From contig NIVC01001090.1 of assembly GCA_002269645.1 (NCBI GenBank), positions 5,084-69,083 on the forward strand: a stretch of 64,000 nucleotides of DNA, in the 5' to 3' direction. Below are positions 1 through 64,000 of the stretch, in pieces (position 1 is the first letter of the stretch; each line of letters starts with the position of its first letter). This DNA is from Macrostomum lignano. Taxonomy: Eukaryota. Under the pieces are notes generated by a model. The model saw nothing but the letters and a program-made list of their open reading frames with translations. It ran no database searches and was not told the DNA's origin. Position numbers and translations under genes: made by a program.

Positions 1-168
<168 letters not shown>

Positions 169-409
169 GAGCGCACGAGTGGCAATTTGGCCATTAGCTT
201 AAATTATCACTTCAAATTAGCTGCATTGATTGAATTGTCTATGGTCAAAACAGGACTTTCAGTTAATGACCAGCCGATGATGACTTTACGATCAATGACT
301 GGGGTCTTAACTTTGGTTGTTATCTTGAACAAAAAAGTGCCAGTCGTACAACGCAGTTCATAAAACACCCCTGATTGTTCTAAGCAATTTATTTCATGCA
401 TTCATTTAG

Positions 410-735
410 GCCAACGGGTCGACAGCCTGTTTTACCTCAATGGCCAGATAAAGAACCTTGCCAATGGCTGCGGGCCAGATGAGAGAGGAAAGGAGAGGGA
501 ATAGAGGGAGAGAGAAGTGAGAAGAGGAGATGGAGATGAGAGATGAGAGAAGAGAGGAAAGAAAAGAGAGAAGATGAGAGGAGAAAAGGCAGAAGAGAAG
601 AAAGAGAGGGGTGAGAGGAGGTAAGAGAGCTAAGAAGAGACCTTGAGAAGGCCGGATCGCCATTGTGAAGTTTCAAAGGACCCGAGGGCCGGATAGAGAG
701 GCTTCACGAGCTGTAGTTTGCCGACCCTTGCTTTA
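410..735. repeat. Dispersed GA-rich repeat (copy 1; related copies near 28636-28800 and 30770-31214)
   Basis: All three places share the head G(C/T)GG(C/T)CAGATGAGAG followed by a long purine-rich tract. Confidence 0.6.
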
Positions 736-924
736 GGCGGTTGTTCCAGCTGAGGAAGAATACGTTTGATGCCACCAAAAAATCCCTACAGTCTCCCATT
801 TCTGTAGCGTAATCTTCACAGAATTCAACTTTAGACTGTTTTTCACCATAACAGTGCATAGAAATTTCAAACACCCTTCATTAGTAGTCCGTTAATCAAG
901 CAGCCTCCGGCCCCATCTCTGCAG

Positions 925-3485
925 ACCCAACAGCAGTACAAGACCAATGAGAGCGGCTCGGGTCCGTCTCTCAAGTCAAAGTACATCACGGCTCTGTACT
1001 TCACCTTCTCCAGCCTGACCTCGGTGGGTTTCGGCAACGTATCTCCTAATACTAACATGGAGAAAGTGTTCAGCATCTGCGTGATGCTCATCGGCAGCCT
1101 GATGTATGCCAGCATCTTTGGCAACGTCTCCGCCATCATTCAGCGCCTGTACAGCGGCACCGCGCGCTATCACACCCAGATGCTGCGAGTTCGCGAGTTC
1201 ATCCGATTCCACCAGATCCCCAACCCGCTGCGCCAGCGGCTCGAGGAATATTTCCAGCACGCCTGGTCCTACACCAATGGCATCGACATGAACCTGGTGC
1301 TAAAAGGCTTTCCGGAGTGCCTGCAGGCCGACATCTGCCTGCACCTGAACCGCAACCTGCTGCGCAACTGCCCCGCATTCCGCGAAGCGAGTCCCGGTTG
1401 TTTGCGCACGCTGTCGTTGAAATTCAAGTCGACTCACGTGCCGCCTGGAGACATCCTGGTGCACCGGGGTGACATTCTCAGCGCGCTCTACTTTGTTGCC
1501 AGGTACAAATAGCTCCTTCTGGATACCTTTTTACTCCTTTGTGTGCTCACTTCAGTAGGTTGGTGCGTAGACATTTAGTGCGTAGACTCGCCATCTAGTG
1601 CCCCCATTTGGGGCGCCCAATAAGCAAGGAACAAAAATCATTTGTGTGAACCCTATTTGCCTTGAAATCTCCGCAATTCTATTCGACCTTGTCTTTAATT
1701 ACCTCGTCCGTCGTCCCATCGTCAAAGGCGTCACGAGACAACGGTAGACAACTTCGGAACAGAGCTTCAAATTTTTTCCATTTTTACGTGCAAGGGCTAT
1801 GTTCCTTGGAAACTATGTTCTTACGTCCCTACAAGTATAAACCATATTTCCATTGCTTACCACCGTCATTATCAGAGGCAGCATCGAAATCCTCAAGGAG
1901 GACACAGTGCTGGCCATCCTGGGCAAAGATGACATCTTCGGCGAGATGCCCTGCGCCTACGAGACAGTCGGCAAGTCACGTTGCAACGTGCGCGCCTTGA
2001 CCTACTGCGACCTGCACAAAATCCAGCGAGAGGATCTCATTGAAACGCTCGAGATGTATCCCGGCTTTGCTGAGAACTTTGTCCGCAATCTGGAGATCAC
2101 GTTTGACCTGAGAGATGAGGAGCTGTCTCTATCGGGCCGGCGACGCCTCGTAGTAAGTCCTTGGTAGATCTTGGTAGTCCTTGATAAGTCCTTGGTAGAA
2201 ACAAAAAATTGTCGGAAAATTCCACCGAATCACCGCTACGGTTTTTACAGAGCAGTCATTCGACACATCGGGCCAGCAGAATTGCGACGCCTCGTCGCGA
2301 AGCAGCGGAAAGTCGGCGCCGCAATCGCCAGTCACCGCCGTCGCTCGGATGATGGCCGAGGCGGCGCGAAGTCAAGGCAGCCGCCTGCTGCTTGGCATGT
2401 CGACGTCGTCGCAGAAACAGCAGCAGGAGCAGCGTCAGGCGTCCTCACCGACGCCGCCACCGCCGCCTCCGCCTGCCCCGCTATTGACATCAATGACGGC
2501 TACTACGACAACCGCGGCAACCGCTTCGCAGGCTGGTCGGCAGCGAAAAAGCTGGGCGAATCTGCGCGAATCCGCGGATCCGGCCTCTATGGGGGGTCGT
2601 CAATTTCTCCTGGCTCCGCCGTCGGCAACTCCGTCCTGTGGGATGTCGAGCGGCGGAGGCATACTGGAGTTCTCGCCAGCCAAAGCTGGCCTGGATGTGA
2701 CGCCGGCCAACTTTGATTTCGCTTCGGGAGCTGCACACCGACAGGCGGTGCAGGGGGCGGCCAGCAGCGGAAGTGGTCTAGCTCACAGGGCGGTTTCCAC
2801 TCTGCAGAGCATGGTTTTTGGCCAGGTGGGTAGACAAGACCATTGGGCTAATTGGGCTTGGGATCCGGAACTCGATGCTAAATTGGTAGTTTTGGATCTA
2901 GAAATTTATGCTGCATCGGTAGTTTGGGATCGGTAACTCGGTGCTGCATTGGTAGCTTGGGACTAAGAATGCTGCATTGATCGTTAAGATTTGCAACTGG
3001 CAACTTTGTTTCAGGCTTGAAATCAAATTGAAGTCAAAGATCCAGGAACAGGTACTTTCTGAATTCTGCTATTTAAATTTAATTCAACCGCCTCACCTCG
3101 CCAGCACCAGCACCAGCCAGAGGCTCGGTCAGTCAGCCAAGCCAGTCAGGACACTCAAGCGACCACCCTGATCACTACGTCGGCAATGCCAGCGTCGACA
3201 ATAGTCGAAACGGCTCCGTCGACTTCGTTGGCTCTGGAGCAACTCTATGCCAAGGTGGCATCGCTGGAGGAGCACCTGGACAGACTGGAGGCCAAGCTGG
3301 AGACGGACCTACAGACTGTGCTGCACCTGCTGGGCGGCGGAGGGGAGCAGATGCCGGCTGCAGGTGACGAAGACATCTCTGCTGCTGATGCCGCATCCGC
3401 ACGCGCTGAAGATCCCAGTCCGGTTGTCTGCACCGTTCGGGAAGCGAACGGAACTGTCCGAGAGATTCGACGAACATCGCACTGA
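925..3485 (+). CDS. KCNH2: ERG-type (KCNH2/6/7-like) voltage-gated K+ channel, 3' exons only: 925-1502, 1876-2152, about 2253-2825, 3105-3485
   Basis: Pore [12 protein letters not shown]6, C-linker ([12 protein letters not shown]), CNBHD ([11 protein letters not shown]) and a C-terminal coiled coil ([16 protein letters not shown]). GT-AG junctions keep the frame; the exon 3 acceptor is ambiguous (2253 or 2256). 5' exons lie upstream of the window. The exact paralogue cannot be assigned. Confidence 0.93.
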
Positions 3486-5084
3486 GATTTGGGATGACAT
3501 CGAATAGATTTCAATTGAGCACTCGAAATAACGACTTAACTTGGCGTTGAAGTCTGTACGCGCCCCTAACTTAATTTTTGTTGATTGTTAAAACATTATT
3601 TCGTTTTAAAAAACGTTTTAAATGTGCTAACCCCGTACGGACATTCAATACCGTTTTAGAGAGTGCAGCAACCAATGCCAGCTCGTAGACTTTTGCGCTT
3701 TCTGACGTAAGCTTGATTGAGATCTAGAAGAACTGAACCGACAAAATATGATGAAATGTTAAAAATTTATCAAATTGGCAAATAATTTTATATCATATAC
3801 TTATATTTAACTTGATTTTGCTTCAATTACAAAGCTAAGACTTGAAGTTGCTGGATAAATATCAGACTGATACAAAAAATTGACTTGATTGAAGCTTCCT
3901 AGCGCGATACCTCGTATGCAGCGCTAGATTCGGCTAAATGGATAATCCTCCCGAGGGAGTGGAGCGAGGTCCGTGGGGGCATTTCCTGCCTAGCATTCGC
4001 AGAAACCAAATGGTCAAACTGTTGTTTCGGCTATATGCCTGCGCACTTTGCCTTTTTTACATTCCTTCCTGCGGGAGTGGGGCAGAGCCTTTCAGGCGCT
4101 CTCTGGTTCCTGCAGCCCAGGTAGGTAGCAGGCGGACTTTGCGGGCGCATTAGGAGGTTAGGGTCGGACGGTTAGCCCGCAAAACCAGGGGGATTCAACT
4201 GTCAGGCGAGTGCACGGAGGTTGCATCAGGTTTTAGGGTTCGTCAGTAGCTTAGTAGCTAGGTAGGCAGGCAGACAGGCAGGCGGATGTACGGGCGTCGA
4301 GATAAGTTCCGCGGCCTTCACCCGCCCACTTCGGCCAGCAAGCCGATTTGCGCACTAACTTCAAGGAAGGAACGAAAGCGAACCAATAATTTCAATCAGT
4401 TGTACAGCACCCCGCCCTCATCATCTCTCTCCGCCTATTTTCTCCAGTGTTTCAAAGCGGATCGCATTCATCCCTCACACTTTATTTGGCAAGTTTGACT
4501 TCAAGCGCCTGGCAAGATTTTTTGCCTGAATCTGCAAGTAGCTCGCAGCCTCAGAATTTTTCAGACACTCAGAACGATAAATAGACAGAGTGCAGGAGAC
4601 CGATTTAAGGGGTTCAGTCTCTGACAGAATCGAAGAGGATTTTGTGCAAAACCGATCAATTCGAAGGTTTCCGCTGTAAGTCGCTGCGGAGCATTTTTTG
4701 TTTCTTACATTTTCTTTCTTGTCTACTGTGCGAGCGTAGGCATCAGTTGTAGTTTTAAATGGAGAAATATCAAAGAGATAAATGAGAGTACATTAAATTT
4801 ACTAGAACCTGAGCTATTCCAGCGAAATCTTTTAACACCTTGGAGCCTCACTAGGTCTTCTCGCTAGATTTTTTGATGCTCCATGGAGAGACACTTCACC
4901 GTGTCTATCAGCACCCAGCCAGATTTCATGACATCTCTTTTGATCCAGAATTCCTCACCCTGTTTTTAAGACGTAATGCACAAAAACACGAAAGACACTC
5001 GTGAGGTCCAAAGCCCGGGCATGGAGGGTGCGTAAATGCCAGACAAATGGAAAGTTAGGGGCGCCGTAAACCCTGCGTGAGCAT

Positions 5085-5832
5085 GCGTCTGCTGCGTACA
5101 TGTCCGTATGTGTGTTCCTGCTGCGTACATATCCGTTTGAGTGTGCCTGCTTCGTACATATCCGTATGTGTGTTCCTGCTGCGTACATATCCGTTTGAGT
5201 GTGCCTTTTTTATTAGAGGCAGGGGGGTTGTGTGCACCCTGGCGCACTTTAAGCGACATTGGCACACAACCGGCGAGAGGCATTACTGCCCATTCCGACG
5301 ACTCCCCTGAGCAGGCATACAAGCGCGCGGATACGTACGCAGGCACACACTCACACAGGAGTGTACAGCGGCCCTAACTTTATTTTATCGTTAGGCATGT
5401 ACACTTCACTGCGCCTTGGGGGGTTGGCTCTCAAGGCCGTTAATTGCACGAGCAGAGCCAAGCCGAGATTCCAATTCAGCCCCAAATTAATGCGACTGCA
5501 CTTGGAATCGAGCCTGGGTCGCTGGCACACCAGAGCCTGCGCTAGACCGCTGGGCTACGGCCCCCCATGTGTGTGCCTGCTGCGTACATATCCGTATGTG
5601 TGTGCCTGCTGCGTACGTATCCGTATGTGTGCCTGCTGCGTGCATATCCGTATGTGTGCCTGCTGCGTACATATCCGTATGTGTGCCTGCTGCGTACATA
5701 TCCGTATGTGTGCCTGCTGCGTACATATCCGTACTGTATGTGTGCCTGCTGCGTACATATCCGTATGTGTGCCTGCTGCGTACATATCCGTATGTGTGCC
5801 TGCTGCGTACATATCCGTATGTGTGCCTGCTC
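5085..5832. repeat. 27-bp minisatellite (GTGTGCCTGCTGCGTACATATCCGTAT), blocks at about 5085-5200 and 5569-5832
   Basis: Direct tandem copies are visible; they explain the CACCVHIRM-type ORFs. Confidence 0.9.
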
Positions 5833-6089
5833 AGGGTTCAGCAGTATATGAATGACTGCTTTCCTTCCTGTCGCATTGATTCTTAACTGTGCTCAAGGCA
5901 AGGCCCTGCGAACTGACTGACTAGACGATGCATCACTAGCATTGCAGCATGACTCCATGCATCGTACTGGCCTTCTGACACTCAGCCACTAGAAAAGTCC
6001 ATGCATTTTTTTGTTTCTTATGAAATGTCGAAATTCCGTTTCCAGTCAACTCAAAACGCCGTCTCCAGCCTCGACCGTAAAGCAAAAAA

Positions 6090-7252
6090 ATGATCAACGA
6101 CTTCTTCCGACGCCTCGATGGCGAATCAAAACGGTCCTCCGACCATCACCAGTCGAACAACAGTGGTGGTGGCGGCGGCAGCGGTGGCAGCGGCGGCGGC
6201 GGCGGCGGAGTTCGCGGCCACGTGGAGAAGCAGTCGGACGGCTCGCTGCTGTACCGGGTGGCGTTTGACGTTCACGGATACGGGCCGGACGACCTGCGCA
6301 TCAGCCTGATTGGCGACCGGACCGTCCAGGTAGGTTAATCACTTTCATTTACTTTAAATAGACTTTAAATAGATAAAATTTTGTGTTTTCGTGCCGTGAC
6401 TTTATCAGTGGTTCAAGGAGGTACCCTGCTTACTATGATAGATTTTTTATCATTTTATGCTATCTGTAGGGAGTAAAATCAATGAAATTGCTCTACATCT
6501 AAGCGAATTAGACACCCGTTCTGATCTAATGGCACCTCAAGGTGTGGTCATTCATCAATAAATATCCCCCAGTTCATTAGCGCACCAAAAGCCACATAGC
6601 TTACAGAGAGTTCTTCTCCGACACCACCGCACCGCAGGTGTCCGGCAGGGCCAGCCTGTCCGACGCTGGCTCTGGCAAACGGACCAACGTATCCTTCGAC
6701 GAGCAGTTCACCCTGCCGGATGGGGTGGACACCAGCCAGCTGCGCTCGATGGTGACCAACGGTCAACTGGTTTTGTCGGCGCCGATTTTGTCCAGCGGCG
6801 TCAAGTCGTCCAACTCAACTCTTCTGACTCCATCATCCGCTCAGCGGCAAGCTCAGAATCCTCCTGCTTCATCGCAGCAGCATCATCAACAGCAACAGCA
6901 ACAGCAGCAACAGCAGCAGCAGCAACAACCACAGCACTCAACACTGAAACGGGTGAGCCTCTATCAGCTCGAGCTGGACCTTGGCCGGGGAGAGTTCTCC
7001 GCCAGCGACGTCCGCGTCGCCACCACCGATTCTGGCGCTCGCCTGGTGGTGCACTGCCAGCGACAGGCCCGCAGCGCCGGCAAAACCTCCTTCAGGGAGT
7101 TCCGTGACGAATTCGACCTGCCGACGGGCCTTGACTTGGCCCGCATGACCGCCAGGCTGCGCAGCGACGGTCGCGTGTTCGTCGAAGCGCCGTTCCGACC
7201 GGAGCCGGAGCCCGGGTTCGAGTCCCAGCCGCTAACTGTGGTGCATCATTGA
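6090..7252 (+). CDS. Small heat-shock protein with two alpha-crystallin domains; exons 6090-6329 and 6638-7252 (284 aa)
   Basis: Domain 1: FDVHGYGPDDLRISL...FDEQFTLPDGVD...NGQLVLSAP. Domain 2: LDLGRGEFSASDVRV...FRDEFDLPTGLD...DGRVFVEAP. A poly-Q linker separates them; the phase-0 intron is CAG|GTAGGT...GCAG|GTG. Confidence 0.85.
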
Positions 7253-9080
7253 ACACTCGTATATTGTTGTTAGCTATCCCCGCCTGTCTTTGTCCGTAAT
7301 TTAACTACCCGCAGGCCTCAAATAAGTTTTTTTGCAACCAATATTTACTTACTGACTGAGTTTTGTGTCTCGCTGTAAGTCTTACTTGGCTTCAGTGCTG
7401 CTGTTGCTTCAGATTTTCACGGACAATTTTCATGTGTGAAACGCATTGCTGTCTCAGCTTTCGCTTGGCTGGCTCTGTAGACTCAGAATCCGATTTTTTG
7501 TTCAGAAGATTCATAACACATTTTATTACAAAAGACTCTCTCAGTTCCGTGTTAGCACGCTTAGCCTAAGTCAGTAGTATGTCGAGCGCATTTTGTACTG
7601 CTTTGGTTTGTTTAATTTTGCAAAGCTCATTGTTAGCCGCTGCTGTGCATGGGTTGCTCTCTTCCACCATGATCTTATCTTATAAGCTTTTAAATTCGTT
7701 TTCGGTCATTAATAATAAAAATTGTCTCGTTCGTTCGACTTGCTTTGCTTTCCACTGCAAGCCAGTGTGGGAAACTCAGTTTTTTTAGGCCTAATTTTTT
7801 ATCTAGTAAACTTATGGATTTAAAAATGATATTATCCACACCTCTGGAACATCCTCAGATCCTCAAAAACTTATTCTAAATACTAAACACCCACGAAATA
7901 ATAAAGTTTAAGGGACCATGCTTGGGTTTTTGTGTCACAGCGTGGATTTCAGCGTGGTAGGGTAGAGATGCTGGTATTTTATTTGATTTTTTGTAACTTT
8001 TTGTAACTGATACCAACTGAAATCCTGGCTGTCACCTTGACATCCTGAATTTGGAGTTGGGATATCACTGAGCCTAAAAACACCCAGGATGTGTTGAATT
8101 GGTGTCGTTTCACTGGATATTGCAAAAAACTTTTTTTAAATGTGACAGACGCTTGGCACTTGGCATGTCCCAAAAACTTTCGCTAGGAGGGGGGGGGGGC
8201 AAACACCCCCTGCCCCTAAAACTGAAAGCATGCAGTCACTTTTCGTTTAATTCTCATCAAAATCCAAAATTCAAAATGCATAATTCAAAGCGGCGCATTC
8301 CTCTCGCTGAAATCTGGACATTCTCGAGGCCTGCCTGATCGATGTCGCGAAACTGCCGAAGCCAGCCTCCCAGCCTCCTCCATCGGGTCGGAACTCGGGC
8401 CGCACCCCGTGTCTGCCCTCCCCCCCCCTCTGTTCCCCATTCTCCATGAATCTGAAATGAAGTCCTGAGGGGGGAGGAGTGGGGAGTCTGGGAGCGAAAT
8501 TTTTGTTTGCCCATTTGTGAGTCAGATTGGGAAATCGGAGGAGACGGACGCCGACTCTCAAACACACAATCTCCCTCTCTCCCCCCCCCACAAGTCATCG
8601 GCTTGGCCGGCCCTTCAGGCCAGAGAAAGCGGCTTCAGCTCGAGCCCGGCACCAGCCCAACCCCCTCCCCCCCTATTCTCTCTGCAGCTGCAGCTGTGAG
8701 CTGAACTAAGCTGAATAATTCACGGACTCTCCCAGCGCTTGGCAGGAGCAGAAGAAGCCTGCGCCTGCATGGCGTGGATCAGCAATCGCTTGGATGAGGC
8801 GGCGGCATTGAGACAATGCCCTGATGAAGGAATAATAGGGGGAGACTCTGCAGACCAACTCAGAAGATAACGATTTAACAAATTACAAGTGACAAGTGGC
8901 ATGTTTTTACCTTTTAGCGTTTCATTCGAATCGAAGAGACAGTTTCTTAAAACTTTTAACATTGTCCAAAAATCGTTTAAGTTTTGAGCTTGGGAAATTG
9001 ACTTTTTTATTTTAGTATTTTTTGCAAACGCTCCGAGATACATGTAGATTTGAAAGCAACAGTATTTGCCGACTATAGAC

Positions 9081-9615
9081 CCCGGGGTTAAGACCATAGA
9101 CTGTAGCTCTGCTGTTCTCCAAAAGCTAGTGTCTGTGGCCCTATCCCCGGGGTTAAGACCATAGACTGTAGCTCTGCTGTTCTCCAAAAGCTAGTGTCTG
9201 TGGCCCTATCCCCGGGGTTAAGACCATAGACTGTAGCTCTGCTGTTCTCTAAAAGCTAGTGTCTGTGGCCCTACCCCCGGGGTTAAGACCATAGACTGTA
9301 GCTCTGCTGTTCTCTAAAAGCTAGTGTCTGTGGCCCTACCCCCGGGGTTAAGACCATAGACTGTAGCTCTGCTGTTCTCTAAAAGCTAGTGTCTGTGGCC
9401 CTACCCCGGGGTTAAGACCATAGACTGTAGCTCTGCTGCTCTCCAAAAGCTAGTGTCTGTGGCCCTAACCCAGGGGTTCAGATAGTAGACTGTAGCTCTG
9501 CTGCTCTCTAAAAGCTAGTGTCTGTGGCCCTACCCCGGGGTTAAGACCATAGACTGTAGCTTCTGCTGCTCTCAAGCATTAGCAGCACCCAGTGTCTGTG
9601 GCCCTAACTCCGGGG
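9081..9615. repeat. 65-bp tandem repeat, about 8 copies
   Basis: Unit CCCCGGGGTTAAGACCATAGACTGTAGCTCTGCTGTTCTC(C/T)AAAAGCTAGTGTCTGTGGCCCTA recurs with a 65-bp period. Confidence 0.93.
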
Positions 9616-10512
9616 TTTTTGGGGCCTCGTAGACGGCTGCTAAATATATTAGCGAATGCTGAAGTGACGCATCTATGTAATACAGAATCTGTGCTCGAGA
9701 TTTCGTTGGCATCTTAATACGCTCGTAGAATCTTGATGAAACCGAACTACTTGTAATTTGTCACCTGTAGATAGATTTACAACGCTCTTCTGGAAGAACG
9801 GATTCAAGCCGGGAAATTTTAGCCAATCCAGCCAGCCGGAGTCAGTCAGTCGTCAGTCAGCAGGGCTTTGGCAGGTTTGCTGGGTCACCTACTGGCGCCC
9901 CTCTCCACCTCCCCTCAGCAATATTCCCAGATCCCCATTCCTGCCTACCCGGGGCCTTGCTGGGCGATGCGAGGGAGGGGGGAGGCCGCAGGCCCGGAAT
10001 GAGGGCAGAAGAGAGAAGGGAGAGGGGGAGGCTGGGGAGAGACGGGGGGTGCGCCAGAACACTCATCTAATATTCCATTTGCAAAGCTAAATAATTAATG
10101 AGGTGAGCTTTTCTTCTGTTGGCGATGGTAGGTCTGTTTGAGCCGCGTGAATATTTAATGGGCCGTGTGTTTGACGCCGCGATACGGTCTGGGCCTCAAT
10201 AATTCAGGCGCACACTTAGCATTTATGCATAGAAATAGAGGCAAATTCAAAAGAAGCCAAACTGGAAGCTCAACTCCTCGCTTTTGGAGCAGCAGGCAGG
10301 AAGGCAGGCAACTCCCCGGGCAAAGTCTCTCTCTCTCAGTTCCCTCTCTGTCACTTGCTCCCGGCAGCTGACTGCCGCACCGTTATAATCCTGCAGGAAT
10401 CGGCGGCAGCAGCAGCAACAAACCGTTTGCCGAATATTTTCTTCTGCTGATTGTTGTCAATTGGAGATAAAAAGCCTCGTTTGAACGCGACTTTGGCGCG
10501 GTGTCGTCACTC

Positions 10513-12927
10513 ATGGCGGAGACCACCATCGGCGAGGTGAGCAGTCGAAGTCTGCTGTCATCAGCTGCTCAGCAGGCCATCGAGCGGCGATACGAGGACT
10601 GCGAGGTGAGGACCACCTTTGTAGACTTTTATAGATATCTAGTAGGTAGAGGGTCGATTCCTAGTAGATTGGGTAGATTAGCAACACGGATTGAGTGTAG
10701 ATTTTCAGCAAATTGTCGATAAATTTCTGGTAGATTGTCGATAAATCTCTCGTAGATAGTCAATAGATTTCTGGTAGATTGTTGATAGATTTCTGGTAGA
10801 TTGTCGATAGATTTCTGATAGATTTCCGATAGATTTCTGATAGATTGTCGATAGATTTCTAATAGATTGTCAATAGATGTCTGATAGATTGTCGATAGAT
10901 TTCTTTGTAGATTGTTGATAGATTTCTGGTAGATTGTCGATAGATTTCTTAGATTTCTGATAGATTGTCGATAGATTTCTTCGTAGATTGTCGATAGATT
11001 TCTGTTAGATTATCGATAGATTTCAGGTAGATTGTCGATAGATTTCTGGTAGATTATCGATATATTTCTGGTAGATTACCGATAGATTTCTGATTGATTA
11101 TCGATAGACCTTCATCATCCGACAATAATTCTGGAACTACAAGACGGAAGAATGAAATTGGGGTGGGCAGGAAAAGTGAGATGGTGAGAAATGTGTGATG
11201 GTGAGAATATCGGGGGCGGGAGAAGTTGGGGTGGCGCTCCCGACTCCGCTTTCCCCACTTGTTTGCTCACGCCCCCTGCCCAAGCCGCCAGCCGCCCCCA
11301 GTTTAATTGGAGTTCATTCAGGCCTCGCACTGAATATTTAACGGGATTTACAATGCAGACTCAAGCAGACTAAAAATTCACCCAAAAAGACATCGACAGG
11401 ACAGCCGTTGCTAACACAGATCCTCACCTGTGCCGCACCGACTTCCCGCTTCCTCAGGCAAACAGCGGACCCGTGGATCTCATCAAGCGGACGGGACAGG
11501 TCGGCACAGCGCCGGCCGAGGCCCGGGGACGCTCGCCGCAGCAGCCGTCCAAGACTTTGGCGTCGGCAGCAACGCCGAACGGAACCGGACAGCATCAGCC
11601 GCCTGGTGGCATGCGAGGCAGGAAGCGCGGCGCTCATCCCGCAGCCGCCTCGGCGTCTCACTACCATCAGCACCATCACCAGCTCTTTGTCCAGCCTGCT
11701 GCCAAGCATCCATCTTTGTCCGCGACAACGTCCTCAGTTCCCGTGTCGGCAGTCTCCTCGGTGGCAGCTGCGGCGGTCGCGGCGGCGGCTGCGGCGGCTG
11801 CGGCGGCGGCAGCATCGGCCAATTCGTCGACGTCCTCGGTGGCTACCATATCTTCGTCTTCGTCATCCTCGACGTCAACTTCTGCCGCGGCAGCGGTGGC
11901 GGCAGCGGCCGCAGCGGCCGCCAGCGGCTGCTTTAGCTGCCAGTCGTGCCGGATGACGTTTGCCAATCGCGACGCCCTGGCGATGCACATGATGGACAGC
12001 GTGCGCAACAACGGCACCTGCGCCACGGACAGCGGCGGCGGCAGCGGCGGCGGCAGCGGCGTCGGTCTTGGCAGCCATGACCACGTCGCCGGAAGCCGCA
12101 GTCAGGCGCCTCATTCAAAGCCGGCTTCCGCTGGCATCCCGGTGTGCCGCCTGTGCGGAGAACGAATGCCCAGCGAGGAGTCGCTGGCGGTGCACATGCT
12201 GGCGCACGCGGCCGCCTGCCAGCAGCAGCAGCTGCCTCCGCCACCGCCGCAGGCACCGACGCAAGCTGCGCAGCCGCAACACCAGCAGCTGCCGGAGGGC
12301 CTCCAGCTGCCGCCGCTCCTCCGGCCGGGGCTGGCTGCCTACACCGACTACCTTCAGAGCCTCGTGCACCTGGCCTCTCCGCTGATGCACTCACAGACAA
12401 ACCTGTCGTCTCAGCCGCCACCGCCGCCGCCTCCACTGCCGCCACAGCCTCCGACAGCGTCGCTAGCCTCGCCCCCGTTGGCAGAGGACAAGGCCGGAGT
12501 GCTGGCGCAGTCACCCAAGACCTCCTCGCCGTCGGCGCCGAAATGTAGAAGCGCACCTGCCGGCGCGGCTGTCAGTTCCGCATCGTCGGCGGCGGCGACC
12601 ACCATCGGCTCCTTGATGCCTGCATCGCCGCAGCTGCTACACGCGGCCCAGTTGCATCCGCAACACCACCAGCAGCAGCAGCAGCAGCCGAAGTCGCCGC
12701 AGTCAACCAGCGACGGTGGCTGCAGGTCGGGTACTCCTGGAACCGGAGCCGTCAGCACTGGCGGATTCCCCCACGTGTGCCCTCACTGCCTGATTGGCTT
12801 TGTTGACCAGGTCATGTACTGCCTGCACATGGGCCTGCACAACCTCAACGAGCCATTTCAGTGTAACATGTGCGGCAGAGTGCTGGCCAATCGGCAGCAG
12901 TTCGCCTCGCACACGTTGCACTATTGA
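10513..12927 (+). CDS. C2H2 zinc-finger protein, Ikaros/hunchback family; probable exons 10513-10605 and 11458-12927
   Basis: The C-terminal finger pair CPHCLIGFVDQVMYCLHMGLHNLNEPFQCNMCG...FASH matches the Ikaros/Hunchback dimerisation fingers. Two isolated fingers lie upstream, with poly-A/poly-Q tracts. The acceptor CCTCAG|GCA at 11457 is phase 0. Exon 1 is less certain (a second in-frame donor sits after 10536). Confidence 0.82.
10715..11108. repeat. 22-bp intronic minisatellite (GTAGATTGTCGATAGATTTCTG)
   Basis: Tandem, slightly degenerate copies are visible. Confidence 0.9.
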
Positions 12928-13059
12928 CTGACTGACTGACAGCATCGATTTTCTTTTGCGCACACAGAAACCCTTGCTGGCTTCTTTGTTTAGATTTGTG
13001 CAACTGTAAACCTAGTCATCATTTCACCTGGATCCTCCTTCCATCACCCACCCCCTCTA

Positions 13060-13680
13060 TCCAGACAAGCACCTCCCTCCGTGCCCCAGACCCCTCTCCA
13101 ATCACCCACCTCCCTCCGATCCCCAGACCCTCTCCAATCACCCACCTCCCTCCGTGCCCCAGACCTCTCTCCAATCACCCACCTCCCTTCGATCCCCAGA
13201 CCCTCTCCAATCACCCACCTCCCTCCGTGCCCCAGACCCCTCTCCAATCACCCACCTCCCTCCGTGCCTCAGACCCCTCTCCAATCACCCACCTCCCTCC
13301 GATCCCCAGACCCTCTCCAATCACCCACCTCCCTCCGTGCCCCAGACCTCTCTCCAATCACCCACCTCCCTTCGATCCCCAGACCCTCTCCAATCACCCA
13401 CCTCCCTCCGTGCCCCAGACCCCTCTCCAATCACCCACCTCCCTCCGTGCCCCAGACCCCTCTCCAATCATCCCAGACCCCCATCAAGTCACCCATCCTC
13501 CGCTGTGCCCCAAACCACTTTCAAGTCACCCACCCCCACTGTGCCCCAGATCCCTATCTAGTCACCCACCTCCCTCTATGCCCTAGTCCCCTATTCAGTC
13601 ACCCACCTCCCTCTATGCCCCAGTCCTTATCCAGTCACCCACCTCCCTCTATGCCCCAGTCCCCTATCCAGCCAACTACC
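13060..13680. repeat. C-rich 35-37-bp minisatellite
   Basis: Repeated unit GTGCCCCAGACCC(C)TCTCCAATCACCCACCTCCCTCC, degenerating towards the 3' end. Confidence 0.92.
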
Positions 13681-15276
13681 TGCCCCGGTCATTAGTATCC
13701 AATTGCTCCTGATTTCATAAATGAATCAAACCTGTCAACATTTATAGCTACCTGATACCACGCACAATTTACCAAATTTATTAACCAATCATATTTGTCC
13801 ATAGTTAGAGCTATGCTTGTGCTTCTTGCTGAACCCTGACTGCCCCTGTCCGATCGTCTCACAGTGTCTCTAATAGCTTATATTTCGAATTTTTTTAACT
13901 TACGACAAACAGACTCAGTTGGACCTCAGTAGTAGCCCCACAATAAAATCTGTTTCTAGCTATGTGGTATAAATTATGCATACACCCTTTATCATATCGG
14001 TAGGCATGGTCGCGCTCGGATCGCTGGCTGCACTTTTCTAGAGGCCGTCTGCTCCTCTCGTGCATCTAAATTATGCATGCATCGCGACTGAAATCTAGCC
14101 GGATATGATCTTCAATTCATGCAACTTTCAATAATTCATGCTCGTAATATTTTACTCATAATAAATTCGGCGAAAATACTCGCCATGGTCTGTCCGGGGC
14201 CCTAGCCGACGAGTTTTCGAGTTTCGAAACTTTCTTGCGCTGCCCCATCTAGCCGGAGGTTTTGATTGGTCAGAGCATTGGCCGGATGTGCCAAGCCAGT
14301 TTACCACGAATCAGATACAAGTGCTGTTGCTTAGCCTGTTGCTTGGTCGAGTTTTGAAAATTCATTCGAAATGAGCTTTCGAAATGAGACTGGAGAGAGG
14401 CTGGGGAGCCTGATGATGAGGTGGATGGGGCAGAAGAGGAGGAATAGAGAGAGGGAGGGGGAGATGACGGGGCTGCAGAGCTGTAAATAATAGATGAGGC
14501 TATTTGCATTTCTGTCGTGCACTGCTGCCCCCCCCCCCCTGGTGGTCCTCCTGCGCGCTCCCGGGAAATTGTGACTCAGGAAATGCCGAGAAAGGGAAGC
14601 GCAGGAGCAAGGCAGCACCAGCTTCTCTGCCTGCCTCCGCCGCCTTGCATTTAAAAAAACTTTTTTCTCTCTGGCCTCAAACCGCTTGCATCTAAGAGCG
14701 TTTTTGCTATAAATTTTTGACTAGATCCCGAGCCCAAACACGGCGGCCATAACTTCCCCACCCCCTTTTCCAGGAAAGCCTGGAGTCAGCCATGCCCGCC
14801 CAGCCCTGTCGCATGCAAATTGCCCCCGCTGCTTCAAGTCAATCAGCCGCTTGGGAGGCTCTCCCTGACAGTCAAGAGTTCTGCTGCGCCTCCTTCACCT
14901 GTTGCTTTGTTGCCTGGAGGGGACGCTTGGGAGATTTAATGGGAGGGATTCTGCGTGAGCGTCGTCATCATTATACGTCCTCTCCAATGCCAAGTGTGCA
15001 CAATGCGTATTCCATAATTAACGAGCTCCGTTCTCCTCCCCTCTCAACTCCCGACAGCTTCCCAATAACGAGGCTGTCCCGTCAGCTATAGAGGAGTTAG
15101 CCATGTTGAACCGCGAGTTAAGCAGCAAAACAGGTGCAAAAAGAGGTGTTACAACTGGAAAGATCTTCATCTAATAGCAGCATATCTGATCTTGGCTAGT
15201 CCAATTAATGAGGCTTAGGTTCCGGCGAACGCAAAATTTTTACCAATTCTTAATGCTAATCGCAATGTTTTTGTCG

Positions 15277-15815
15277 TGGAATCTGAGATCTTACAATGAC
15301 CCATGGTTTTCTTGGAATCTGAGATTTTACAATGACCCATGGTTTTCTTGGAATCTGAGATCTTACAATGACCAATGGTTTTCTTGGAATCTGAGATCTT
15401 ACAATGACCCATGGTTTTCTTGGAATCTGAGATTTTACAATGACCCATGGTTTTCTTAGAATCAGAGATCTTACAATGACCAATGGTTTTCTTGGAATCT
15501 GAGATCTTACAATGACCAATGGTTTTCTTAGAATCGGAGATCTTACAATGACCCATGGTTTCTTGGAATTGGACACGTACCCATGGTTTTCTTGGAATCT
15601 GAGATTTTACAATGACCCATGGTTTTCTTGGAATCGGAGATTTTACAATGACCCATGGTTTTCTTAGAATCGGAGATCTTACAATGACCAATGGTTTTCT
15701 TGGAATCTGAGATCTTACAATGACCAATGGTTTTCTTAGAATCGGAGATCTTACAATGACCCATGGTTTCTTGGAATTGGACACGTACCCATGGTTTTCT
15801 TGGAATCGGAGACCT
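15277..15815. repeat. 36-bp minisatellite
   Basis: Unit TTGGAATCTGAGATCTTACAATGACCCATGGTTTTC; a variant unit (GGACACGTACCC) recurs near 15570 and 15780. Confidence 0.92.
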
Positions 15816-17416
15816 TAGAATGGCTCCTGAATTTAATATTGGAGATCATACATGTACTATAACATACATGTACGAGGGCTATCCCAAAAGTAAGTTTCGC
15901 TATTCTATAAAATTTATGAATAGCAACTTGAACAGGAGGCACTCGTACATGGTTTTATTAGAATCCAAAGCCTCCATGGCTTTAATCGAAATCGTAATCT
16001 GCGTGGTGCTCGTGTTTCCTAGAATCGGGACTCACTTTCAAACAGACGTTGCTGAGTTGATTTCTTAGAATATGCGAGCGTATTGATACTTAAAGTATAC
16101 TGGATTATAACTTTATTGATTCAATTGACGGTCACGAATTTCACCAAGGACCAACAGTATAAATATCACTCAAACTCAATATGGTGAAACGAAGGGATAG
16201 GGATCCTACTGTCATATACATGTATCATGCTTTGAAATTCACATTTTAAGGAGTAATAATACGTAATGAAAATTTGGTAGTGGCAAGGATGGATAAATTA
16301 TCTAAATTACAGTATTTAGCTAAAATGTGGTGTGTACTGCATGCTGGCTCGTATACATGTATGCAACACAGAATCAGCTTTAGGTGGTGGGACATGCCTA
16401 GCTGTAGCTGGGATATATACGTGCGTGGTCCTTTGCGTCCTTTATTTGATTGAAATTAAAAACAGCCTGCTTGCATGACAGACAGCATGATATTGACATA
16501 CTCGTATGGACTAAAGTATAAATGGAAATGGCACAGTTTTGCATGATGGCCAAGCATGCTTCCCCACGTTCGACAGGAAGTTAAAATTATCATTTATCAA
16601 CCTATCTGCTCCAATTTGGTAAAATTGTCTCGCTTAGCCGAGTAACTTTTGATCAATCAACGTAATTAATCACACGTGAGCTAGTTGTTTAAATGATTTA
16701 TAAGGGAAGGCTTTCGCATACATGTACATATATGCATTTACATACACGAGTCTATTTAGACCGGAATGTGCTAAAGTCCAATCGTTGCCTAAATTCAATT
16801 TATATAAAAATTATCAAGTTATGCAGTTCAAATAGTCTTTATCAAGATTCAATCACGATGGTAGAAACATTTGGTTCAAGTATTGAAGGACGATAGCTGC
16901 TAAGAAGCTCGTTGCGTAAAGAAAAATTGGGGGAGAGAGTACTAGATTTTAGCTCGTAGTTCAAGGACGTAGTTCAGGCTCGTAGTTGTATACAAGTAAG
17001 CTTTAAAACAGCTTTTCTTTGTTTTTTTTTTGCTTGAAGAAGTATTTATCTAATGATAAAGATACTTTTCAATTCCAAAATTTTAAAACACAAAGTCGCT
17101 TTTTATTTTATATTTTACGGATTTTTTTTCAATCCTTGAACTAACAAACAAGCAATGATCTCTGTTTATAATATCGTAATAATACTTTTAAAACTTGTAA
17201 AAATTGTAAAATAAACTTTAAAAAAACTGTTTTTGTCTACTAAGATCTTACTATAAAAGAGATAACTACGAGCTTAATTTAGAGTCGCGAACAATTCAAC
17301 ATGTTATCAGTCGCCCCTTTTCGCTAAGCTAGTCCCAATTTAGTCTTACCACCTTGTTACAAAACTTAAAATAGTGAAATGAAGCAGTAAAGCACTGAAC
17401 CGCAAGTAACACAGTC

Positions 17417-20400
17417 ATGGATTATGAGAGCCATCCTAATAGACCGCCATCCGAGCAGGTAAATTTGTAATTTAAAAAGGTTACCAGCCTGCGCTTCTTA
17501 ATTATTTTTTGCATCTTTCACGGTGTAGTGCACTGTAGTGTAGACTGTAGTCTGTAGTTAACTATTTAGTATGCTTGAATTCTCATTGTTTTTACAAACA
17601 TTAGTTGGAATATACGTGCGAGTATACGTATATGTACATGTACTACAGAAGATAAATCATTATGCAGATTTTTGTATGCTTGACTGTAGGTCGTAAACTC
17701 GTAATTAAAATTTTTTGTATTTCTTGCACTTTTTTCAGTACACAAAACTATTTTAGTAGAAATTTTTATATGGGTACCCTGTTTATGGCCTCGGTTGGAG
17801 AACATAAGCTTTTAAAATCTGTTTTATTTTATTATTGTAAAAGTTACTTTTATTTTTATTTTATAATTAATAATAAATGGATGAATTAGTATTCCCACTT
17901 TTGACTTTAATTTATTAAACATTTAATGCAAGTTTTAACTTTTCTGGTGATATAGTTGTTTGAGAGATTGTATTACCTTCATATTTAAATTATTTATAGT
18001 TGGAAAACAGCAATTGATCAAGGTGACACTTTCACTGATAATATAATTTCAAGGATATTTTAGAAAACAAAAAACAAAAATTGCTTTTTTACTTCTAATT
18101 GGCTAATTCAAATGATTTGCTAAAATCCCAACCTAACCAGATGGTCGACTTGCATGTCTACGTTGTCCCGCCAGCACTGTGGCAGGAGCGGCTGCACAGC
18201 GCGTTCAACCAGATCATCGGCGAGACCGTGTCTGCCGGATTCATTCGGTAAGGCTGACTGATGGGGCAAAACAGCTCTAAGCACCTCGTTCGATTCCGCC
18301 ACATTCATTTGGGGTTTGTGCTTGAAAATTGGCCGGGGGTTGTCGTGCGATTCACAGCCATGAGGGCCAATCCTCGAAGCACAGAGAGTGTACATTCTTG
18401 ATGATTAGAAAGTCAGGGGCCGCTGTACACCCTGTGTGAGCGAGTGTATGAGTGCGTGCCTGCGTACAGTATTGGCGCGCTTGCACTTGTACGTGCTCAG
18501 GAGCCAGCGGAATGGTCAGACTAAGAATTGCCTCAGTGCTTGTTGTGAATGACGTCACACATCGCGTTGCGCCAGGTTGGCCGCAGCCCTCCTGCGAATA
18601 TGGATGGTTTGACAATTTTTATGCGGTTGATTGACTGGCTTCCTTCATCCAGTGAACTGAAGCCGGAATTTCTATTGGAGGCGAAGCTAATGGGGTCGGG
18701 ATGGTGCAACTGCGCTAGAACGGAGGCAACTACTGTTGGAAATGTCCGTATGAACCAATAGTGATCTGAGTAGACTCACCACTTGAAGGTCGGGGGTTCG
18801 ATTCTCGACCACCCAGTAACAATTTGTGTCTTTGAGCAAGACACTTAACTCTCTGCATTGCTTCAGTTCACCCAGTTGTAAAATGGGTGCCAGCATTAGC
18901 TGGGGTAATTGTCATTGACGGTGTGTGTGGCGATCCCCCCACCCCCAGTCCTTGGACTGAACAGCCGTACGCAGCATTCAGATGCGCCGCGCAATAGCTG
19001 CGGCTAAGCTGTCGGTTGCACATCTGGCCCAAATTAGGCAGGTGTGATAAAAAAGGATTAGCCAGTACTCTGGGCACACAATGATTTCAGCGTCTTCCCC
19101 GAGTCCCTGCTGCAGCAGGTCCGCAGCGACATCGAGCGCCAGCTTGGCTACGAGATTGTTCCCAGAAACTTTGTCTTCTGCAAAAGCGTCGGTCGCTGCT
19201 TGACTCAAGTTAGTGCTTGTTGTGTTGGTTTTTTATAACTTCAGCAAAACATAATCGAGCAATTTAAGCTATTGGCGTTGTCGTACCGGAAATTTCAGGT
19301 TCGCAGCCGACAGGAAAAGGAGCTAAAAGTGAAGCACTTTCTGCCGCCTCACGTAAGCCGTCTGCCAGATCTGTGTAGCTAGAGAGTAGTTTGGCATAAC
19401 TCTAGTAATTGTATCAAGCAGAGTTTTCTGAAGACTTATTGAGCAGTGTAGCTATTAACATGTTCTGACCTCTTGCACCATTAAATCTGGGTAGAAGGCT
19501 ATGGGTTGTAGCCTAGTGGAGGGGTTGTAGCCTAGTGGAGGGGTTGTAGCCTAGTGGAGGGGTTGTAGCCTAGTGGAGGGGTTGTAGCCTAGTGGAGGGG
19601 TTGTAGCCTAGTGGAGGGGTTGTAGCCTAGTGGAGGGGTTGTAGCCTAGTGGAGGGGTTGTAGCCTAGTGGAGGGGTTGTAGCCTAGTGGAGGGGTTGTA
19701 GCCTAGTGGTTAGAGCGTCGGACTCACGACTTGATGGTCGGGGGTTCGATTCCCGATCCCACTAGAACAATTTTTGTCATTAAGCAAGACACTTAACTCT
19801 GCATTGCTTCAGTTCACCCAGCTGTAAAATGGGTGCAAGAATAAGCTGGGGTAATTGAGGATGTGTGTGGCGACCCCCCAGTCCTTGGACTGAACAGCCG
19901 TACGCAGCCTTCAGATGCGCCGCGCAATAGCTGCGGCTGAGCTGTCGGTTGCACATCTGGCCATTAGGGCAGGTGTAATCAATTATTATTATTAATATTA
20001 TTACTAGCGTAAAACACTATTTTCCCGAATCGGAGTAGACTGCAAATACGAAAATTGAATCGTGCACAACAGGCCTACTGCCCCGAGATATTCGTGCTGG
20101 ACTATGACATCGCTCGCCGATCTCAATCGAGCTCCGATGGCTCCATTGCTTCGAATCGCAGCTACCCGAATCACCGAGCCCTGCAGCAGCCGCAACGGTC
20201 GTCGAGGCAGCAGCAGCAGCAGCCACCTTTGCAGCAGCAAAACTTCGATTCGCCTCGTCAAAGTGAGTCATCCTAGAGAAACTGGTTCTCCGGTTTGCCT
20301 AAAAAACTGTATTTAGCTCGCTTTGCTGCTCAGTTGTCAAGGCTGATCAGGCATGGGGTGCGGCACTCTTTATGGCCAAGTTAATGTTAGCAATCTTCAG

Positions 20401-21043
20401 TCAGAACAGTGTGGCACTCTTCTAAGTGGTCGACCTCACAATTAGCCGTCCTGACGATGAACGTTAGACTGCAATGCCTTTTTGGTCTCTCTAATTTTCA
20501 GCACAAAGAATGAGGCATCACCAACGACTGAGCGAGACGAGTGAGGCAGAAATGCGCCATTTTAAATTTTTTTAAGAAATAATTTTTAGCCGAGCTTATC
20601 GATTTTATGCTATGATGGCTTACTAATAATTTCCGTTTTCAATCACGCACAGTAGTAACGAATACCACATACAAGCTACCTTACTTTTGATTTTTAAAAA
20701 ATCGATACTAAATTACAGGAGAAACTGTAGCAGTCTCTATGGAGACTAAATTTGCATAAATTGCTTATGCATTTTACCGCCGTTTTTTCATTTTTGGTTG
20801 TTCCGAATTTTTAACACAAAACTGGTTTTAGATTTAGCTCCTGACCATTTTTTAGATCCCGAATTAATGAAACAGCCTCAGTGATTCTGTATTTCGGCTC
20901 CGTTTTATCCCGCTCTTTGTTTCTAGCCGTATATCACGGCAGGACGCCAAAGGTGGCGCACAAGGGCATCACTGGAGTGTACATCGGCCCCTACCCGATG
21001 CAGAGCTACCCGGGCCTCGGCTCGCGGCCCGGCACTGCCGACA
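17417..21043 (+). CDS. SPATA1: SPATA1-like protein, 5' exons 17417-17458, 18141-18247, 19091-19208, 19299-19352, 20073-20262, 20927-21043; 3' end not found
   Basis: The spliced translation MDYESHPNRPPSEQ-MVDLHVYVVPPALW...SAGFIRVFPESLL...FVFCKSVGRCLTQVRSRQEKELKVKHFLPPHAYCPEIFVL closely follows the SPATA1 N-terminal domain as I recall it. All five introns are GT-AG with compatible phases. Confidence 0.82.
18760..19050 (+). mobile_element. tRNA-derived CORE-like SINE, 5'-degenerate copy
   Basis: B-box GGTTCGATTC, then a central segment GAGCAAGACACTTAAC...CTTCAGTTCACCCAG.TGTAAAATGGG resembling the CORE domain; near-identical to 19692-20005. Confidence 0.75.
19503..19709 (+). repeat. 19-bp tandem array (GGGGTTGTAGCCTAGTGGA) x11 made from the SINE 5' end
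   Basis: The last unit runs directly into TTAGAGCG of the SINE tRNA head. Confidence 0.93.
19692..20005 (+). mobile_element. tRNA-derived CORE-like SINE, full-length copy
   Basis: A-box TAGCCTAGTGG, B-box GGTTCGATTCC, CORE-like middle and an (ATT)n tail. Confidence 0.8.
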
Positions 21044-21409
21044 GTAAGCCAGAGATTATTTGCGGCCGATGGCAATGTACACTATTGGGCAGAGGGGAGA
21101 CTTGGGTGTGCACATTGGAGTAGAGGGGTAAAGCGAAAGCTAAAATGCGCCCGAGGGAGAGGGATCGATAAAAACACACAGTTAGGGGGCAGAGGGGGAG
21201 AGACTCGGGCGTGCACGTTGGGTAGAGGGGTAGCGAAAGTTAAAATACACACTGAAGTTGGAGACGGATCGATAACAACACACAATGTACATTATTTAGG
21301 GCGGAAGGGAAAGAAAGGCAGATGGATGGAGACGGCAAAATTGAAAGTTGCACATCAACCAAGTGAGGTGGATTACATTGTACTTTAGGGACAGAGGGGA
21401 GAGATCTGG

Positions 21410-21966
21410 GGCCCATGCTATAGATTTAAGAGCAAAGAGTAAGGAGTTAGGAGTCAGGAGTGCTCCTAGCAAGGAGCGAATCGATTTGTGTGCTATAGAG
21501 TTCAAGAATCAAGAGTTAGGAGCTAGGAGTTGTTTTAAGGAGTGCAGCATAGGAGTGAGAGAGGAGTTCTAAGGAGTGTAAGGCGATTGGCTAAGGAGTC
21601 TGCCAATCTACGTGCTATATTAAACTCCTAAATGTACGCACCTTAAGGAGTAATTATAGGAGCAATTCGTGAATTCAAACAATGCAAGCAAACCAAAAGT
21701 TGCGTTTGTTAAAGCGATTGCGGCTCGAAAGGACGTGCACCTTTTCGGTGCCTTTTCGCCAACAATAACAAAAGCACTCAAGATTGAAATGTGGAGAGAG
21801 GTCATCCTTGAATGTCGCAAGAGTTGATTCTCATTGAGCCGAAAATCCTGACACAGTATTATATTCTTCAAAAAAGTTAATGCTCTGCTTAAATTGTCTG
21901 GGTCGTCGATCATTAGCTCCCTCATCGTCCGAGCCTAGCTCACTGTCCGAAAACATGAAAAAAGAA
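21410..21966. mobile_element. Possible internally deleted PIF/Harbinger-like transposon remnant
   Basis: A + strand Myb/SANT-like fragment (LFGAFSPTITKALKIEMWREVI, about 21680-21830) converges on a - strand fragment resembling a Harbinger transposase N-terminus (RRPRQFKQSINFFEEYN). AGGAG-rich subterminal repeats are present; the gap cuts the element. Confidence 0.4.
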
Positions 21967-22101
21967 NNNNNNNNNNNNNNNNNNNNNNNNNNNNNNNNNN
22001 NNNNNNNNNNNNNNNNNNNNNNNNNNNNNNNNNNNNNNNNNNNNNNNNNNNNNNNNNNNNNNNNNNNNNNNNNNNNNNNNNNNNNNNNNNNNNNNNNNNN
22101 N
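21967..22101. other. Assembly gap (135 N)
   Basis: Run of N. Confidence 1.
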
Positions 22102-22385
22102 TCCCACTCTTTCAATTAGCCACTTCATTCCCACTTTTCCATTAGCCTCTTTATTCTCACTCTTTCTATTAGCCTCTCCATTCCCACTTTTTCTATAGTC
22201 TCTTTATTCCCACTCTTTCTATTAGCCTCTCCATTCCCACTCTTTCAATTAGCCTCTCTATTCCCACTCTTCATATTTAGCCTCTTTATTCCCACTCTTC
22301 ATATTTAGCCACTCTATTTCAGTCTTCATATTTAGCCACTCCATCCCCCTCTTCATATTTAGCCATTTTTTCACTCTTTAAATTC
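22102..22385. repeat. Degenerate 27-29-bp tandem repeat
   Basis: Repeated ATTCCCACTCTTTC(T/A)ATTAGCCTCT units next to the gap. Confidence 0.8.
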
Positions 22386-23140
22386 ATATTCCCACGTCTA
22401 AAGAAACCCAGGCGTCTTCTTTCTCTATCGTCTCTCTCTTTTCTCCTTAAGAAACGATTGTATCACTGAGCTTGCGTTGCTTTTGCGCAGTGCGCAATTC
22501 CGAAGGCTGAAGAAGTTTGGTTTGTTATTAGCCAAACAGTCAGGCAGTATGAGAGGGACTGCGTAGCAGAGGTGCTCAAAGAATTTCTGTGTCTAACAGG
22601 TTTTATTTTCCTGCTATCTTCTGCTCACAAGCCAGAAAGACTTTCTAACTCACTGGCATCAAAGGGCCCTATTATGAGTGTGAGGCTCACATCTCCAACT
22701 CCTCTCTGTACCGCAAATTATTCAAGACAGTGTATTTTATAGTCAAGCAAGCAAACTGGTTTAGTTGACAAAATGCAGAGCAATGCATAGTTTGAGCGGG
22801 GCAGGGTTATCGCTCGAGCAGTTTTTCTGTGTGCTGTTGTTAGGCAACCATATCACCCCAAAGCATTGCTGCGAGTCTACTGTGTCACGCGTTCGCAGGC
22901 TGCTGGCTTGGCCCTCAAACCTCGGCTTTTGTTATTTGTCTTTTAGTTTAGAGCTGGTCTGGCTGGATAGCCCGGTCGAGATGAGAGGAGGCCGTTGTTT
23001 GCTTCGATGTAAGCACAATTCCAGTGCTTACACTCTGCCTTTCACGCATAAAAACTCGTGATACAGACGGCCTCCTATGCATTCCGAGAAATCCTTGTGA
23101 GCTTTTTGCAATCTCAAAACTTTCTGCTCGCGCAAAAACG

Positions 23141-24262
23141 ATGAGAACAAAGAATAACTTAATATCGCTAGCTGGCGCAGCAGCTGTCTTACTGACTGTA
23201 GCATACCTCGTTCGGCGCAGAAATTTCGCTGATTCTGACACACTGCCAGTTCTGAGCGATGTGCAGTTGATCAAAAACTGTCCCGCCTACAACGAGCTCC
23301 GCAGCGTCGACTTCACGAACCCCAGCCTGCGGCACCGGCTGTGTCAGGAGACGCCGGCCTATCATTTAGTCAGGGGCAAGTTTCTCCTGTGCGAGCTGAA
23401 CAGGAACTTACCGCAGCAGATGTACACCATTGTCAGACAAGGGTCTCCTGTGGCCAATGTGACCCGAGCGATGGGCGGCGGCCGAATGCCGATATTTACC
23501 TTCGGCGCGGAGGACTTCATTTCTGGGGAGATGCTAAAAAAGAACGCCTGGGAAACTGGCGAAATTCGGACGATGCTCAACCTGTTAAAGCAGTTTCCGA
23601 CAGACTCGGTAACGTTCCTTGACGTCGGCAGCAACGTCGGCATCTACAGCCTGCAGGCCAGAGAGCTCGGGTATCCCGTAGTGGCCATCGATGCAAACAT
23701 TCGTGCATTGGCCAGGTTGCAAATGTCAGCGAAGAGGCTGGATTTGCTTGATGACAAACTGAAGCTCTTCTGGGGCTTCATCAGCGACGACGTGGCGGTC
23801 AAGCGAATCACTTGGAACGCTGACGATTTTGGTTGCCACGCCGGAAGCGGCTCGGGTGCAGCGGCTGGCTGGAGACAGAAGGTTACGACAGCAATTGAGG
23901 ACACTATTCCCGTGATGACGGTCAGGGCGGACGAGCTTCGAGAACACATCAGCACCAAGAATGTGATCATCAAGATGGATATCGAGTCCGGTGAGCACCT
24001 GTTCATGAAGACTGGCGAAAAGCTGTTTAGAGAGCTCAACATCATGGCGCTGCAGATGGAGTTCTGGCGGAAGCTCACGGAGCCGCCGCAAGCGTCGAAA
24101 TATTACAACTTTGTGACTCACTTCATGACTTCCAGGAACTTCTCTCTGCTGTCCATGAGGACCTTCCAAGTGCAGAAAATCACCACATTTGGTGAATGGG
24201 ACGGAATATGGATTAGAAACGACTTTTTGCCACGAGTTAAGAAAGAGATTCAGATGATTTAG
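23141..24262 (+). CDS. FkbM-family SAM-dependent methyltransferase with an N-terminal membrane anchor (373 aa, no intron in the CDS)
   Basis: Motif I FLDVGSNVGIYSL and a IIKMDIESGE motif; hydrophobic LISLAGAAAVLLTVAYLV after the ATG at 23141. Confidence 0.85.
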   Translation: MRTKNNLISLAGAAAVLLTVAYLVRRRNFADSDTLPVLSDVQLIKNCPAYNELRSVDFTNPSLRHRLCQETPAYHLVRGKFLLCELNRNLPQQMYTIVRQGSPVANVTRAMGGGRMPIFTFGAEDFISGEMLKKNAWETGEIRTMLNLLKQFPTDSVTFLDVGSNVGIYSLQARELGYPVVAIDANIRALARLQMSAKRLDLLDDKLKLFWGFISDDVAVKRITWNADDFGCHAGSGSGAAAGWRQKVTTAIEDTIPVMTVRADELREHISTKNVIIKMDIESGEHLFMKTGEKLFRELNIMALQMEFWRKLTEPPQASKYYNFVTHFMTSRNFSLLSMRTFQVQKITTFGEWDGIWIRNDFLPRVKKEIQMI

Positions 24263-24375
24263 AGATTTAGAGATTTAGAGGTTAGAGATTTAGAGATTTA
24301 GAGATTAGAAGATTAGAAGATAGAAGAAAGAAGATTAGAAGATTAGAGGATTTAGAGATTTAGATGATTTAGATA
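24256..24375. repeat. Short GATTTAGA/GATTAGAA tandem repeat
   Basis: 8-9-bp units directly after the methyltransferase stop codon. Confidence 0.85.
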
Positions 24376-27300
24376 AGGATGCTCAATGGGCCACTTTTAC
24401 AGAAAAGTTTTCACTGGGTTTTGCATTGATATCTTGAAAGACTCTTGTGAGTCCCTTTTTATTGCTACTTTTTTAGTAAATTCGTGTGGGTTAATAACGT
24501 AACACGTGTCGTATATGTACGAGCCAGCTTCATATTTGTGCTGCCTGCATCCCTTTTTGGAAAGTTTCTGCATCAGCTTTCGCCCATCGTGGGATGTCAA
24601 CTTCCATATTTCCGGACCCGGACACCAATCCTCCACCCCATTTAAAGTTCCTGGATATTTTACTGCCTGCACCCGCTGCCAAGAGATTTGGAGAAAAAAC
24701 TTTCCACCACCATTCAGTGAGGTCGATGCACCTCTCGAACATAGTGAGTACTTTCTTCCTTTAATTTTTTGTCTTGCCATGTGTTTAAAAAGCAAATGAA
24801 GTACAAGCTGAGTACAAATCCATCATGCCAAGCGATGTAACTCAATCCAGTGTTTTGATAGCTCAGCTCAATGCAGTTGAAATTAAGTTTGTCTAAGTTG
24901 TGTGAATTTTTTACTCAATTAAAGCTGATAAGCTGAATAATTTTTAACGGCCGTGTAATAAAAAATTATACTACTTTTTCTATGCTGTGCATAACATAAT
25001 CGCCCTCCAAAATGAGTTATTAGTTAACCTTAATCCCCGTAAGACATCCTATCCTGCACCAATCCTGCACGGATTTTGTTATTTTTTTGTTTTTTGTTGC
25101 AGCCAAATAAATTTTCTGTTGGCTTTCCAACCCTGAGCAACAGCGGTTTGTTTCACGGCCAGTAAATTGTGGCTCGTTTTGTTTAACTAAAGCTAATTAT
25201 ATTTTCAACAGATGCTCCAACCTTTGATACCCTTTTCACTGTTTATGATGCAGTTAAGAACTCGTGTTTTGCGGATCTAATACTCGATATAATTTTTATC
25301 TATCTATCTATATGTATCTATTTATTTATCATTAAAATTAATTTAAAAAATCCTGCCAAAATGCACCCGTGTATACAGTTTTGCTGGAATATATCACAAA
25401 TAAGTGCAGCAAAAAGGCTCAGATATCATGATACGGTGATCTTACATCATGATATTCTTAGCCAAAATGCTGCAACAATAAGCCTCTTCACATTACCAAT
25501 TACCAATATGAAGAGCCTCAATGTATCTAGTTGGGATTGTTTACGTGGCGTCGTTTTAAAAGTCTAAATGAAGCATATAATTTTCCTCCAGCATTAGCTT
25601 AGTAAGCTCCACTGTAGCACATGGCCTTGTGAATTATATGCTTATCTCGTATGCTTCCTTAAGTGAAATGCCAAAATGAGCATTATTGTATAAAATGGTG
25701 TTGCTTAACTGCATCACTTTTAGCTATAGGGCGCAGATTAATATAAATTTATCACCCGTGTCAGCAGTTTATACGCGAATTCAGCACAATTTTAGGTACG
25801 ATCACAACATGCATATCCTGCATGCTGGTTGCTTTTACTGCATGCTGGATACTCGTACATATTGCCTGCACAATGACAAACAAACTAGTGAAGTATAGTT
25901 GTTGTTGTTGGTGGTTTCTTATTTGTCTCAGGTGGCCTAGCCGTAGGTCTTGGAATCCCACCGCTGCCACCAATGAAGTGGTTGCTTGTACTTTGCTCGA
26001 TAGCGTCTAGAGGTGTCCTAGCAGATCTTCTGGCTCCTGGTCGGTGACCTCCCGTTGGCGGCTTCTTAGAAAGTAGTTCTCGTAGCGTCGGTAGTGCTGC
26101 CACCAGCTTCACAGAGTCGCAGCCTTCGGTGAGGTGCTGAGCTCGTAGAAGCAAATAACTAAGACGAGAGAAAGAGACTCGCACTTCGTGCAGATTTAGC
26201 AGTTCCCGCGCAGAGGTGCGCACCGTCAGCAGTCCCTGCCGGCTCGTGCGGGGTGAGAGCGAAAGTGCTAGCGTCGGGCCATCTGAGCTGGCCTGCTAAT
26301 TGATAGCAGGAGCAACGGAAGCAGGCACGCGCAAAGTCGGGAGTCTTGGAGTTTAAACTTTAGCACAAACTTGGCACACAAACTTAGAGTGTTCGCTAGA
26401 CGAGGAGAACCGGTTTGGAGCTCTGGAACGGAGGAAACGGGCTAAGGAAAGGCAGAAACGCTTGTCTGAGCCAAGCCATGAGAGGGGCCGCATTTATAGC
26501 GAGGATCGATTGCACCATAGCACGAAAGGCCCCCGCTGAGAGTCATAAGTGAGGCTTTTCATATCACCGATTCCAGAATCAGAATCGGTTCGAATCTTCC
26601 AAGAAAAACAGCAGTATAACTATTTAATTTTGTTGTATGTTTGTCTGTCTTAACAGCCTCACTTTGCACAATTTTTCGGTTTCTTCTTGGCGATTGTCAT
26701 ACAATAATAAAAACTTTACAGCACGTATCTCCCTCTAGTTCCACCAGTGAACGAGCCGAGCCCGGCGCCGCCGAAGGCGGCGTCGGGCGAGAGCGAGAGA
26801 ACCCGAGGCCCCGCCAGGGGCCGAGGGCGAGTGAATAATTTCTACCCATGGCGCGCCGAAGGCCGACATGGGCTAGAAAGTATTTACCAGTAAATAAGTT
26901 AGACTCTAATGCATTTTGAAATTTCACGTTTTTCCGCCAAAAAATGCTCCTGTTTTGCAACCACTGCACCGATTGAGTTGAGTGAGGTGTCGATCGATAG
27001 AAAACTTTTAGATCTATCGAATGAATGTACTTTTAAATGCAGAGATTTTTTAAATGAGCCGTAAAATAACTGGAAAGACGATTTTTTCAAAAGTGCTTCT
27101 AGGAGATCTCAAAATTCTGGTACACCTTACGAGATACAGCTTCGACATCTGAGGATCAAAGTTGTAAAACTAAATTTCCTACAAAATGGTATATGGCGCT
27201 TTGATTTATTTTGGTATCTTTATGTAGTTTTGGTGGGTTTTTGGGTAAAAAATGACCCTCATATTATTATTTCCCCACTTTTTCCTACGAAGCTTTTTGA

Positions 27301-29558
27301 GTTTCGGCTTCAAAGCAGTGCATTTGGATGCGCAATGCAAATATCTACAAGTGTCTAAAGTTTTGTTTTCCTACGCTTCTGCAGTGCTGAGAAAATTGAC
27401 AAAAATCGATTTTTCAAAAAATCACATGACTTTCGCATTATTGCTCATTATAATTTTGAGAACATGGTGCGAATAAGCCAATATCGAATTTCTATAGCGT
27501 AGTTGCTGTACTATATTGGTGTAAATTGCTGCCGTCTGCTTTCGCTGCTTTCGGATTGAAAAATCGATCAGAAATCGATAATTTGTGATTTTTGGCTGAT
27601 TGGGTGTCAGAAAAATGGGTGATTAAAATTTTAAAAGAATGCTAGATCAAATGCGGATACTGCAACGAGTTGTACTAATGTCTGGCTAAAATTTACCAAG
27701 TTTTTGAGTGTCTGCAACAAGTGCTCATGTGTCAAAAGTGATTGGAAATCGATCAGAGTAGTGATTTTTTAATATTTTGCTTGAAATCAGGCAAAATAAC
27801 GCAATAGGACGACAATATTTTTCTGAAATCTGATTTCCCACATAATGAGGCACATTTGTGTGCAATTTCTAGAGATTCGGTTCATTAGGTAAAAAATTAT
27901 CGATAAAAAACTGAAAACTTGATTTGTGACACTTTTGTTCCTTCCGGGGCTAAATAACCGGGAAATGGTAGGAATTTTGCACTGAAACCAATGCACAGTG
28001 TTCCAGACAGTTAATGTAACAAATTTATTCAGTTTCATAACCATTCGATGTTTTCTTCAGGTAAAAAACGCCTTTTTTGCACCAAAATTCATCCGATTAA
28101 GCTGCATACCGCTTTGCAAAATTTGCATTTGCATTCGATTGCTTGCACGTTGCATGTCTTTGGCGTTGGGCTGAGTTAAGCTGGTTAGAAAGGAAAGGAA
28201 AGGAAGGAAAAATCGTAGAATGTACACACACTCCCGTCCCTTCTAAGTGGGGGGCTGTGGCGTGAGGGCTTGGCGGCTTGGTTTGGAGGGCGTGTAATAG
28301 AGCTTCATTTGACTCGCGCACAGACCAAGGAAAATTAGATCGATAAACGGGTGGCACGTGATTAGAATTTCGTATTAAATTTAGCTCTTTAACTGCACAT
28401 TTGAATTGCAAGCCCAGTACAAAGTTTGGCGGGGCAAGCTCCAAGTCACTACGTGTACAATCCTCCCCAGACTAAAAGGCTTATGTCCCTTATGAAGTAG
28501 CTATGTACAGTGTTTTGGAATGACTGTATTTATAGCTTTCTTTGCAAAATATAACCCTGCTACGCTCTGGAGTCATTAGAAATTTTTTTATATCGAGGCC
28601 TTCCAAAGCCTATTATAGAAGACTCGATTCCAGCTCATGGCTGCGGGTCAGATGAGAGAGAAAGAGAATAGAGAAGAGATAAGACTAAAGAGAAGATAAG
28701 AGATAAAACGAGAGCTAGAAGCGAAAGGAGAGGAGAGGGGAGACTAGAGAGAGATTAGAGTGGAGAGAAACAGAACAGACAAAGGGAGAAAATGGGAGAA
28801 GTAGAGATTTACATTTTTATTGAGCTTCTCAAAGTTCTTTTTCATCGGTACAAAACTAGGTTTATCAAGTAGTATGAAGACCCACGTCTAAAAAGAAGCC
28901 CGTTCACTGGTGGCAAAAAGACGTGTGCGTCTTCATACTACTTGTTATGGAGACAAAAAGTTATACTTCACAAATTGGTTCTGGTTCTGGAACAAGGACA
29001 AGCAATATGAAAAGGCCCAGTGACTCTGTTGCTATTTTTAGCAACAAACAAGCGGGCCCTGCCTCAGAGGAGGCAAGGGGGGGTCTGGGCGCACGTGATC
29101 TCCCCATAAACACGAGCCCAGCGTACAATGATGAAATCATTGCACTTTGGACTAAAGAAGGAAGAAGGCCTTGTCATGTGACTGACTCACATGAGTCAGA
29201 AGGCACTCGTGACCGTGGGACCGGAAAACAGAAAGGCATTCCAAATTTGGAGATGCCCAAGAACGAAACAGAGGCAGGCCAGACCAAGCTGTCTTGGCAC
29301 TGCAAAAAGGGAAAACGAGACAAAAGGGGGCAAACGAGGACAAACAGACAGACAGACAAACGGGCAGAGGACAGGCCAGAGGACAGGCGGGGGGGGGACA
29401 GGCAACTGCCCAGCGGCAGACAGAAGCCCGGGGCGAGGGCGAGGGCAACAGCTGACTAGTGCGGCGCCTAACTAAACTAGCGACTCACTACACTAGTACC
29501 GTCTAAATTCAATATTGTAGCCTAATCACAACTGAATAGTATTGCTTTCTATCTCTTC

Positions 29559-30225
29559 TCTCTAAATATAAAATCAAAACTCTGTCTGTCTGTCTGTCTG
29601 TGGACAATTTCGATCGCTATGGACTCCCAAACCGCTCAACCAAATTACACCAAACTTTACACCCACCCTAAACTTACTACGGAGAATGTCTTAGGCTACC
29701 TTTTAATTTCCTAGACTCAAGTCTTCCTACCTAAAAGTACAAAAAACTGCTCAAACGCGATTTTTTCACTAAATCCTCCATAGCGCCGCCTCCAGTTTTA
29801 CCAATCCTCTTCAAATTTGACACGAACAATCTTCAACTATTTAGGCACAATCATGTAAACTTTAAAGTCTCAAAGTTAATCCTAAACAGCGCTGTGCACT
29901 TTTAAAGTTAGGCTGCTTTTTTCAGCGAGGCAGCCACCGCAACCTCCGCCCGCCTGCTTCTCTTTCCCGATCTGGGCCCAGATGTGTATAAGGTTTTCAA
30001 AGTTGACTAACTTTCAGCTGCCATAAGTTTGCTCCACGTAAAGCGATTGACTCTAAACTTGACACAATACTTCATTGAATCATTCTCTGTCTAAATGTAA
30101 AGTTTCAACTCTCTAACTCAATCAGAACAGAAACTGTAAGCATGTGAAGTTTGTCTGCTTTTTCTGTTGTTTGTGCCACTCACTCACTCATTCCCCCAGA
30201 GCCAGACGAAGGATCAGGCGATAGG
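29559..30225 (+). mobile_element. Possible non-autonomous Helitron-like element
   Basis: Starts TCTCTAAATATAAAATCAAAA followed by (CTGT)n, a layout typical of invertebrate non-autonomous Helitrons; the 3' end is only loosely hairpin-like. Confidence 0.35.
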
Positions 30226-31339
30226 ACTGAATGTACATAGCAAATGTACAGTGTTTTGGAATAACTTTTTTATAGCCTCCTCGCACCCCGAGAGTGGAGA
30301 GGCTACGTTTAGCCATAACAGTTTAATTAGTGAGAAATTCTAACCACTGCCCTCCCCTCCTCTGTATTGGCAAACTCTGCAGCAGTTTAACAGTGGATGG
30401 CAATTGGCAAATCGAGGGAATCCAGCAAAAAAGCGAAAGCGAAAAGCGATTTGTAAAAGCGAAAGGTTTATGAAAAGGCGATGCGATGCAATGCACAATG
30501 CAATACAACCCTACTAAATTAGGCACACCCATGGAAATTTTAGGTTTCTTTTAAAGGTAGTGTGTAAATTTTAAATGGCCTCCTAAGAAATGCGTATTTC
30601 CTTGGTTGTTAGACTGATGCAGACTGCAGTGGAGCTGAAAATATAAAAATTCCTTTCAGGGCTGCAAATTGGCAAGAAAGATGACGTGATCAAAGCATGA
30701 GAACAACGATGAGAGTAGTACGTCCCACAAACTGCCTTTCGAAGCAGGGATCGGCAGACTTTTACTTCAAAAGCCAGATAAAGAATCCAGCTTATGTGCG
30801 GGCCAGATGAGAGTGGAAAGGAGAAGGAATAGACTATTAGAAGAGAGGAGAGGCGAGAGGGGGATAAGAGAAAACATGGAAGATAAGAGGAGAGACAAGT
30901 GGTGAGGAGAGAGCAGAGAAGAAGGGAGGAAGAAGCGAGAGGAGGGGAGAAAGGAGGGAGAGGAAAGAGTAAATGTGAGAAGAGGGGAGAGATGAGACAG
31001 AGGATCGATGAGAGGAGAGTAAAGAAGAGTGAGAAGAGAGTAGAGATGAGAGAGCAGAAAGAAGATGACAGCGGGTCAAGAGGAGAGGAGAGATTAGAGA
31101 GGAGAGAGTAGAAAGGATAGAGAAGAGAGGAGATTAGAGGGGAGAGGAGTGAGAAGAGAAGAGATAGAGATAAGAGAGGGGTGTAAGAAGAGGGGAGAAA
31201 GGAGAGATGAGATTAGTAGTAATAGAAAATTACGTCCATACCACATTTTTCAATTGCAAAACACGTAATAAGGTACCCGTCAGAAATTTTATTACGCACA
31301 TACCTTATTTTTCTATTAAAAATCAAGTAGTAAGGTACC

Positions 31340-31486
31340 GGACCAAATGGTAGAGTATTCTACAGGAATTTCAACTACACGGCACAGTACCCACAAAGAA
31401 TTCAAAAGAAGAAAAGATCTCAATTTCGATCAACCAAGCAACTTGTCCAAAAAGATACCGAACCAAATGGTAGGGTATTCTACAGG
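31340..31486. repeat. 120-bp tandem repeat; the second unit is split by element A and continues at 42781-42875
   Basis: TACAGG occurs at 31361 and 31481 (period 120). The sequence after 42780 resumes the unit (TACAGGAATTCCAACTACAC...). Confidence 0.9.
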
Positions 31487-31559
31487 ACTACTAAGGGCCG
31501 GCAGATCCGGGCGTTTTTGGAGGTGGGGTGGGTGTCAACCCACCTCGCTTCTCATTGGC

Positions 31560-32420
31560 GCGCGCGCCGCAGGCGCGTGGCGCCAAGCGCCAATCAGGCG
31601 CCCATGCCGCAGGCGCACTGCACCCTCCCGATATGTGCACCCTCCCGAGCCGCAGGCGACCCTCCCGATATGTATGCCGCAGGCGCCCATGCCGCAGGGG
31701 TACCCTCCCGACATGTATGCGCACTCCCGATATGTACCCCGATATGTATGCCCTCCCTCCAGAGCAGCAGGCGCCCATGCCGCAGGCGCTCCACTCTCCC
31801 AAACCGCAGGCACTCGAGTGTACACTCTCCCAAACCGCAGGCATCCGAGTGTACACTCTCCCATGCCGCAGGCACCCCGAGTGTACACTCTCCTCAGTAC
31901 ACTCTCCCCAGTACACTCTCCCGATATGTATGCATACACAGATATGTAGTCAATGATATTAGGCTAGTGAAAACTACTTATAGTAGGTGAAATTGTGTAT
32001 ATTTACATAAAAATAGTAGGCAAAACATATTGGTAGGTGTAAATAATGGTGCATAATGCATATTAAAATGTACATATTGATGCATATGAGCAGCAAAAAA
32101 CACACCATGTAGGTGCATATTATATTGACAGAAATAGACAAAGCAGGTACATATCGCATTATTAGTGTAGTAGGCGCTAATAAAACATAGGCGGAAATAC
32201 ACACAGTATAATGCAGGTGCATACATACACAAAATGTAGGTGCAAATTGAGTATAATACAGGAAAATTACATAGCATATAATGTAGGCAGATTTTAAACA
32301 TTTTGCATATTAACCCGCAGGCACAAATTTCAATGCATAGGATAAAATACACACACTGGAAGTTAAGTATAATACAACATATGCATGCAAAATTAAGCAT
32401 ATAATGTAGGTGCAAAGTAA
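31560..32420. repeat. Subterminal repeat zone of element A (mirrored at about 41850-42710)
   Basis: Iterated CCGCAGGCGCCCATG, CCCTCCCGATATGT and GAGTGTACACTCTC motifs, then AT-rich TAGGTGCA repeats. Confidence 0.75.
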
Positions 32421-32757
32421 AATATCCAGCCCAGGATATTCGAGACACGCCCCCAGAGCCAGGGCCGGGGATCCCAATGTACAGTGCGGGCAGAGTAACA
32501 TAGAGAAATTCAATTCCTCCCCAGGGCCGGGGGATCCCAATGTACAGTGCGGGCAGAGAGGAGTAACAGAGACCGCCCCAATGCACAGTGGAGGTAGCAG
32601 ACCGCATACAAAGAGAATTCTCCCCAGGGGAGCTTCCAAATAGGTTTTATTATCTCAAGTGCCGCGCAGACAGGGAAAATCACGTACAGGGAGAAAAAAC
32701 CGCAAACCCCAGTAAACCTCCAGCCGCTCCTCAGTGTTGTTTCATGCCGCCTCCTCC

Positions 32758-33441
32758 TCAAGGGTCTCGAATCAGTAGTCGGCCGACTGCAATGGGGAAA
32801 TTAAAACAATTAATGTAGAAAGAATATATGCTTTGTATATGATAAGACGAATTGTGTATACAGTGTAATATCTTACCATAGGTGGGGGCGGCAGAGGCAG
32901 AGACACCGGGGGAGGCAGCACCAGAGTCGGCAGCGGCAGCAGTGGCGGCAGAGGCAGAGACACCAGAGTCGGCAGCAGGGGCGGCAGAGGCAGAGACACC
33001 GGGGGAGGCCGCACCAGAGTCGGCAGCGGCAGCAGGGGCGGCAGAGGCTGAGACACCAGAGTCGGCAGCGGCAGAGTCGGCATCGGCGGCAGAGGTGGCA
33101 GGGGCGGCAGCGGCAGAGGCACCAGAGTCGGCAGCGGCGGCGTTCACACCCCCTCCGATAGTCAGCGGTGGGAGGTCGAAAATCTCAGACCCGGTGTCGC
33201 TATCGTAGCTATTACCCCACGGGATGTCGAAAATCTCAGATCCCGGGTCGCTATCGTAGGTAATAGCCCACAAAGCCCAAGATAAGGCTATATCAGCACC
33301 CCAATTTTCAGGATAGTCAAGTCCGCCGTTTTCTATGCCTATGGGGATTATATGTTCGGGTATTTCACCGTCGAGGGAGGCTAATTCTTCAGATGGGCGG
33401 TTTTTATCCCAGAGGGTGGATAGAGCTCGGCGGCGGGACAT
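32758..33441 (-). CDS. Hypothetical 227-aa protein with an Ala/Ser/Asp-rich repeat (left-arm copy)
   Basis: ATG-initiated ORF, identical copy at 40825-41508; a possible intron follows ...CCTATG|GTAAG. No family recognised. Confidence 0.5.
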   Translation of the reverse strand: MSRRRALSTLWDKNRPSEELASLDGEIPEHIIPIGIENGGLDYPENWGADIALSWALWAITYDSDPGSEIFDIPWGNSYDSDTGSEIFDLPPLTIGGGVNAAAADSGASAAAAPATSAADADSAAADSGVSASAAPAAAADSGAASPGVSASAAPAADSGVSASAATAAAADSGAASPGVSASAAPTYGKILHCIHNSSYHIQSIYSFYINCFNFPIAVGRLLIRDP

Positions 33442-33553
33442 GTTGGAATCAGCAGACTATAGTATCAGGGCTAGGATTAGGGTTTGGCTCTCTAGAGGCT
33501 GGCTAGATTAGTTATATAGGGAGCCCCGCCGGGTGGCGCGAGCCAATAGGGAA

Positions 33554-34102
33554 CTACCAGCGCTGACTCTCGTCAAACAGATTTTCCCAGGGCGGGAATT
33601 GGTAGGGTTTGAGACCCACAACCTGGAGAACATCCTGGAGATTTTCTTCCTCCTCCTCAGTCCTGGCTACCAGAGAGGTATCGGTCCTGGCGCGCTTGGC
33701 TGGCGGCGGGGCCTTGGGTTTGAAGAGCTTGCCCAAACGGGCGGCAAACATCCGGCGCCACAGTTCCGGCGTGAATTCAATTGTGTAGCGCCAATTGAAC
33801 TTTGGATCCCGATTAAGCCAATTGCGCCGCAAACGAATCCTCCCCTGTGAAGCTTCTGCCGCCTTGAAGCTGCCCAACACGACTCTCTTGTCCACGTGAA
33901 GACGTGCCGCAGCCTCCAGGTCAGGGCGTGCAGCTTCGAGCTTCTTCCACTCGACCTCGCTTAAATAGATTGCTGGGAAGCCGTCCTTCCACACTCCAGC
34001 TTCGTCGGTGTAGAGCCGACGGATTTCAATTAAGTCATGCTCCGTTTCAAATGTGGGCTTCCGCGCCACAAAGTTTTCGTATAGAGCGATAGAAGAAGAC
34101 AT
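33554..34102 (-). CDS. PC4-like ssDNA-binding-domain protein, 182 aa (left-arm copy)
   Basis: LIEIRRLYTDEAGVWKDGFPAIYLSEVEWKKL resembles the PC4 signature; a TATATAAA box lies about 45 bp upstream. Confidence 0.6.
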   Translation of the reverse strand: MSSSIALYENFVARKPTFETEHDLIEIRRLYTDEAGVWKDGFPAIYLSEVEWKKLEAARPDLEAAARLHVDKRVVLGSFKAAEASQGRIRLRRNWLNRDPKFNWRYTIEFTPELWRRMFAARLGKLFKPKAPPPAKRARTDTSLVARTEEEEENLQDVLQVVGLKPYQFPPWENLFDESQRW

Positions 34103-34318
34103 GATTAGCAGCAGCAGCAGAGAGCTCTCCGACAGCCGCGCAGCGCTTTATATACCCCCAGATGGAGGGTGGGAGGGTGTGATTTTGGGGTGATTTTGAG
34201 TGATTCTGGTTGGTTTTTTGGTGATTTGGCCAATAATAGACGAGCTAAGCAGGTTTTTAGTATATATTCGGACCCCTAGAACAGGGGTAGAGAGATAATC
34301 CTTCTCTCTGTATGCAAA

Positions 34319-36177
34319 ATGGCTAAACGCAGCGCAGCATCGACTACTTTCCCAGCTGACAAGAGGCAACGTCTTTATGGTAAGTTTTAATTAATTTCTA
34401 TCCGGTTGTATATCAGTCTAGACGGGTTTTGAGTTGCTGCAGCAGGGAGCTTCTATGAATTGGCAGGGGCAGGAGCAAGAGAGGCGCGATAGAGAGTTGA
34501 TAAGAGCAGACTAGACAGGCGGGGGCTAACAAAGAGTTGAGGGGTTTACCGCTGTGACAGCTTCAGGCGCATGCGGGCTATAGAATTCAGAGTGCTGCGA
34601 CAGGGAGCTTACGAGTTTGAGTAGGGAGGGGGCGCAAACAAAGAGCAGGCAGGATGCGGCTAGGGTTAAAAAATTGCAGAGAATTTCAGCAGGAGGGTCT
34701 ACGCGCGAGGGATTATGAGCCAGGCGGGATAAAAAATGGTGGGCGCTCTGACAGCTGCAGGAGCATGCGGGAATTCAGAGTGCAGCAGCAGGGCATGCGA
34801 GTTTGAGTAGAGAGGGGGCGCAAACAAAGAGCAGGCCGGATAACAGCTGCGGGCTGGGGTTAAAAAAATTGCAGAGCATTTCAACAGGAGGGCCTGAGCG
34901 CAAGGGGTTATGCGTGAGCGCAAACAATGAGCCAGGCCAGATAAAAAATGGTGGGCGCTCTGACAGCTGCAGGAGCATGCGGGAATTCAGAGTGCTGCGA
35001 CAGGGAGCTTACGAGTTTGAGTAGGGAGGGTGCGCAAACAAAGAACCAGGCAGGATGCGGGCTAGGGTTAAAAAATTGCAGAGCGTTTCAGCAGCAGGGC
35101 TTGCTTGCGAGGGGTAGCGCAAACAAAGAGCCAGGCAGGATGCGGCTAGGGTTAAAAAAATTGCAGAGCGTTTCAGCAGCAGGGCTTGTGCGGGAGGAGT
35201 AGCGCAAACAATGAGCCAGGCCGGATGCGGCTAGGGTTAAAAAATTGCAGATGCGTCTCGGCAGGGGGGCATGCGTGCGAGGGGTTATGGGGGAGCGCTA
35301 ACAAAGAGCCAGGCGGGATGCGGCTGGGGTTAAAAAAATTGCAGAGCGTGTCGGTGGGAGGGCCTGAGCGCAAGGGGGGGGGGAGCGTGAACAATGAGTC
35401 GGTTGGAGTCTGATCCTGGGGTGCCACGAATTGACAGATTCTTCTGGTTTTTTATCTCCTTGTGTTTTTTCAGACGCGTTTGTCCCGCCTGCCCAACCTG
35501 AATTTGTTACCGGACCGGGTGAGTTATCCAGCCCCCCTATTCCCCAGGCAGACCCGGGCTGACTCACACTCCCCCTTCATTCCCCCTACAGGTTTTACGG
35601 CCCGGCTGGATAATCAGCGCGACCTGCCCAAGTTTAGGGCCAAGGGTGTGGAATATGTGGTAAAGTTGGATGGTACTAGCGACTTACGCGAGACATTTGC
35701 CAGTTTGCTCGAAGTATTCAAGCAGGATTTGGCTGGTGATGAATTTATGGCCGCGAAATTCGAGAGTGATAATATGCTCAAAGCAGCCCACACTCCCCCG
35801 GTGCGTGCGGCCCGCATGACAGCAGAGTTGTTGTTTAAGCACATTGACAAGATTGTGCAGTCAGACGCAAGCGTACTGTCGAGCAACTTTTCTATCCGGT
35901 TGCTAAAGGCCTGGGTGCCTCGAGGTGGATGTGCTCTCGAGAACAAGCATCTAGAAGAGAGGCACGCTTTTTCAAAGCACTATGTCCGCATCACCAACAC
36001 GGACAAGAGGTGCCTGCTGCGAGCTCTGGTCGTGGCCTGCGCCTATCTGCAATTTGTGGCCAAGCGCATCACCGAGGATGTGTGGCGCAGGATCAAGGCC
36101 AATTCACCCAAGCAGACTAAGCTGGTGACTGAGCTGCAAGTCGAAGCAGGCCTCTACACGGTAAGTTGTGCACTAAT
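34319..36177 (+). pseudogene. Left-arm duplicate of pPolB exons 1-3 (34319-34379, 35474-35518, 35592-36160), ending at the fold-back junction
   Basis: Mirror of 39948-38090; breaks 17 nt into intron 3. Confidence 0.75.
34560..35390. repeat. Composite tandem repeat in pPolB intron 1 (mirrored at about 38880-39710)
   Basis: GGGTTAAAAAATTGCAGA recurs at least six times within 80-200-bp units. Confidence 0.8.
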
Positions 36178-39100
36178 AGCGCTCAGTCTCCTCATAAATC
36201 GCCCGCATTGGCTGGTTCTTGAGCGGGTGCAGCACGTCGCCGTTGGGGAAGCACTTGGGACAGCCATGGAAGAAGCAGCCATGAAACTGCAGCACTGTCC
36301 TGGTCTCCGGGTCAAAGCCATCCACCTTACGGCCCATGGCGAAAGCCTCGCCGCCAGAATCGGCTGTCCGCAACCGGCCGCCAAACTCGGTTGCATTCAA
36401 ATGTGCCAGCCAGCAGCGCGCCTTGTGCGACTGTACATCGGACCGGCGGGAAATCACCCCAAGAGTGTTGGGCTCCATAAACTTGGTGGTGAAAACAGCC
36501 ATAGCCAAGCCCGCAATGGTGTTGGATTGGACAAATGCGTCCAGTCCGCAAATGTCCTTAATCAGGCGGGTGTACTTTAGACAGCCTTCCCGCAAAATTA
36601 ACGTGTCCTGCAGGCAATAGTCCAGGTACTCCTTATTGAAATTAAACACCTGTCCCTCCTGCTTGGCCAGCCAGTCAGCGATGGAGTCGTGCTGCTTATT
36701 CTTCTTCCCGCCGTACATATCAATTGAGCAGTAGGGACCTACGTACCCCCAGTTTTGTGGCTGATTGAACACGTGCGGGAAATCTCCTTTGGTCAGTTGG
36801 GTGCCCAAACCAAGCGCCTTTGGGAATTGCGCCAGACCAATAGGGATAAAGTTGAGGCTGTCCTTGAACGTGATCTTGTCGCACTTCATGTACATTAGGC
36901 GGCTGTTCTGGAAGATCACCTGCGGCTTCTTCTTGGCCAGTCCGTTGAGTAGGGCGCCGAGCAGGAGGAATGCGTCATACGCAGAGCCATTGTGCGCAAT
37001 TGCAATTGCCCCCTGCTTGAACACGCTAGTCAGCCAGCAGTAAAAGGCATCGATAGAGTGCAGTCCAACGGATACAAACTCTCGCATCCCACAGGCACAG
37101 TCATTGTGGGAGACACAGCTCGTAAAATCCAGCGCCAGATTGCGTCCCGCAATGCAATTGGCTGAGCTGTGCAACCCCCGCACACGCTGCAGCGGGGCCT
37201 GGGGAAGAGTTTGGGACACGCCTCGCAGGAGGTGGCAGCCGTAACCAAGTGTACCCGGTGCTGCTTGGTCCACGTACGTCTCGAAATCATAGTAAACGTA
37301 CGGGGCGCTAGACTCTTTGGCTTTGGGCGGGGTGACAAAGCACTCGTGGGTGGCCGTTTCGTCGTACTGCTTGCAGACTGGACACTTGGCGTAACCACAC
37401 TGATGCTCGGGGGGCTGGCCTACTTTCAGTTCTTCTAGATAGCCACACGTGCCGCAAACGTGGACTGAATCACAGCGCGATCTGCCCGCCTTATTCTTGC
37501 GCTTGTGATTCTCTAGGCACTGAGCATTATAGCAATTTAGCCCGCAATCATGGCATCTTACATATGCACGGTTGGCTTTGCAGTTGGAGCCCGGAGTCTT
37601 GCATGTACTGCAGGCATCAGCGCACTTGTGCTTCTCATAATTGCAATCGAAGGCCATCTCGCACTTGGCGCAGTAGTGATCGGAGCCGAAAAACGCAGGC
37701 AGCTTGGTGACCACATTAAAGTGCTGCTCGACCAGGTGCAGGTGCAGAATCTCGGTGCCAGGCAGGTTGAATATGCACGTGTTGGCCTCCTCTGCCCTGT
37801 ACACTCGTACACCAAAATCGTGGCCTGGATGCAGACGGTTCAGGGCCCGTATCGCCTCGGGCAGAACATCCACCCCAAAAGGACCGGCCTGCGAGACGAT
37901 TTGATGAGTCTGTGTGGAGGCAAAATATTTCTTTTAGTATTCCTTATCGTAAAAATTCTTATCAGAAAATATAGCTTTTAGTATTCCTTATCGTAAAAAT
38001 TCTTTTAGTAATCCATGAAAATACTAGAAACCAGAAACGAAATTCTTATCAGAAAATAAATCTTTTGGTATTCCCTGATACAGTGGAAAATTAGTGCACA
38101 ACTTACCGTGTAGAGGCCTGCTTCGACTTGCAGCTCAGTCACCAGCTTAGTCTGCTTGGGTGAATTGGCCTTGATCCTGCGCCACACATCCTCGGTGATG
38201 CGCTTGGCCACAAATTGCAGATAGGCGCAGGCCACGACCAGAGCTCGCAGCAGGCACCTCTTGTCCGTGTTGGTGATGCGGACATAGTGCTTTGAAAAAG
38301 CGTGCCTCTCTTCTAGATGCTTGTTCTCGAGAGCACATCCACCTCGAGGCACCCAGGCCTTTAGCAACCGGATAGAAAAGTTGCTCGACAGTACGCTTGC
38401 GTCTGACTGCACAATCTTGTCAATGTGCTTAAACAACAACTCTGCTGTCATGCGGGCCGCACGCACCGGGGGAGTGTGGGCTGCTTTGAGCATATTATCA
38501 CTCTCGAATTTCGCGGCCATAAATTCATCACCAGCCAAATCCTGCTTGAATACTTCGAGCAAACTGGCAAATGTCTCGCGTAAGTCGCTAGTACCATCCA
38601 ACTTTACCACATATTCCACACCCTTGGCCCTAAACTTGGGCAGGTCGCGCTGATTATCCAGCCGGGCCGTAAAACCTGTAGGGGGAATGAAGGGGGAGTG
38701 TGAGTCAGCCCGGGTCTGCCTGGGGAATAGGGGGGCTGGATAACTCACCCGGTCCGGTAACAAATTCAGGTTGGGCAGGCGGGACAAACGCGTCTGAAAA
38801 AACACAAGGAGATAAAAAACCAGAAGAATCTGTCAATTCGTGGCACCCCAGGATCAGACTCCAACCGACTCATTGTTCACGCTCCCCCCCCCCTTGCGCT
38901 CAGGCCCTCCCACCGACACGCTCTGCAATTTTTTTAACCCCAGCCGCATCCCGCCTGGCTCTTTGTTAGCGCTCCCCCATAACCCCTCGCACGCATGCCC
39001 CCCTGCCGAGACGCATCTGCAATTTTTTAACCCTAGCCGCATCCGGCCTGGCTCATTGTTTGCGCTACTCCTCCCGCACAAGCCCTGCTGCTGAAACGCT

Positions 39101-39948
39101 CTGCAATTTTTTTAACCCTAGCCGCATCCTGCCTGGCTCTTTGTTTGCGCTACCCCTCGCAAGCAAGCCCTGCTGCTGAAACGCTCTGCAATTTTTTAAC
39201 CCTAGCCCGCATCCTGCCTGGTTCTTTGTTTGCGCACCCTCCCTACTCAAACTCGTAAGCTCCCTGTCGCAGCACTCTGAATTCCCGCATGCTCCTGCAG
39301 CTGTCAGAGCGCCCACCATTTTTTATCTGGCCTGGCTCATTGTTTGCGCTCACGCATAACCCCTTGCGCTCAGGCCCTCCTGTTGAAATGCTCTGCAATT
39401 TTTTTAACCCCAGCCCGCAGCTGTTATCCGGCCTGCTCTTTGTTTGCGCCCCCTCTCTACTCAAACTCGCATGCCCTGCTGCTGCACTCTGAATTCCCGC
39501 ATGCTCCTGCAGCTGTCAGAGCGCCCACCATTTTTTATCCCGCCTGGCTCATAATCCCTCGCGCGTAGACCCTCCTGCTGAAATTCTCTGCAATTTTTTA
39601 ACCCTAGCCGCATCCTGCCTGCTCTTTGTTTGCGCCCCCTCCCTACTCAAACTCGTAAGCTCCCTGTCGCAGCACTCTGAATTCTATAGCCCGCATGCGC
39701 CTGAAGCTGTCACAGCGGTAAACCCCTCAACTCTTTGTTAGCCCCCGCCTGTCTAGTCTGCTCTTATCAACTCTCTATCGCGCCTCTCTTGCTCCTGCCC
39801 CTGCCAATTCATAGAAGCTCCCTGCTGCAGCAACTCAAAACCCGTCTAGACTGATATACAACCGGATAGAAATTAATTAAAACTTACCATAAAGACGTTG
39901 CCTCTTGTCAGCTGGGAAAGTAGTCGATGCTGCGCTGCGTTTAGCCAT
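36173..39948 (-). pseudogene. Protein-primed DNA polymerase B of element A, spliced and 3'-truncated; exons 39948-39888, 38793-38749, 38675-38107, 37909-36173
   Basis: N-terminal ITNTDKRCLLRALVVA, a Cys-rich region, ExoI YDFET, ExoII HNGSAYD, ExoIII YCLQD, KGDFPH and a VSR-like insert VDGFDPETRTVLQFHGCFFHGCPKC. Intron phases 1, 1, 0 are all compatible. Polymerase motifs A-C are absent; the stop is created at the junction. Confidence 0.85.
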
Positions 39949-40164
39949 TTTGCATACAGAGAGAAGGATTATCTCTCTACCCCTGTTCTAGGGGTCCGAA
40001 TATATACTAAAAACCTGCTTAGCTCGTCTATTATTGGCCAAATCACCAAAAAACCAACCAGAATCACTCAAAATCACCCCAAAATCACACCCTCCCACCC
40101 TCCATCTGGGGGTATATAAAGCGCTGCGCGGCTGTCGGAGAGCTCTCTGCTGCTGCTGCTAATC

Positions 40165-40713
40165 ATGTCTTCTTCTATCGCTCTATACGAAAACTTTGTG
40201 GCGCGGAAGCCCACATTTGAAACGGAGCATGACTTAATTGAAATCCGTCGGCTCTACACCGACGAAGCTGGAGTGTGGAAGGACGGCTTCCCAGCAATCT
40301 ATTTAAGCGAGGTCGAGTGGAAGAAGCTCGAAGCTGCACGCCCTGACCTGGAGGCTGCGGCACGTCTTCACGTGGACAAGAGAGTCGTGTTGGGCAGCTT
40401 CAAGGCGGCAGAAGCTTCACAGGGGAGGATTCGTTTGCGGCGCAATTGGCTTAATCGGGATCCAAAGTTCAATTGGCGCTACACAATTGAATTCACGCCG
40501 GAACTGTGGCGCCGGATGTTTGCCGCCCGTTTGGGCAAGCTCTTCAAACCCAAGGCCCCGCCGCCAGCCAAGCGCGCCAGGACCGATACCTCTCTGGTAG
40601 CCAGGACTGAGGAGGAGGAAGAAAATCTCCAGGATGTTCTCCAGGTTGTGGGTCTCAAACCCTACCAATTCCCGCCCTGGGAAAATCTGTTTGACGAGAG
40701 TCAGCGCTGGTAG
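40165..40713 (+). CDS. PC4-like ssDNA-binding-domain protein, 182 aa (right-arm copy)
   Basis: Same sequence as 33554-34102; TATATAAA at 40113-40120. Confidence 0.6.
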   Translation: MSSSIALYENFVARKPTFETEHDLIEIRRLYTDEAGVWKDGFPAIYLSEVEWKKLEAARPDLEAAARLHVDKRVVLGSFKAAEASQGRIRLRRNWLNRDPKFNWRYTIEFTPELWRRMFAARLGKLFKPKAPPPAKRARTDTSLVARTEEEEENLQDVLQVVGLKPYQFPPWENLFDESQRW

Positions 40714-40824
40714 TTCCCTATTGGCTCGCGCCACCCGCGGGGCTCCCTATATAACTAATCTAGCCAGCCTCTAGAGAGCCAAACCCTAATCCTAGCCCTG
40801 ATACTATAGTCTGCTGATTCCAAC

Positions 40825-41508
40825 ATGTCCCGCCGCCGAGCTCTATCCACCCTCTGGGATAAAAACCGCCCATCTGAAGAATTAGCCTCCCTCGACGGTG
40901 AAATACCCGAACATATAATCCCCATAGGCATAGAAAACGGCGGACTTGACTATCCTGAAAATTGGGGTGCTGATATAGCCTTATCTTGGGCTTTGTGGGC
41001 TATTACCTACGATAGCGACCCGGGATCTGAGATTTTCGACATCCCGTGGGGTAATAGCTACGATAGCGACACCGGGTCTGAGATTTTCGACCTCCCACCG
41101 CTGACTATCGGAGGGGGTGTGAACGCCGCCGCTGCCGACTCTGGTGCCTCTGCCGCTGCCGCCCCTGCCACCTCTGCCGCCGATGCCGACTCTGCCGCTG
41201 CCGACTCTGGTGTCTCAGCCTCTGCCGCCCCTGCTGCCGCTGCCGACTCTGGTGCGGCCTCCCCCGGTGTCTCTGCCTCTGCCGCCCCTGCTGCCGACTC
41301 TGGTGTCTCTGCCTCTGCCGCCACTGCTGCCGCTGCCGACTCTGGTGCTGCCTCCCCCGGTGTCTCTGCCTCTGCCGCCCCCACCTATGGTAAGATATTA
41401 CACTGTATACACAATTCGTCTTATCATATACAAAGCATATATTCTTTCTACATTAATTGTTTTAATTTCCCCATTGCAGTCGGCCGACTACTGATTCGAG
41501 ACCCTTGA
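40825..41508 (+). CDS. Hypothetical 227-aa Ala/Ser/Asp-repeat protein (right-arm copy)
   Basis: Same sequence as 32758-33441. Confidence 0.5.
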   Translation: MSRRRALSTLWDKNRPSEELASLDGEIPEHIIPIGIENGGLDYPENWGADIALSWALWAITYDSDPGSEIFDIPWGNSYDSDTGSEIFDLPPLTIGGGVNAAAADSGASAAAAPATSAADADSAAADSGVSASAAPAAAADSGAASPGVSASAAPAADSGVSASAATAAAADSGAASPGVSASAAPTYGKILHCIHNSSYHIQSIYSFYINCFNFPIAVGRLLIRDP

Positions 41509-43389
41509 GGAGGAGGCGGCATGAAACAACACTGAGGAGCGGCTGGAGGTTTACTGGGGTTTGCGGTTTTTTCTCCCTGTACGTGATTTTCCCTGTCTGC
41601 GCGGCACTTGAGATAATAAAACCTATTTGGAAGCTCCCCTGGGGAGAATTCTCTTTGTATGCGGTCTGCTACCTCCACTGTGCATTGGGGCGGTCTCTGT
41701 TACTCCTCTCTGCCCGCACTGTACATTGGGATCCCCCGGCCCTGGGGAGGAATTGAATTTCTCTATGTTACTCTGCCCGCACTGTACATTGGGATCCCCC
41801 GGCCCTGGCTCTGGGGGCGTGTCTCGAATATCCTGGGCTGGATATTTTACTTTGCACCTACATTATATGCTTAATTTTGCATGCATATGTTGTATTATAC
41901 TTAACTTCCAGTGTGTGTATTTTATCCTATGCATTGAAATTTGTGCCTGCGGGTTAATATGCAAAATGTTTAAAATCTGCCTACATTATATGCTATGTAA
42001 TTTTCCTGTATTATACTCAATTTGCACCTACATTTTGTGTATGTATGCACCTGCATTATACTGTGTGTATTTCCGCCTATGTTTTATTAGCGCCTACTAC
42101 ACTAATAATGCGATATGTACCTGCTTTGTCTATTTCTGTCAATATAATATGCACCTACATGGTGTGTTTTTTGCTGCTCATATGCATCAATATGTACATT
42201 TTAATATGCATTATGCACCATTATTTACACCTACCAATATGTTTTGCCTACTATTTTTATGTAAATATACACAATTTCACCTACTATAAGTAGTTTTCAC
42301 TAGCCTAATATCATTGACTACATATCTGTGTATGCATACATATCGGGAGAGTGTACTGGGGAGAGTGTACTGAGGAGAGTGTACACTCGGGGTGCCTGCG
42401 GCATGGGAGAGTGTACACTCGGATGCCTGCGGTTTGGGAGAGTGTACACTCGAGTGCCTGCGGTTTGGGAGAGTGGAGCGCCTGCGGCATGGGCGCCTGC
42501 TGCTCTGGAGGGAGGGCATACATATCGGGGTACATATCGGGAGTGCGCATACATGTCGGGAGGGTACCCCTGCGGCATGGGCGCCTGCGGCATACATATC
42601 GGGAGGGTCGCCTGCGGCTCGGGAGGGTGCACATATCGGGAGGGTGCAGTGCGCCTGCGGCATGGGCGCCTGATTGGCGCTTGGCGCCACGCGCCTGCGG
42701 CGCGCGCGCCAATGAGAAGCGAGGTGGGTTGACACCCACCCCACCTCCAAAAACGCCCGGATCTGCCGGCCCTTAGTAGTTACAGGAATTCCAACTACAC
42801 TGCACGGTACCCACAAATAATTCAAAAGAAGAAAAGATCCCAAGTCCGATCAACTGACCAACTTGTCCAAAAACGCATTTTCAGTATATTTCTAAACCAA
42901 GCGAATCAAAATATTCCCCGACTCTTCGTCCACGCCCCCCTTAAGTTTAAGGATCTCGGCGACGCACCCGCGGCGGAGCGCGCATGTATACCATTGTAAA
43001 GTTTGCCTCTTCTTCTCGGGTTCTCTAAGATGTTCCTAGAAAAATAAAACCCGCTGCTCCAGAAGAAGCTAGATAGCACCGCAGTACTACCTATCGATTT
43101 TTGCCTGAAAATGAACCTAAAACGTTGCCGTGACTTGGTAGGGTTGCTGCCACCTTGGTGTGCGGACTCGACGCGTCGGCAGAGTTGTCTATCCGTCACC
43201 TGAAAGAAAAATAACAAAGTCGCTCGGAGCAAAGGCAAATCTGAAAAATGTCTCGACAGTCGATCGTCTTAGTAGAATGCTGCTCGAACCTGAAAACCTG
43301 AAAACCTGAAATGAGAGAGGAGAGCTCGGAGGCAGCTCCGGTCGAGCCCAGGCAGGACGACACGATCTGGAGAAAATTGCTCGCAGATG

Positions 43390-44650
43390 CTCCGTATTTA
43401 TAGCCGAGCGGACCCCCAAAAGTCACGTGAGTTTCATGCGGTGAGCGCGTGAAACTTCCTTATTTGGGCATTGGAATCATGCGGGCGACGCGTGATCCAA
43501 GGCCAACTTCCAAATAAGGCAACCCTGTCACGCAGCAGTGGCGTGACTCAAGGTCAGTGGCCACGCACAGAGTGCGTGCACAGTCACGTGCTTAGTCTGT
43601 GCTAAAAATAGAATCGTGGGCGGATGAGTCATCCTGTTTACTCCCTCTAGGCAGCCCTTACACTCCGCGCAGGTGATGAGTCATCCTGCAACGCCTCCTC
43701 AGCGCGAGTGGGAAGACATTGAGTGTGGCTGCCCGCGCCCGCTCAGGCGATGAGTAATTGGGCAGTAAACACATAGGCCCAGCACAGGGTAACTCTCTCA
43801 CTAGATCAGGTGGACTGAGCTACTGTGCAGCGGATCACAGCACTCTTAGGGAAAGCTAGTGAATGCTGCTGAATAACCAGATAGCAGCCAGTCACTACAC
43901 CATCTTAAAACTATTCGCAGTCTCGTCCACCCGGAATCTGGCCACACTCTCAATGGACACGGAGCCGTCGGACCACAAGTGGCGGCAGTAGCCAGCACCG
44001 TCCAAAGTAGTGCAGCGGCGGTCGGATGGCAGTCCCCACGCCGTCGCGGGTACCCCCGTCCCGTGTCGTCCGAGTAGATTAACTCCCTCCGCCCGGCACA
44101 CCGTCCTGATTTCATCAATCCGCTCGATTTTATGTCAGTGTGGACTCAATGTGGGGCGGGGGCCGCGGCTCGAGGATGAAGGGGAAAAGTCCAGCTGCGC
44201 CCCTCCCCGCCCTCATGCGCCCAAGAAACCGAAGCCTGCAGCTACGACCAGTTGGGCGACCGGCTGGACTTTCACTTAGCGAGATAGTAATACAATAGAG
44301 CACCTGGCCCCACGTGGGGCGGCCTGCGGACTCTCAACTTAAGGAGACAGTATTACAATAGAGCAGAGCTCGCGTGCGTTGGCCGGAAAGCACCATTATT
44401 TTCGCCAAACAAACTTATTTAATCAGCCTGCCGAACGGATTTGTTTGTCCATGGGGCGCGGGCGTGGGCCGGAAAGCACCATTATTTTCGCCAGGAACTG
44501 CCCAACTTATTTAACAAGCCTGCGGAACGGATTTGTTTGTCAATGGGCAGCTGTTCCTTCGTTATTCAAGCCCACCCCCCGAAACTGCCACGTGGCACAA
44601 AAAGCCAGATGGCGCCCCTCCCCACCAAATCCTGCTCTATAAAAGAAAGT
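43390..44650. promoter_or_regulatory. Divergent promoter region with two TATA boxes, AP-1 sites and E-boxes
   Basis: TATAAATA on - (43395-43402) and TATAAAAG on + (44638-44645); TGA(C/G)TCA at 43544, 43625, 43677; CACGTG at 43424, 43585, 44311, 44589; an 85-bp direct duplication at about 44374-44547. Confidence 0.55.
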
Positions 44651-44738
44651 AGAAAATTCGCTCAAACTGCCAACGAGCCAAGGACAACAGGAAGCAACCC
44701 AAGCGTACGGAGACTAAACCAACCGCCGCTGGAGAACC

Positions 44739-45912
44739 ATGACCGCCTATCCCGCCGAAACAGTCCTGACGCTGCGCCAACTCACTGACGGAGCAAGACT
44801 ACACATTGGCGACGAGTCAACAAACGGCGAGTGCTTCTTCCGATCTGTGACGTGGACTCGGCCGGGGGAGAAGAAACGCTACCCGATCATACTGCAGACG
44901 GAGACCCCGCTGGAGCTGCTGAAAGGGATCAACGAGCGAGGAAACCACCACGCCGAACAATTGACCGCGTATCAGGCCGACCATCGCGAGGAAATCGGAC
45001 TGAATTTTCTCGGCGAAGATTTCTGCAAGCCACTGTTCAATCTACTGAGGTGAGTTACCCCCCCCCCCCCCGACAACTTTTCAGGATTCACTAGCCCCTT
45101 GGTGTCAGTTAAAATCAACACATAAACTCCAATTTAATTCCAGAACTGTGGAACGAACAATCGCACAGGAGCTCGAGGAGAAGCCGGACTCTAAAGCGCT
45201 GCTGCGCGTGACGCGACAATCCTCACGCGGTATAACGGGTGGGGCCTCCGCGGACTACGCGCCAATGCACTGGATTCCAATCAAGCCAAACTTCAGCTGT
45301 CTCGGCTTTCGCACAGACCAGGCCACCCACCCGGACGGTCGAGAGGCAGCCCTGAGCGAATTCAAAGGACTGACGGGACGCTACCACCTTTCAATTCAAG
45401 TCACGTCGCTATTCTGTCCACGGACCGGAACCGGCTGGAGGCTCTCTTTCGCTCTACGCTCTATTGTGCTGATGGAGAGCAACCCAAGCCGGCTGGCCGT
45501 CTTCGCGGGAGTCCGACAACAGCTAGTCAAGAAGAGGGAGCCAGATACAGACGAAAAACCAGAAGCCGGCTCTACAATGGAGAGGAAGCCGCCCAAGCGG
45601 CACCAGTCCAGTTCTGAAGAGGAAGCCGAACCTAGCACAAAGAAGAAGCCACCGACCAAGAAGCCGGCGACCCCTCGCCGTCCTAATGCGCCCAAGAAAC
45701 CGAAGCCGCCTGCAGCTACGCAGAGCAACGACCGGCTGGCCCCAACTGCTGAAGGTTTGCCCTCGGCCAAGGCACTGGTGAGCCCTACCGGGTCAACTAT
45801 CTCAACGTCAACTGGCGGAACTCGGGTGGCCTTTAAAGACCTGGCTTACCAACGTCACCTGGCGGCGGCCGCGGAGCAGTCCACGTCCAGCGACTCTGAA
45901 GCTGACTGCTGA
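44739..45912 (+). CDS. Spliced ORF (44739-45049, 45144-45912; about 359 aa), putative OB-fold ssDNA-binding protein with a Lys/Pro/Ser-rich tail
   Basis: TATA box, good ATG context and a phase-2 intron AG|GTGAGT...TTCCAG|A. Segments PIILQTETP and GRYHLSIQVTSLF...WRLSFALRSIVL recall T7 gp2.5-type viral SSBs (inference). Confidence 0.6.
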
Positions 45913-46051
45913 ATCCAAATCCTAAATCTGATATTCAAATTTTTAAACAACGCTTGTCGATAAGAAATACATTGGCCACCCAGGTTCCGCCAGGAAAATT
46001 TCTATATTGTGGGTGACATCTCTATTGAGCCTTTGTTTTTTCTTCTTTCAG

Positions 46052-46981
46052 CGCTTGGTGCTAGTCATTTTTGGTGCCGCACTGAAAATCTCTCCTGGAG
46101 AAAAGCTTTGCATGCACGAGACTGAGATAGCTTTAGCTCGAAAGTCATATTCGTGCAAGGTTTTTAAAGCGAGACCTACAATGTGCAAATTTAAATTTGC
46201 GGATTTAACCATTCAGCTTTATCCCAACGGGAAGCTGACAATTTTTTGCCGCAATATGAATGTGGACGTGGGATCGATTTTACAGTTTGTTAACGAAATT
46301 ACTATTTACAAACTGGATTTCGATTCTGTCCACGTTCAAACTTCTACAATGGTTGGTCAAGTTCAGTTTCCCGCAAGAAACAGCTTCCACTATTTAAAAA
46401 GCTGTGTCGGAAACTATGAGGACTTTAGGGCAACCTATGATGCAGAACTTTTTCCACAGGCAATCAGTTTAAGACAGTCAAAAACTCCCAGACTTTTTTG
46501 CAACGTCTTTCATACTGGAAAGATTGTCGCAATGGGAGCAAAAAATGAGACCGAAGTAAACCTCTTAACTCGGTCCGTTAATGCATTGCTTGCTATGCTA
46601 CTGATAGCAGTACTATTGGCAAAAAAATCCAGCCATGGCCCGGATCTACATTCTGGAGGGGAACCTGGCGGCAGGCAAAACAACGCTGCTAAGAAACCTG
46701 GCCCTGAACTCGCGGTTGGAGAAATGGGAACCACAGATTCTCTGGGCCAAGGAGCCGGTTCAGGCCTTCACCTCACACCCGAAACTGCCGGCAGAAACGA
46801 ACCCGCTGGAGGAATTCCACCGAGGATCTCTATCGGCACTCGGTTTTCAAGTCGATGCGAGCCATTGTCTGCTTCAGCGGAACAAGAACATGAGAGAGCT
46901 TCTGCTCTCACCGGAGCCGGATCAACCAGAGTACGACATTCTGGTGATGGAAAGGCTCATGGCGTCGGCTCACGCATTTAA
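46052..46981 (+). CDS. Divergent TATA-binding-protein-like (TBP-fold) protein
   Basis: Two TBP-like repeats: YSCKVFKARPTMCKFKFADLTIQLYPNGKLTIF and YDAELFPQAISLRQSKTPRLFCNVFHTGKIVAMGAKNETEV (compare TBP YEPELFPGLIYR...IFVSGKVVLTGAK). The start is uncertain (acceptor at 46051, first ATG 46112); the 3' tail overlaps the kinase gene. Confidence 0.7.
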   Translation, partial: RLVLVIFGAALKISPGEKLCMHETEIALARKSYSCKVFKARPTMCKFKFADLTIQLYPNGKLTIFCRNMNVDVGSILQFVNEITIYKLDFDSVHVQTSTMVGQVQFPARNSFHYLKSCVGNYEDFRATYDAELFPQAISLRQSKTPRLFCNVFHTGKIVAMGAKNETEVNLLTRSVNALLAMLLIAVLLAKKSSHGPDLHSGGEPGGRQNNAAKKPGPELAVGEMGTTDSLGQGAGSGLHLTPETAGRNEPAGGIPPRISIGTRFSSRCEPLSASAEQEHERASALTGAGSTRVRHSGDGKAHGVGSRI

Positions 46982-47306
46982 CTCGGTTCTAACAGAGGCG
47001 GGGCGGCTAACAACGCTGGAGAAGGCAATCTGCTGCGCACAGGTGGAGACATTGCAGGCGATCAAACCAAGCGAGGCCACCCTGATCTACCTCGACATTG
47101 AGCCAAGCCTGGCACTAGAGCGGATCCGGCAACGCGGCCGAAAAGGAGAATCCGAAGTGACGCTCGACTATCTGAACCGGCTGCACGAAGCAATGGTGTC
47201 CTATTTCTGTCTCTATCGGGCGGTCCACCGAGTGACGGTCGGACCATCTACAACACCAAGCGACGTGGCTCGGCTGGTTGGGCGCATTGTGCGAGGACTA
47301 AACTAA
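46635..47306 (+). CDS. Deoxynucleoside kinase family protein (223 aa)
   Basis: P-loop EGNLAAGKTT, EPV, FQ, ER motif (VMERL), LIYLD and the lid RIRQRGRKGE...YLNRLHE. Confidence 0.92.
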   Translation: MARIYILEGNLAAGKTTLLRNLALNSRLEKWEPQILWAKEPVQAFTSHPKLPAETNPLEEFHRGSLSALGFQVDASHCLLQRNKNMRELLLSPEPDQPEYDILVMERLMASAHAFNSVLTEAGRLTTLEKAICCAQVETLQAIKPSEATLIYLDIEPSLALERIRQRGRKGESEVTLDYLNRLHEAMVSYFCLYRAVHRVTVGPSTTPSDVARLVGRIVRGLN

Positions 47307-48299
47307 CTAATCCAAATCCGAATGAAATATATCTAAAACACAGCTTTTGCTGTAAAAATCTTTCCGATCGAGGAAAGAGCCTGAGATCTATACAGTCTCG
47401 TGAATTATTTCTACGTCTTTTGACGTAGACGAGAGACCAAAACAATTACAGTCAGCTAAAGTTAATCATGTAGCTCTCTATTATTAGACATGCCCTCGCG
47501 TTTGGTTTCGCGAGTGTTTTCGCCGATTGCTATTGGAAACAACGTCCCCCTGCTGATTGCAAAAAGCATTCTTCAACACAATTAATTCTATTGGCTGTTG
47601 TTGATGCTGCTATTTACTTGCCTGCTAGCAGACGGTTTGGTTTTGTCTCTATGTCGCCAATAATTTGAGGCCGTGCCCACCCCGGTGTCTGGTGTAAACT
47701 GACGACTGGGTTTTTTCGACCATTGGCAAGTAGCTCCTTGAGGCTGCATAATGTGGATTTTTCTTTCCACAGCTGGGTGTCTAGGCCGACTCTGGGTCAT
47801 AGCACCATTCAGGTCCACCTGGCCCAGTGCCTTAAATGCAGCCAGACCAGTAAAGGAGCGCTAGGTACTGACCCAATATTCGAGGTCTGCATTCAGACCC
47901 AATATTTCGAGAACTGCGCTTGCATCCATTGGTTGAATTACGGTGTGCATAGGGACGCTCACTAGGAGATGCACCATCACCACCACCACCACCACCTATT
48001 TCTGGCTGGCTGGTTGGCTGCGTCTCCTTGCGTGTTGGCACTCCAGAAATATTTTGGTTGGGTGCGGTGCGGATAAAATAATGAGGGATAAAAAAAAGTC
48101 AGCTTAAGTTAATCGTGTCATCACCCTCTAAAATTATTGAAGACACGCCCTCGTGTTTGGGGTCACGAGTACTGCTACTACTATTTGTAGTAACGTCCCC
48201 CTGCTGACAAAAAAAATTATTTTTTTAAAGTCTATTTTTATTACTACGCTACTGCCTACACCGTTGGCTAATAAATAAAAATCATTTTCCTAATTCCAG

Positions 48300-48840
48300 C
48301 TATTGATACAGTGTGTTGTGTGCAAGCGCGTGTTTCGTTCTCGCGCCGAGTTGCACATTCACACACATCAATTCTGTTTCGTTCCTGAACAACTACTGGA
48401 TGGGCCGATTCGGGAACTGACTGCCGACAATCCTCCTGATGGGTGGAATGTTGAATTGCGCGAGTCAGCTCACCGAGGACTGGTCAACTATTTGGTGTTT
48501 ATACCCGACCAGCAGGAGGGCGGTGATGCGGAGCGTCTGTTGTCACCCGGCAGCTTGTTGGCCCAATTGCGCGACTCGATTTACCGCCTATTCACACAGC
48601 TGGGTTCACCCTCGTTACTACTGCGAACTTGTATGCACCTAAAAGTGAGAATGGCTAGACCGAGAACCACTACTGCCACCACCGCTGAGGAAGAAGTGAT
48701 ATTGCATACTTCAACACCAACGTTGCAACAATTCGCTTTGACAACCACAACAACAACAGCGAGCCACAGCAAACGTGGCTCTTATCGCGCGATGCCTACA
48801 ATGATTGGTTTGAATTGGTTTTAAACGAACTGGTGAGCAA
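48300..48840 (+). pseudogene. C2H2 finger plus a region resembling a Maverick pPolB N-terminus; frameshifted near 48750 and interrupted after 48840
   Basis: CVVCKRVFRSRAELHIHTHQF, then ESAHRG...MHLKVRMAR...EEVILHTS. An alternative frame continues DWFELVLNELVSK into a consensus donor AAG|GTGAGT. Confidence 0.5.
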
Positions 48841-48844
48841 GGTG

Positions 48845-48944
48845 AGTAGTAGTATGTTGTAAGGGGCTGCGCCACACTTGATTGCTCGGGCGCATTGCGC
48901 GCCAGCTCGCTGGATGACTCAGCCCCTTACAACATACTACTACT
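48845..48944. repeat. 100-bp palindrome with perfect 25-bp arms starting (AGT)3
   Basis: AGTAGTAGTATGTTGTAAGGGGCTG (48845-48869) and its reverse complement (48920-48944), with a 50-nt loop. Confidence 0.9.
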
Positions 48945-49466
48945 ACCAGGGGGTCATTGATTCAAGTGGGGTGTGATAAACAAAATATATATATAAATAT
49001 ACATATATCTGTGAGTGAGGGTGTTGAGGGTGAGGGCATGTGGGGGCATTGGCATGTGGAATATTTCTCAGAACACAGAATTTCCGAAATTTTTATACTT
49101 TTAAAAAGGGGGGGGTGCCCTCGCCCTCATGCCCTCACTCATTTTGAAAATCACTAAAAATAACTGAAAAATGACTAAAAACAGGCGAAAATGGTCTGAA
49201 AACAGCGATTTTTTGTGATTTTCAAAAATTTTGAAAAAGTGCAATTTTCACGGTTCCAGCTCTGAAACCATGAGAAAAGTTGGATTTACGGGTCAATTTA
49301 ATGCGATTTCAGGTATATACAAAATGAAAGTGTCATCCAATTCAACGATAGTAAATTTTATATATATATAAAATGGCCTTCAGTAAACCATTATTTCTAG
49401 GAAACGCTTTAGATATTCAGTCAGCTATAGACATAATTGACAATTAGGCATAATCGCCATATAAAA

Positions 49467-50216
49467 ATGAATGATAAAAATGAACGCATCTATCCTGTGG
49501 TTGAGCTGCATGAAGCAGATTTGAGGGAGCGGGACTATTTCAATCAGAGAAAGGGTGAAATCAAAGGCAGTATTGAATGCATTACGAAAGATCTTACAAT
49601 TTATAGCAAAAAGGTAAAAAAGTACAAACGACAAAGTAGCAGGATAAATTGGATCAACATTGTGACAGGAAATGTAAGTCTCTTGGCTGCTACAGGAATT
49701 GGCATAGCAACATCGATACTGACATTGAATCCCTTAGTCATTGGAGTAGTAATCGGGGCAATGAGTGGTTTTGAAGCTGTAAAATCCACGTCGTTGTTTG
49801 CAACTGTGAAAATGCATTGCCAAAAGCAGAAGGCAAAATACATTTTTCTCAGAGATCTGGCAAATCAATACAGAGAGAGATTGTATACTTACTCCCAAAA
49901 AGCAGTTGATGATTATAGATTAACTCTTGAAGAGGTTCAAGCAGCTGCTGCAATTTATTCAGAATACAGAGAGAAAAGAGACCAATTGTTAGACGCCTGT
50001 GTTGCGCCTGAAGAAGTTAACCGTTCGGAAGTCGTTGATAAAATCCTCAAAGAGAGTAGACTTGGTCATTCAGCGAAGGAAAAAATTAAAAAGGAACTGC
50101 TGGAGAAAGATCTGAGAGAAAAATTGGGTCTAGCTGATAAGCCAAAAGAGTACTCGGCAACACTCAATCTTCAATCAAATGCTCCAAGTGCGCCCCCTAT
50201 GCTTGAGTCTGTTTAA
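49467..50216 (+). CDS. Maverick accessory membrane protein (249 aa)
   Basis: A basic helix (KKVKKYKR), a long hydrophobic Gly-rich segment and KAVDDYRLTLEE resemble a common Polinton accessory ORF; ends in PSAPP. Confidence 0.6.
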   Translation: MNDKNERIYPVVELHEADLRERDYFNQRKGEIKGSIECITKDLTIYSKKVKKYKRQSSRINWINIVTGNVSLLAATGIGIATSILTLNPLVIGVVIGAMSGFEAVKSTSLFATVKMHCQKQKAKYIFLRDLANQYRERLYTYSQKAVDDYRLTLEEVQAAAAIYSEYREKRDQLLDACVAPEEVNRSEVVDKILKESRLGHSAKEKIKKELLEKDLREKLGLADKPKEYSATLNLQSNAPSAPPMLESV

Positions 50217-50231
50217 TTTTTTTTCTTAAAA

Positions 50232-53200
50232 ATGGAAAGGAAAATACCAGCGGCCTCTTATGAATATGATCTCGACTCCGTTGAAGAAATTCGCGGTTTA
50301 ATCTCCCCAACTCTTTCCAAACATTTGATGGCCAGAGATTCAATAAAATACAGAATTTCCTTTGTTGCAGAATTTTATAAAGGAACTACCGAAAGTTGGA
50401 TTGAGTTCCAATATCATTCAAAGTATCGAACTTTGTTAAATCTGCTTAAAGTTGAAGATAGTATTGAAAGTACAATAAGGGATGTTCTGGATGAATTTGA
50501 TGAATGGAAGGATAGTTTTAATGAAAGGGATCGAAATATTATTTTGTTAAGTTAGTAAAGATTATGTTGAAAGTTGTTGGCATTAATCAGTTGAAAGGAG
50601 GAACTTATATTTCAATTCCAATTAAATCAAACGCATTAGTAAATGTTAAGAACACTAAAGACAATAGGTGCTTTCTCTAGTCTATTTTAGCAAAGCTCCA
50701 TCCTGTGAAGGAACATAGATATAGAGTTGGTAAGTATACACAGTATATAAATGAAATAAACTTAGGAGACGTTAAATTTCCAGTGGACATTCGAGATATC
50801 TCTGAGATTGAAAAGTTGAACAGCCTCCATATAAATGTGTTTGGATTGAGGGATATAAATACTAAAGAGTCAATATATTCTATTCGTCTGACAGAAGATT
50901 ACGACAACCCCGATGTTATTGATTTACTACTTGTTGAAAATCATTATTGCTTAATAACAGACTTGTGTTTATTCCTCACGTCCCAAAATTACAACAGGGT
51001 TTTACTTTGTCGAAAGTGTCTTCAAGTTAAATACTCCCAGGATGCACTGGATAATCATAAAGCAATCTGTACTGACTTCAAAGTGTCAATTGAAGTTTCA
51101 AAGATTGATAAGAGGATATTAAAGTTTAAAAACTACCACATGAGTGTAAGAAAACCATTTGTGTTTTATGCAATATTAGATTATGTAACGATGGATGATA
51201 AATCACTAGAGCTATCACAATGGACACTTTTTACTAGTTCCGACTATGAGGACATTATAAAATCAAATATTATTTCAAATACTACAGTGGAATCATTCGT
51301 TGAAACCGTAATCAAAAAGTTTGAGCATATAAAAAATGAAATGGATAAATATAAACATCCAAGATTAAGTGATCTCGAAGAGACTGATTACAAAGCGGCA
51401 GAACAATATTTTCTCTGCTCAAGGCCATTTGTAAATAGTAAAAAAATTCGAGAGCATAATCACTACAATGGTAAATATCGCGGCGCAGCATGTCAATCAT
51501 GTAATACCAAGGAGGCGAATCAAACAGTGCCATTCGTTCTCTTGAATGAATCTGGAAAAGATCTAAACTATTTGATAGTTCCATTAACACGAATAAAGAA
51601 TACAGCGTATAAATTGGATTTCATTTCTAAAACATCGGAAGACCATGTTGCAATTAAGTGGGGGAATTATACCAGTGGTGTTGTGTTTTTAGATGGATCT
51701 AGGTTTTTGGAACCACCATTTACACTCTCTGAAGAAGAAATAAAATATTTGCCACCCAGTGATACAACAGCAGTAATTAGAAAGATTTACTCATTTGTCA
51801 ATGCTTTTGAGAAGTTTCGATCAACATTTTTGAACTACTTCAAGATAGATCCTGCGTATTGCTTTTCCCTTTCTGGATTATCGTGGGCATGTGGGTTGAA
51901 ATATACTAATGTGGAATTGGAATTACTTGGTGATAAAGATATGATATCCATGGTAGAAAGTGGTATTCGCGGCGGTTTCTCCGGAGTTCTTGGAGATCGA
52001 TATAAAAAAATGAACAATAAGTATTTAGAAAATTATGACAGTAATTCTGAATCGTCATACATGTTATACTTGGACAAGAATAATTTATATGGTGAAGCAA
52101 TGACGAAAAATCTTCCTGTGGGAGATTTTAAGTTTGAAAATGATTTAGAGTATCACAAGAATATTCCTAATGACAGGGGTTGTTTTCTTGAAGTTGACCT
52201 TGAATATACAGAAGAATGTAAGAAAGCTACAAGTAAATATCCACTGGCTCCTGAGAAACGAACAACTAGATTTGAGGATTTATCTGACATACAGAAGCAA
52301 TACCTCGAAGTCGAAAAGAAAAAGTTTGTTCAATCCAAGTTGATGTTGACATTTTACAACAAGGAGAAATATGTTTTACATCACAGACTACTTGAGTTTT
52401 ATGAGAAGATGGGCATGCGAGTTACGAGAGTTTATAGAATTCTTTCATTCAAAGAGTCAAACTGGTTGAGTAAATACATCGAATTTAATACCAGGTAGAG
52501 AATGGAAGCAAAAACTAAATTTGAGAAAGATCTGTGGAAACTACTAAACAACTCATTCTACGGTAAAACAATCGAAAATGTAAAGAATAGGTCGAACTTT
52601 CATCTTGTAGCTGAAGAAAAAACTGCAAGGCGTTATTTTTCCAAACCAAATTTCAAAGATTTCATTATGTTTAGTGAGAATGCAGTTGGTATCCAAATGT
52701 ACAAAAAGACAATTGCGTGTGACAAGCCAATTTATTTAGGAATGGCCATTCTGGATTATGCAAAAATGCTAATGTACGATTGCTATTAAAATGTTATTGA
52801 GAAGAATTGGAACAACTGTCAATTACACTATTCTGATTGTGATTCGTTGATATTCTCAGTGATTACTCAGGATGTTTATGAGGATCTTGAAAAAGTTAAA
52901 GAACACTTAGACACATCGGATTATCCAAGAGAGCATCCACTATACTCCGAAACGAACAAGAAAGTCATTGGAAAGTTGAAAGATGAAATTAATGGCTCAA
53001 TAATTTCCGAAGCTGTATTCCTGCGGTCAAAAGAGTATGCTTTCACTACAGTTTCAGGAGAGTGTGTTACGATCAAGGGAGTTGATAAAAGCAGTACAAA
53101 TATAAAGTTTGAAACATTTAAAAACATACTATAGACAGATTACAAAGATATTCAAAGAGGTAGAGTAAGTATGACTGTATCTGAAAAAAATAAAATATTT

Positions 53201-53293
53201 ATTCGTGAGATTATGAAACAAACAATGAGTCCGTTAGATGATAAAATATATTATTTGGATCCTATCAGATCTATTCCTCATCAGCCAATGTAA
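50232..53293 (+). pseudogene. Protein-primed DNA polymerase B of element B, inactivated
   Basis: NTKDNRCFL*SILAKLHP, an HNH-like EHNHYNGKYRGAACQSCN, motif A YLDKNNLYG, motif B KLLNNSFYGK, motif C YSDCDS and a C-terminal SPLDDK. One frameshift near 50550 and in-frame stops at 50678, 52496, 52787 and 53132. Confidence 0.92.
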
Positions 53294-55206
53294 TCTCATT
53301 GATAACATCTTCGTTTATTTTTTTCGTGCACTGTAGCAACACATTTCTAGTTTCTTGCTGTTTACCATCTATCCTACGCCTATATCTATCCTTATAATAC
53401 TTACAATAGTCATTGTGATTCTTGAAGAAATCTGTTATGTATTGTTGTTGGAATTCACGTTTCTCACGTTGGGCTAGAGTCCTATAGTATTCACTCTCTG
53501 TTGCGGCAGTGTAAATTTCTCTAATAAGCATAAATGTTTTTTCCTCAGTTTCTAAAAATTCATAATTCTCTTCAATGAAGTGAGAAAACCAATTATAATT
53601 TTGTATGAATTCATTAGTGTTTTCAATTACGCTTTTCGATCGATATATTTCACCCTTTGTTTGCTTGAAAATTTCTAGTAGGTTTTTCATCTCAGCAAAC
53701 TTATATTTATTCTTAAATTCCTCGGTTTTAAGATATGAATCGGCTTTATAAATGTGTTTCGCATGATCAATGATGTCGGTATCTGTTGTATATTTACATG
53801 GGTAATTAATATTTATAATTCGTCTTTTTTCTGCATCTCCAATATTTTGTCTAAAGTCAGGCTTGTTGTTGCATTCGACTATTAGGGTTGCGTGTAAAAC
53901 GACATTACACTGGCTTGAATATAAAGTTCTAGCTTGAATAACTCCTCCACCAGTTAGTAATTTTATTGATGCATTGTTCAAGACACCGCTTACTTCTTGA
54001 CTGATAACCAACCTCTTTTTATTAATTTGTGCTAGGGCTGGTTGTGGCCTGTCTATTCTTATTGGTGAATTCAAAACATCAGGACTCAGTGGTGCTGCAT
54101 AATCAGATCCTAGAGTTCTAAGAAGTAGGTTGTCCTCAACCCCCTTGCCATTTCCACCAGCGCCATCAAACATTATAAAGTTTTCAACATTTTTGCCCAT
54201 TAGAGCTGTGGTTATAACGGATTCCCAACTCTTTCTATTTTCTGGATCGGGATGAATTTGGTTATGCAGATTAACAATGAAGCCATAGTAGTAATCACTC
54301 ACTCCAAGTACATCCGAGTAATTATATCCCACCGATTTAGTAACGTAATCGTCATATCTATACGCGCGAAACTCACCTGTAATGAGGTCGTATACTCCAT
54401 CATCAAACCCTAGCAAATTCCATTGCGTGTCAAATTCAATTTCATTGTTAGTAAACCTCTCTTTGAGCAAAGTAGTTACCTGTTTGAGTTTGTTGGCTCC
54501 TTGTATTGAATTTACATTCTCCATTGTACTCTGTAGTTTCTTTTCAAGTACTTTTAACTTCTCTTTATCATCAGCCGCCTTCTTAATTGCAATTTCGAGT
54601 CTAGTCTTTCGGTGGTTTAACTCACCGCTAACAAGTTCTGATATTTAAAGAAATATGTCATTTATACTACTTAGTTCTCTCCACTTATCATCATTAAAAT
54701 AGTAAATACCATCGCTATTGTAAATTATATTATTCTTCTGATATTCATAAACAAAATTGGTTATGTTAACGTCAGTGAAATTATCATCAAGAAACTCAAT
54801 CCTACCATAATAATCATATTTGCTTTTCCATTCCTTATATTTGTTATAGTTTTCTTCACTTCCCCATTTCTTTAGTGTACCGATAGTAAGTCTGTCCTGT
54901 GCATCAGCAGAGCTGGTATTGGTGCTATTCCACACATTTTTACATGATTCGGAATCGAACTTATCATAATTTACTTTTGACCAATCAGTGAATACTTTGT
55001 ACATTTCATCACCACTGCCTATGTCGCGGAGTATAAGTGCTACCTTGTACCAAGAATCATAGTCTTGGTTTTTGTGTTGTATTATACTTAACAACTTTGA
55101 AACTCCTTCACAACTAGGTGGTGGAACGGTGCTTTTTAGTGCCTGTTTATCGGGTTCTTGGTTTTCTTTTTTATCCTGTGGCTTTATTAATCTATTTATC
55201 TCATCA
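53271..55206 (-). pseudogene. D5-like primase-helicase, 3' part (PriCT-like domain plus SF3 helicase)
   Basis: YDSWYKVAL...FTDWSK (PriCT-2-like), LLGFDDGVYDL, Walker A GAGGNGKG, LTGGGVIQARTLY, ECNNKP and RRIININY; one in-frame TAA at 54645-54647. Confidence 0.88.
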
Positions 55207-55701
55207 TTAAACCGCGGGGAAAGAAACGAGGCAAGACAAGGGATGGCGCGAAACGGAACCTCTGCTGGTCGAAAAAAAAATGGCAGCCGATGAATTATTT
55301 ATTTCTTGCGAAAGATTTAATAGCCGAATGAGAAAAAAAGCTAAAAAAAATTCTGAGCAAACACGAACGCACGGCGAACAAGCGGGGGACCGGACTAAAT
55401 AAGAAATCAAGCTAGCACCCCCGCGACCCCCCGCCCCCCCGCAGCACACGCAACCCCGCACGCACCCGCCCCAGCCAAGCGAGCCCCTCCCCCGCAGTTT
55501 AAACGCCCTTACCACCAACACAGTGGCAAGGGTAACATTAAACCGCGGGGAAAGGAACGAGGCAAGACAAGGGATGGCGCGAAACGGAACCTCCAAACCC
55601 AAACCGGAGAACGGACAGAAACGGAGACAGTAGTAAAAGAAAAGACACCGGGAAACTAAAAGAGCGGAGAAGCTAACGCCAGCACAGACACAGTTAGACA
55701 G

Positions 55702-58700
55702 CTAAACAGTTAGAACGCAGCCTGCACCGCTGCCCCGATGCGACGAACAGCCCGGCTGGCCACCTGCGGCTGCTGGCCCGCATAGAGATGCACCGCATCG
55801 CTCTTCCAGTCGCCAATGGCTTTGATATCCTCGATCGCGATGCCTGAACGCCTGGCGAAGGTGGCGCCGCCTCGGCGCAGGCTGTGCATTGAAAAGCGGT
55901 TTCTCGGAAGGCCAGCCTGGTGAAAAAGCTGGGACAACTCGCGCCGGACATGCGCTGCAGTTAAGCTCATCCAGCTTCCTGCTGACTGCAGGGTCGAGAA
56001 CAGAGGCTGCGAAGGAGGTGCAATGTCCAGTGAATTCCGGCTGAAATGACGATGGAGCGCACAAAACGGACACAGCGGAGCAGTCGCACTCTTGCAGATG
56101 CAGGGCAGAAGAACGACATGACGGCGCTCGCCGAATTGATTCGTCTTGGACAGGCGAACAGAAATCCGAGCCTCCTTGACGCCCAGGCGAAGATCGCTGA
56201 TCAGCACCGCCGTGCCGACGTTTGCCCGGCTGACAGAGCAAAGATTGGCCGCCCGCAGCATGGCCCACCAGCCGGCTAAGATGAGACTCCACAGAGCAGC
56301 TCCAAGGCCGGTCTGCAGCTGTAGGCAGCGCCGCAGTCGCAGAAGATGACTCGGCCCCAGCGCAGCCTTGCGGCGAACGGGCGTTGCGGCCAGCAGCCGC
56401 TTCGCACCTCGAAGAGCCAAGCGCACGAGTCCAGAGTCTGTCGTAACCGGAGAGTCGCTGAGTCGCAATAGAGTGGCGATCGAGCTGATGTATGCCTGCA
56501 GGCTCGATTGTCGCGACAGGCGATGGTGCATGAGGAAGTTGATGAATTGGCAAATCTGAGTTGGAGTCGGCTTCAGAGCTTTGATCTTTGCCTCGCTGCA
56601 GAAAGCGAGCCACGTCCTCCATTTGCTTTCCAGCGACCGCAGCGTCGCCGGTGCGAAGGCGGCGCGAACTAGAGGGAGCAGCTCGGTTGGCAGCCCAAAG
56701 GAGACGGCACCTGAAAAACAGGGTGGAGGCGGAAGCAGGACCCAGCGCATGCGAAGCAAATTCAGAGGGATCAATCAATAAATGACCGTAGAAACGAGAG
56801 GCAAAATCAATCAGAGCAGCGTCGCCCGTCAGGAGACGAGAGGCGGGGTCAGCGAGGAACTGGCGGCAACCGGGCATGTAAAAGACCTTGAAAGTGATCT
56901 GCTGCTGCATGCAGACAAGCCCAGCCTGCATCAGAAGGTCATTCACGATGGGACACTTAGCAGAGCCACGGTTGAGCATGCCGACAGCTGCTTGGTTGTC
57001 GCTGTAGAAGACCACCTGGGCCTGATGAAGCTGGTCACGAAACCGCAGCAGAGTGATAGGAGCGATAGCCGCCTCCTTGTAATTGATGTGCAGATCGGCC
57101 AAACGGCCGTCCAAGTCCGAGGAAAAATCAACGAAAAACCAATCGCGGAAGCAGCAACTGCTGAGAATAGCGGCGCCGCCACTGATGCAGGCGTCAGTTT
57201 CCACGGCCAAGGCGTCGGAGAAGATGGGCCAGATGAGACGATCGTGGTAACACCTGACGGCCGATTCCCACCATTGAAAAAGATGCCGCAAACTCTCGCA
57301 AATGCGCACTCGACGATTTTCACGACTAAGACTCTCGGTAAACTCGATGATGGGGCGAAGGAACATGCGAATTTGTCTTTGCACCTGGAAAAACCAGCTT
57401 AGCTTTCCGGTGAGGCGACGCAAGAAGGAAGCAGAGACTTGTCTAGCGGCAAGACAGTCAGTGAGCAACTGACGCAGCTCATGCAGCTTTTCCGGAGGCA
57501 GAGACATGACTCCGATGTCTGTCTGGATACGAACACCGAGGAAGACCATGTCCTGACAAGGCGGGGTGCACTTTTTGCGGTTGACCTCGAAGCCAAGATG
57601 CTCCAGAAGACTTAGCAGGTGATCATAGGCCTTGAAGCAATCTCTGTAGGTAGCGGCAGTGACAGCAAAGTCATCCAGATAGTTGACAACAGCGGTATAG
57701 CCGTCCTTGACCATGAAGCGATGAATGGCTTGAGAGACACGGTGAAAGCTAGGAACAGAGCCGGCAGCACCCATGGGAAGGCGTCGGTCTTCCATGTAAG
57801 TAACGTGATCGTCGCCGGAAAACTTGAACTTCAGACCAAGAAGAGGCCAGCAGCTGGGGTGGCAGGCAATGGACCGATACGCCGAGGAAATATCAACTTT
57901 GGCCATGAAGTGACCTGGCCGAAGAAGACGCACGAAATCCTCGACAGACGCAAAACGCAGCTTGCGTTCGGCGGTGAAACAGTCGTTGAGAGACGCATTA
58001 TGCGGGACGGAGCAGTCGTGAATGAGTCTGACGCCACCAGAAGATTTGCGAATAGCCCCAAGCGGGCTCACCAAGCTTGGCGGATCTGGCACAACCACGA
58101 CTCTACCCCTGCGAATTTCTTCAAGCAGCAGGCATTCGACCTCCTGCCTGAACTCCTCCACCGACGGGTAGTTATCGGACTCAAAGGCGGGCACTTGAGA
58201 ACCGTCGTCGATTAAAGAAAAACCAGCACGAAGACTGTCGACAAGGAAATTCTCATCCGGATCTCCACGAAGACGCTCCTCCCAGACAGCCACGACGAGG
58301 TCGCCGCACCGACGGGGATCGACCGGAGGACAGCCGTTAGCTAGCCGGTGAGCAGGGTCGATGACGGAGGCCGACAAGCAGGCAGGTTTGGTAGCGTCGG
58401 AGCCAGGCAGGCAGGCAGGTTGAGCGACGTCGGAGGCAGGCAGGCAGGCAGGTTGAGCGACGTCGGAGGCAGTCAGGCAGGCAGGTTGAGCGACGTCGGA
58501 GGCAGTCAGGCAGGCAGGTTGAGCGACGTCGGAGGCAGGCAGGTAGGCAGGTTGAGCGACGTCGGAGGCATGCAGGCAGGCAGGTTGAGCGACGTCAGAG
58601 GCAGGCAGGCAGGCAGGTTGAACGACGTCGGAGGCAGGCAGGCAGGCAGGTTGGGCGATGTCGCGGGCAGGCAGGAAGTTAAAAGAGAAGGCGTCGCAGG

Positions 58701-58743
58701 CGATGGAATCTGCATGCGACGCTTCTCTCAGTTTTTTGCTTGA
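55702..58743 (-). CDS. Reverse transcriptase / RNase H ORF (open from 58743, no ATG at its 5' end)
   Basis: RLIHD, KVDISSAYR, LPMG, YLDDF; RNase H ETDAC, INYKE, YSDN, ADPASR. Confidence 0.93.
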   Translation of the reverse strand, partial: SSKKLREASHADSIACDAFSFNFLPARDIAQPACLPASDVVQPACLPASDVAQPACLHASDVAQPAYLPASDVAQPACLTASDVAQPACLTASDVAQPACLPASDVAQPACLPGSDATKPACLSASVIDPAHRLANGCPPVDPRRCGDLVVAVWEERLRGDPDENFLVDSLRAGFSLIDDGSQVPAFESDNYPSVEEFRQEVECLLLEEIRRGRVVVVPDPPSLVSPLGAIRKSSGGVRLIHDCSVPHNASLNDCFTAERKLRFASVEDFVRLLRPGHFMAKVDISSAYRSIACHPSCWPLLGLKFKFSGDDHVTYMEDRRLPMGAAGSVPSFHRVSQAIHRFMVKDGYTAVVNYLDDFAVTAATYRDCFKAYDHLLSLLEHLGFEVNRKKCTPPCQDMVFLGVRIQTDIGVMSLPPEKLHELRQLLTDCLAARQVSASFLRRLTGKLSWFFQVQRQIRMFLRPIIEFTESLSRENRRVRICESLRHLFQWWESAVRCYHDRLIWPIFSDALAVETDACISGGAAILSSCCFRDWFFVDFSSDLDGRLADLHINYKEAAIAPITLLRFRDQLHQAQVVFYSDNQAAVGMLNRGSAKCPIVNDLLMQAGLVCMQQQITFKVFYMPGCRQFLADPASRLLTGDAALIDFASRFYGHLLIDPSEFASHALGPASASTLFFRCRLLWAANRAAPSSSRRLRTGDAAVAGKQMEDVARFLQRGKDQSSEADSNSDLPIHQLPHAPSPVATIEPAGIHQLDRHSIATQRLSGYDRLWTRALGSSRCEAAAGRNARSPQGCAGAESSSATAALPTAADRPWSCSVESHLSRLVGHAAGGQSLLCQPGKRRHGGADQRSSPGRQGGSDFCSPVQDESIRRAPSCRSSALHLQECDCSAVSVLCAPSSFQPEFTGHCTSFAASVLDPAVSRKLDELNCSACPARVVPAFSPGWPSEKPLFNAQPAPRRRHLRQAFRHRDRGYQSHWRLEERCGASLCGPAAAGGQPGCSSHRGSGAGCVLTV
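55710..56774 (-). CDS. Tyrosine recombinase (overlaps the RT ORF in another frame)
   Basis: Catalytic set: R (MLRAANL), HSLRRGGAT, GDWKS and Y (VHLY). Confidence 0.92.
   Translation of the reverse strand: MIPLNLLRMRWVLLPPPPCFSGAVSFGLPTELLPLVRAAFAPATLRSLESKWRTWLAFCSEAKIKALKPTPTQICQFINFLMHHRLSRQSSLQAYISSIATLLRLSDSPVTTDSGLVRLALRGAKRLLAATPVRRKAALGPSHLLRLRRCLQLQTGLGAALWSLILAGWWAMLRAANLCSVSRANVGTAVLISDLRLGVKEARISVRLSKTNQFGERRHVVLLPCICKSATAPLCPFCALHRHFSRNSLDIAPPSQPLFSTLQSAGSWMSLTAAHVRRELSQLFHQAGLPRNRFSMHSLRRGGATFARRSGIAIEDIKAIGDWKSDAVHLYAGQQPQVASRAVRRIGAAVQAAF
58378..58672. repeat. 33-bp minisatellite within the 5' part of the RT frame
   Basis: About 9 copies of GGTTGAGCGACGTCGGAGGCAGGCAGGCAGGCA; reads (PASDVAQPACL)n in the RT frame. 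Confidence 0.92.
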
Positions 58744-59813
58744 TTAGCACGGTTGGTGTGGCTAGCAGCAGCATGTGAGCCACCACAAATCCGACAGCAG
58801 TGTAGATAGTTGCAGGTGTCTCTCTGACATCCGGTGGCGCTGTTAAACAGTCCACAGACCGCTTGGCCTCGCGAAGCGAATTGTCGGCGGCCTCCGCGGC
58901 CAGTCTGGCTGGCTTGCCGACTATGAAGGTTCTTTGGGGCCGTCAGGTGCTTACAAATCAGAGACAAAGGCGGCTGGGACCACTTGGAGGCGTTCGCATG
59001 CTGGAACTTACGCAGGTCGTCATCATAACGAAGAAGGACTTGCCAGTCGTACCCCCCATCAAGCAAATCGCCGATGTGGATAACGTGCTGCAAGTAGTCC
59101 AAGAGACTTTTTGGCTCACTATCGGTGTCGTGAGACGCTAGCTGTCCGGATTGCAGCATGGCATACATGATTTTAGCATTGGCAGAAATCCATTGGCCGA
59201 CTGTCACAGAGTCTACAGATTTTGGTCTACCGCTCTTGAGATTCTGCTTCGCTGTCTCACCCTGCGAAAGAAGCTCGTCAGCCTGGCCAGGGGCATCAAT
59301 GAAGTCGCAAATACGGAGCAGCCGCCCGGATGTAACTCTAGCGTTGCTTGGAGCAAAAATAGCAGCATCAAGTTCACCATCATTGGACCACCTATCAGAC
59401 TCAGCGCAAGCAGACTGGCTCAAAAATTCTGGTAGCTTACCGCGATTATCTGGTGCCTTTTCCACCGACCGTCGCAGCTCCGCCTCTTCTTTCTGCAGCC
59501 TTAGCAGTTCAATGCGCCGTCGGGTGAGCTCGATCTCCTCATCCAGAGCCGCGCCACCCAAAGAGGTGCCACCCCCCTTGGACCGCCGGCTGCTCCCTCC
59601 ATCGGACGAGCCTTCAGAATCCCTCGGTGGCTCCCTGTGGGAAGTCCTGTTCGCGGCGTCAGCAGCTAGACGCTCGTTGAGAATCGCGTCGCACAGACGA
59701 GTACGTAGGGCAGCCTTGCTACCTTTTGTTGGCAATTTGCGCGCTTGCAATGCCGTCTTTAGTTGAGGCACGCTCAGATCGGTGACTGATTGCAGCTGAC
59801 TAGAGGTGGCCAT
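58728..59813 (-). CDS. Gag-like ORF1 (361 aa) with an N-terminal SAP-like domain and a C-terminal Cys/His finger
   Basis: LSVPQLKTALQARKLPTKGSKAALRTRL; CGLFNSATGCQRDTCNYLHCCRICGGSH. Confidence 0.85.
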   Translation of the reverse strand: MATSSQLQSVTDLSVPQLKTALQARKLPTKGSKAALRTRLCDAILNERLAADAANRTSHREPPRDSEGSSDGGSSRRSKGGGTSLGGAALDEEIELTRRRIELLRLQKEEAELRRSVEKAPDNRGKLPEFLSQSACAESDRWSNDGELDAAIFAPSNARVTSGRLLRICDFIDAPGQADELLSQGETAKQNLKSGRPKSVDSVTVGQWISANAKIMYAMLQSGQLASHDTDSEPKSLLDYLQHVIHIGDLLDGGYDWQVLLRYDDDLRKFQHANASKWSQPPLSLICKHLTAPKNLHSRQASQTGRGGRRQFASRGQAVCGLFNSATGCQRDTCNYLHCCRICGGSHAAASHTNRANQAKN

Positions 59814-60024
59814 ATTGATTGTGGCAGAGAAAAAAAATTCTGAGCAAACACGAACGCACGGCGAACAAGCGGGGGACCGGACTAAATAAGAAATCAAGCT
59901 AGCACCCCCGCGACCCCCCGCCCCCCGCAGCACACGCAACCCCGCACGCACCCGCCCCAGCCAAGCGAGCCCCTCCCCCCGCAGTTTAAACGCCCTTACC
60001 ACCAAAACAGTGGCAAGGGTAACA

Positions 60025-60602
60025 AGAATTACATCTGGCATGTCTATTAAACATTTGGACTTTGTACGTTTGTATTCCCTAATTTCACCATCGACATAAT
60101 AGAAACCTGGTGGAGCAAATACCAAGGCGGGAATATCAAAACCCACACTTTGTTGAATCGTTACTTTCAATCCATCTACCTTGTTAAAGTAAAAGTGGTG
60201 TCCCTTGTTTGTCTGAACAATCCAATCACAATGAGTCATACACAGTTCATTCAACTTAGGGAATAGGTCAGCATTATCAATATCGATTACGGTTATATTT
60301 GAATTTCGAGTATCTATCCAAATCATGTTGTCTACCTCTGGTCGAAATGTTGGTGAGGTTGAATTCCTATCTGCTTTGGTTGGCATTCCTGACGGTATTT
60401 TTTTCTTTGTTTTACTATTCCATGTTATACTGCAACTTCCGAATATAAAATTAAGTTCTCCATAGAGATTAATTAGTTTATCGTACGATTTTGTTTGTTT
60501 TAAATTTCTCAACCTTGTTGGTGGGGCGTCATGGTTTTGAAGCGGATCCTGTACGATGATCACAGGAGAGAAACTTGAATCGTTTTGATTTTTTCTTTCC
60601 AT
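60025..60602 (-). pseudogene. D5-like primase-helicase, 5' part (Prim-Pol/AEP-like domain)
   Basis: ITVIDID, VQTNKGHHFYF and GFDI motifs; joins 55206 in frame once the retrotransposon is removed. Confidence 0.82.
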
Positions 60603-61145
60603 TTTATTTAAAATAAATTTAACAATATAATTCATCAGTTTCAATGTACTTCTCAAGGGTTATGGGGAGTTTGAAAATGTTCAACTTTAGCATGACGAAA
60701 AATTCATCATTCCTTATGTGCTGTCTCGAAATCAATGCCCATTTATCAACATGTGCAAGATATACTCTGAATGAATACAAAAATGGGGGTCATTTACAAT
60801 CGGTGTGTTTTAATATTTCTGCTTTTTATTCATCGTAAGCTTTATCAATTTCTGCAATTAGTCGAGCCTTTCGAATGAGCCTCTATATTTTTGTGGTAGA
60901 GCATGTCGAACATTTGGGTTATTAGCTTCCATTTTTTCTATGAAAAATTTAACAGCCACAATCTGATTCGAGTGGAAGTTTACAATAAGGGGGAACACAA
61001 AAGAAAATATTTTCAGACACAAATGGCCAGGCTCCGCGGAGCATTCTGTGGCCTGGCTTAAAGAGATTTAGCATGATAGTAATTCATTTTATTTCTAGAG
61101 ATGTTATAACTACTTTAAACACTTATACAGTGGAAACTCAAGTCT

Positions 61146-61577
61146 TCATTGTCCAATGCCTTGGTTTAGTTGGACAAGTTCGTCCATCTCATGATCCTGC
61201 TGAGCATGAGCCTGCGCCTGCTGAGCCTGCTGAGCGTGAGCCTGCGCCTGCTGAGCCTGCTGAGCGTGAGCCTCTTCATAGGTTGGTGGCGCATCAGGAA
61301 TGGCCACATTATTCAATTGCTCGGCAGCAGCGATTTCTCGCTGTAATTGCCGCCCAGTCCGTTCCTTAGCCAACATCTTCTTAAGTAACTTAAGAAGACG
61401 AGCATCATCAGAAATTCGTTCCTGATTTTGTCGATAATGATCGACGAACGCAGTTGGATCTGGGATTAGGCGAGCAAATGACGACCTAGCGTATTCTGTA
61501 TAGAAAATACCCTTAATAAAGTTTTCCTCGGCTCTAATAGCTAGCAATCTACCTCGCAAGGTTGGCTGGCCTGGCAT
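61146..61577 (-). CDS. Hypothetical 143-aa protein with PPTY and an AQQAQ repeat
   Basis: ATG-initiated ORF inside element B; a 30-bp internal repeat; no family recognised. Confidence 0.55.
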   Translation of the reverse strand: MPGQPTLRGRLLAIRAEENFIKGIFYTEYARSSFARLIPDPTAFVDHYRQNQERISDDARLLKLLKKMLAKERTGRQLQREIAAAEQLNNVAIPDAPPTYEEAHAQQAQQAQAHAQQAQQAQAHAQQDHEMDELVQLNQGIGQ

Positions 61578-61807
61578 GATAAGAGATAAGATTTAGCTTA
61601 AAAGATGGATGTATAGATGGTTGGATGAAACCATTTGTATGCTGCTTTAAATGCTGCTAGAACATTTTTTTCGGTGTCTTAAATCCTATTGGTTGGTTTA
61701 CTTACAATGCACAACGGAAACCTCTCATTGGTGCCAATTCTGTGCCAAGTGGCACAAAAAATAAAAAAATTTTTTTCTGGCAAAATTTTGGCAAATTCTT
61801 GTCGAGG

Positions 61808-62130
61808 CAAATTCCTGCGTTAGTCATCGAGTGAAGTTTGCCTACTTGCTTTGCTATCTTGGTTGGACAATAGCCGACCATATTGTTGCGGTGCGAGCTT
61901 GCTTTTGTGTAGCAATAGTAGATGAAAAATATAAAACCCGAATTCCTGTGTTAGTCATCGAGTGAAGTTTGCCTCTAAAAAAAGACTTGCTTTGCTATCT
62001 TGGTCGGACAATAGCCGACCATATTGTTGCGGTGCGAGCTTGCTTCTGTGTGGCAAGAGTAAGATAAAAAATATACAACCCCGAATTCTTGCGTTAGTCA
62101 TCGAGTGAAGTTTGCCTACTTGCCAGCTTG
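61808..62130. repeat. Tandem repeat of about 131 bp (two full copies and one partial)
   Basis: AATTC(C/T)TG(C/T)GTTAGTCATCGAGTGAAGTTTGCCT at about 61810, 61941 and 62083. Confidence 0.88.
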
Positions 62131-62220
62131 CTAAGATAGTAATTTTTTGTTTATTGACCCCGTTGGGAGTTTTTGTGCTTATGTTGTGTGTTTTGATGGT
62201 GACTATGGTGTTATGTCTAA

Positions 62221-63598
62221 TTATGTGACAATTATGCCTAAAATCGGATAAAGTTGAAAGCCTGAAACAATAAGAACAGTTGATCCTTCAGTGGCCGAAT
62301 TAATATGCACTCTATAACCGGAGAATTTTTCGGTGGAAGCTACTTCAAAATATTTCATCAATCCAGGAACTAAACCAGCATTTTCGGTAGAAAAAATATT
62401 CCTAAAGTCTCTCTTGTTATTGCTCCCTTTCAGAATAAAACTTTTTGGTTGATTTTTTATAATTTCACTACCTACTGCTTTGGTTCCTTTCAATCCGAAT
62501 TTCCAAATTTGAATAGACTCGGGAAGTTGTACTTTAATGTAAGAATTGGATTCATTCCTCGATGCCCATTCTGAATTAGATACTATATAACCCCAATTAT
62601 CTGACGTTTCAAATGCTCCTGATGACGCTACATTGAAACCCCTTTCTCTATAGTTTTGACGTGTTGCTAGTGAGGGAATAAATCCTGTATAAGATTTGAA
62701 ACCTAGTCCCCGCCTTAGTCGCAGCTCCACTGATTCAAGTGCATTGTCTACGTATAGCTTTGGTACAGCTTGAAGTCTATCTATAGGCCACACTAAATCA
62801 TTAACCACTATTTGTCTCTCAAGTAATTTAACTTTTGTAAGCTTTACGGAACCAGAAAAATTTAGAGAATAATGAAAATAATATGAGGGATTGGGTATTT
62901 GTTTCCTAAGATGTGCATTGCCCCTTCGTAGTTCAATGGGTGCACTTTGTTCAACAGGTGCCCAGTTTGTTCCATTTAGGCTCACAGTAACAGACCAACC
63001 AGGCCACACCTCTCCTTCCAACTTTATCTCTACAACTTTCCTAGCTCTTTTCAAAAATTGAAATCGTATCCACTTGTCTGAGTCATCTGCACTGCTCCAT
63101 TCTGAAGCTGGGTTTGAATCTGCAACATGATATGCTGCTGAAGAGTTATGAGAAGCGGTCACTTTCATGTCAGGATGGGAAGCGTTTGAAGTCAGAAATG
63201 AAAGAATATTGACTAATTTCGAACTCTCTGTACCTCCTGCAGTACCTTGCCTTTCTGCTAACAAAGTGTCAATCTCAGTTTTAGAATACATCTTAGTGTC
63301 AATTTCGGTTTTAGAATACATCTTAGTGTCAGTTTCGGTTTTTGTGTAGACATTGTTTACGCGCCATGAGCATCGTCAATTAATTGTAGCATGGTGATAT
63401 TCATTGCGTCACTATCTTCCTTTGAATAAGAGTCTGAAACATTTCTCTTTGCTAACAATAAATTATCTATTTCCTCTCTCTTATATCCTTCATTTTCATT
63501 GATGTAGCGATCATCAGCTAACGCTATTGTTATTCCAGGCGCTATATCATTTGAATTTGACGAGTAACCAAATTGATTGGCAGTATTCTGTATCTCAT
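62221..63598 (-). pseudogene. Fibre/receptor-binding-like protein with YSKTEID repeats and two F5/8 type C (discoidin-like) domains; 5' part frameshifted, 366-aa 3' ORF open
   Basis: Y(T/S)KTE(T/I)D x3; VTASH...EWSSADDSDKWIRFQF and VASSG...EWASRNESNSYIKVQLPE...PKSFILKGSN. Confidence 0.65.
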
Positions 63599-64000
63599 TT
63601 TAATTGCTGCAAAATTTCATTATAGCTATCTCCTTTATCGATTCGGTGTAAAAAGTACAGCGACATTTGACCACAATATTTCTTATCAAAAGTTTGAATT
63701 TTGTTCTTCCATGTCTCCACATATTCTATTCTTTGTGTGATTAAACTTTTCCATAATTTCCAGTGTGGGCGGTAGTGCATAGGAATCAAAAAAATAAACC
63801 TTATCAGGAGCTGAAATATAGCTGAATGATGTATACCCCGTTCTTTCGAAGTGTGAATATTTGTCATAAAGTAACCATACTGTGGTAAATCAACAATTTC
63901 ATCTCTCATGGCATAATGAAATGGTTTTAACTTGAGATATTTTGCCCAATTTAACAGATCAATATTTGTCGTAGTGTCAGTCCCAAACTTTTGTTTAAAT
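63595..64000 (-). pseudogene. Adenain-type cysteine protease of element B (5' end at or beyond the window edge)
   Basis: TTNIDLLNWAKYL, NIHTSKERGIHH, YFFDSYALPP (shifted frame) and KIQTFDKKYCGQMSLYFL; compensating frameshifts. Confidence 0.8.

Follow-up and report, generated by a model that had tools for sequence, protein, structure and literature searches.

A spliced gene, a TBP-like gene and a deoxynucleoside kinase gene in the left arm of a Macrostomum lignano Maverick

Results

The genes lie in the left arm of a Maverick invaded by two others

We analysed a stretch of 64,000 nucleotides of Macrostomum lignano DNA (referred to as the window), in which positions 44739-47306 hold packed, co-oriented frames behind a TATA promoter, as the first-pass annotation had described. 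The ORF scan lists four ATG frames on the + strand (44739-45053, 45265-45912, 46112-46981 and 46635-47306); the three ORFs of that annotation are real as frames, with the correction that the first two ATG frames are exons of a single gene. The TATA box, TATAAAAG (44638-44645, +), stands 101 nt 5' of the first ATG, and in all six families of related elements described below this distance is 54-102 nt. Gene 1, putatively SSB-like, consists of exon 1 (44739-45049), a phase-2 GT..AG intron (45050-45143) and exon 2 (45144-45912), which comprises a conserved core, a basic linker and a Ser/acidic tail; the frame left after splicing is 359 codons long and free of internal stops. Within exon 2 lies a candidate second donor, GTRAGY after KxL in phase 0 (45778-45783). 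Further on, a pyrimidine tract with a phase-0 acceptor (46029-46051) abuts a TBP-like domain of two repeats that has no ATG at its start (46052-46600; the open frame extends to 46981), followed by a deoxynucleoside kinase (dNK) gene with its own ATG (46635-47306) and by an acceptor, ending at 48299, with a broken 5' piece of the gene for a protein-primed family B polymerase, pPolB (48288-48844, 94% to the copy on contig C2529). All of these features are on the + strand.

The module had been placed between two Maverick-type elements. The flanking Mavericks turn out to have inserted into the element to which the genes belong; these genes are almost certainly the left arm of a third Maverick invaded by both neighbours. 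The owner's left terminus, AGTAGT with the first part of the left TIR (31215-31486, +), matches both ends of the C2529 copy at 93%. An 11.3-kb palindromic Maverick derivative with 4.7-kb arms (31487-42780), outside the module, then interrupts the owner's left repeat between two copies of TACAGG, a 6-bp duplication, and the left end resumes at 42781-44126 (+), including a 909-bp piece missing from the C2529 copy. On the other side, a Maverick of another, abundant family (terminus AGTAGT; 48845-64000), likewise outside the module, begins within the owner's pPolB, which starts at 48300. The right part of the owner element is beyond view because the contig ends with the window.

The inserted elements have features of their own. 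The arms of the palindromic derivative are 100% complementary, its ends are unusual (ACTACT...AGTAGT) and a truncated pPolB lies mid-element; an assembly fold-back is the less likely cause of this palindrome because the 6-bp duplication flanks it on both sides. At 33557-34102 (-), and in mirror image at 40165-40713 (+), it carries an ORF that is weakly PC4-like (Pfam E 0.11, PDB E 0.11) and is a possible ssDNA-binding gene. The 909-bp piece is a repeat insertion (42990-43898) that is skipped in contigs of three transcript runs and whose ends are not GT..AG. The Maverick at 48845-64000 holds a D5-type helicase, an endonuclease VII-pPolB piece, an ORF with an F5/8 domain and, near 55300-60500, a DIRS-type retroelement insert; its family has 40 scored copies of its end, many of them as inverted pairs about 18 kb apart. 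Elsewhere in the window we observed host-type ORFs for an HSP20 (6749-7252), a C2H2 zinc finger (11611-12927) and an FkbM methyltransferase (23141-24262).

Full-length copies in six families carry the module together with core Maverick genes

The genome-wide search for further copies and their neighbours, which the first-pass annotation had suggested, returned at least 50 matches for dNK, at least 74 for the TBP-like gene and at least 64 for gene 1 exon 2, figures that are lower bounds and not copy numbers. The order gene 1, TBP-like gene, pPolB was found in 11 of 11 contigs examined, with dNK in between in six of them. These contigs represent six families, A (the window type) to F, with TBP-like proteins 34-64% identical to that of the window. 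The copy nearest to the window (G000:C2529:17164-35936; 18,773 bp) starts with AGTAGT, ends with ACTACT and is flanked on both sides by CAGGTC, a 6-bp duplication; the reading frames of its gene 1 and its pPolB are broken. Its pPolB matches PF03175 (E 1e-20), and 3' of this gene lie a dUTPase (E 1e-33), a PLA2-like gene, an A32-like ATPase, an integrase with a chromodomain and a protease-like gene. The integrase match (rve, E 8e-6) is under the Pfam cut-off, with the chromodomain at E 4e-5; the packaging ATPase match is weak (Pox_A32, E 0.006), as is that of the adenain-like protease (E 0.04), which aligns with relatives passing the C5 or C48 cut-offs and has invariant HW, E, Q and CG. Conserved ORFs of 440 and 330 aa, common to other Mavericks, gave no match in Pfam or the PDB; we take them to be candidates for double and single jelly-roll capsid proteins.

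Four copies were measured, at 17.5-21.1 kb. The Maverick hallmark of TIRs with AGT-repeat ends is joined by an exact 6-bp duplication in two of the four (C2529 and C1975); the C1680 and C362 copies have TIRs and unequal flanks. The reading of the locus as the early replication/transcription module of a Polinton is borne out by the gene order, the full-length TIR copies and the core Maverick genes. No large virus is called for because the element size is ordinary, and the idea of an undescribed large virus or an enlarged Polinton is set aside, the copies having the usual Maverick genes.

Between families A and B, dN/dS is 0.10-0.15 for all three genes (0.14 for gene 1 exon 1), which places gene 1, the TBP-like gene and dNK under purifying selection; between the window and the C2529 copy it is 0.17 for dNK and 0.40 and 0.51 for the other two genes, from few changes. 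Individual families differ in make-up. Family C (G000 C424:410738-425500 and about 25 similar copies) has no dNK; four of the five copies examined have lost most of pPolB and retain gene 1, the TBP-like gene, integrase and capsid-type genes, and two copies are 99.6% identical across 13 kb. In family F (G000 C362:549871-551289) the TBP-like gene and dNK are fused in a single frame. A family B copy (G000 C272:383965-399965) is a palindrome in which a reversed left arm replaces the right half, like the derivative inserted in the window.

The module encodes a kinase, a TBP-like saddle and a conserved protein of putative SSB type

The kinase gene matches PF01712 with E 1e-19, above the Pfam cut-off, and its catalytic motifs (P-loop, the EP motif with the catalytic Glu, FQ, ER and the Arg-rich lid) are present in the window and in all four families aligned. 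The assignment as a deoxynucleoside kinase is thereby confirmed, its activity being predicted from these motifs. Among host kinases, the best exon reaches about 23% identity. A kinase 96% identical to that of the window bears a Macrostomum source label, in agreement with the host.

The TBP-like call likewise stands. The frame matches TBP (Pfam E 1e-7), and its structural model (pLDDT 91) aligns with human TBP along the full length (TM 0.72; Foldseek E 5e-9), with TM scores of 0.66-0.73 to cellular TBP and 0.5-0.69 to the best viral models; the modelled fold is the two-repeat TBP saddle. The canonical TATA-reading residues of TBP are four Phe and two Asn. In comparison with host TBP, all six families have F or Y at the four wedge positions, an acidic C-terminal stirrup D-x-E-x-F-P is invariant among them, and both DNA-reading asparagines are replaced in all six. 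Judged by these residues, the protein is TBP-like and not a TBP orthologue. A word-based search with the TBP-like sequence of the window gave no matches.

The TBP-like coding region starts at 46052, 20 codons 5' of the first ATG (46112). Its frame does overlap that of dNK, by 347 nt, as had been noted; within the overlap pN is 0.37 and pS 0.35 in the TBP frame, as against 0.27 and 0.77 in the dNK frame. Since pN and pS are about equal in the TBP frame there, the overlap is an unselected run-on. In families A and B the TBP frame extends over dNK without a stop; the possibility that a frameshift or a small intron joins the two genes there was rejected, as inspection by eye revealed no conserved signal.

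Gene 1 is conserved in sequence across the families, with its intron at the same position in all six. SSBs of the T7 and giant-virus type have an OB fold and an acidic C-terminal tail. The SSB fold proposed in the first-pass annotation could not be confirmed: comparisons with the PDB, Pfam, PHROGs, DUF2738 and T7 gp2.5 were all blank, one of these profile searches finding nothing in control genomes either, and a structural model of exon 2 on its own was poor (pLDDT 47; best fold-search Z 2.6). By language-model features (Atlas), the neighbours of gene 1 are viral (Nucleocytoviricota) clusters at 0.93-0.94, and DUF2738, a family linked to SSBs, is found on 10-15% of their members. The Atlas neighbourhood is the one lead to an SSB, an identity that is unproven for gene 1.

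The TBP-like protein belongs to a clade found in many Mavericks

A profile search of 1.84 billion representatives returned 134 matches, four of them strong. A metagenome search, which used the alignment of one related TBP-like subgroup, yielded 109 pattern matches, among which 20 loci were confirmed; 16 of the 20 have at least one core Maverick gene and 12 at least two, and none was seen on two short contigs. In a tree of 60 rows, with long branches, 14 of the 20 metagenome loci included and giant-virus TBP left out, the window lineage groups with the metagenome TBP-like proteins (39 rows, 100/99), apart from host TBP, host TRF2-like, cellular-type rows and a second genome lineage. In a viral contig collection a weak match led to two phage-like loci, both unrelated (one was examined), and there were no other finds; nine natural frames read from their first Met were absent, by exact look-up, from the collection queried.

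The second lineage consists of Mavericks with a TBP-like gene of their own that has an ATG, is 22-25% identical, faces pPolB and branches apart (G000 C130:904518-905081, and on C529, C100, C114, C219, C84, C3017, C38 and C2498). Capsid-type and ATPase genes adjoin it at 9 of 10 loci examined, and this type appears to account for most of the 150 scored TBP matches. In the metagenome Mavericks (L110-L129) the TBP-like gene is often overlapped by an upstream ORF and followed by one that is presumably PZ-like. A PC4-like identity for the ORF ahead of these TBP-like genes was a by-eye likeness that the searches did not support.

These data bear on the idea that what lies between two Mavericks is part of an independent large DNA virus or a set of genes captured from the host. 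TBP homologues had been called typical of large DNA viruses; giant-virus TBP homologues do match the TBP-like model and the Atlas neighbours of gene 1 are Nucleocytoviricota clusters, but such genes also occur in the second genome lineage, in the metagenome Mavericks and, by a figure legend, in MELD viruses. The genes of the module are always within TIR-bounded elements of 15-21 kb and adjoin pPolB; this, the low identity of the host kinases and the separation of the TBP-like protein from host TBP and TRF2-like proteins in the tree all argue against the idea. They are multi-copy and no orthologues of host genes. A separate virus or host capture thus has next to no probability, and the full-length element copies rule it out.

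Gene 1 is spliced and the lineage is expressed

Transcripts were assessed in 4 of 24 listed runs, from three studies, as assembled contigs whose RNA nature was guessed and is supported by the GT..AG joint. This joint, removing 45050-45143, occurs in all four runs. Two of the runs have contigs that start at 44682 and 44687, just 3' of the TATA box. Neither a joint from 45777 to 46052 nor one from 45777 to 48300 was found in the four runs, the contigs of which drop rare forms. At 25 of 27 differences checked (248 further differences lie outside this check) the transcripts match the C2529-type copy and not the window copy. The RNA check that had been proposed thus verifies intron 1 and shows the lineage to be expressed, with the transcripts assigned to a C2529-type copy; expression is not attributable to the window copy because the transcripts match the other type.

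Two gene frames begin at predicted splice acceptors

The TBP-like gene starts at an acceptor in 6 of 6 families and pPolB in 4 of 6. In nine of nine copies YAG and a pyrimidine tract (13-18 pyrimidines of 20 in each of the six families) stand directly 5' of TBP-like residue 1, an invariant Arg. Five of the six families have no in-frame ATG before this acceptor; family D is the exception, its in-frame ATG 11 codons upstream counting against a splice start. In A and B no Met occurs before residue 21, and in C, E and F none before about residue 44; both positions lie past the first strand of the model, which residues 2-11 form. In two relatives from other assemblies, too, Gln precedes the first column. 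It is very probable that the TBP-like start is obtained by some splice. An alternative without a second splice is unlikely; in it, translation would begin at a non-AUG codon or an internal Met of a read-through transcript, or else separate promoters would drive the individual genes. This alternative would agree with contigs of two runs that read through both second-splice sites unspliced (45142-46764), with the invariance of Met44 and with the in-frame ATG of family D, yet a start at Met21 or Met44 would delete the first strand or strands of a confidently modelled saddle, and both the constraint on codons 1-42 (pN 0.26 vs pS 0.62) and the strength of the pyrimidine tract in all six families speak against it.

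A donor for such a splice is present in the tail of gene 1. In 9 of 10 copies, and in all six families, a phase-0 GTRAGY, which matches the phase of the TBP-like acceptor, follows KxL 42-50 codons before the gene 1 stop; in the tenth a frame break lies upstream of the donor, whose letters are unchanged. The third base of the Val codon at this site is a purine in 6 of 6 families and that of the Leu codon is variable. Codon shuffles produce such a donor in 3-33% of trials per family (0.03-0.33), odds that overstate the case for it, given the kinship of the families and the chance that KxLVS is conserved as a motif of the protein. The predicted splice, spanning 271-619 nt, would place 315 gene 1 codons in front of the TBP-like domain, and we give this cis fusion an even chance of being the main route to the TBP start. 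In its favour, PMC8629364 describes trans-splicing as prevailing at acceptors that lack a cis donor upstream. Just 5' of the donor, all six families have a P-x-x-K-x-L peptide (45760-45777 in the window), which presumably resembles a cyclin-docking motif.

A rival route would be an operon in which the message is cut after gene 1 and a host spliced leader ending in AUG is trans-spliced onto the acceptors, starting both the TBP-like protein and the polymerase; we regard this as a close rival, though less likely than not. The leader, operons and leader AUG of flatworms are treated in the accessible parts of PMC8629364, PMC9851317 and PMC5730564, and the leader AUG is reported there as initiator in flatworm host genes (PMC9851317, citing Cheng 2006). 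In the genome there are 33 occurrences of the host leader end with a GT donor attached, and 0 of the reversed control. Families A, B, E and F have TTCCAG|CC at the start of pPolB, where C and D have ATG|CC in that column; this exact ATG/CAG swap would suit a leader more than a fusion. Of 59 related TBP-like proteins, chosen from 182 by a motif and length filter, 11 have Met exactly at the leader-Met position and 46 have it 0-4 residues before the column. The distance from the gene 1 stop to the TBP-like acceptor, 139-490 nt, is below the 1-kb operon gap threshold in the available text of PMC8629364. Contigs of two runs stop at 45977 and 46011, and one contig (run X4, record 14, in a run without upstream cover) starts at 48302 with 25 non-fitting letters. 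A short cis joint might account for these letters. About 30 letters are shown by the single junction contig listed that ends at a cis branch, and because some 23 are seen at pPolB the leader is slightly favoured there, as a weak hint. Against the leader, there is no loose end at 46052 among those listed, the conserved tail donor would be left without a partner, and a fusion too must join at the domain start. The supplementary file of PMC5816591 gave no match for trans-splice sites for these genes.

Discussion

Taken as a whole, we favour, by little more than an even judgement, an early unit sorted by splicing in which the TBP-like start comes from a splice out of the gene 1 tail. The arm would likely be one early Pol II transcription unit placed ahead of the polymerase. 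Its gene 1 message loses intron 1, a joint that is observed; if the second splice were not used, the product would be the gene 1 protein with its acidic tail, and if it were used, a fusion protein of 315 gene 1 codons and the TBP-like domain. For strand-displacement synthesis, the kinase and the dUTPase further downstream would provide dNTPs and reduce dUTP, and the displaced strand may be coated by the gene 1 product. The TBP-like domain, its specificity altered, may bind AT-rich DNA at promoters or ends of the element and bend it. The kinase and polymerase messages probably need a new 5' end, for which the host spliced leader would be the simplest source since families C and D keep their own ATG at pPolB. 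A broader proposal, of a Maverick operon dependent on host trans-splicing, with the leader AUG starting polymerase and TBP-like protein, cis fusion also possible, and a widespread, little described TBP-like clade tuning Pol II or bending ends, is tentative and somewhat more doubtful than probable.

New here are the intron, the start-less TBP-like and polymerase genes and this gene set in a Maverick of ordinary size. The expression of Maverick genes is little described, and the present lineage is expressed, with an observed intron, in a laboratory flatworm. With either start mechanism, ORF-based annotation of Polintons would truncate start-less frames or miss them. A TBP-like clade common to many Mavericks bears on the source of the basal transcription factors of large DNA viruses and, if the proposed role is true, would give Mavericks a means of tuning Pol II transcription or of bending their ends. 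Should the leader start be true, the AUG of a flatworm leader would be the start codon of the element's DNA polymerase and TBP-like protein.

The arrangement parallels the adenovirus E2 unit, in which one early promoter drives a DNA-binding protein first and the protein-primed polymerase later, with the polymerase start supplied by an upstream exon; adenovirus differs in using host DNA-bending factors and has no TBP-like gene or integrase. With cellular TBP/TRF2 and giant-virus TBP homologues the TBP-like protein shares the two-repeat saddle, four aromatic wedges and an acidic stirrup, and it differs from them in its 18-20% identity, its replaced asparagines and its separate long branch. Alpha-adintovirus-type Mavericks with PLA2X (accessible text of PMC8502044; PMC8097293) share the AGTAGT...ACTACT ends, the 6-bp duplication, a size of 15-21 kb, pPolB, an rve integrase with chromodomain, an A32-like ATPase, a protease, a PLA2-like gene and accessory genes upstream of pPolB; unlike them, this element has TBP-like, dNK and dUTPase genes in one arm and all its genes on one strand. 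Intact vertebrate Mavericks are intronless according to the available part of PMC8097293, a described trait rather than a strict criterion, and the element described here departs from it with a spliced intron and two start-less genes. Among MELD viruses, a TBP label has already been given to a gene of a midsize pPolB element, in the Figure 5 legend of PMC8502044, with a dUTPase in the Figure 6 legend; in the accessible text the TBP label stands in a figure legend only, in the section on non-animal datasets, without analysis, splicing ('splic' does not occur) or dNK, and the supplementary maps may show TBP labels in animal elements. Our literature search, with subscription papers mostly outside its coverage, found no report of animal Mavericks with TBP-like, dNK or spliced genes, and term look-ups in the available text of PMC10748475, PMC11161782 and bioRxiv 2026.06.19.733378 gave nothing relevant. 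The flatworm leader-initiated ORFs in the accessible part of PMC9851317 likewise have an in-frame acceptor at the first coding residue and a leader ending in AUG; they are reported for host genes, whereas here the candidate is in a virus-like element.

Follow-up and report, generated by a model that had tools for sequence, protein, structure and literature searches.

The locus and its element

The stretch of DNA analysed here, called the window, comprises 64,000 nucleotides of the Macrostomum lignano genome (contig NIVC01001090.1, positions 5,084 to 69,083). An open frame at 46052-46981 encodes 309 amino acids and had been interpreted, from the letters alone, as a highly divergent gene related to the TATA-binding protein (TBP) inside a mobile element. 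The frame is open, the peptide quoted for it is present and the protein belongs to the TBP family; the TBP-like domain itself ends at 46606, and 46052, taken as the start of the gene, is a splice acceptor position without a start codon. The mobile setting is confirmed: the gene belongs to a Polinton, as shown by the Polinton gene order in sister copies and by the terminal repeat in the window (Table 1).

Table 1. Features of the TBP-carrying Polinton and its interruption in the window
Feature	Position	Strand	Basis
TBP-carrying Polinton, terminal repeat at its left end	31215..31486	+	Matches each of the two ends of a sister copy at 93-94%
Palindromic Polinton, a separate element inserted into this left end	31487..42780	.	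4.7-kb inverted arms, 6-bp flanking duplication
Upstream (early) gene, canonical TATA box	44638..44645	+	TATA-type box similarly placed in 7/7 copies
Upstream gene, exon 1 (SSB-like, a lead only)	44739..45049	+	GT-AG joint to exon 2 in 4/4 runs; conserved
Upstream gene, exon 2	45144..45912	+	Consists of a conserved domain, a low-complexity basic linker and an acidic tail
Upstream gene, tail: predicted 5' splice donor (GTRAGY), phase 0	45778..45783	+	9/9 copies, 6/6 subfamilies
Splice acceptor (CAG after a pyrimidine tract), in phase 0 with the TBP frame	46027..46051	+	8/8 representative copies
TBP-like domain, complete two-repeat saddle (predicted)	46052..46606	+	Profile, predicted model, fold matches
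Run-on of the TBP-like frame over the kinase gene	46607..46981	+	Not conserved, probably not functional
Deoxynucleoside kinase gene	46635..47306	+	PF01712, E 1e-19
Protein-primed DNA polymerase (pPolB) gene, 5' part	48300..48844	+	Sister ORF PF03175; starts at phase-0 acceptor

The window copy is interrupted twice (31487-42780 and 48845), the second time by a third Polinton that cuts the polymerase gene, and the window contains no capsid module of it. The kinase gene has an acceptor-like CAG two bases ahead of its own ATG. In sister copies, the order is a two-exon upstream gene, the TBP-like gene, kinase, pPolB, dUTPase and a PLA2-like gene, followed by the packaging ATPase, putative minor capsid, a pX-like gene, an unknown gene, the integrase, a small gene, putative major capsid and a protease-like gene, between terminal repeats that are about 18.8 kb apart in a sister copy. 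The pPolB of this copy (PF03175, E 1e-20) carries an endonuclease VII insert, and its integrase combines an rve domain (E 7e-6, below the cut-off) with a chromo domain; Pox_A32 and C48 protease give weak matches (E 0.006 and 0.045, respectively). The putative capsid genes have no Pfam matches, and their names, major and minor, are presumed from characteristic motifs and gene order.

Both intruding elements have features of their own. The element at 31487-42780 is an 11.3-kb palindromic Polinton derivative with identical 4.7-kb arms, each containing a PC4-like gene (about 150 matches in the genome), a partial pPolB in the middle and the ends ACTACT...AGTAGT. The third, AT-rich Polinton-like element (48845-64000) contains pPolB pieces and D5 primase-helicase, F5/8 fibre-like and protease-like genes; a GC-rich insert of the DIRS type (about 55000-60200), with reverse transcriptase and tyrosine-recombinase-like genes, divides its primase-helicase gene. 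Probable host genes in the window encode a small heat-shock protein, a C2H2 zinc-finger protein and an FkbM-type methyltransferase (6749-7252, 11611-12927 and 23141-24262). Just past the right end of a sister Polinton lies an ORF (L059, 7466-7912), probably of the host, which is presumed to be T-box-like from a characteristic motif.

Fold and extent of the TBP-like protein

The Pfam TBP profile (PF00352) matches residues 126-180 of the window protein with 34.2 bits against a cut-off of 22.9. The same profile matches 16 of the 17 members of an alignment of relatives, and in a PDB sequence search every match down to E 0.004 is a TBP (best E 1e-6). An AlphaFold model of residues 1-185, built on the alignment of 17 relatives, is confident throughout (mean pLDDT 93, pTM 0.83). 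With this model, Foldseek places TBP entries at all ranks from 1 to 44 (best E 2.6e-9, TM about 0.7). VIA-align pairs model residue 1 with yeast TBP residue 66 and gives Z 15.3 to solved TBPs, with an rmsd of 2.7 over 167 residues; the first non-TBP row appears only at Z 8.3, and Rep initiators score weakly (Z 8.2). As a predicted structure, 46052-46606 is thus confirmed as a complete two-repeat TBP saddle, and the earlier caveat that such a fold might not be predicted fell away. The first half-repeat had been described as eroded; since it is fully folded in the model and conserved among relatives, it is better regarded as diverged or remodelled.

The first ATG of the frame, at 46112, lies inside the fold. 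At the other end, the codons past 46606 overlap the kinase gene in another frame; in the subfamilies L008 and L038, a stop codon directly follows the TBP domain and the run-on codons are absent. One subfamily has the kinase gene in the same open frame as the TBP-like gene, 473 codons in all (L031, 8572-9990, minus strand), a possible natural TBP-kinase fusion.

Residues of the DNA face and the TFIIB side

Residues were compared in yeast TBP numbering over 20 mobile-type rows, and their roles, apart from the TBPm3 positions, are those generally ascribed to these residues in TBP. The window protein retains E188, L189, F190, P191, R196 and F207 and differs at N69, L114, F116, V122, T124, N159, V161, I194, V203, L205 and T215; the base-reading residues N69, T124, N159 and T215 are among those lost. 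These changes are systematic across the mobile relatives. E188 and F190 are retained in all 20 rows, V161 is replaced by threonine in 20/20 and L205 by asparagine in 15/20, and the DNA face presents new invariant residues instead of decay. The idea that repeat 2 is conserved for reading an unchanged TATA half was dropped, as the base-reading residues of this repeat are changed too.

Members of the TBP family have four intercalating phenylalanines. An inspection of these positions gave a mixed picture: F190 and F207 are kept, F116 is a tyrosine, and Phe38 occupies the F99 position in the alignment, where the strands of the model suggest a shortened stirrup. The acidic second stirrup, through which TBPs contact TFIIB, appears to be present, judging from D186, E188 and L189 in the sequence.

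All three positions that change the specificity of yeast TBP in the mutant TBPm3 (I194, V203 and L205) are changed in the window protein; in the sections of PMC1636458 that concern them, the specificity of TBPm3 is relaxed rather than switched, and selections with wild-type TBP gave no G at positions after the fifth base. The residue pattern fits an altered DNA specificity with a retained TFIIB side, without by itself fixing the sequence that would be read.

Phylogeny, selection and distribution

In a tree of 60 rows, the TBP-like proteins form a clade (98/89) separate from the cellular clade (99/95), and the window protein groups with the other subfamilies and with four outside proteins. The approximately unbiased (AU) tests on a 26-row subset reject a grouping with host TBP (p 4.6e-7) and with host TRF2 (p 0.0009), both of which are located elsewhere in the genome in three copies each. 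A search of the genome with the protein gave 72 matches of 31-100% identity (150 of 155 candidates scored), in a Polinton setting wherever inspected and not at a conserved low-copy host locus. A grouping with host TBP or TRF2 in a conserved host locus, which had been named as the outcome that would overturn the original idea, is contradicted by both the AU tests and the multi-copy Polinton loci.

The family is under purifying selection. Between the window's subfamily and L004, dN/dS is 0.144 and 0.149, and within two subfamilies it is 0.16 and 0.14, with 5 of the 11 pairs compared being saturated at synonymous sites. The window copy itself may be drifting, because its dN/dS against the closest sister copy is 0.5, a value that rests on 14 changes. 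The TBP-like gene is retained in six subfamilies. It is also intact in a family of about 25 near-identical copies (L065, L021-L022, L058) that has lost most of pPolB and has no kinase; this family has RNA-type contig cover in 4/4 runs.

TBP-like genes are not limited to this lineage. The Pfam TBP profile has at least 150 matches in the genome (150 of 330 candidates scored), which are matches and not copies, and most of the 20 stretches inspected (L066-L085, L093, L097) are Polintons of other lineages with TBP-like genes of their own. Distant relatives are widespread, with 27 matches in one search, about half of them cellular, and 26 in a second. A metagenome scan confirmed 4 of 72 candidates, and in the two of these loci that are long enough (contigs L106 and L108), Polinton genes adjoin the TBP-like gene. 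Other searches yielded nothing: a word-index homologue search with the single protein (0/51 candidates), two IMG/VR scans (0/14 and 0/36 candidates confirmed) and a cluster look-up for names (0/10 proteins). Longer, fused forms of the protein were found in 0 of 7,999 scored, which is weak evidence.

Promoter boxes of the Polinton lineages

Three clean TATA boxes had been listed as element promoters. All three exist; only the one at 44638 can be assigned to a gene of the TBP-carrying element, namely the upstream gene, and RNA-type contigs start downstream of it at 44668-44687. The box at 40113 lies in the different, inserted Polinton, and that at 43395 on the minus strand lies in a stretch that is absent from the sister copy, with no Met-started long ORF behind it.

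A different box marks the capsid module. Most capsid-module genes of the sister copies have TATAAG[CT] ahead of them. Five capsid modules (35,167 bases) contain it 29 times in sense and never in antisense orientation, and four replication modules (30,191 bases) do not contain it at all. TATAAG is the top 6-mer common to all five elements, and the count of TATAAGC exceeds the maximum of 100 shuffles in each of the five. Several boxes have no long ORF directly downstream. The interruption of the window copy at 48845 is the reason why these boxes are seen in sister copies only.

Two other Polinton lineages in the genome have different TBP-like genes and different boxes. The box of lineage 3 is TATAAATA (12 sense, 0 antisense), canonical as a TATA box and potentially readable by host TBP, and those of lineage 2 are YTTAAGAA (10/0), which is not a TATA box, and WTAAGAA (7/0). 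The boxes of the lineages are nearly mutually exclusive. Lineage 2 has its TBP-like gene within the capsid module, and the lineage box precedes this gene as well. Adjoining a lineage-2 Polinton (L066), on the strand opposite its genes, is a tandem array with a 24-bp unit, each unit containing TATAAGC.

Among the capsid-gene neighbourhoods of other Polintons sampled, a TBP-profile match was present in 7/7, although one match is weak and broken. A Polinton lacking TBP, as a control would require, did not turn up there, and for this reason a dependence of the box on the TBP-like gene cannot be shown. The D5-helicase and PC4 elements have no TBP match and are not valid controls, as no capsid gene is present in the stretches examined. 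Likewise, the co-variation of box and TBP is not to be read as co-evolution, because the lineages are few and related.

The upstream gene and the missing start codon

The TBP frame begins with an arginine directly after the acceptor, which reads YAG behind its pyrimidine tract in 8/8 representative copies, and has no ATG there; 7 of 8 copies lack an upstream in-frame methionine. The polymerase gene likewise starts at an acceptor in 8 of 11 distinct contexts, with ATG at that codon in two. The upstream gene has no Pfam or PHROGs matches, its DUF2738 lead scores 0.86 (under 0.9), and its model is of low confidence (pLDDT 45). Contigs of runs whose RNA-type label is a guess, and which drop rare forms, show the first intron of the upstream gene spliced in 4/4 and 3/4 runs and cover the TBP frame in 2/4 and 4/4, with the TBP core lacking contig cover in runs X8 and X10. 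They run unspliced across both the donor and the acceptor site, and neither splice junction into the TBP exon appears in the RNA-type contigs of 8 run comparisons. The contigs matched to the window stem from sister copies, as their divergence from it of about 4-5% indicates.

Two routes to a start codon can be considered. The conserved donor in the SSB-like gene suggests a spliced fusion, in which the TBP-like protein would be made in cis behind the upstream protein from the donor at 45777/45778; this route is put at about even odds. Four copies of lineage 3 have a similar donor and a TBP-like gene without methionine; homology of their upstream gene to that of the window lineage was not found (probability 2%). 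The donor type has a background of 25/144 among Val-Ser pairs elsewhere, and its conservation may simply reflect an inherited type of serine codon. Other cis arrangements were tried and rejected. Joining the upstream gene's exon 1 to the TBP exon would be out of frame. A micro-exon ending in ATG/GT was absent from the 1.4-1.7 kb that precede the gene in the four copies from the subfamilies of the window and L004, as well as from L029 and the shorter upstream region of L032, with only single non-homologous sites in L008 and L038.

A real possibility, although short of even odds, is that the acceptor receives, by trans-splicing, a host spliced leader ending in AUG, which provides the start codon of a stand-alone TBP-like protein, with the replication unit acting as an operon. 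According to parts of PMC12582326 and PMC8629364, the flatworm leader has ATG at its end and can provide a start, and the published M. lignano leader's 3' end has 61 exact matches in the genome, 33 of which are followed by a donor. Three distant relatives have their own methionine exactly one column before the acceptor arginine, the acceptor CAG of the polymerase gene sits at a codon that is ATG in one subfamily, and the acceptors of the eight kinase and dUTPase starts listed are out of frame with the tail donor. A weak hint is that upstream-gene contigs end at 46007 and 46011 in two studies. However, this route leaves the phase-0 donor of all six subfamilies, and the similar one in four lineage-3 copies, unexplained, and no leader-bearing end is found among the loose contig ends listed (15/24 and 15/16). 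The use of both routes, cis fusion and leader AUG, is thought unlikely. The 28 of the 61 leader-end matches without a donor (L041-L043) are possibly retro-inserted trans-spliced mRNAs; the three inspected run into other sequence.

Function of the TBP-like protein

The TBP-like protein is probably (at about 60%) an element-encoded promoter factor for late genes, working in the manner of herpesvirus BcRF1 on TATT. It likely switches these genes on, because most capsid-module genes sit behind a shared TATA-like box. Host TBP would start the replication unit from the canonical TATA box at 44638, and the TBP-like protein would be produced from this unit by splicing into the acceptor at 46051/46052. 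The protein would then bind TATAAG[CT] ahead of most capsid-module genes, recruit host TFIIB and RNA polymerase II to these boxes and in this way turn on the capsid module. The sequence-only reading had proposed that the protein could redirect Pol II to element promoters; this is the best-supported reading, with TATAAG[CT] as the likely target and not the clean TATA boxes that had been listed. Lineage 2, with its TBP-like gene behind its own box, is a poor fit to a simple early-to-late cascade.

The alternative of a decoy, also raised earlier, holds that host TBP or TRF2 reads the boxes while the element protein binds TFIIB, NC2, Mot1 or TAFs and shuts down or de-represses transcription. The invariance of the E188 stirrup in 20/20 mobile rows alongside the loss of N69, T124, N159 and T215 would suit it, as would the canonical box of lineage 3. 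Nevertheless, it is improbable: the new invariant residues of the DNA face are not a sign of decay, YTTAAGAA of lineage 2 is not a TATA box, and a different box in each lineage is not predicted by it.

It is marginally less probable that a helper virus polymerase or a different protein of the Polinton is what reads the boxes, with the TBP-like protein acting in replication or packaging, for example by bending terminal-repeat DNA. The gene lies among replication genes and is possibly fused to an SSB-like protein, and the fold scores weakly against Rep initiators (Z 8.2). Baculoviruses have late initiators of the TAAG type, which offer a parallel for another reader of the boxes. On the other hand, the best matches of the fold are true TBPs (Z about 15), the TFIIB-side stirrup is retained, and in lineage 2 the gene is found in the capsid module. 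The same low probability is given to a general TBP substitute of relaxed specificity that boosts early and late element promoters alike. The conserved early TATA box and the relaxed, not switched, specificity of TBPm3 (in the relevant sections of PMC1636458) point in this direction, but such a factor would not account for why replication and capsid modules differ so sharply in box type. A captured host TBP or TRF2 copy or a decaying pseudogene without a role, as the double interruption of the window copy, its ORF without ATG and some broken copies might suggest, is very improbable in view of a dN/dS of about 0.14, the rejected host grouping and the retention of the gene in six subfamilies and in a high-copy family with a largely deleted polymerase.

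Beyond the late-promoter role, a broader proposal is put forward tentatively and is rather doubtful: the co-resident Polinton lineages might each have a private transcription code within a single nucleus, made up of a TBP and a TATA variant of their own, with the TBP of the window lineage being obtained only by splicing, as an SSB fusion or with a start codon from the host leader. If true, an SSB-TBP fusion would tether late transcription to replicating genomes. The start-less architecture itself points to either a replication-protein fusion or a mobile element that takes its initiator codon from the host spliced leader.

Comparison with known systems

These observations bear on how Polintons time the expression of their capsid genes without a polymerase of their own, and on whether Polintons of animals count as true viruses. 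The pairing of a small TBP paralogue with a box of six to eight bases makes this directly testable, with TATAAGCA, TATAAATA, CTTAAGAA and TATAAAAG as comparison boxes, and several natural TBP/box pairs in one genome constitute a ready set of altered-specificity TBPs for studies of TATA recognition.

The element shares with Polintons/Mavericks (adintoviruses) the pPolB with endonuclease VII insert, the rve-chromo integrase, the A32-like ATPase, the pX-like and protease-like genes, the terminal inverted repeats and the length of about 18.8 kb. A gene label "TBP" occurs in the legends of MELD virus maps, for a Polinton-like element (Starrett et al. 2021, PMC8502044; 10.1101/697771); in the parts of these sources considered, the legends stand in a section on non-animal datasets and the label comes without analysis, and "TBP" is absent from the searched part of one supplementary file. 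Other Polinton papers searched by term do not mention TBP or TATA, lineage-specific boxes or start-less spliced genes. No paper on a Polinton TBP with its box, and no description of a Polinton whose own gene is fused to a replication protein or takes its start codon from a spliced leader, was found in the literature searched, outside of which lie most subscription journals, Repbase and bioRxiv supplements.

With cellular TBP, TRF2/TLF and archaeal TBP, the protein has in common the two-repeat saddle and the repeat-2 residues E188, L189, F190, P191, R196 and F207. It differs from these in its identity of about 18-20%, its remodelled first stirrup and changed base-reading residues, its mobile multi-copy locus and its separate clade. 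The TBP-like proteins of giant viruses (Nucleocytoviricota) are likewise divergent viral versions of the fold, with a best BFVD match at E 1e-8; the identity to them is 8-17%, and the match to solved cellular TBPs is equally good or better (TM about 0.7). Giant viruses mostly bring their own RNA polymerase.

The closest functional parallel is the herpesvirus vTBP, represented by BcRF1 of EBV and ORF24 of KSHV. The Polinton domain differs from it in being a minimal saddle of 185 residues with no known partner complex and a function inferred from sequence and model, and its box is TATAAG[CT] instead of TATT and varies by lineage; it is not a member of the herpesvirus system. EBV BcRF1 acts on TATT late promoters, as described in parts of PMC4922670. 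According to sections of the same paper and of PMC7498053, the likeness lies in a nuclear DNA virus without its own polymerase that encodes a TBP-like protein and keeps its structural genes behind a non-canonical TATA box.
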